A stretch of DNA of 47,865 nt, taken from positions 1 to 47,865 of the forward strand of contig CAJVPI010000158.1 of NCBI GenBank assembly GCA_910592345.1. The letters are read 5' to 3'. Positions 1-47,865 of this stretch are shown one piece after another (positions within the stretch are counted from its first letter, which is position 1; every line of letters begins with the position of its first letter). The notes beneath the pieces are model-generated. The model searched no databases. It saw nothing but the letters and a program-made list of their open reading frames with translations, and was not told where the DNA came from. The stretch comes from Paraglomus brasilianum (lineage: Eukaryota). The position numbers and the translations under genes are program-made.

Positions 1-639
1 AAACTGCCGCATGGCGTAAATAGTATTCCCGTACGCAGGTATGAAGTATCCGCTATCGCTCGTGGAATACTCGCCGCCATAGATATATAATACTTACTCT
101 TACCGCGTTAATTCATATCGTTGTTATTGCAAGAGTGATAAAAGGCGTCTATTCAATTTCAAAATATTAACTCAATGTTCAACAACCTGTGTTTGTGCTG
201 TTCCTGGTCACCCGCTTACCAGCATATCGAGCGTGTATGGTATAATACTGGCTTTCTGTAACTAGTCGTCGTTGAGGGAGAACTCTTGTCACAAAAAAGT
301 TTGTATCTGGAGCATAAGAACGCGAAGGACTTTGTGGACGAGCAGTGTTTATTTACTCCCGGCCCTATTCCCAACGAGACTCACCAATAGTTATCTGTTT
401 AACTTCATAGTAACAGTAAGTTGAGTTTATACAACCAGTCGTTGAGAAAGACGAACTCTTGTCGCAAAGAAATTTTACTCACGCCCTTAAAGTTATCAGC
501 GCGTTGGCTGACGTGACTGGTTATTTGCTTGCGCAATTAAAATTTTTTCTAATATCACGTTTACTTTTACACCATTGAGGATATGGCTGGCACAAAACTT
601 CTAACATGAGGTGATCAGGTGATCAGGTGACCAGTAGAC

Positions 640-640
<1 letters not shown>

Positions 641-677
<37 letters not shown>
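641..677. repeat. 37-nt poly-T tract preceded by a GTGATCAG tandem
   Basis: Directly visible: T37 at 641-677 and gtgatcag-gtgatcag-gtgaccag at 611-634. Confidence 0.9.
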
Positions 678-681
<4 letters not shown>

Positions 682-778
682 AAAAAATCTGTCAAAATAT
701 TACTTCATCTAGACTACTATATAATTAGACATTTTTGCCGCGCCTTTTTCTATATCGGTTTTGAGAGATTATTACATT

Positions 779-1039
779 TTAAAAATACTGGAATTCATAG
801 AGACTGTGATAACTTATAATTTTATCTATCCGGATAGCCCACCAAATTTCTGATTTCAATAAACGCAGAACCGATAATGCCTTCTTATCGAAGCCACTGG
901 GCGGATCATTGACAAATCGCATTAGGTTGTCCACACTTTCTAAAGCTGCTTTTAATGAAATTATAGGCTGTGATTCATATTCCTTATTAATTTCTTCTTC
1001 ATCTTCTTCATTGTTCTGTGCAGTTGCGACATCATACAA
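779..1039 (-). pseudogene. Relic of the C-terminus of a pogo/Tigger (CENP-B-like) transposase
   Basis: Acidic run followed by PIISLKAALESVDNLMRFVNDPP...LSVLRLLKSEI resembles the acidic + dimerisation tail of Tigger/CENP-B proteins. No DDE domain or true start is visible. ATATCGGTT-rich repeats lie on both sides. Confidence 0.5.
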
Positions 1040-1550
1040 AGAGTGTGTTTAGTATGATCTATAATTAAATGATACTCGATATTATATAACACATGAAGCT
1101 TTGCTATTCGTTATATCGGTTTATCGTTATCGGAATTGCGCGATTTTATATGAAATATCGGTTTTCCGAGCAATTTTAATACGTGTTTTGGGAATTAGAA
1201 AAATTATCGATTTTGGCATTTATCGGGTTTTCGAGCTTTATACAAACTGACGTTTTAAAAATAGTATGCATTCAACAGAACATGAATACCATGCAGACAC
1301 TCGGTACAGGTGCTTGATAAAGTTTATATAAAATAAAAATAAAAATAAAAATAAATTAACGTTCCATGTGTTAAAATTACATGCTACTATATGCAGAGGA
1401 GACTACAGTCTTTGCCGTGATGACGACTTTTTTCCTTCTATCGATGCAACTAGTTTAATCGTAGAACCCGTCTTGAAGTGGATAGCTGAATCTTTATCAA
1501 ACCATTCATCAACGAATAACCGGGGCCAGCGCTTGGTCATTCTGAACATA

Positions 1551-4500
1551 TTAGTAAACGGTTGAATACGTCCAAGATTCTGAATCTACATAATCACCGT
1601 TATATTTCTGATGTAGCACAAGTTCTCTTACATTCATTGCATAGGTATCATTTGGACTGATTTCCAATACTCTATTAAGATCGATCAATGCCTTTTCATA
1701 GTTCTTGAGCTCGTAATAAATGACTCCTCTTAGTCTCAATGAGTCTGTATTAGTTGCGTCACGACGTAGTGCCCTATTGATATCTCCCAACGCGAGATCA
1801 TGACTATTACGGTAATAGTGGACAGTTGCCCTTACTCTTAATGCGAATGAATCGGCTCTTCGCCACAGTGATTTGTTGAGATCGGTCAATGCTTTGTCAT
1901 ACTGCGTGAGCTGGCAATAAACATCGCCTCTTACTGCTAGTACCCATACATTGAGAGGATTATATGACAACGATTTGGTGAGATCGTTCAAAGCATTGTC
2001 ATAATCTTTAAGTTGATAATAAGCGTGTCCCCTTCTGCCCAATGTCCACGCATCAAGCGGTTCAATGTTTAGCGATTTGTTGAAATCTAAAAGAGCTTTA
2101 TCGTATTGCTTAAGCCAACAATAGGCATTTCCTCTTTTCTTCAATGAAAATGCAACATTTGGTTCAATTGCCAATGATCTGGTAAAGTCATTTAATGCAT
2201 ATTCATACTTGGTGAGTTGATGATAGACATCTCCCCTAATCCTCAATGCATATGCATCATTCGGTTCAATCTCTAACGATTTAGTAAGATCAGTCAATGC
2301 ATCGTTATAATGCCTGAGATTGCACTGTACACATCCCCTTCTACTCAATGTCAACGCATCATTCGGTTCAATTTGCAACGAATTATTGAAATGAGTCAAT
2401 GCATCGTTATACCTTTTAAATTGAATGTTGATATCTCCTATCTGACTCAATGTTCGTGCATTGTTTGGTTCAATAAGTAATGATCGTTCGAAATCAAGCA
2501 GTGCATCGGTGTAACGTTCGCGCATATAATATATATCACCTCTTGCTCTCAACGCCCATACATTATTCGGTTCAATACTTATTAGTAAATTGAGACTTAT
2601 TAATGCTTCGTCATACTGATAAAGTAAATAATGCACCTCTCCACTTTTACTCAATGCAAATGCATCATGCGGTTTAATCTTTAACGATTTGTTGAAATCA
2701 CCCACTGCATTGTCATACTCATTAAGCAAACTATGAACATATCCCCTTCTACTCAATGTCCATGCATCATCTGGTTTAAGTTCTGATGCCAAATTGAGAT
2801 CATTCAATGCTTTATCATACTCATTAAGCATGCAATAAGTATGTCCTCGTTTACTCAACGCCTCTGCATCATTCGGTTCGATATCTAATAGTGCATTAAG
2901 ATCATTCAATGCATTCTCATGTTGATCAAGTGTGTAATAAATCTCACTTCTTTTAGCTAATGCCCATTTATCGCCTGGTTCCATCTCCAACGCCATATTA
3001 AGATCGTTCAATGCATTGTCATTTTGGTTGAGCTTGTAATAGATATATCCTCTTTTGCTCAACGCAAATGCATTATTTGGTTCAACCTTCAAGAATTTGT
3101 TGAGATCTGCCAAAGCCTTGCTGTATTGATTGAGCATGAGATATACATTTCCCCTAGCTCTAAATGTCCATACATTATCTGGTTCCATCTTCAATAATGC
3201 ACTAAGGTCATTCAATGCATTGTGATATTGATTGAGCATGCAATAAGTTTCACTTCGCTTAGTCAATGTCCATTTATCACTTGGTTCAATTTCTAAAGAC
3301 TTGTTTAGGTCACTTAATGCAATATCATACTGTTTGAGTATGTAATGAATGTCTCCTCTTTTTCTCAATGTAAATGCACAATCCGGTTTAATATTCAATG
3401 TTTTGTTAAAATTCGCCAACGCTTCATCATACCGATTGAGTAAATAATATACGTATCCCCTTCTGCTCAATGCCCAAGCATCATCTGGTTCAATCACCAA
3501 TGCCATATTGAAATCGTTCAGTGCATTGTCATATTGATTGAGCGTGCAATAGACATATCCCCTTTTGTTTAATGTCCATGTATCATTTGGTTTAATTTCT
3601 AAAGATTTGGTAAAGTCACTTAATGCACTGTCATATTGCTCAAGCATGGAATGTACATATCCTCTTCTACTTAACGCGATCGTATCGTTTGGTTCAAGCG
3701 TTAACAACTTGTTAAAATCAGCCAACGCTTTAGCATAACGACTAAAGACATAGTAAAGACAACCCCGTTTACTTAACGTCCATGTGTCATCTGGTTGAAT
3801 TAACAGTGATTTATTGAAATCGTCTAGCGCTTCATGATATTTATCAAGCCTGTAGTAAACATGTCCCCTTCTGCTCAGCGTCCAAGCATTATCTGGTTCG
3901 ATTTGTAAAGACCTGTTGAGATCTACCAACGCAATTTCGTATTGATCAAGCTCGCGATATATGTTTCCCCTTCTACTCAATGCAAATGCATCATTAGGCC
4001 TAATTTCTAATGCTTTGTTGAGATCAACCAATGCCTTGTAATACTGACTAACCGCAAAATGCACACATGCCCTTTTGCTCAAAGTCCATACATCATTTGG
4101 TTTGATTGCCAATGATTTGTAGAGATCATCCAATGCATCTTGATGCTGATTAAGTCTGTAGTAAATGTGTCCTCTTCTACTCAATGTCCATGCATCGTAT
4201 GGGTCGATTTGTAGAGCTTTATTGAAATCACTCAATGCATTGTCATAACGTTCAAGCACGTAATATATATTTCCTCTCCTACTTAGTCCGACTTTGTCAT
4301 TAGGATTAATTTCCAACAGCTTATTGAAATCCTCCAATGCTTTGTCGTATTGGCCAAGTATATAGTACACACGTCCCCGTCTGTTTAGCGTCCAAATATC
4401 ATCCGGTTGAATCAATAATGATTTGCTGAAATCATCTAATGCATCGCGATGCCGATTAAGCCTGCAATTGACATATCCCCTTCGGCTCAATGCCCATGCA

Positions 4501-7215
4501 TCATCTGGCTTGATCTTTAATGATGTATTTAAATCATTCGATGCATTGTCATAATTCTTAAGCATACAATAAACATATCCTCTTTTGCTTAAGGCAAACA
4601 CATTATCTGGTTCAATCTTCAATGATTCATCAAGATCTTTTAATGCATTATTATATTGATTAAGCATACAATAAGCATGTCCTCTTCTGCTCAATGCAAA
4701 TGCATTATTTGGTTCAAACTCCAAGGCTTTGTCGAGATCTGCCATAGCATTGTCATATTGATCAAGCATGCAGTAAGCATGTCCTCTTTTCCCAAGTGCA
4801 AGAATATTATTTGGTTCAATCTCCAATGACTGACTAAGATAGTCCAATGCATCATCATACTGATCAAGCTGACAATAAAGATCACCTTTAAGTCTCAATA
4901 CCCAGCTATTTTTTGGTCTGATCACTAATGACTTGTTGAGATCTTTCAATGCACTGTCATAGTCCTCAAGATGATAGTAGACGCATCCCCGTCTGCTCAA
5001 TGTCCATGCATCATCCGGCTCAATGTCCAGTGATTTATCGAGGTCAGTTAATGCATTGTCATAATTCTTGATCCGGATATAGACATTTCCTCGTATACTC
5101 AAAGCAAATGCATCGTTCGGTTCAAATTTTAATGAACTGTTGAGATCATCAAGCGCATTATTATAACGACCAAGCATATGGTAGACGTTTCCTCGTATAC
5201 TCAAAGTAAACGCATCATGTGGTTCAATCTCCAGCGATTTGCTAAGATCTTTCAATGCATCGTAATATTGGTTTAAGTAATAATGGACATTTCCCCTTAT
5301 ACTCAACGCGAATGCATTATCCGGTTCAGCTTCCAATGATTGATTGAGATCCTTCAACGCGTCGCCATAGTTTTTGAGATTGCAATAGACAGCTCCTCGT
5401 TTGCTCAACGTCCATGCATCATTTGGTTCACTCTCCAGTGACTTGCTTAAATCGTTCAATGCATCGTAATGACGATTGGACATGCGATATACATTTCCTC
5501 TTACACTCAATGCATATGCATTATTTGGTTCAATCCTCAATGCCAGGTTGAGATCATCTAATGCTTTGGCATCTTGATCAAGCATGTGATAAACAAATCC
5601 CCTTCTACCCAATGCCCATACGTTGGATGGTTCAAGCTTTAATGTCTTGTTGAAATCATTTAATGCATTGTTATACAGCCTGATTGTACAATAGACATAT
5701 CCTCTTCTGCTTAGTGCAAATATTTTATTCGATTTGATTTCCAATGATCTATTCAAATCGTTCAGCGCGTTCGCATACTGATTAAGCATGTAATGGGCAT
5801 ATCCTCTCCTACTCAATGCAAAAGTATTATTGTCCGAGTTAACCTCCAATGATCTGTTAAAATCTTTTAATGCATTATCATACTGTCCGAGCATATAATA
5901 GACATGCCCTCGTTTGTTCAATGTCCAGACGTCATCCGGCTTAATCTCTAATGATTTGTTGAGATCATAAAATGCCTGGTCATGCTGATCAAGCCAGTAG
6001 TAGACATACCCCCGTCTACTCAACGTCCGTGTGTCATCTGCTTTAATCTTTAACGATTCATTAAAATCATATAGTGCAGTTTTATATTGATTGAGCTTGC
6101 GATAAATATCTCCTCTTCTGCTCAATAGATATGAATCATTTGTTTTAGTTTCCAACAGTTTATTTAGATGATTTAATTTCTGCAACAAGGTTAGTTGGTC
6201 ATACACTTCTTTACATGATGGCCGCTTATCGGGAATTTTGTCCCAGCATGCTGAGTATAGTTTGACGTATAGTTCAGGTGTTCCAGAACAAATGGATTTA
6301 TGGTTCTGAGTAAGTCCTCTGTATGGAAGTTTTCCACTAGAAATCTCCCAGAGTATTACTCCGAGGCTAAAGATGTTGGAACTATTCCTATGCTCACATA
6401 AAGTGTTCTCGACCAAAGCACCAATGTCATCTTGATTCTTGGACGTTGGACTAGCGTGTACCAACGTTGTTAGCAAATCAAAAGTCGATATTTTTGCTAC
6501 TCCCCTTTGGATAAGGATACTTTCGGAAGACTAAATTAAATTAGATGAATTAATATATCATACGCATTCTAATACACACGAAACAAAGAAAGTTTTATAC
6601 CAAGTTCTTGTGAATGATGTCAAGTTCATGTAAATATTTTATTCCATTGGTAATTTCCAGGCCAAGTTTGTACTTGTCTTTCCATGTCAAACTATCAAAG
6701 CTATTTGCCAAGTGTTCACGTAAACTTCCACCATCAGCAAAATTGAAAACTAGTTTAAAATTATCATGTCGATCTATCACATGAAATGAGATTAGTTCGT
6801 ATGCACCACAAAACTAGTCTCGAATATAATTAACGTACAGTACGTACCTATTAATAGACTTGAAAATCGAATGATGTTGGGATGATCATTTACCCGCTTA
6901 TGGTAATCCAACTAATGAGCGATGATTAAAATTAATATACAAGTCAGTTTCGTAAACATAGACAATAAGAACAAACGGTATGAAATCGATAACCACCTCT
7001 TTGACAAATTTGCTCAGTAGTTCGTCTTTACGATGCCCGTCTTTATTCAAGAAGAAAGACGTCTCTTTTATTGTAACAGCCATTCCAGAATGCTTCATTA
7101 TCGCCTTACGTATACTCCCATAGTCATCAGGTATAATTATGTCATTTTCTGAACAACAATCGACTGATCCATCCGTAACACTTTTGTTCAGCCACTCTTG
7201 TAAATTGCAAGACAT
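1551..7215 (-). CDS. TKL-type pseudokinase fused to 44 TPR repeats (~1811 aa, 4 exons)
   Basis: Exons 7215-6997, 6911-6848, 6773-6601, 6530-1551 join in frame through GT-AG introns. Kinase motifs are VTIK, HPNIIRF, HKNL (for HRD), SSESILI, KISTFDL (for DFG), SNIFSLGVILWEISSG and CW..P..RP, followed by 34-aa TPRs. Confidence 0.9.
1648..6134 (-). repeat. Coding tandem array of 44 TPR units (102 nt each)
   Basis: Counted 44 units of consensus (A/V)(W/F)(A/T)LS(R/K)RGxxYxxLxQYDxALxD(L/F)NKSLxIEPxD, all within one exon. Confidence 0.92.
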
Positions 7216-7280
7216 TGGTTTTGTTTATCTTCAGGGTTTTTTCTTGTTATATTTCCGTAGGCAAATTTGAATTGTTGCGC

Positions 7281-7288
7281 TTTTTATA
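7281..7288 (-). promoter_or_regulatory. TATA-like box upstream of the pseudokinase-TPR gene
   Basis: TATAAAAA on the minus strand about 70 nt upstream of the ATG at 7215. The AT-rich background weakens the call. Confidence 0.35.
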
Positions 7289-8854
7289 TTGTTGTTGTTA
7301 TACATTCTGCTTTTTTGGGAAGAGGGGGTTAGGGTTAGAACGATGCATTCTTTGTTAATATTAATATCGGAGAAGACATCCGATCTATTATTAGTTACTG
7401 CGAATGTAAAGTGTTACACCAACCAGTCATTTATTTTGAGGAAATACAATGTCTTTTCTAAAAAAAGCCTTATCTCTGAATGGTTCGCGAATAAGAATTA
7501 TTTATTATAGTTTTATGTCAAGCACGTATTCCCTGATTTGCAGTTTGTTATAGCTAATTGTCAGCCCTTTTAAAGCAAGTGGCTTTCTGTATGACAAACA
7601 AGTCGCTGTATCTTGTACTCGGGTAAATCGTTCCAAACATCATGTTGGTCATGTTACTGTACGTATTCTCATCTCGGCGGTGATTTGTTCATAAACCTTT
7701 CACTTTTTCAACTAATAATCTAGATTTTCAAAGGAGAATTAGAGTAACAACTATATCAGTAATAAGTAACCGTTTTGTCAAATTTTGCTTCAAGATGAAG
7801 ACTACGAGTCTACCATTCATTATGCACATTGTATGTTTATAACAACCATTGTCCGCAATTGTGACACACAATACTCAATCGCTTAGCTGTGACCTTTACT
7901 ACGCCTTCGAAATTCGAATTAGCTGTCTGCATAATATAGTGCTAACAGCACTTGTATTTTTTAACGATCAAATTTTGAGCGTAATATGCTCTGCAGTAGT
8001 TTGATAATTTGTATTGATTTTCAAAGAGAACATGGCTTTGCTGCAACTAGAAAAGTAAAGTAGCAAAGACTATTAATCCTGACATGCTAATCCCCAAACC
8101 CCACTATAATCAAATAAATTTCCTACTGCGGACTATCAGTTTGTCTTAATGGTTAGAACCAAATAGAAAGTGTAAATAAAGAAAAATGCTAATAGTAATT
8201 CAGAAAACGTAATATTAATTGTTAAACCGAATTGTATATAAGTGTATTTAGAACCTCGATATTATCGACAAACTGAAATGGTTGCCAGCAGACAAGTCAG
8301 TATATGGACTAGATAAATTTTGTCTTATTGACAATATGTAATCTCTGACTATAAATCATATTTATTCGTGGATTTTTTTTGCCGTGAGTGCGAGATCGTT
8401 TCTTTTTACGATAGTAAAGAAAATTCCATCTGCTACAACGCACTTAGTTTCATGTTCGATATTAAACTTCACAAAGACTAGATTCGCTCAGCAAGCTATT
8501 TGAAGGGTACTCTAAAACAGAATCGCTCATTGTTTTTAATCATTGTACAAATTACCTCATCATTTAACAGTTGCTGGTAGTTCATCTAACAGTTTCATTT
8601 TCTAACTCATCAGAAAGCACTTCATATGCTGCATCCTGACAAGGATACCCGACACCCTTTTTCAAGTGAATCATGAGTAGTTACTGTTTTCTGTTGCTTA
8701 TGAATCTAAAAAGATATCATTTAGTAAGTCGTTTAATAAAAGATTCTCATATAAAGAGTACTTCTTTAGAGTCAAGCCTTTTTTCTATTGATGCATGTCG
8801 CTGACTTTAATCCTCTTTGGTCCCGTATCGTACTAACTGACTTTTGTGCAAGTA

Positions 8855-9021
8855 CACAGGCAAACTCGATAAGTCGGTCATGTATGATGGACCGACTTAT
8901 CGAGAGAACCGACTTATCGAGAGATTTTAAATATTAAAACTGAGAAAAAAGCTTGGGAAGTTTTGGCCTTCTTAGGCCAAAATTGAATCATCGAGAGACC
9001 GACTTATCGAGTTTGCCTGTG
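8855..9021. mobile_element. 167-bp MITE, Tc1/mariner-pogo type, TA target-site duplication
   Basis: Perfect 25-nt TIRs (CACAGGCAAACTCGATAAGTCGGTC / GACCGACTTATCGAGTTTGCCTGTG), TA on both sides (8853-8854, 9022-9023), and internal repeats of ACCGACTTATCGAG. Confidence 0.85.
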
Positions 9022-9266
9022 TATTTGGCAGCTTCTAGTAAAGAGGCATAAGTTTAAAAAGAGAATCTCTTTGTGGATCCTCATGGAATTCCCAACAGTA
9101 TTGGGCGTCATCAGTCAAGATTAGCGAACGCCAATCAGATTTCGATATGAAATCGAAATCTTATGCGTTGTGGATATCCTGATTATCAAACCCTCTCCCA
9201 TATTTCCATATTTCCGATTACGGTAAAAAGTTAACTACTCACCCACTGTCAACACGTGCTTCCATT

Positions 9267-9274
9267 TATAAATA
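9267..9274 (+). promoter_or_regulatory. TATA-like box upstream of the pseudokinase-LRR gene
   Basis: TATAAATA about 50 nt upstream of the ATG at 9323. Confidence 0.35.
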
Positions 9275-9322
9275 TCAAACGATTTCCCACGATAAAAAAA
9301 TCAATATAGCTCTTGTCATAAC

Positions 9323-12300
9323 ATGTCTCGGAACCAAGTGGTCGACAATATGTATGAAGAATGTTTAAAACAAAGCGTACAGGAAGGGTTAGTTGCCTGC
9401 TATTCAGAAAATGATATTGCCTTAAGCCCTACGCCTATTAGTAGTGGTGGCATTAGGACATACAAGGCAGTGTTGAAGCGCTCTGGAACACCCGTTGCGA
9501 TCAAGACTCTGGTGGAGGGCTATTGCAACTGTACAAAAGAATTAAGCATGGAGCTTATCAAAGAGGTTTTACGATTGGTGATGTCACTTATATTAACGTG
9601 TGCCCCATCTGTACTAACGAGTATTAATCCATTACCAGATGAGAATTCACAAGGAAATGAAGGGTCATCCAAATATCATTGCGTTTTTAGGCGTATACAG
9701 AGGTATAGTCGTCTTATCTTACTAATAAATAATTAAAATGATACAGGCTAACTCATTTCACATTGTAGGCGACTATGGTGACTATCAACTAATTTTTGAA
9801 TTTGCTGAAAGTGAGACTCTACATATGTACTTGATGGATCACTTTGATGAGTTAACGTGGAAAGACAGGTGTAATCTTGGCTTGGATGTTACTAGTGGAC
9901 TGAAATATTTGCATGACCATGGTATAATCCACAGGGATTTGGTATTTATCACATTAATATTGATTATATCTCTGTATTAGTATATAGTAATATATTTTTA
10001 CTTATTTTGTACATTATTATTTTTGTTTGTTTTAGTCATCTAAAAACGTTCTGATTAAATCTGGCATTGCAAAATTGAGTGGATTTGGTCTATCATATGT
10101 ATTGACATTAAAACAAATGGTATTTGATGGGCAACACAAAGTATGCAAAGCTGAAGCATCCTTTAAATCTGACATTGTTAATCTTGTGAGAATTCTTTTG
10201 GAAATCTCAACTAAGGAGACATCATTTAACCGGCAGACTGAGTATTATCAAGTTACTTCAGATGGAATACCTGTTGAATACATCATGTTCTGTTTAGACT
10301 GTTTATTTTGGAATAGAGGACTTTTTCATGGCAGACCATCCTGTGAAAATGTTTATAAAAAATTGCAAGAATTTTACAAGCACAACGCAATAAATTTAAG
10401 TAGTTATCTTATTCAAGATACAGAAGCAAAGGGCTTGACAAAGGCTTTAGAGGATTCTTTTAGTATTAGCTTGAATCTTAGCAATAACAAGATTGGAAGT
10501 GAAAGTGCAGGCTTGGTAGTTTTAATAAAGGCTCTAGAATCAACATCTATTATTGTCTCTTTGAATCTTGAATACAATTGCATCAGAGATATGGATGCAA
10601 TAATTTTGGCTAAGGCTCTAGATTCCAATACTTCTTTGGCTTGCTTGAACCTCAGTGCTAACCAAATAGGTGATGCTGGATGTATAGCATTAGCAAAAGT
10701 TCTGGAATCAAACTCCTCTCTAAAATACTTGGATTTGAGTGAGAATAAGATTGGAGATATGGGTGCTGCAATGTTAGCAAAGGCTTTGGTTTTAAATTCA
10801 TTAATTTATCTCAACATCCAATTGAACAGGATTGGAGATAGTGGAGCAGCAGCTTTAGGGGAAGCTCTAGAGTCAAATTCTTCTCTAATTTCTTTAAATC
10901 TTGCATTTAATAAGATTGGCAACACTGGAGCATCAGCTTTGGCAAAGGCTCTGGAGCTGGATATCACTCTGGTATTTTTAAATTTATATTATAATCAGAT
11001 TGGAGATGCAGGAGCTACAGCCTTGGCAAAGGCTTTTGCATCAAATAGGCATCTTGTAATTTTGAATTTACAACTAAACAAAATTGGAAATACAGGAATG
11101 ACTGGTTTTTCTGGAGCCTTCACACAGGATTCCAAACTGATTTCTTTACATTTACAATCAAATTATATTGGAGATTTAGGAGCAATAGCTTTGGGAAAAG
11201 CTCTCAGTTCCAAATTGCCTTCTCTGACTTTTTTGAATCTAAAGTTGAACCAAATTAAACATGCAGGTGCAACTGCTTTGGGAAAAGCTATTGAGTTTAA
11301 TAGGAGATTAATTTCTTTGAATTTGTGTCAGAATGAGATTGAAAGTACAGGTGTAAAAGCGCTGGCAAAAGCTTTACAGTTAAGTTCCTCTTTGATCTCT
11401 TTGAATCTTAAGGCAAACAGAATTGGAATTACTGGAGTGAAATATTTGGCAGCTGCTCTAGGGCACAATTGTACTTTATCTATTTTAAATCTCAGTAGGA
11501 ATTATATTAAAGATGTAGGTGCATCAATTTTGGCAAATACATTGAAACTCAATTCTTCCTTGAACTCTCTGAATCTTAGTGAGAATTATATTGGATATGC
11601 GGGAGTAGCAGCATTGGCAGGGGCTCTAAAAGTCAATTCTTCTTTGGTTTCTTTGAATCTCAGCAACAATAATATTGCAGATGAAGGGGCATCAACTCTG
11701 GCAAAAGCTCTAGAATCAAACTCCTGTTTGATATTTCTAGACCTAGAAGAAAATAATATTCAAAGTAAAGGAGCAATAGCTTTGGCACAGTCTTTAAAAC
11801 ATAATTCTTGTTTGATGTTTTTAAATCTATCTTATAATGCTATTAGAAATAATAGTGCTACAAATACAAACTTGATAAAAGCTCTAACATCAAAGTCAAG
11901 TCTGTTCACTTTAAATATATCTCATAATAAGTTTGATGCCAAAAATGCAGCAACCTTGGCAAAAGTGATAGAATCAAAGTCCTTCCAAAAGTTTTTAAAG
12001 ATAGAGAAAAAAATTGGAGATGCAGGAGCAGTTACTTTGGCACAGATTCTAAAATCAGGCACTCATTTGAGCTCTCTAATGCTAATTGACAATATGATTG
12101 GACCTTTGGGTGCAACAGCTTTGGCAAAGGTTGTACAATATTCTTCTTTGACTGTTCTGAATCTTAGTCTGAATAATATTGGGGTAAAAGGAACAATGGC
12201 ATTAGCAAAAGCTTTAGAGTTTAACTCTTCTTTGGCTGTTTTGAACCTATCTTGTAATGGGATTGGAGGTGAAGGAGCAAAATTTTTGGCAAAGGTCTTA

Positions 12301-23633: not shown

Positions 23634-24374
23634 TTAATAACCAGTCGATGGTGGCCGGTCAAGTGTACGTCCAGTTCGTTGGCCGTCATATGCAGGATCA
23701 TCATTATCATCATCGCAATCATCGCCATGACTGCTTCCAAGGCGGTATGCGTTTCGATACGGCCGCCCTCGTAGACCTCTCGCCTCACCCTCCATCGGAA
23801 CCAGTCCTTCCATTTCCGGTCTTTCATGCTCTTCCTGCAGTTTATCTTCCTCCTCCTCCTTCTTTTTCTGCTCTCGATGTTCTCTTCTTTGATTTGCAAG
23901 AATGCTCCTCCTTCTCCTATTATCCCAGTCCTCCTCGACTTCTCTCTTGACTCTCTCTTCATATGCTTTGGCTTCAATTTTCTCTTTCTGCATCATTCGA
24001 TCTGCCGTCTCTCTTCTCGCCTCGGCCTTTTGATGAAACTCATTTAATAAACTTTGTGCAATCTTCAGCTTGTTTGTATCCATTCGATCATTCTCGAGAG
24101 TGAACGACTCTTTGAACGAGACCACTTTTTTTTTAAATCCAAGTGCAAAAAGAAAATCAAGCCCACCGTCGACTTCACAGACATCCCTCCTTAACCTGGC
24201 ATTTTCTGAGGGTAAGGAACGATATTTCGGAACGTCCGGATTTGAGAGGATGTTGTCAACTACTTTTTGGAGTATTTTCACACAGTTGGAAGCAACGATG
24301 GGATCTTTGTTGTGAGTGATTTTTTTCAAAAGTATATCGTGAAATTTTTTGTGAATTAAGTCTGAAGATGTCAT
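23634..24374 (-). CDS. PUB-domain protein (p97/Cdc48 adaptor-like) with charged coiled-coil tail
   Basis: ILQKVVDNILSNPDVPKYRSL...N...GGLDFLFALGF is a PUB signature; single-exon 246-aa ORF. Confidence 0.82.
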   Translation of the reverse strand: MTSSDLIHKKFHDILLKKITHNKDPIVASNCVKILQKVVDNILSNPDVPKYRSLPSENARLRRDVCEVDGGLDFLFALGFKKKVVSFKESFTLENDRMDTNKLKIAQSLLNEFHQKAEARRETADRMMQKEKIEAKAYEERVKREVEEDWDNRRRRSILANQRREHREQKKKEEEEDKLQEEHERPEMEGLVPMEGEARGLRGRPYRNAYRLGSSHGDDCDDDNDDPAYDGQRTGRTLDRPPSTGY

Positions 24375-27300
24375 TTTTGCAAAAGATGATCATGATTCAC
24401 ATTGTTTATCCTGTTTGATCAGTGTGTCACAGTCGTATGGCTGAAACTTCTTTATATAGTATTGTTTTTGTATTTACCAGAAATACTTCGATGGGATGGA
24501 ATGCGTGACCACTTATTTCTGGTAACACGTATTAACGTGTGACTAATAAAGAAAAACAACCCTCAAACCAGATGGGAAGTAATGTGAATTATCTATCATA
24601 TGCGGAGAAGCGCAATAGGAAGAGTGCAAATGGATACAAAAATTTTAGTAATCGCATGCGGCACTTACTGTACTTTTGTATTCACTAGAAAAATTACCCA
24701 AGTGTATATACAGAAATAAGCACATACTTAAATACGTTTTTGTGGTTACTCATTATCATACTATTTAGTAAGACAGTCTCTTTTGAATTATAATTGCAAG
24801 AAAAAATTGGGTAAAAAAAGTTGAATAGAATACCATCCAGAGAACGTGTACTAAATCCTTTGGCGGTTGGATTGCTTATAAATAATATAATTTTATACAA
24901 CCCAAGCTCACGCTGAATCAAGCAAAAGTTTAAAGAGCCAGAACAGGCGTTGTTATTCTTTACATAATAAATAACACACTAGTTTTATAAATTGCTGTAT
25001 AGCATTTTGCAAGGGCCTTAATCTTGATCATCACATTGTGTTTAAACCATATTCGAAACTTCAAGGTAGGCGTTTTAAATCTATTTATATCTGTTGGCTA
25101 TATTTATTAGACTATTTGAGTAGTTTTCTAATTCTATCCTGGAGATGGAACGAACGATGTAGGATGTTCTTTTATTTAGATCTGAAATTAGTTTGGAGTT
25201 TGCTGAAGAAGCTGCTTAAAACTTGCAAAATCACATCTTCAGTCGATCGATATAACAAGTCATTTCCCCATCCAAAAACAAACTTAACAATTGTCACGAC
25301 TGATGCTGAAATCCATGTGATCTTTTTTATTGCTTAATTACTGCAGGGGATAACAAACAACGTCCGCAGCGCCGCTGAAGAAGAGAATGATAATATTAGT
25401 GACACAAATTTGTATTAAACATAACACGAACGATGGGAATACTCTTCACAGTGCAATGTAACAATTACACTGGTCAATAGAAAAATATAGTTGCAAATGC
25501 AGCATAATGCTTGGCTTATTGTTACATTTGTCAGTTATATTTATGATAACCTTACATAAGATTATTAATTCAGAAGTAAAATGTTTATTTTATATGGCCT
25601 TAAAATACTTACTCAACCAAACGCATTATTACGTTTATTATTTGCTTGGAAATTACGCGTTATCTACATAGTAAAATTGCGTGTTTTTTTTTCTCAATGT
25701 CTGGTCTGAAGTAATGTTGGTTTTAAAAAATGAATATAATCTATCCTAACAACTCCATCGCTTCTCCAACTTTTATTTCCAAAGTCAGTATGTGTCAATG
25801 TTGTTAAAGGCACGCTGATGATGTTGGTTGTGGTCTCGTTAAGGTAGCATAATTAAACTAATAAGAATTGTTAATTGGTTTTTTGACCGTAAGACTATGT
25901 TGCGAATGTATGATATCAGGCCAAGTATATCGTTGCTAATGTTTTTATGTAGAGGTAATCGCTCACTATAAGTAATTGTTCACAGTAAAACGAGTATATT
26001 TTATCGTCATCATCTGAAATCTCCCTTTGTTGTAACAAATATTTATTACTCAATGAAGGTGCAGTTTGTTTGGTTTTTTTTTGGAAAATGAGACTAACCT
26101 CGTAGTATTATTATTATTATTGAGTATCACTCCATGGATAATGACGAAATTATATTATGTATATCATATTAAAATCACAATCATAGGGAAACATGACATC
26201 CGCTCACCGCCTTTTGGACATTTATATTTTTTATGCATCGCCAAAGCGTTTATTATTTCTTGAATTTCTTTCTCAGAAAAGTTTGTCATTCAAATAATTT
26301 GAATAAAATGATAAATAAAAATTTAACGAGTTAATTCGTTATCCTCAACTACGAGTTTATTTTACATCGTCTTTCTTGACTTATGATCAGGTATGGTATG
26401 CCTCATGTTGTCATGGTATATTTTTACTGTATCTATTGTCCGCCTTACCTATTAAAAAAAGTCAAATTTCAACTAGTCAAATCGGACATTTCGATAAGAC
26501 TTCACTGTGTAACATGTTGGACCAAAGCGGATCAAATATTTAAAGTTTTTATGTTCGATGATACAAAAATTTTTTTGATTAAAATAAAAATTACCGGTTT
26601 TGGCATAAACACGAAGAAATCAGAATATCTCAAATTATTGAATACACTCTTCCTCAATGCAAACGAAATGAGTTTTTCATATTGACGGCTCGTCGTTTGC
26701 AGTGCCAATTCTATTACGCACAGTAATTGTATGGGTCACCCTTCAGATTCATTGTATTATAACCGATTACCAAGATCTACTGTATGTTTGTTTACTGAGT
26801 TAAAACGTTTTGCTTTCAACGATATGGTCATTGGTATCACTTATTAAAGACTAGTATGTTATTCAATATCATACCTTGTAATTGTAACTAATCAGTGCAG
26901 CGTCACTATCTTTATTCTTGAATACGTGACAACAGCACTATATAGGGGAATATAACATGCTTTCAGTTATATAAGTCCTTAATCCCTCCAATTATGAATA
27001 GAGCCTTTACCAACAAGAACACAGTCGGGACAGCTAAAATTATGTTTTATCATAGAGATGTTCTCTTATAGAGTTTATTCATTCACTAATAAGTCAGATC
27101 CCACGATATAATGCTCTTTATGAGATGATGTTTTTATAGAGATTCGACTGTATATCCAAAAATGTTATAGACCTTAAATCTCGGTTATATACACTATATA
27201 ACACAAAGCCATACTTTTTGAGATATAATGACTTTCATAATAACAAACGATATCAGTTTAAAATGCACTATTCTTCTACACAAGATATTTACTAAATTAT

Positions 27301-28715
27301 CTGACATTTTATCGTCATTTGAAAGACAACTGTGCAACTGCTTCATTATACTTAATCCGCAAATAACCATTAAACCGCAAGGCACTTGCTTATTAGTTAC
27401 AGTTGTCTTTGCATTTTTCGCATACTGTATACACGTCCCTCTACTTTCTCTAACCTACACAGTAAGCGTAAACAATCTCGATTCTACCGTAATGCACGTG
27501 CTTGACATCGAGCCAAAAAAACAAAACGGACACAAAGCTAGCGGATTGTTGCTTAACTTTACCAACAAAACCATTCGCGCTCGTGTGGAACACAACTACT
27601 TACATATGTTTATTTATCTGTAAATCTTAAGACTACCACACCATCTAACCGCTTTGTTGCATAATTTATCCAACAGGTGCTTACCTTATTTCAATGTAAT
27701 GTTTCATCACATACAGATGTTACGTCTTCAATCTCCAACAAACTTCCGTGGGCACGTACTTGGAGTTTTGCGTTCTTTTATTGTCTACACCTACGATTGA
27801 ACGCTAAAGGTGTACCTGGGCACGTACTTGGCTGAGAGCAACTTTGGTACAACTTAATACAGCAATTTTTACTGTTCGGACGTCTCAATACCGTCGCCCT
27901 TTCGGAAAAAGCCGTTTACATAAATCACTAGCAAGTCACCCTCACAGTGTAGCGTCAAAAAACGTCCACTGATAAGAAGATGCCTCACGTCAAGTAGAAG
28001 CAAACTCTACAAAGTAAACTCACCCACGAAACAAAAACAACCGACAACCCGAGAATTGCGCTCTTCGAATACAAGGGTTTGGCCATCAACGACTTTAAAT
28101 ATCACTATCAAGTATAACATTTAGTTACACAAATAATGAAGTATATTTTGTTACCTCAAATAGAAATTAATTAATCATGTTATTCTCACGCTAACAAACA
28201 GAGTTTCACGCTATGGTACCCTAGTTTATTGTCCTTACCATATTTGATAATATAAATTTTCAATTACCAAGATAGTCAAGGGTGATGGACTTAGTGAAGG
28301 CAATGATACAATCTCTATTTGCAATAAAAATTCATGTTGCTGCTATTTACCCCAACCAATGCCTTATTTGGCAATGGCTAATGAGCACTATCCCAAACAT
28401 TTCCAATTTCCAAATCTGTTAGGAGCGATGAGCTAGTGAGAGCGACCTATTACTATCGCTATGTGGTAACATACTTCCGAAAAAAATTTTCGCTGTGTAA
28501 CATGTCGCAAAGCTCCTTCAAATAATATTATTGTACCACGCAAATAAGTCTTTTGTGCAATATGATTGGATAGTTTTATATCGAACGAAAACAGTTGGAG
28601 AAATAGAAACAACGTTATCAAGTATCGCTATTGCTGAAGAGAGCACTAGAAGATATTGTTGAGAAATTTCCAGACCAATAATTATATACGTACAATTTTG
28701 CAGTGGGATATTAAT

Positions 28716-31700
28716 ATGGACTATCAGTATTCGGGGCTAGCAGACACTTTGGTATGTTCGATTGTACCTAGGCATGTTCGTTTCGTTGTACTTATCACTT
28801 ATACGAATGCCCTTTATTAATATCTAAATAAATGATTATTATATTAATTTCGTTAGGAAATTGAACAACCTTCATCCTCAAATACCAAAAACAAAGGGAA
28901 AGAGAAGCAGCTTGAAAATGCAGAGACTAACTATGGAGCTGAGGGAAATCTCATTGTCTTTGAAAGTGACAGCAACAATAGCAATAGTGATTATGAACAA
29001 ATGTTTACCATAAACATGAGCAAGGATGAATTAGATAAACAATTGACTACATCCTTAGAATCAATTGTCAACAGCAATGACAGAATCAGTCATCTGATTA
29101 AATTATCCAATCTGTTGCTATCATCTGGTACCAAGTTAGCAAATAATCAATTGAGAAATGTTTTGAGAACAATCGGAACTAACATTGCATATGAGGATTA
29201 TGATGTGACCACTGGTATTGAATTTGAACTGCATCTTAGAACATATGTATTAGCATTGGAAATTTATTGCAGGCAACCTCATAAGATGAGAAAGGAGTTC
29301 CATGGAGTTTTGTATGAAAATCTTGCAAAATTACATGAGGTTCATCAATCTTACATCAGAGCCCTAGAAAATGGCTTAAACCCTACATGTAGCTTATTTG
29401 CTAATTTGCAAGGAAGTGCTAAAGTTCAAAATTACAACAGTGATTTTTTACTCCTGCATCTTTATGATACTCTTCATATAATGGATGATGATAAAAGTGT
29501 TTGGCTTGAAATTTTAAACCAACTCAAGACTTTGCTTGCTACATTAGTTGAGGCTTTGCCTGGTATGACTGGTATTATGTCAACTGCAGAGGCCCCAATT
29601 GATAATAAAGCTACTATAGGAATTTATAACAATATCCACAAGACCTTACAATCAAAGTTTTCTGTGGGACATTGGTACAAGGATTGGAGATATTTATATT
29701 GCATTTATCAAGCATTTGTTGAATGGTCAGCTGCTCCAATTCATAAGAAACTAGTTGTCAAAGGAGAATTGATGCTTATAAAGGATCTATGGAGGTTTGG
29801 AGACCAAGAATGGAATAAAGCAGTTTCAGCAAAATCAGAAATAGATGGATATAACAATAAATTTAAAATAAAGGGCATGCTAAATTATGTCCCAGAATCA
29901 AATCCATATTCTTTATTGTTTGGTATATTGGAAATTGCTCAAAATCTTATAAACTCTACAAAAAATATTAGTACCTTAGCTCATTGTTACTATATTGCAA
30001 AACTATCTCTGGACATAGTACAAACAGAATTTATTCAGTTTAAAGCAATTGAAATTCTAATTACTCTCTATAAAAAAGATTCAACTATGTTTTCTGTTGT
30101 ACAAATTGACCTAGATCAGCATGCTGAAGGTTTTTCTACCTTGGACCAAGGTAAACAATTTAAAGACATGAGAGAATACATTGATAAAAAATATACATAC
30201 ATTAACCAGGCAAACAGCAGAACAAGTATTGAAACATCAGTCTCAAGACAGAAAACAAAGCTTTCAGACAAGAGACCTGAAGAACTTTTTGATTCAAGCC
30301 CAAATGATTTATTAATCTTAGATGTGATTGCAGATCATCTTACATGTCCATTTACACAAGAAGTTACAGAAGATTTTAGAATGCTTCCATGTGGACACAA
30401 AATCAGTTATATGGCATTAGAAACGTTCATGAGGATGAACTATCTTGAACTTAAATGCTTTTATTGTAGAAGGAAATTTCAATTGGAAGATACTGACAAA
30501 ATACCAAGCTCACCAATTTACAAATCATTGTATGAAAAATTTGTCAAAGCTGGACATATTGCACCAAGAGCTCAATTAAAAGAATTTATACAACATGACA
30601 CAAGAGATTTTACAGCCATTGTGAAGAGTCAGAATGATGATGATAATGATGATGTTGAGAAATCTTTTATTATAAAATCAAAATTTTTACACTTGCTTAC
30701 AATGAAACCAAAGAAAACAATTTTACAAACAATAAGGAGACCAAAAAGGCTACATCCTGCATACAAGCAAGGTAAGAAAGCTCTGGATGAAAAAAGATTT
30801 AATGATGCAATATTATGGCTAGAAAGAGCACTTTTACATTATCCCAACAGTGCAACCATTCAAATTGATCTGGCTGTTGCATACATGGAAAATATAGACT
30901 ATAAAAAATGTTATGATTATATAACTCAAGCTATCAAAAATAGCCCTAACAATGCTAGAGCATGGGCATGGCGTGGAAAGTATCATGTGCAGCAATCAGA
31001 GTACAGACAAGCTCTTAAGGATCTTAAACAGTCATTGAGGATTAATGCAAGTGAAGCACTTGCATTAAAAACCAGAGGACATGTCTATTACATGCTCTAT
31101 CAGTATGATTTGGCATTGAATGATTTTAATCAATTATTAGAAATTGAACCAAATAATACAATTGCATTAAGAACAAGGGGGAAAATTAACTCTACACTTG
31201 ATGAGTTTAACAATGCACTAAGAGATTTTAATAAATTACTGGAGATAGAACCAAATGATACAGACATACTGCTTGCAAGGGGCATTGTCCATCTTAATCT
31301 TTGTCAATACAAGAATGCACTGAGAGACCTTAATACATTATTGCAAATTAAACAAATAACTACAATGGTACATCATCTAAGAGGATTAGTTTATCTCATG
31401 CTTGAGCAGTATGATTATGCATTGGTTGATCTTGATAAATCATTGGAGATTGATCTAAGTAATTTTAATATTAACCAGTATGAAAATGCATTGAGTAAGT
31501 TGAATAAACTTTTAAATACTGAACCAGATAACACATGTGCATTAAGAGTAACAGGAAAGATCTATTATGCACTCAGACAATATGACAATGCATTAGCTTA
31601 TTTTAGTAAGTTATTAGAAGTTCAACCACAGGGAAATGTAGATACACTGAATATACGAGCAGCTGTCTATCTTGATCTTTGTCAGTACAATGAAGCACTG

Positions 31701-32978
31701 GATGACATTAGTAAGTCATTAAACATCAATCCAGATGAAACTCTTTACAAACAGTTAGAATATTTGTTTAATCAATTAAAAGCACCTACTCACACGAGTC
31801 AAAATCAATGTTTATCATTGAGCTTCAGTCAATATATGATTAGAAATACTGAAGCAATGGTTTTAGCAAAAATTTTAAAATTGAATCTCCCTTTGCTTTC
31901 TCTGGATCTTTCAAATAATCGAATTGGAGACACAGGAGTAACAGCTCTGGCAAAGGCTCTAGAATCAAATTCCTCCCTGATTTCTTTAAATCTTGGTAGT
32001 AATAAGATTGGAGAAACAGGAGCTACAGCTTTGGGAAAGGCTCTAGAATCAAATTCATCTCTGGCTTCTTTGGACCTTGGTAGTAATATGATTGGAGAAA
32101 CAGAAGCTACAGCTTTGGGAAAGGCTCTAGAATCAAATTCATCTCTGGCTTCTTTGAATCTTAATTATAATCAAATTGGAGATACAGGAGCAACATCTTT
32201 GGCAAAAGCTCTAGAATTAAATTCATCTCTGGCTTCTTTAAAGCTTGGTTATAATCAAATTGGAGATACAGGAGCAACATCTTTGGCAAAGACTCTAGAA
32301 TCAAATTCTGTCCTAACCTCTTTAAATCTATATGGAAATCGGATTGGAGCTACAGGAGCAACAGCTTTGGCAAAGACTCTAGAATCAAACTCCTCCCTGA
32401 CTTCTGTAAATCTATATGGAAATTGGATTGGAGATACAGGAGCAACAGCTTTGGCAAAAACTCTAGAATCAAATTCCTCCCTGACTTTTTTGAATCTTGG
32501 CAGTAATATTATTAGAGATATAGGAGCAATAGCTTTGGCAAAGGCTCTAGAATCAAATTCCTTCCTGATTTCTTTAAATCTTGGTAGAAATATGATTGAA
32601 GATACAGGAGCAACAGCTTTGGCAAAGACTCTAGAATCAAACTCCTCCCTGACTTCTTTGAATCTTGAGTATAATCAAATTGGATATACAGGAGCAACAG
32701 CTTTGGCAAAAACTCTAGAATCAAATTCCTCCCTGACTTCTTTGAATCTTAGCAATAATAAGATTGGAGATACAGGAGCAATAGCATTGGCAAAGGCTCT
32801 GGAAACAAATTCTTCCCTGACTTCTTTGAATCTTGACAGTAATAAGATTGGAGATACAAGAGTAGCAGCTTTGGCAAAAACTCTAGAATATAGAATCAAA
32901 TTTCTCCCTGGTGCGCCGAAATCTGTGTGTTATATTTCACGTTTGCATAGTGAATTAAGATCCTTATATTCCTTATAA
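28716..32978 (+). CDS. Multidomain protein: unknown helical N-terminal domain, degenerate RING/U-box, ~9 TPR, 12 LRR (~1385 aa)
   Basis: Exon 28716-28751 (MDYQYSGLADTL, GTATGT donor) joins in phase 0 to exon 28857-32978; a further upstream exon is possible. CPFT...PCGHKIS...CFYC at 30345-30467, TPRs at about 30755-31740, 84-nt LRRs at 31893-32910. Confidence 0.88.
31893..32910 (+). repeat. High-identity 84-nt coding tandem repeat (12 LRR units)
   Basis: ATTGGAGATACAGGAGCAACAGCTTTGGCAAAG(G/A)CTCTAGAATCAAA(T/C)TCCTCCCTGA recurs nearly verbatim every 84 nt. Confidence 0.93.
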
Positions 32979-34069
32979 TTTATATCTTATTGTTAATAAA
33001 CGAGTATCGCATTTACTTGAACATATACTTTTGACCCTATTCTTTAAATTAGTTGATATACAGTATCTGAGAAACCGTTTGTCCCGCAATTATCTGAGTG
33101 GCGAAATAGGATATTTAATCGTTAGTTTTCGAACGCGTTCAATCTAAGTGATAAACCATTGTACTCCAAACGGGAGATTACACTCGAGAACGATTCTATA
33201 TCTAGGATAAACGTCATTCTACGGTAAAAAAGCCCGTAAGTAAAAGCCTTGCGATTACAAGGTCACTAACTGTACAATCAGATATTTAACTTGAATAGGA
33301 GGCGCCACGCTCCGTCGAGACTAGTTAAATCCCAAGTGTCGATTACTTTCTGCTCTCCCGCAGTAGTCGGCACGACATAAGGAAGTCGAAAAAAAATAAT
33401 AAACGAATTATTAATCGATGTAAGTTCCGAGGAGGTCGTCGTCAATTTGAGTTCTTTGATGGGATTTATATGGTGATGGGATTTATATACGACATATCGA
33501 TATTTAATACATTCCTCTGGAATCCATATTGATTTACTAGAATTAAATTTGAGGTAAATGTATAAAACGAAACTCAAAACGAATTCAACACAAAATTTTT
33601 TTAAATCTTATTGGACGCTTCCATAGACAGTCTCTGTCGTCAGCAACTTTACAAAAAAGAGAAAAATTATACCAGAATAACTTCCGTATTCTTTGAATGA
33701 GTATACGTATTTATTGTGATTGTAGTATACGAAAGTTATGTGTAGATATTAGTTATGATATTTTCCCACTTCTTATATTAATCGCGCTGCTAAATTTAAA
33801 ATACTAATATTTTACGCGCTTTTGTGTTGTGACGAATATGCATTGAACGCTTACGACACAAGTCGATGCAGTCGTTAATCGAATTTTGATTGTAGAGCGT
33901 GGAGATTATAAAGTGAAAACACAATGAAATTAAAACGGGGAAGATCTACTATGCAATTGATGAGTACAGCTTTGTTAGGAATAATAGTACGACCTCCCTG
34001 ACAAACTGTGCGACAGTTATCGGAGAGTGCATCCGTTTGTCCGCATTCTGTTTTTCTTAACAATCCAAA

Positions 34070-35276
34070 ATGTCCAACGATTCATACAAACAATGGCTAG
34101 AAACAAGCATTCGGGAAGGTTCAATTTATTGCTGTCCAGAAAGTGACATAAAACTAGACCCCCACTATATCGGCAAAGGAACATTTGGAGTGGTATTCAA
34201 GGCAACGGTGAAACAGAAAAACAGTATAATTGCCAAGGCAATCAGGAGTAAAAAACAGAACATTCTGTCCGGTATGACTGTTGCGGTGAAGACATTCTTT
34301 GATAAACATAACGGTTGTAAGGAGGAAGATTTGTACCGAAGTTTTGTCAAAGAGGTTTGTTATCTCAACCATATTATTGTCAAAGGCCACCCGCATTCAT
34401 AGTTGTGATAGAGACTGATTTTTGATATGAATTGTACGTTAGCTAAAACACCACCAGCAGGTGAACGATCATCCCAACATTATTCGTTTTCTAGGTCTAT
34501 ACAAAGGTATGTTAATACATGGTTATCTGATAAACTAATATATTTACGAGAAGGTTGGCAACAACCACACTGGGATATTTATTCACGGTTTATTGATGAA
34601 ACAGACAGGTTAGATAAATATCATATGATATTCGAACTAGCTGAAGGTGGAACTTTGTACAACCACCTGAGAGGACACTTCAATGATTTAACCTGGGAAG
34701 ATAAATATGCCTTAGGCTTGGGAATTACTAATGGCTTGAAATATCTGCATGAGCTTAAGATTATTCACAAGGATTTGGTACTTATCAAATGTTGGCTGTA
34801 TTTTTGGTTGATGATTGTTAAAGTTATTTACATATCAAAAATCTTTGTTAATTTAGACGTCCTCCAATATTCTTATCCAATCGGGTGTCGCAAAGATAAC
34901 TGATTTCGGTTTGTCGACGGTACTGAAAAGAATCATGTCCTCATCACGTGGTGGAACTCCAGCATATAGGGATCCAGTATGTTTCAAAGACTTGAAATAC
35001 AAGCGTCGAAAGGAATCCGACATCTTTAGCCTTGGGGTGATACTGTGGGAAATTTCTAGTGGAAAAAACCCATGTGAAGGACGTACTGAAAGTACTACAA
35101 TAATTTTATATAGAAGGGATGGTTTTCGAGATCCTCCAGTTTCTGGAACACCTGAAGAATATGTTAAATTGTATTCAGAATGTTGGGATGAAGACCCAAA
35201 TAACCGGCCCGCCTGCGAACAGGTTTATGAGAGATTAATGAATTGTAGTAAGAATAATGCAAATACGGTGATGTGA
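34070..35276 (+). CDS. Catalytically intact TKL-type protein kinase, kinase domain only (~313 aa, 4 exons)
   Basis: Exons 34070-34354, 34443-34506, 34605-34777, 34857-35276. IGKGTFGVV, VAVK, FVKEL, HKDLTSSNILI, KITDFGLS, GGTPAYRDP, SDIFSLGVILWEISSG, CW..P..RP. Confidence 0.93.
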
Positions 35277-35409
35277 TATTGCCCATCCATAAACAACGAT
35301 TCGATCAAATAAACGAAAACCTCATATACAAAATATGGCAGTAGTTTCCTTATTTAGTTTTTGTGACAGTAATTTCTATCATGTGTAAGTCACAGGTGTG
35401 CATTAATGA

Positions 35410-35431
35410 CATTTATGGAGAATTTACTGTA
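35410..35431. mobile_element. Solo TIR remnant related to the 15011-15720 element
   Basis: CATTTATGGAGAATTTACTGTA resembles the right end CATTTATGGAGAGTTGACTGTA at 15701-15722. No partner TIR found nearby. Confidence 0.45.
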
Positions 35432-35900
35432 GGGTGACTAAAGCCTTTATCTCCTTGTAGATGACAACAATAATAGTGATGTCGATATCGTCGGAGGCAA
35501 ACGAAACGGGTTATATTTTGTATTGTTACGCACAACATAATTAATCTATTTATATTTATCATCTATAGGATAACAACCAGCAATTGCTGTTGTAGCCTTT
35601 TCAAATACATTCACTTTAATACGGTCACCACTCATTTCTTTCCATTGTATCCCACACTCGGATATAGCTCAGCTTTGGAAGTGGCCGGTTATAAAACCTA
35701 CGAAGAGTAGCTGGCAATTCTCGAAAAGGGCAAATTTCCAAACATAGTCATTGCAACCTGCAATTTGAATGGAAAGATCTGCTTTTTAAGGTCTCTTCTA
35801 GTTATAAGTTATATTATTAATAATAATTGACACAATTTACATACCAATAATAAACATCTACTCATTTTTTTAGCTTATTTTCTCTCGAATCGATATCCAA

Positions 35901-38757
35901 TTAGAACAAATAGACACTTTGAGTCAAAGGCAACTTGCTCATTGGCTCACAATCACACAGTTCTCCATCTACACTGACTGCATACGTTTCTGGGTCTACT
36001 TCTACTTTAGGCAATGCATCGTTCAATTTCATGTCCTTCTTTCCAATGCTCCTACACTTACTAACAGCCTCGACTCTCTTTTTCAAGCCATATTTTGCAA
36101 CCACGCCTCGCTCAATGGATGCTTTGCTTACGAAAGCAAGCGAGTTCTTGGAAGCTGCACTTGCATTAGCACCAAACATAGAACGGCCTATAATTGGTTG
36201 TGTGGTAGGAATAGATGCGTTGGCATCACCCATGTTACCCCAAACAATAATGCCCGATTTGATAACTAATTCTGGTTTAGTGCCAAAGAATGCCGGATTG
36301 AACATGGTCAGGTCTGCTATTTTACCAACTTCGATCGAGCCGATTAAGTGACCTACACCACACACAATTGCACTAAGGTTGAGAAGAATGTTGTGAGCGA
36401 GCGATAGAGGAAAAATGATTACGCTAAATTGTTTATTACGATATTAACTATTATTGATACTTACGGATTGATCGTATACTTGGCAACATATCTTCTGATT
36501 CTAAAGTTGTCCGCAGAACCATCTTCTTCGGTTCCCAACCTTCCCCTCTGTACTTTCATTTTGTGCGCAGTCTTCCACGTTCGAAGTACAACCTCCCCTA
36601 TTCTTCCCATTGCTTGCGAATCTGAACTGATGATACTAATAGCTCCAATATCATGCAATACATCTTCAGCAGCAATAGTCTCTGCTCTAATACGAGACTC
36701 GGCGAATGCAACATCCTCTGGAATGTTCTTGTCCAAATGGTGACATACCATCAACATGTCAACGTGCTCATCGAGAGTATTCGAAGTATAAGGTCGAGTC
36801 GGATTAGTAGAAGATGGAATAACGTTTGGCTCTCCGCACACGCGAATGATATCGGGCGCGTGTCCACCTCCTGCTCCTTCTGTATGATACGCATGAATGG
36901 TACGGTCCTTGAACGCGCCAATCGAATCTTCAACAAACCCAGACTCGTTCAACGTATCTGTGTGAATATTGACTTGTATATCGTACTCATCACCAACAGA
37001 TAAGCACGTGTCAATGGCGGACGGAGTAGTTCCCCAGTCTTCGTGGAGTTTCAGTCCCATTGCGCCAGCGACAATCTGTTCCTTGAGTCCTTCAGGAGAA
37101 GACGAATTGCCTTTGCCGGTAAACCCAAAGTTAAGAGGATAGTCGTCGGTTGAAGAAAGCATCATTTCAATGTGATGAGAACCAGGTGTGCAGGTAGTCG
37201 CGTTCGTGCCTGTGTTGGGACCCGTGCCTCCGCCTATGAGAGTAGTTATGCCTGATGAGAGCGCCTACAACAGAACCGGGACGTAAAGATGCAATTAGCA
37301 TAAAGCAAATGAATGAGTAAATCTTGTGAATCAATAAATAGACAACAGGGTAAATATTATGTGCTATCTATTACCTCCGGAAGTAGCTGTGGACATATAA
37401 AATGCACGTGTACATCTATAGCTCCAGCAGTAAATATATGTTTCTCCCCAGCAAGCGCTTCGGTAGTCGGACCAACAATCATTCCGGGAGTAACTCCATC
37501 CATCACGTCAGGATTCCCTGCTTTACCGATTCCAACTATAATTCCGTTCTTTATTCCAATGTCAGCCTAATAACAAAACATCATTAGTACGTTACAAACT
37601 GGATGCGGTGAACCGCAATAACAATTTATTCCAACCTTATAGATTCCAGTATAGTCTACTATGATAGCATTGGTTATAACCAAATCCAACGCGGCGTCAT
37701 CTCCAACTCCCGTTGCTTGTCCCATTCCTTCTCTTAGCACTTTTCCCCCGCCAAACTTGCATTCGTCTCCGTATACCGTATAATCCTTCTCAATCTCTAA
37801 CCACAAATCGGTATTTCCCAATCTGATTCTATCCCCGGTGGTAGGTCCATAAAAGTCAGCATATACTTTCCTTTCCATCGTGTATGGATAGACTCGTAAC
37901 GAGCCCTCGGTCTGAACAGTGTGAGAAAAGCCCTGTTTAACCAAGTCATCGACTATCTGAGTAAGTTTGCTTGAATTGACGTAACCAGAAGCAATGCCAT
38001 TGCCACCAGTGATGCGTTTTTTTCCAGCGATGGAGACGAGAGAAACTGTCTTGCTTTCACCCGGTTCAAAACGAATGGCAGTACCTGCGGGCACGTCGAG
38101 GCGTCTTCCATAAGCTAAAGAACGATCAAATGAGAGAGCTCGATTGGTTTCAATAAAGTGGTAATGGGAGCCCACCTATAAAGTAGAAATGCTGTTACCC
38201 ATCATACAGTCAATGACACCCATGAACGTATAGTACCAAGAATTCTTTCTCACCTGAACAGGTCTGTCGCCGTTATTAGTTACTCTAACGCCAATCCTCT
38301 CTCTTCCTTCATTCAGAACAATCATCCCCGGCCTAATCAAGTAAGCACCAGGGCCATGTTTGTCTCCCTTTTCATCCTCCAACTTAAACATATCATTACT
38401 AGGCACAGGAAGAAAGCTTCCGTACAGCGCCGATTCCAAATCCCCATCATCTGTACAAATAGGATCATGCACAGTCACCAAATAAGTTCCATCTGGAAAT
38501 GTGCCTTCTACTTGCACTTCTGCCAACGTATCCAGTACACCCGGTAATACATGTCGTCGTCCGAGCATTTGTTTGCCAACATTCATCAGATCAGCAACTG
38601 AATAAGTGCCATCACGGATGAATTCGAGAAGCTGTGAGGCAACGAGCGCTGTCGCTTCGGTATGATTGAGTTTCAGACCACGTGCAAGGCGTTTCTGAGC
38701 CAGAAAGCCTACTTGGTGGAGGACTAACTTATCTAATTCGCGTGGGACGAGTTTCAT
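35901..38757 (-). CDS. URE1: Urease, eukaryotic fused gamma-beta-alpha chain (~835 aa, 5 exons)
   Basis: Exons 38757-38254, 38175-37636, 37566-37375, 37264-36465, 36372-35901. [73 protein letters not shown]. Confidence 0.97.
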
Positions 38758-39952
38758 TAAGAATGTATGTAATTAGATTTGGATGATGGTGACTAAATGG
38801 AACAGATGGATGATGCAATTCGTTTTATATGGTCCTTGAGAATGTAGGAGACGTTGTGAGAACATATACATATTTGGTTGTCTTTTAATTGATTTAACAC
38901 ACCTTGTGTGGTCGAAATCTTCCCGATAAAGTATCGATTGTCGCTGTATCTCGATAATCAATTTTATTACTCGGGATTAAGAACGAATGCAATTTAAAGA
39001 AGTTCAATACAATGTATGTAACTAGAAATGGCTGACGGGAGATTCTCTATTGGTGTATCTTGGAAATAAATTTTTTACAGGTTGGGATTGTTTCTATTTA
39101 TTGATACAGACTTCTTCATTATTAACTAATACAAATTGTTTGCAAGGCAAGACGTTGGTCATCTAATGGATCGTATAAAGAGACTTGAAGTTACTGCCAT
39201 AGTTCAATTTAAAATGAACATTATACTGTTACGCACAGCGTCCTAACTATCATTTCGTTATTTGACATTTGCATTTTGCACATCAAAGAGGTGCGTTTCT
39301 TTCACCGTACAACCAAAAATATTAAAACGGAATCGTCGAATTAAGAATTTAAGCCGCGTCTTGCATTGGTTATTTGCGTTGAGTGCGGTAGTGTATAGAA
39401 CAGTATTACCCTAAAAATTTGTTGTATCGAATTTTTATCGTAATTGGTTTCAACTAACAAGCTTTATTCTGTATCTTTACTACAATTAATATAACTCCCT
39501 ACTTGACATCACATAGATAATTACAGTCCATATGGTACTATTTTGATAATATTAAGCACACTTATCTTTATGTAATCCGAATGCAATTGTCTTCTTTAAC
39601 ATCTTGTACAGCTCAATCATACGTCTTATTTCACGGAGAGTATACAGCTCACTTTGATCACACTTCTCGTTACAATGTATTGAGGTTTATGGCCTCGACA
39701 GAAATATACGCACTGTAATTTAGCGCACCTTATAGGTAAAATATGTTAGATGGTAAACCTAAAATCGATTTTATCCTACAAAAAACTATAAATAGGTTAT
39801 GCAATTCGAATATTTATTAACTTTGCGCAAATTTATACTCGGTTTAAAGCCATTAGATTTATAAAAGATTACCCGAATATCTTCTTAGTTGAGAAATTGA
39901 GTTTTGAATCTAGGGTACTATTCGTTAGTCACCGACCACCCCTAAATTTGCG

Positions 39953-40015
39953 ATATTGACATAATGAGCAATGCAATTACGGTGAAATTTAGCGCATCTA
40001 GTGTACAACGTATTT
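39953..40015 (-). repeat. Dispersed repeat, inverted copy of 14060-14133
   Basis: The reverse complement matches 14060-14133 apart from a short indel. Confidence 0.75.
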
Positions 40016-41171
40016 AAAAAAAAAAGAAAAAAAGCGGTGTGTTAGCTAGTAATATAATTAATTTACACAAATTTACATTCTTAAAAAGCGTAAAAGACCT
40101 GCAAAAAACTTTAGCTAAATATCTTGCTTTTTTTTTTTTTCTTTGAGAAACTAAAGTATAAGTTTATTTTATTTCAGTTGGTTGTCCACTGAAGTTATCC
40201 AACCTTCATCTCGTACTGAATGAATGGGCTTGCAGATAGATTATTATTAGCTGGTGCAAATAGTACAAGCTCTATCTCTAAATCTGGCAACATTAATACG
40301 TATTCCATTATTATTATTAGTCAATACATTAACAGCATGAAGGTTTTCTACACCAATATTTGCAGTAATGTTTTGTAATCCCCACTTCATACAAATATTA
40401 TAAAATTGGTCATCATAATGTGGCAAATAAGCGTTTGCTTTGCATATTTAAGAACTGACATAAGGGAGAAAAATTGTTTATATTGTAGAAATATAGTTTC
40501 TTAAAGCAATAAGTTACGTCACAGCATCTATAAATCATTCTGTCCATTCATTAATGCTCTGCGATTGTAGTTTGTTAGAACAGTAACAGTCCAGCCGTTG
40601 ACTAACCATGTCAAAAGCAAACGTAAAGCGGACAAACAGTTTGCTCATAGAGTAAAAATAAGGACGAAGTAAACGGCTTTATTTGCTAATATCTATTATA
40701 TTGTATTTTCTATTTTTGCCGATGCGCATACAAAGAATTCTTATAAATGCGATGAATCTAATAAAACGGTAAACACTTTACTTTAATATACCAAATACTG
40801 CCATTCTAAACCATTTTCTCTACATATTTGGATCCATAAAAGAAATGCGATGCACGATAATCATAGATTTTCTTTAAGGCATTTCTATTATTATGCATGT
40901 CATATAGGAAGCGTTTTTTATAAAGATTCTAAAATAATATTTATTGTAAATGCACGCAAAGTTCCATTCGTATGAATCATAAAGAGTTATTCACAGAACT
41001 TGTGTTATAACAAAGACAAATGATTTTTTACATTGCACTACGTTCAATTTGTTGTACAAAAAGTGAACTAGTACTAATTAGTTTAGGTGATGCCTATTGT
41101 TGACATAAAATCGTATATAATTACACCACCCACGGCCAAGTTTCGTGTGAGTTTTACGTACATACTTTGAG

Positions 41172-41810
41172 ATGAATCTGACCGAACATTTCCAATGCGG
41201 TGTGTGTGGAAATCTAAAGCCCAACCCTCAAGAAGCACAGTGTTGTCACAAACTCTTTTGCCTCGACTGTATCAAATGTACCGAAGATGACAAACACTGT
41301 CCAGCCTGTGGAGCAAACGCTAGCTTCTGCAACAATGTTTTTGCATCGAGAATAATCAACATTAAGCTCAAGGATGACATCAGGCCTAGCAACAATTCTT
41401 TACGATCGCTGGTCACTTCGATCAGTAATACTATTCGCCGTGCGTTTACTAATACCAACAACTCCCATTCTGATACTAATACGGATATCCCTGGCGCTTT
41501 TCCCATCACCGTGTTAACTTTGAATAACAAGAAAATCGATGTCATTGTCGAGAAAAGTGACTCGATCAATATTCTCAAGCTTAAGATTGAACAAAAAGAT
41601 GGTATGCGTTTCATGGGGGAGTGAGTGGGGTAGGGACAGAATCAAGATGAGTACATGCCAACAATAATTTATTTTTCCGTAGGCACTCCTCCGCAAGACC
41701 AGCGTTTAATTTTTCTAGGAAAACAACTAGAGGATCACCTGGCCATCTCGAACTATAATATTGAGAAAGGCGTGACTGTGCATCTCGTGCGTCGTTATCA
41801 GGGTGGCTAA
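41172..41810 (+). CDS. RING finger / ubiquitin-like fusion ending in Gly-Gly (~185 aa, 2 exons)
   Basis: Exons 41172-41601 and 41683-41810. [18 protein letters not shown], then [13 protein letters not shown]...[27 protein letters not shown]...[22 protein letters not shown]. Confidence 0.9.
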
Positions 41811-42730
41811 CGAGTTAGATAATAGTCATTACGGAACAATTGTAATTTCGTGCGTGTATATACAATATATAAGAGTAGGGTACAGGTTTCATTATTGAAT
41901 AAAATTTCAAATCCTTGCTTATGGCTGACGGAATTTCTTAATGTGGTCTTAACAATACAATAATAATAATACATAGATCATTTCAGGATTAAATTTATGG
42001 CCATGGCCTTCATTTGACAATTGGGATATCATAAAAGAGCGCCTTTTTATTGTATGGTTCAATAGATACAATACTCTTATTCTCGAAGTCTAGAATATGT
42101 GAACACTATCTAAGACGATTCCGTATACTGTTTGTTGCAATTATCAAGACAAATAAGGCAACAACACAATTGAATTGCTCAAATGTTACATACCAAAAAT
42201 AATACTAATGGATTAATTTGCGAGAGAGCAATAAAGGCATTTATAATAATGACTACATTTATAAATGTTGGACACGATATGAGGCAACGAACTTACTATG
42301 ATGTGAACGTTACTTTTCAATGGAAATAGAGTGGACCGTGAATTTAAGGTCTTCCAATTGTCTATTTCGTAAACAGAAAAACAAGCCAACTAATCATCGG
42401 CTAGCCAAGGGAATCGTACCTTTTAGTGCAACGTGCCAATGACACAAAAATTACAACAGCAGTAGCGTCAGACCTCACGACCTCACGCACGTAATAGACG
42501 TTATTTGGATCATAAAATGTGGAAACCAATTCACTCCTTGTCTTACTATTCAAGACTCGAATAAACAAGCGTCCACCGTTTTATTATGTTTGGTATAACT
42601 TATTCCAATTTACTAATAATTTTCTGCCAATGACCTGGCTATTATGAAAAGAAATTAAGTCCTTTTTTTCTATATACAACAAAATAAAAGTACAATATAA
42701 TGTGCTTTTTCGAAACGAAACGGATTCATA

Positions 42731-44710
42731 TTATTTTCCATTCAAAAGCCCGGCCCCCACCTCTTCGTCTTGGTCGTTATCGTCCTCCCGCCTTCTCTTC
42801 CTCATACTTTCACCACTCTCGTTCTCTATATCATCATCACTACTCCTTCGCTTCCCACTCTCTTGCCCGTCATCAGTCTCACTCTTTTCTGTCTCGTCAT
42901 CATCATACTCATCACCATTTCGACCATACATCGGATCGTCGTCATCACTAGCATGAACGGCTAACGGATCATCGTCTTCACGATTGATGAAATTAATCGC
43001 CAACGGATCATCCGTATCGTCGACTATACTGGGGCTATTCACCGCCAATGGATCGTCATTCGATGCGCTGTCGTTGGACTGGAGATCGGCATGAAGCGAA
43101 TTGTTGATATCACCTTGCATATCTTCATTCATATCCTTTGGAGTATCCTCTTCCATCATGTCACCGATTGGCTTATCGCTATCGTTCATTATTTCATCAC
43201 CCAGCACAGTATCGTCATCTGCGCCCCTTCCATCATCGCTTTCAACCGGTGTATTCGGAGAATCTTCATGGGAATGATCCCACGTTGACAACTCGGGCTG
43301 TTGATCATTCTCGTTTTCCTTTTCGGGTTCTTCCATTGCACTTCTCTGCTCGGGCGACTCGCTAACTTTATCGAGCGAAGAACTCCTAGACACAGAGTTT
43401 GTCGTATGACGCTCACTTGCGGACGCAGAGGATTGTGGAGACTGATGAGTAGAATGAGGACGAGGCTCAGTTGCGTAGTTTCCTCGATTGTTGTCAGAGT
43501 GTCGACGTTCACTATTTGAATGATTGTTCGTGTCATTCGTGTTATTCATTGAACGACGTCGATTAGTGTTATAATAATGTTCATCGCGTGACATATTGTC
43601 CCGAGAGTTTGAATTGTGATAACTGCTTCGTCTCCCTTCTCCATTAAAAGATCGTTCCCTTTCATCAACGTGACGCTCTCTATTCCTTGTATGATTTTCA
43701 CTGTAGTTTGATGAATGTTCGCGGTTATTGCGCTGACGACTATTATGTGATTTATCATCAGATCTCGAATTGACAACGTCGGCATGCTGAGTATTGGGCG
43801 AGTGAGGCCGTGCGTCTGGCATATCTATGTCTTCATCGGCCGTAAGATCCGATGATGCATTATCAACTGCTGAAAGAACTCGTTTGATTTGCAATTGTCG
43901 TTGGAGAACTTGGTCGTCGAGATTTCTGTCTTGTTGATCCAGTTCGGCTATTTTTTGTTCTAATTCATCTATCTCTCTAAACAATGTCGCTTATCAGAAA
44001 CAACATCAGAACTGCATAGGGGGGTTTTTTTTAACAAGGATACTCACTGCGTTAACTCTCTCCGGGACTTGTGTAATGATATATCCTTTGCTAAGCGATT
44101 GTATTCCTTCTTGTTTATTACTAATATCTCTTCCGCCCGTAATTCCTCTTCTAATTGAGCAATAGTTGCTTTTGCTTCTTCTATTTGAGCGGCTATATAT
44201 GAAAAAAGAACGTGAGATTATCCTTTGGTCATGAATTCGAATCTCTAAATTCATAAATTGCACGATAAGAGCTCTTATTTTGTTACTACCTACCAATCGT
44301 TTGAGATTCTTCTTCCCAGTGTATGTGCTCTCGTACGCTCATGTCATGAATCCGCTGAAAGCGCAACAGATTCTGTACATAGGTGTTGAAATCCAGTAAA
44401 AAGTCTGCACAACATTGTGACCTAATGTATACATACAAAGATTTAAACATACAGCGTGCTTTGGTAGTATTAATTTGTAATAAGGATCTCTCTTACGCTT
44501 CAGGGATCTGTCCTTTTATTAGCGAGTTCCTCCATGCCGCGTGTTTCTTGACGACTCGAAGAAGTTGACGCTCTTCCACCAACAGCCTATCACGAATTAG
44601 CTCTACCAATAGAGTGAGACAGTTCAGTAAGCAACCGTATGGACTGTATTGGCATAATTCACTTCAATAGAGAATAGATCTATCACACCTTCGTCTGCGG
44701 TACTACTCAT
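42731..44710 (-). CDS. THOC7: THO complex subunit 7 (THOC7/Mft1-like) with long low-complexity C-terminal extension (~548 aa, 5 exons)
   Basis: Exons 44710-44689, 44602-44497, 44421-44294, 44192-44048, 43976-42731. ELIRDRLLVEERQLLRVVKK, FLLDF...REHIHW, IEEAKATIAQLEEEL...NKKEYNRLAKDISLHKSRRELTQEIDEL resemble the THOC7 family. Confidence 0.72.
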
Positions 44711-45002
44711 GTTCATTCAATGGTTCTAAAATATTAGACAACAATTTAATTATTGCTGGTCGATTCACATGTTCCGTGTAACATTAAGCGCATAAGTCGC
44801 TCGTAATTTCAATACCCTTACGAAATGGCAGTATGATGATAATGTATGTTACATGTATAAATGATAATTGTTGTGCTTTTTACATTGAACTACTATGAAG
44901 GCTTGACTATTTTCTCCACAACTTATTTTCCAGCCATTCTCGTGTTGACATCAACAGCCGAGACGAAAATATGCTTTACAAAAAACCCTCTGGATTGAGA
45001 AA

Positions 45003-45834
45003 TCAGTTCATTAGTTGATAAGCGTCATATAATGTTTCTTTTTGCGAACGTGCATACAAGAAGCCAACGCCAGACAAGCTAATTAACCACTCGCTCGCAC
45101 TGCAAACCTACAGATTAACACCTTGCCGACAAAATTGGTTTAGAAAATTAATCAGACGTCAATTCAACGAACGCCAATGTGTTCAGATCTATTTGCAATC
45201 ATTAACTATTCCAAAGTAAGATTTGTTCTATGATAATGTCCCTCGTTTCAACAGCATATATTCTTGTAGCACTTAGAGTTAGTTTTGCTACGATAATTAG
45301 CAACTATTATGATCTGAGCTTGACAATTCTAAGATGATCCAAGTCACTCAATGCCTTTAGCACCAAGATTGTTCGATCCAGCTGTGCTTTATTTTCACCA
45401 TCAGTCGGCAGTATAATTAATAGAACGTACAGTTTTCTGTAAAAGTCTCTTAATTGATCCAAAGATCGCATTACACACTTGAACAGTTTGTCCTAAAGGT
45501 ATTGTAATTGCAACATCTATAAGTCAGTGAACAAGTAATGGAGGCGAAATCAGCAAGAAAACTTGCATCATACAGTGTGAGTCGACAATTCGCAAGTAAT
45601 ATTTCCTAATCACAAGACTATACAGACAGTATGGGAGGCTTCACATACCTGAATAGCAAGCTACATGGAGCAGTAAAACGATAATCCAGTATAACGATGG
45701 CGCTATCCACGGTTGTATTCACTTTCTTCCCTCTTTCTTCCCTCTACTACCGTCAGTATATTGCTGACGTCTTGAATGCTGTCATTTTGTCGAAATTGAC
45801 TTTGCACAAATGCTCGGAAACGAGGTCTACTGTC
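45003..45834 (-). pseudogene. Probable frameshifted or degenerate ERCC1/FAAP24/SPO16-like (inactive XPF-fold + HhH) gene
   Basis: AG/GT-bounded exon 45834-45649 reads through only if an 11-nt tandem duplication (45723-45744) is removed. Peptides LDYRFTAPCSLLF, LDQLRDFYRKLYVLLII, RIYAVETRDIIIEQILLW and HhH-like WLISLSGVGFLYA. The family call is by-eye similarity only. Confidence 0.35.
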
Positions 45835-47865
45835 CTGCATATGCCAAAGTCCGTCAGTCGGGTATTAACAGCATAGATAATAATCCATCAAGAATACAAA
45901 ACGTATGTTGTTTTTTCATTCTGTTAACATACAGAATATCTAGTAATTAGGACAGTTGCCATTACTATCTGACCCATTTATGTACATACCACAGGCGCTT
46001 CTTACGTATGACCTAACGGTAAAAGGCAATAACTTCCTGCTAGTGGAGTTGTCATATTAGCTACGGTAAAGTGAAAATTACCAAAATTGTCGAGCGCCAC
46101 TCACCATTTGTCTACTTATTTGTCGTGAGACAGAATATAGCTCTCCTCTATTCTGTTGTTGTAGATACTAAGATTACAAGAGTCGTGATTTTACTCTGAA
46201 GAGGGTAACGGGAGCGTAACAACTGTTACTATATTCAGACTCTTTAGTCAGTCGTATATAGACCAAGGCTATAATTTCACATATTGTTAAGATGCGAATA
46301 TATATCACACAATTGCTCCAGCAGCAAATCTGCTACGCAATGATTCGCCTTGAGCATGAAACCTTCAGTGATGCTCGTGAGCCCATCGGCTTATAAGTTC
46401 GACACATATAAAGATCTTGTAATTCTCCATAGTGCACATGGTATGGCCTCATACAACTGATCGAAGCTCAATCCAGATGGGCAATGGAAGATCGAATTCT
46501 TATACCCTAATGCAAGAATAATAATATGATTTTTAATGATTTTTCTTATTGATCATCCCAAGCAATTGCGGAGGAAGAATGTTTTATTTCCTAACGACAG
46601 AAAAAGCTTCGTGATTCGAAGTGTGAGATATGCTGACCCAAGTAAATAAAATTAAGTGACATAAAGAATATGAGGAATTATTTGATTTAGAATAAAATGA
46701 TACAAACTTTGTGGTTCCGAAAAGTATCCATATACATCAAATCCGAAGTATTGAAAAGGCGTTTTCAATGAACCGTAGACTCAAACTCTATTGAGATTTT
46801 GAATCTATTGTTCTTCGTTATCGCCGATCATCTAAACAAAAAACAGCTCATTATTGGCTCGAAACCATATTTACTATCTGTTGAAAGTGCAATTATTTCA
46901 AACCAAAACTCAAAGAAGTTGATACGTTACTTATACAAATCCAATCTCAAGCCACAAACTCGGAGAATATCTTCTTTTGTATGAGTTTCGTATAATTTCC
47001 GATGATGGATATGATCATCGTAAAAAGATCGTTGCATTATATCTTATTAAAGCGATCGAAACGTATAGCGGGAAATATAGTAGATCGGGAAAAGACACAA
47101 GACGCAATGTCGCAAGTTATATTACAACAGTTTAACTTATCATAAAGACATACCGATAATGTTTTATATGTTATATGTAATAGCACGTACACTAGTGGCA
47201 ATAACTGTTAAAGCGTCGTTGTTTCGCAAGATCTGTATAATACAAGTTATGCGGCGCCAGTTTTGCTCCAGGTTTCTTCATTGTTATTTGTCGTAAATAC
47301 CGACGTCGTTTCTCCAAACGTAGGCAGCAGTGAGCGGGTAATACGGACAATAAAGAGTTTTTTTATAAATAAAACAACACTTTAACAAAGTGTAAACGAG
47401 ATACGTGCATGCAAGCATTAAAAGCAAGCAAGCGCTCTGATAAGGACTTTGTAAAAGACTACAAGCTATACTCTCGAGAAAAGTGGGTAATAAACGAACA
47501 GTCATAAGCAAACGTTGATAATTGTTTACGCAGCAAAAATCAAAATAACAATAGTAAAAAACTTTTTAAGGGGCGAGCTACTAAAACTAGATCTAAAGTT
47601 TTTGATATCAACAAGGCAAATTTTGAGCGCGAGTAGTAAAATACGTCTATTCAGTGCAATCACCGTACAGACAAGTCTAACTGATTGTGTGCATTATCCT
47701 CCGGATCTATTCTAATTAGTTGTCTTCGTTTGCAGATTCATTCGGTATTCTAGAAGACGTTCAAATCGGGTAAAGCAGCTAGCACACCATGTTATGCCTT
47801 CCGATAGGTGCGCATCTGGTACATTTAGTCTAACACTTTTTCTTGAAGAATAGGACCACTAACCG

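What the first reader, a model, noticed from the sequence alone, without database searches (positions are those of the whole stretch)
1551..35276. Candidate NBD-less surveillance system: repeat-fused pseudokinase sensors, a stand-alone active paralogous kinase and a RING-TPR-LRR protein
Seen: four genes are built from the same modules in different combinations: pseudokinase-TPR44, pseudokinase-LRR27, helical-dRING-TPR-LRR12 and kinase alone. Only the repeat-less kinase keeps all catalytic motifs (GxGxxG, VAVK, HKD..N, DFG, GT..Y). Both repeat-fused kinases have lost catalytic residues but keep long open frames. No NACHT/NB-ARC P-loop is visible in any of them. Known: TKL kinases with repeat domains are expanded in Glomeromycotina; pseudokinase/kinase division of labour occurs in immunity (ZED1/ZRKs, IRAK2/IRAK4, MLKL/RIPK3); fungal NLRs use variable TPR/WD/ANK repeats as sensors. 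Inference: the repeat arrays sense ligand (bacterial, endobacterial, host or allorecognition signals), the dead kinase domains dock or allosterically activate the small active kinase, and the RING protein gives a ubiquitin output.
Basis: partly seen in the sequence, partly recalled or inferred. Interest (0 to 1): 0.88.

Follow-up and report, generated by a model that had tools for sequence, protein, structure and literature searches.

The report
Shuffled kinase-repeat genes, not one system
Four genes in a fungus resembling early-branching mycorrhizal fungi are real mixes of kinase, RING and repeat modules, but they are likely ordinary members of two large, reshuffling families of candidate internal receptors rather than one linked circuit of dead sensors and an active partner.

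Summary
The four genes exist as described: pseudokinase-44 TPR (G1), pseudokinase-about 27 LRR (G2), helical-degenerate RING-TPR-12 LRR (G3) and an intact stand-alone kinase (K); none has a P-loop. The proposed circuit is not supported. The genes are two pairs separated by 16 kb holding six unrelated genes. In close relatives, repeat-fused kinases are normally intact: 20 of 20 repeat-fused metagenome loci and 19 of 20 repeat-fused database proteins keep the DFG aspartate (searches favoured intact kinases). K carries the N-lobe insert of a kinase-TPR subfamily and likely just lost its array. The kinase family has hundreds of members per genome in these fungi. What survives: the arrays look like constrained binding surfaces (G3 LRR concave-face dN/dS about 1.9, p=0.02; rest 0.25), modules move between paralogues (one locus joins a G1-type front to an active kinase-TPR back), and G1/G2 lie head-to-head and share a rare 11-residue deletion in the alpha-G region. 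G3 is a new LRR-bearing variant of an unnamed Glomeromycotina helical-RING-TPR family. Verdict: new variants of a known expanded family; a sensor role is plausible, the specific G1/G2-K-G3 system is unlikely.

The parts
1551..7215 (-). G1: pseudokinase-TPR gene, exons 7215-6997, 6911-6848, 6773-6601, 6530-1551; 1811 aa
1653..6140 (-). G1 array of 44 TPRs (aa 283-1778)
6285..6300 (-). approximate site of the 33-nt in-frame deletion in the G1 kinase alphaG-alphaH region
7216..9322 (.). 2.1 kb spacer between the head-to-head G1 and G2 starts; holds a 179-nt element with 31-nt inverted ends (8849-9027)
9323..12816 (+). G2: pseudokinase-LRR gene, exons 9323-9565, 9639-9702, 9769-9941, 10036-12816; 1086 aa
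10245..10265 (+). approximate site of the 33-nt in-frame deletion in the G2 kinase alphaG-alphaH region
10465..12708 (+). G2 array of about 27 28-residue LRRs (aa 304-1051)
16340..24389 (.). six unrelated genes between the two pairs: membrane-protein ORF, SRA1-domain, Rdx, EAP30/Vps22, GDPD, PUB-domain
28716..32978 (+). G3: helical-degenerate RING-TPR-LRR gene; candidate 36-nt first exon 28716-28751 (inferred), main exon 28857-32978
29004..30236 (+). G3 all-helical N-terminal domain; no Pfam family, alpha-solenoid-like, no specific fold match
30345..30467 (+). G3 degenerate RING; 5 of 8 zinc-ligand positions kept (C1, C3, H4, C7, C8 by my reading of the sequence)
30762..31796 (+). G3 TPR array (8 by window HMM, about 10 in all; limits approximate)
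31875..32882 (+). G3 array of 12 LRRs, units 84% alike in DNA, hypervariable concave positions
34070..35276 (+). K: intact stand-alone kinase, exons 34070-34354, 34443-34506, 34605-34777, 34857-35276; 313 aa; no repeat remnant downstream

Best explanation
G1, G2 and K are paralogues from a large, module-shuffling family of TKL-type kinases fused to TPR, LRR or Sel1-type repeats, G3 is an LRR-bearing member of a second family of helical-RING-TPR proteins, and they likely act as separate cytosolic receptors or scaffolds rather than as one linked circuit. The usual family member is an intact kinase with its own C-terminal repeat array (shown by sequence). Inferred mechanism: the array binds a ligand or partner protein on its concave face and the attached kinase signals in cis, so no helper is needed. 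Duplication and exchange between paralogues give variants (shown for L005 and for arrays shared by G3 and kinase genes): K likely lost its TPR array and stayed active; G1 and G2 lost catalytic and substrate-binding elements but are likely kept for their arrays as binding scaffolds or decoys; G3 likely gained a young LRR array and would couple binding to ubiquitination. If G1 or G2 use an active kinase, it would come from the genome-wide pool with no special role for K. The ligand (microbial, host or self) is untested.
For: Same three intron positions in G1, G2, K. Nearest named relatives are Paraglomus occultum and other Glomeromycotina kinases; P. occultum has 349 PK_Tyr motifs in 39.6 Mb (PMC9453076). 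Of 37 close metagenome loci, 20 show a repeat after the kinase (11 TPR, 2 LRR, 7 Sel1-type by a loose pattern); all 20 keep DFG and the catalytic Asn and 19 keep HKD; 2 of the 20 have a stop in an aligned piece. Of 66 database proteins, DFG Asp is lost in 1 of 20 repeat-fused and 3 of 45 repeat-less, 1 unaligned. K has a 25-residue beta2-beta3 spacer (standard 8); 11 loci have a long spacer and the 5 of them with a readable tail are all TPR-fused. L005 matches G1 over its first 350 nt with two introns (79-84 of 88-90 in four of five windows, 64 of 90 in one) and L002 after that (82-88 of 89-90 in the exon windows up to nt 810). G3's LRR array is 78-82% identical in DNA to the kinase-LRR locus L016. 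Repeat units evolved under constraint (dN/dS outside the binding face 0.23-0.28 in all three arrays), with G3's concave face at 1.92, p=0.024. K branch dN/dS 0.15 against background 0.17. Six unrelated genes lie between the pairs. No hydrophobic 19-mer above 1.8.
Against: Both family searches were seeded with the active kinase (patterns included GVAKITDF), so degenerate relatives are under-counted and the true share of repeat-fused pseudokinases is unknown. The genome of this window is not held and the close loci are under 2.7 kb, so neighbourhoods were not compared; the density figure is borrowed from another species and counts a wider family. G1 and G2 are head-to-head and share an 11-residue deletion seen in no other sequence but one (span 28 in G1 and G2, 26 in P0053, 36-44 in 100 of 103), which independent decay does not explain well. 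One annotated Rhizophagus protein (P0076, 1 of 124) fuses a kinase to the helical-RING-TPR module. The dN/dS test on repeats ignores gene conversion and uses 6 codons in 11 units. L005 could be an assembly chimera.
Confidence: 0.6

Rival explanations
1. G1 and G2 are a co-regulated head-to-head pair of pseudokinase receptors from one dead ancestor, one with a TPR and one with an LRR array, working together and signalling through active family kinases in trans; K and G3 are bystanders.
For: Divergent starts 2.1 kb apart; same-length deletion in the alphaG-alphaH region and loss of the activation segment in both; a G1+G2 clade is not rejected (AU p=0.057); exon-4 branch dN/dS 0.44 and 0.28, below 1 (p=0.03 and 0.005); G1-type N-lobe against L005 has 5 silent and 5 replacement changes in 67 codons (ratio 0.27, Fisher p=0.035).
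Against: G1 and G2 exon 4 are less alike (165 of 350 nt) than either is to an active paralogue (224 of 379, 200 of 356); free trees do not join them; breakpoints cannot be shown identical; branch dN/dS mixes time before and after inactivation, and G1 exon 3 gives 0.93; a search with a G1+G2 profile gave 5 hits, none with the 28-residue span or a TPR/LRR array (weak, word-limited).
Confidence: 0.17
2. G1 and G2 are dispensable duplicates now decaying; their kinase domains are vestigial and the genes will be lost.
For: Long kinase branches (1.04 and 2.54 against a median of 0.16); raised dN/dS against background; no orthologous C-lobes found; stops occur in 3 of 37 related loci.
Against: Frames of 4980 and 2781 nt are open, all kinase-domain indels are in frame and all six splice junctions are GT..AG despite that divergence; repeats show purifying selection, though that is historical.
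Confidence: 0.15
3. One reading: dead repeat-fused kinases G1/G2 sense ligands and dock on or activate K, and G3 supplies a ubiquitin output, as one linked NBD-less surveillance module.
For: The local pattern is real; G3 and K are adjacent, 1.1 kb apart on one strand; P0076 fuses kinase and helical-RING-TPR; pseudokinase-kinase division of labour is established elsewhere (recalled).
Against: 16 kb and six unrelated genes split the set; repeat-fused relatives are intact; K looks like a truncated kinase-TPR; P0076's kinase is in a different clade and may be a merged gene model; at the P. occultum density about 8 windows per genome would hold 3 or more such kinases by chance alone.
Confidence: 0.08

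Closest known systems
Expanded TKL/PK_Tyr_Ser-Thr (PF07714) kinases of Glomeromycotina, with Sel1/TPR/LRR repeats
   Same: Same Pfam family, best named hits in Paraglomus, Gigaspora, Funneliformis and Rhizophagus; kinase-TPR (P0003), kinase-LRR (P0027) and kinase-Sel1 (P0019, P0043) forms already in public annotations. Expansion stated in PMC9453076, PMC6123716, PMC10234402 (passages read).
   Different: Very long arrays (44 TPR, about 27 LRR) on kinases with a shared alphaG-region deletion; Paraglomus-like subfamily with a beta2-beta3 insert.
Rhizophagus irregularis TKL pseudokinase expansions with repeat fusions (Kwon et al. 2019, Sci Signal 12:eaav3810)
   Same: Recalled: reports pseudokinase expansion with domain shuffling in this fungus and suggests roles in plant-fungal interaction. 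Only the reference line was seen; the text is not held.
   Different: Membership in its named pseudokinase families could not be tested.
Fungal NLRs (NACHT/NB-ARC with TPR, WD40 or ANK repeats)
   Same: Cytosolic, C-terminal superstructure-forming repeats, variable positions on the binding face, N-terminal enzymatic module.
   Different: No nucleotide-binding domain; LRRs are not the usual fungal NLR sensor (PMC10197012, passages read).
Plant BSK pseudokinase-TPR scaffolds; ZED1/ZRK; IRAK2; MLKL (recalled)
   Same: Pseudokinase fused to TPR (BSK) or acting in immune signalling; G1's array matches the BSK1-like TPR model among many TPR models.
   Different: Different lineage, far longer arrays, no N-terminal Gly for myristoylation, no NLR or four-helix-bundle partner shown.
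RING/U-box E3 ligases with repeat substrate receptors (Gid2/Rmd5-type degenerate RING, recalled; TRIM RING fold)
   Same: RING fold (TRIM69 Z 9.2, rmsd 1.9, 71 aligned; TRIM21 Z 8.7, rmsd 2.1, 75 aligned).
   Different: Unnamed helical N-terminal domain; TPR plus LRR arrays; activity untested.

Membership tests
NLR (STAND) | central NACHT or NB-ARC domain with P-loop | tested here: not met
   no GxxxxGK[ST] in 4 of 4 proteins; domain maps leave no room for one in G1, G2, K; no such Pfam family listed
NLR (STAND) | C-terminal superstructure-forming repeats | tested here: met
   TPR/LRR arrays in G1, G2, G3
NLR (STAND) | ligand-triggered oligomerisation and immune output | not testable with these tools
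   needs biochemistry and genetics
Glomeromycotina expanded TKL kinases | PF07714-type kinase with nearest relatives in the AMF expansion | tested here: met
   nearest solved structures by sequence are Eph, MLK and TAK1 kinases
Pseudokinase | loss of at least one of beta3 Lys, HRD Asp, DFG Asp | tested here: met
   G1 lacks both Asp; G2 lacks the DFG Asp; K lacks none
Pseudokinase | measured lack of phosphotransfer; retained fold or allosteric role | not testable with these tools
   branch dN/dS cannot separate constraint from earlier history
RING E3 ligase | RING fold | tested here: met
   model residues 439-516 align to TRIM69 and TRIM21 RINGs; Pfam zf-RING_2 only E=0.03
RING E3 ligase | eight canonical zinc ligands | tested here: not met
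   5 of 8 by reading of the sequence: a degenerate RING
RING E3 ligase | E2-dependent ubiquitin transfer | not testable with these tools
   needs an in vitro assay
Sensor-helper gene pair or module | tight linkage conserved across genomes | tested here: inconclusive
   G1/G2 head-to-head, but K and G3 lie 16-21 kb away; related contigs too short; no genome held
Sensor-helper gene pair or module | catalytic loss goes with repeat fusion across the family | tested here: not met
   (searches biased to intact kinases)
Sensor-helper gene pair or module | physical interaction of sensor and helper | not tested
   no complex prediction run: only half-domains are contiguous in the window

The most novel reading that the evidence does not exclude
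Early-branching mycorrhizal fungi run an NLR-independent receptor repertoire in which kinase, pseudokinase and helical-RING output modules are recombined with diversifying TPR, LRR and Sel1 arrays; G1/G2 is a head-to-head pseudokinase receptor pair of that repertoire, marked by a shared alphaG deletion, and G3 is an LRR receptor-E3 ligase under diversifying selection.
Probability: 0.25. Interest if true: 0.7.

Novelty: new variant of a known kind. Interest (0 to 1): 0.33.

Why it matters
Why mycorrhizal fungi carry hundreds to thousands of TKL kinases is open. These data do not give a new four-gene system, but they give testable handles on that question: sequence signs of module exchange between paralogues, a diversifying LRR face on a predicted E3 ligase, a head-to-head pseudokinase pair, and an unnamed helical-RING-TPR family with over 100 database relatives. 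If the arrays prove to sense non-self, this would be a receptor class without a nucleotide-binding domain in fungi.

Tried and rejected
No whole genome is held, so no genome-wide census. Expression: (4 of 24 listed runs; RNA status mostly guessed; table partly cut) two runs hold near-identical, spliced urease pieces; X2 holds a 486-nt G3 piece with 4 differences; kinase-region contigs show joints at the modelled intron 2 and 3 positions, but the one long listed piece is 89% alike, so these are paralogues and K's own transcript was not shown. No read data were obtained for G1/G2, so their expression is open. First codon-model run did not converge and was discarded (redone). A recalled resemblance of G3's helical domain to Mortierella NLR N-terminal Arm-like domains found no support: no such Pfam hit at E 10, no P-loop domain in 124 relatives (three chance motifs in Lys/Gly-rich linkers). 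Foldseek gave no match at E<=0.001 (weak Ufd2 rows); wide structural search gave only generic helical solenoids, Z up to 11; Atlas best score 0.85. No TPR/LRR remnant behind K. Four look-ups of earlier findings were empty. Literature: 9 searches found no held paper on this architecture set; most subscription papers are not held and no supplements were read, where kinase domain-architecture tables may exist. No complex prediction was run. Loci L038-L080 (distant kinases) were left out of all counts; trees used 57 and 18 rows with enough exon-4 coverage.
Full report
Source and gene models. The window is a gene-dense, roughly 36% GC eukaryotic sequence with short GT..AG introns. Its kinase's nearest named relatives are from Paraglomus occultum (up to 64% over exon 4) and other Glomeromycotina; the species was not determined and no genome is held. 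Splicing by coordinates gives G1 (minus, 7215-1551, 1811 aa), G2 (plus, 9323-12816, 1086 aa) and K (plus, 34070-35276, 313 aa), each with four exons and introns at the same three positions, so they are paralogues. G3 is a 1373-codon frame (28857-32978) with a possible 36-nt first exon.

Observation check. G1 has 44 TPRs, G2 about 27 LRRs, G3 about 10 TPRs and 12 LRRs, and none of the four has a P-loop. K keeps every catalytic motif. G1 keeps the beta3 Lys and alphaC Glu but has HKN, Ser for the catalytic Asn, TFD for DFG and no Gly loop; G2 keeps VAIK, Glu, HRD and Asn and has GFG for DFG. Both also lack the normal activation segment and 11 residues in the alphaG-alphaH region (element names from standard kinase anatomy). 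The four genes are two pairs: G1/G2 head-to-head with 2.1 kb between starts, and G3/K in tandem 1.1 kb apart, split by 16 kb with a membrane-protein ORF and SRA1-domain, Rdx, EAP30/Vps22, GDPD and PUB genes.

Does catalytic loss go with repeat fusion? No, in what could be sampled. A metagenome scan returned 80 loci, of which L001-L037 are close family members; 15 of the 37 share one dataset prefix, so many paralogues occur together. Twenty show a repeat after the kinase (11 TPR, 2 LRR, 7 Sel1-type by a loose pattern); all 20 keep DFG and the Asn, 19 keep HKD, and 2 have a stop in an aligned piece. Among 66 database proteins the DFG Asp is lost in 1 of 20 repeat-fused and 3 of 45 repeat-less ones, with 1 unaligned. 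Both searches were seeded with K and favour intact kinases, so they cannot give the true share of dead members; they do show that intact kinase-repeat fusions are common and need no helper. A search with a G1+G2 profile gave 5 hits, none an orthologue with an array (weak).

What is K? It has a 25-residue beta2-beta3 spacer where G1, G2 and the LRR and Sel1 members have 8. Eleven loci have a long spacer (13-27), and the 5 of these with a readable tail are all TPR-fused. K ends a few residues after the kinase, where the TPR linker begins in relatives, with no repeat remnant behind it. Trees leave K in an unresolved group near the TPR clade. Its branch dN/dS is 0.15 against a background of 0.17. 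The simplest reading (inference) is an active kinase-TPR paralogue that lost its array, not a dedicated helper lineage.

Is the linkage unusual? P. occultum has 349 PK_Tyr motifs (passage read) in 39.6 Mb (abstract). At that density a window of this size expects 0.42; three or more has probability 0.009, or about 8 windows per genome, before any tandem duplication. This is a borrowed figure for a wider family than the subfamily here. Hits also appear to cluster (consecutive ids P0016/P0018; shared contig lengths for P0031/32/37 and P0007/29/51; inference). R. irregularis has 2,533 expanded kinases (PMC10234402, passage), and PF07714 is the commonest motif in its expanded genes (PMC6123716, passages).

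Module exchange. Locus L005 matches G1 over its first 350 nt, including two introns (79-84 of 88-90 in four windows, 64 of 90 in the intron-1 window), then switches within exon 3 to the active L002 type (82-88 of 89-90 in exon windows up to nt 810) and runs into TPRs. It is a recombinant or an assembly chimera. G3's LRR array is 78-82% identical to that of the kinase-LRR locus L016, and short stretches of its TPRs are about 80% identical to kinase-TPR loci.

Selection. With position classes fixed beforehand from repeat anatomy, a codon model over repeat units gave: G3 LRR concave positions 1.92 against 0.25 (11 units, p=0.024 for differing from 1), G2 0.57 against 0.23 (22 units), G1 TPR groove 0.61 against 0.28 (38 units) (pairwise counts agree for G3; one search failed to converge). 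Gene conversion can inflate such tests. So G3's young array shows a modest sign of diversifying selection; G1 and G2 arrays show constraint, not positive selection. On the pseudokinase branches exon-4 dN/dS is 0.44 (G1, p=0.03) and 0.28 (G2, p=0.005, long branch), and exon 3 gives 0.93 and 0.46, not different from 1; these averages cannot tell a constrained pseudokinase from later decay. Open frames of 4980 and 2781 nt, in-frame indels and intact splice sites favour retained proteins.

G3. Its N-terminal 530 residues find 20 Glomeromycotina-type helical-RING-TPR proteins and 106 cluster representatives (104 new). None of the 124 scanned had an LRR by the window-built profile, though many are fragments; one (P0076) has an N-terminal kinase of another clade. 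The helical domain has no Pfam family; the model (pLDDT 72) is an alpha-solenoid with no specific match. The RING segment aligns to TRIM69 (Z 9.2, rmsd 1.9, 71 residues) and TRIM21 (Z 8.7, rmsd 2.1, 75 residues) and keeps 5 of 8 zinc ligands. E3 activity is inferred only. A 486-nt piece with 4 differences occurs in a run that also holds near-identical urease pieces (RNA status guessed).

Unexplained. G1 and G2 have the same shortened span between the alphaF and alphaH motifs (28 residues); of 103 spans measured, 100 are 36-44 and one is 26. A G1+G2 clade is neither recovered nor rejected (AU p=0.057), and the two are only 165 of 350 nt alike in exon 4. Common descent from one dead ancestor and convergent loss both remain open; with the head-to-head layout this is the best lead left.

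Mechanism and comparison. Shown: architecture, paralogy, intact fused relatives, constraint on arrays, RING fold. Inferred: arrays bind ligands, intact fusions signal in cis, G1/G2 act as scaffolds or decoys, G3 ubiquitinates. Untested: ligands, binding among the four, expression of G1, G2 and K. These proteins may work like fungal NLR sensors but are not NLRs, which need a NACHT or NB-ARC domain (PMC10197012, passages; that review also notes repeat-protein genes changing expression with mycorrhiza formation and endobacteria in Gigaspora). Glomeromycotina MLKL-like kinases with Sel1 repeats are noted in PMC8778642 (passages). Pseudokinase expansion with domain shuffling in R. irregularis is recalled from Kwon et al. 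2019, of which only the reference line was seen. Verdict: new variants of a known expanded family; interest 0.33.

Noticed in passing
window 8849-9027: 179-nt element with 31-nt, 97% complementary inverted ends and internal 17-nt direct repeats between G1 and G2; MITE-like.
   Followed up: no
window 32948-33377: Stretch between G3 and K matched, with gaps, by contigs in two runs, one at depth 198; probably a multi-copy element.
   Followed up: no
window 35901-38772 (-): Intron-bearing urease gene; contigs of several runs skip its introns and are near-identical.
   Followed up: partly
window 41151-41624 (+): ORF with a RING-like Cys pattern followed by the start of a ubiquitin-like domain (Pfam E=0.0014).
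   Followed up: no
window 16340-17374 (+): Intronless 344-codon hydrophobic ORF with a coiled-coil tail and no clear Pfam family.
   Followed up: no
L005 1-1014: Mosaic kinase-TPR gene: G1-type 5' half, L002-type 3' half, switch within exon 3.
   Followed up: yes
P0076: Annotated Rhizophagus diaphanus protein with kinase, helical domain, RING-like segment and TPRs in one chain; may be a merged gene model.
   Followed up: partly
window 14059-14133 and 39953-40016: Short inverted intergenic similarity, 77% over 75 nt.
   Followed up: no

What the first reader, a model, noticed from the sequence alone, without database searches (positions are those of the whole stretch)
41172..41810. RING finger fused to a ubiquitin-like domain with a mature, exposed C-terminal Gly-Gly
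Seen: the second exon, missed by the ORF track, completes a Ub fold ending [13 protein letters not shown]. By manual alignment to ubiquitin it keeps L8, I44, V70, R42, H68, R72 and six of seven lysines (K11, 27, 29, 33, 48, 63). The N-terminus is a complete C3HC4-like RING, joined by an S/N/T-rich linker. Known: integral UBL domains usually lack a terminal GG, and R72 determines activation by the ubiquitin E1. Inference: a conjugatable modifier carrying its own E3 domain, which could self-ligate or covalently tether a RING to targets. L73Y and R74Q may confer DUB resistance.
Basis: partly seen in the sequence, partly recalled or inferred. Interest (0 to 1): 0.78.

Follow-up and report, generated by a model that had tools for sequence, protein, structure and literature searches.

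The report
Fungal RING ligase with ubiquitin mimic
A predicted two-exon gene of a mycorrhizal fungus joins a RING zinc finger to a ubiquitin-like domain ending in Gly-Gly, but its relatives in other species lack that ending, so the domain is likely a built-in, non-covalent binding module of a probable ubiquitin ligase rather than a tag that attaches the protein to targets.

Summary
Exons 41172-41601 and 41683-41810 flank an 81-nt GT-AG intron and give a 185-aa RING-linker-UBL protein ending RRYQGG-stop, annotated in NCBI as Paraglomus brasilianum CAG8491378.1. The UBL aligns gap-free to ubiquitin and every residue claim checks. The RING has RBBP6-like Cys-Cys spacing, not plain C3HC4, and no linchpin Arg. 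Best reading (0.55): a small Glomeromycota RING E3 with a tethered non-covalent ubiquitin mimic, working like the UHRF1 UBL. E1 charging of this one protein remains possible; RING-driven conjugation is predicted to be poor. Exon 1 lies in four RNA libraries; no contig crosses the intron. The scan noted a similar architecture before in Pandoravirus (Gly-Asp ending); I found no sequence link. No description of this family turned up in the papers searched.

The parts
41172..41601 (+). Exon 1: RING, linker and ubiquitin-like positions 1-34 plus the first base of Gly35
   Evidence: RNA-library contigs identical to it between 41166 and 41504 in 4 of 4 runs
41196..41309 (+). RING core, residues 9-46, C-x2-C-x11-CC-x4-C-x2-C-x9-C-x2-C; all 8 Cys invariant; Gly at the linchpin position 47
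41310..41369 (+). Conserved post-RING segment (residues 47-66; invariant S51 F52 N55 F57 A58 I62 N63), likely the flanking helix
   Evidence: helix is inference
41370..41498 (+). Variable linker (residues 67-109) with an amphipathic stretch at residues 75-92 (41394-41447); about 22 residues shorter in two Paraglomus-type homologues
41499..41601 (+). Ubiquitin-like domain, first part (ubiquitin positions 1-34)
41602..41682 (+). Predicted 81-nt GT-AG intron, phase 1 in the Gly35 codon, in-frame TGA at 41622-41624
   Evidence: homologous gene calls P0005, P0002 and P0010 read into an insertion at the same KDG site; no RNA contig crosses it
41683..41810 (+). Exon 2: ubiquitin-like positions 35-76 and stop
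   Evidence: Pfam ubiquitin E 1.7e-11 alone
41790..41810 (+). Tail codons R71 R72 Y73 Q74 G75 G76 and TAA stop
   Evidence: identical in L001; homologues end SG or GS

Best explanation
The gene encodes a predicted 185-residue protein in which a RING zinc finger likely acts as a ubiquitin ligase module and the attached ubiquitin-like domain likely works as a tethered, non-covalent ubiquitin mimic rather than as a tag that is conjugated. Shown: the two domains, the family in Paraglomus and Funneliformis, retention of the I44 surface, loss of the I36 patch and of a conserved tail. Inferred step 1: the RING binds two zinc ions and recruits an E2 loaded with ordinary ubiquitin. Inferred step 2: the UBL, on a 40-68 residue tether, docks by its I44 patch, most likely on the E2 backside, and stabilises the active E2-ubiquitin state, which could make up for the missing linchpin Arg; docking on a ubiquitin receptor (proteasome, UBA or similar) is the second option. 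Inferred step 3: the Gly-Gly of P. brasilianum is the leftover ancestral ubiquitin end; one Gly was lost in each of the two other lineages. Substrate unknown; no signal peptide or substrate-binding domain is evident in the sequence.
For: Terminal GG in 1 of 6 complete proteins. Across P0004/3/8/9, 37 of 70 core UBL positions are invariant against 1 of 6 tail positions. R42, I44, G47, K48, Q49, H68, V70 in 6 of 6 and L8 in 5 of 6; I36 is Thr in 6 of 6; 71, 73 and 74 are non-native in 6 of 6. True ubiquitins behave differently: 79 of 80 in-register viral ubiquitin frames keep LRLRGG. Backside ubiquitin binds through the I44 patch and ubiquitin lacking GG still stimulates RING discharge (PMC6349121 passages). 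The UHRF1 UBL stimulates its own RING in this way (PMC6242706 abstract). The RING Cys residues and the L-K-P-N-P stretch are invariant over 5 sequences; RING/U-box structural neighbours at TM 0.71-0.81. 49% identity to a Funneliformis protein over the whole length with intact frames.
Against: The core-versus-tail contrast is not significant (Fisher p 0.20). All 6 complete proteins stop exactly at position 76, keep R72 and end in only Gly or Ser, which suggests some constraint on the tail; only 6 of 80 viral ubiquitin frames stop at 76. Ser75 is tolerated by E1 and E2, so all 3 Paraglomus-type proteins may still be chargeable. Linchpin is Gly in 2, Gln in 3 and Arg in 3 of 8 RING sequences, and the Pro before the last Cys pair is Ser in Funneliformis, so ligase activity may be weak or absent. 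Only two lineages were sampled. E2-backside binding rests on analogy alone.
Confidence: 0.55

Rival explanations
1. One reading: E1 activates the whole protein through its Gly-Gly, an E2 accepts it, and its own RING ligates it to targets, planting an E3 on them.
For: Mature GG-stop confirmed in two assemblies; R72, R42 and the I44 patch kept; E1 is relaxed at 71/73/74; precedent for a large protein conjugated by a C-terminal UBL: chicken OASL (PMC8764230 abstract and results section 18). By parsimony on the tails the ancestor ended Tyr-x-Gly-Gly (inference).
Against: 0 of 5 homologues keep GG; 3 of 5 end in Ser76. Non-native 74/75 block E2-to-E3 transfer. I36 patch lost; Ub I36A discharges more slowly. 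Linchpin Gly. OASL keeps a full LRLRGG.
Confidence: 0.15
2. E1/E2 trap: in Paraglomus the protein is charged, loaded on an E2 that its RING also binds, and stalls there because the tail cannot be discharged; Funneliformis members would be non-covalent decoys. It would act as an inhibitor of one E2 pathway.
For: The tail pattern (R72 fixed, 74 non-native, Gly or Ser at 75, Gly76 in 3 of 3 Paraglomus-type proteins) matches variants that load on E1 and E2 but do not pass to E3s. Missing linchpin fits binding without activation.
Against: Ser76 in 3 of 6 members; R72 invariance is unremarkable when half of the UBL positions are invariant (38 of 76); no natural precedent found in the papers read.
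Confidence: 0.12
3. Non-catalytic adaptor or slowly drifting lineage-specific gene: the RING is only a dimerisation or scaffold module, and the UBL links a partner to the proteasome or p97 or makes the protein short-lived.
For: No linchpin Arg; RING below Pfam cut-off in this protein; patchy distribution (only two genera named among 3 searches); Rad23-like UBL score below cut-off; terminal GG is a degron for an animal ligase (PMC11568203 passages; not tested in fungi).
Against: 28 of 66 RING-region columns invariant, including V11 in the first zinc loop; both domains equally conserved (37 of 66 and 46 of 76 against P0008); exon 1 present in RNA libraries.
Confidence: 0.18

Closest known systems
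UHRF1 (integral UBL plus RING E3; PMC6242706, abstract read)
   Same: One chain holds a UBL and a RING; the UBL hydrophobic patch binds the E2 backside and is needed for ligase activity. This is the working model here.
   Different: UHRF1 is a large chromatin reader with the UBL at the N-terminus (domain order recalled); this protein is 185 aa, RING first, with a far more ubiquitin-like domain at the free C-terminus. Not a member.
PRC1 RING1/BMI1 proteins (N-terminal RING, C-terminal RAWUL; PMC2447854, abstract read)
   Same: Same domain order, RING then C-terminal ubiquitin-like domain; RING2/BMI1 chains are among the profile hits.
   Different: No RAWUL hit at E up to 1; the UBL is 54% identical to ubiquitin and ends at position 76. 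Not a member.
RBBP6/Mpe1 (DWNN, zinc knuckle, RING; PMC1360078, passages read)
   Same: RING spacing C-x2-C-x11-CC-x4-C-x2-C aligns without gaps to the RBBP6 RING (3ztg, E 0.00056); RBBP6 too carries a UBL whose Gly-Gly is not kept in all organisms.
   Different: Reverse order, no zinc knuckle, no DWNN hit, K/R at the [NS] position, 9 rather than 12 residues before the last Cys pair.
Avian OASL (PMC8764230, abstract and section 18 read)
   Same: Enzyme with a C-terminal UBL ending in a free Gly-Gly; reported to conjugate to itself.
   Different: Keeps full LRLRGG across birds; carries a synthetase, not an E3.
Pandoravirus RING-ubiquitin fusions (scan notes e1-624112, e1-624303; unchecked)
   Same: All-cysteine RING followed by a C-terminal ubiquitin domain whose last Gly is replaced.
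   Different: Reported extra N-terminal beta-barrel and fixed Gly-Asp end; no viral relative found here; the fungal gene has an intron inside the UBL.

Membership tests
Conjugatable ubiquitin-type modifier | Ubiquitin fold | tested here: met
   Pfam PF00240 E 2.4e-20; gap-free alignment
Conjugatable ubiquitin-type modifier | Free C-terminal Gly-Gly in this protein | tested here: met
   (depends on predicted splicing)
Conjugatable ubiquitin-type modifier | Gly-Gly conserved across the family | tested here: not met
   0 of 5 complete homologues
Conjugatable ubiquitin-type modifier | Arg72 for the ubiquitin E1 | tested here: met
   6 of 6; role from PMC3731359
Conjugatable ubiquitin-type modifier | I36/L71/L73 patch and Arg74 for E3-driven transfer | tested here: not met
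   T36, R71, Y73, Q74; non-native in 6 of 6; roles
Conjugatable ubiquitin-type modifier | E1/E2 thioester and isopeptide adducts | not testable with these tools
   Needs biochemistry
RING-HC (C3HC4) E3 ligase | Eight zinc ligands in cross-brace spacing | tested here: met
   8 invariant Cys plus His26 in most; RING/U-box neighbours TM 0.71-0.81; homologue passes Pfam zf-C3HC4_3
RING-HC (C3HC4) E3 ligase | His as fourth ligand | tested here: inconclusive
   His26 is Asn in P0009 while Cys24-Cys25 are invariant; RBBP6-type C4C4 fits as well; own models unusable
RING-HC (C3HC4) E3 ligase | Linchpin Arg after the last Cys | tested here: not met
   Gly47 here; Arg in 3 of 8, Gln in 3 of 8, Gly in 2 of 8; role
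RING-HC (C3HC4) E3 ligase | Ligase activity with an E2 | not testable with these tools
   Needs biochemistry
RBBP6/Mpe1 | N-terminal DWNN and zinc knuckle before the RING | tested here: not met
   No such hits at E up to 1; definition
PRC1 RING1/PCGF | C-terminal RAWUL domain | tested here: not met
   No RAWUL hit among 19 families; definition
Works like UHRF1 UBL-RING | Intact I44-type hydrophobic patch on an integral UBL | tested here: met
   I44, H68, V70 in 6 of 6, L8 in 5 of 6
Works like UHRF1 UBL-RING | UBL binds the E2 backside and stimulates the RING | not testable with these tools
Pandoravirus RING-ubiquitin family (scan notes) | N-terminal beta-barrel and Gly-Asp end | tested here: not met
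   RING starts at residue 9; ends GG/SG/GS

The most novel reading that the evidence does not exclude
The Paraglomus protein is a natural E3-ubiquitin chimera that E1 charges through its own C-terminus and that ends up covalently on an E2 bound by its own RING, either trapping that E2 or being ligated to targets as a self-delivering E3; P. brasilianum keeps the ancestral Gly-Gly state, and Funneliformis shows the derived non-covalent state.
Probability: 0.2. Interest if true: 0.75.

Novelty: new variant of a known kind. Interest (0 to 1): 0.38.

Why it matters
If the best reading holds, this is about the smallest natural RING-plus-ubiquitin-mimic ligase, a compact model for how a tethered ubiquitin tunes an E2, and a natural GG/SG/GS series for testing when a fused ubiquitin stops being chargeable. 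It adds an undescribed family to the ubiquitin system of arbuscular mycorrhizal fungi, but RING plus integral UBL is a known design. Only the covalent readings would be surprising, and the homologues argue against them.

Tried and rejected
Structure prediction failed twice: full length mean pLDDT 32.7, RING region 44.8; neither model was used or fold-searched. The profile search against all cluster representatives and the complex prediction (RING against UBL) were not available, so distant relatives and a RING-UBL contact remain untested. No whole genome is held, so paralogues, E1/E2 partners and synteny were not examined; within the window there is one copy. Viral origin: no phage match; no relative among 47 and 32 pattern matches in viral contigs; 0 of 81 ubiquitin-like frames from the best 80 of 598 viral ubiquitin loci carry a RING, a weak test because those loci were picked for closeness to ubiquitin. 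Metagenome scan: 2 of 288 stretches; L001 is the same gene, L002 an unrelated RING protein. RNA: no contig across the intron in 4 of 4 runs; the tool filters some records, so this shows nothing either way; one 86%-identical contig at 41679-41743 is from another gene or organism. Intron position: falls after base 103 of the ubiquitin frame, which I recall as the position of an intron in ubiquitin-ribosomal fusion genes; one search found no paper to confirm it. Rows dropped before the tail count: P0001 (unspliced call of this gene), P0002 and P0006 (gene calls that end before the UBL C-terminus), P0007 (tandem ubiquitin-like protein without RING). The family tree did not resolve the order within either genus group. 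PMC11499249 passages gave nothing on RING fusions.

Full report
Observation. The window reads ATG at 41172, a GT donor at 41602, an AG acceptor ending at 41682 and TAA at 41808-41810. Splicing gives 558 nt and a 185-aa protein ending HLVRRYQGG. The 81-nt intron is in frame but holds a TGA, so the unspliced frame stops at 150 aa. The cluster listing shows the same 185-aa protein in NCBI and UniRef as Paraglomus brasilianum CAG8491378.1 on a 47,865-base contig. A JGI contig (L001) is identical through both exons, the intron and the stop and differs only in the flanks. The C-terminal domain hits Pfam ubiquitin at E 2.4e-20 and aligns to ubiquitin without gaps (41 of 76 identical by hand count). 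Two it did not list matter: I36T and L71R.

Expression. Four rhizosphere RNA runs hold contigs identical to exon 1, all within 41166-41504. The same runs show 5 spliced joints in neighbouring genes, so they contain real transcripts of this organism or a close strain. The runs were found with this gene, only contigs are kept, and none crosses the intron, so splicing is supported by homology only: three homologous gene calls (P0002, P0005, P0010) run into an insertion at the same Lys-Asp-Gly site, and the frame resumes as ubiquitin-like after it in P0005 and P0010.

Family. Three word-based searches gave 3 of 11, 7 of 44 and 6 of 590 candidates. They define a small family: P. occultum (P0003), unnamed metagenome records (P0002, P0005, P0006), Funneliformis geosporum (P0008, P0010) and F. 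caledonium/mosseae (P0009). Identity to P0008 is 49% over the full length. The ESM Atlas lists two clusters of 156 and 158 aa (94 and 62 members, taxa unrecorded, scores 0.93 and 0.92) in which most members carry ubiquitin and 29-37% a RING family; their sequences and tails could not be read.

The tail. Among 6 proteins with a complete C-terminus the last six residues are RRYQGG (this protein), ERSKSG (P0003, P0005) and KRYNGS (P0008, P0009, P0010). Gly-Gly is thus in 0 of 5 homologues. These are gene predictions whose DNA I could not view, but SG occurs in two independent sources and GS in records of three species. Across four representatives 37 of 70 core positions and 1 of 6 tail positions are invariant (p 0.20). 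For contrast, 79 of 80 in-register viral ubiquitin frames keep LRLRGG (1 further frame had no register). Against a wholly free tail: all 6 stop exactly at position 76, keep R72 and end in Gly or Ser. Shared Tyr73 and Gly75 between this protein and Funneliformis, and Gly76 in all Paraglomus-type proteins, suggest an ancestral Tyr-x-Gly-Gly end with one Gly lost in each of two lineages (inference; the tree separates the two genus groups but resolves nothing inside them).

Surfaces. R42, I44, G47, K48, Q49, H68 and V70 are kept in 6 of 6 and L8 in 5 of 6. I36 is Thr in 6 of 6; positions 71, 73 and 74 are non-native in 6 of 6. The I44 patch is L8/I44/H68/V70 and the I36 patch I36/L71/L73 (PMC4822132 passages). 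RINGs contact the I36 patch of the donor ubiquitin (PMC8586995, PMC8897509, PMC6349121 passages). PMC3731359 (passages, summarising an earlier study that I did not read) states that E1 requires Arg72, is relaxed at 71, 73 and 74, accepts Ser75, that Ser75 still passes to E2, and that non-native residues at 74 and 75 block transfer from E2 to HECT and RING/U-box E3s. So this protein may be charged but is predicted to be a poor donor, and the Ser76 members should not be charged (established requirement for Gly76, recalled).

The RING. The spacing is C-x2-C-x11-CC-x4-C-x2-C-x9-C-x2-C in 8 of 8 sequences. All eight Cys are invariant while His26 is Asn in P0009. The profile aligns without gaps through this stretch to the RBBP6 RING, whose published consensus has the same Cys-Cys spacing (PMC1360078 passages). 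The Atlas model of residues 1-68 matches RING/U-box models at TM 0.71-0.81; my own models failed. The linchpin position is Gly here. 'Complete C3HC4' is therefore imprecise, and ligase activity is likely but not certain. The linker carries an amphipathic stretch at 75-92 (2 of 2000 shuffles; weaker in Funneliformis, 138 and 112 of 2000; absent in the short-linker members).

Mechanism. The pattern (binding surface kept, donor surface lost, tail variable) fits an integral ubiquitin mimic. Backside-bound ubiquitin uses the I44 patch and works without its Gly-Gly, and the UHRF1 UBL stimulates its own RING that way (abstract). The docking site of the UBL (E2 backside or ubiquitin receptor) is inferred by analogy only.

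Known kinds and novelty. RING followed by a C-terminal ubiquitin-like domain is known in PRC1 proteins (PMC2447854 abstract); a UBL with patchy Gly-Gly beside a Cys-Cys RING is known in RBBP6; conjugation through a C-terminal UBL is reported for chicken OASL. The protein fails the membership tests for each. Earlier scan notes describe a Pandoravirus RING-ubiquitin family ending Gly-Asp (unchecked); I found no viral relative. Paper searches aimed at this family or architecture returned 0 papers, 1 paper (listing only) and 7 papers (listing, one read in passages); none seen describes it. The library lacks most subscription journals and no supplements were read, so gene-family tables in genome papers may list it. 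Verdict: real, new variant of a known kind, interest 0.38; the covalent reading has probability 0.2 and would deserve 0.75.

Noticed in passing
window 29001-32978 (+): Single 1325-aa frame with an unassigned N-terminal half, TPR repeats and C-terminal LRR_6 repeats; a TPR-plus-LRR combination that may be a receptor-like protein.
   Followed up: partly
window 1551-5894 (-): Uninterrupted 1447-aa frame made almost wholly of TPR repeats (37 TPR_1 stretches).
   Followed up: no
window 10117-12816 (+): 899-aa LRR_6 (ribonuclease-inhibitor-type) repeat protein with an unassigned N-terminus.
   Followed up: no
window 23634-24374 (-): PUB-domain protein (E 1.2e-15), a likely p97 cofactor, 17 kb from the RING-UBL gene; no link shown.
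   Followed up: no
window about 35900-38757 (-): Urease gene (gamma, beta, amidohydrolase pieces); four introns are shown as spliced joints in RNA contigs.
   Followed up: partly
window 42731-44579 (-): THOC7-like gene (E 4.7e-08) with a spliced joint at 44419-44495, followed by a 419-aa low-complexity acidic/Arg-rich frame with no Pfam hit; it converges on the RING-UBL gene.
   Followed up: partly
window 34070-35276 (+): Protein kinase in several exons.
   Followed up: no
P0008 and P0010: Two Funneliformis geosporum records on different contigs, identical apart from a retained-intron insertion: duplicate or allele.
   Followed up: no
L002 45-3089: Unrelated 1014-aa metagenome frame with a RING-like stretch near each end and repeated internal units.
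   Followed up: no
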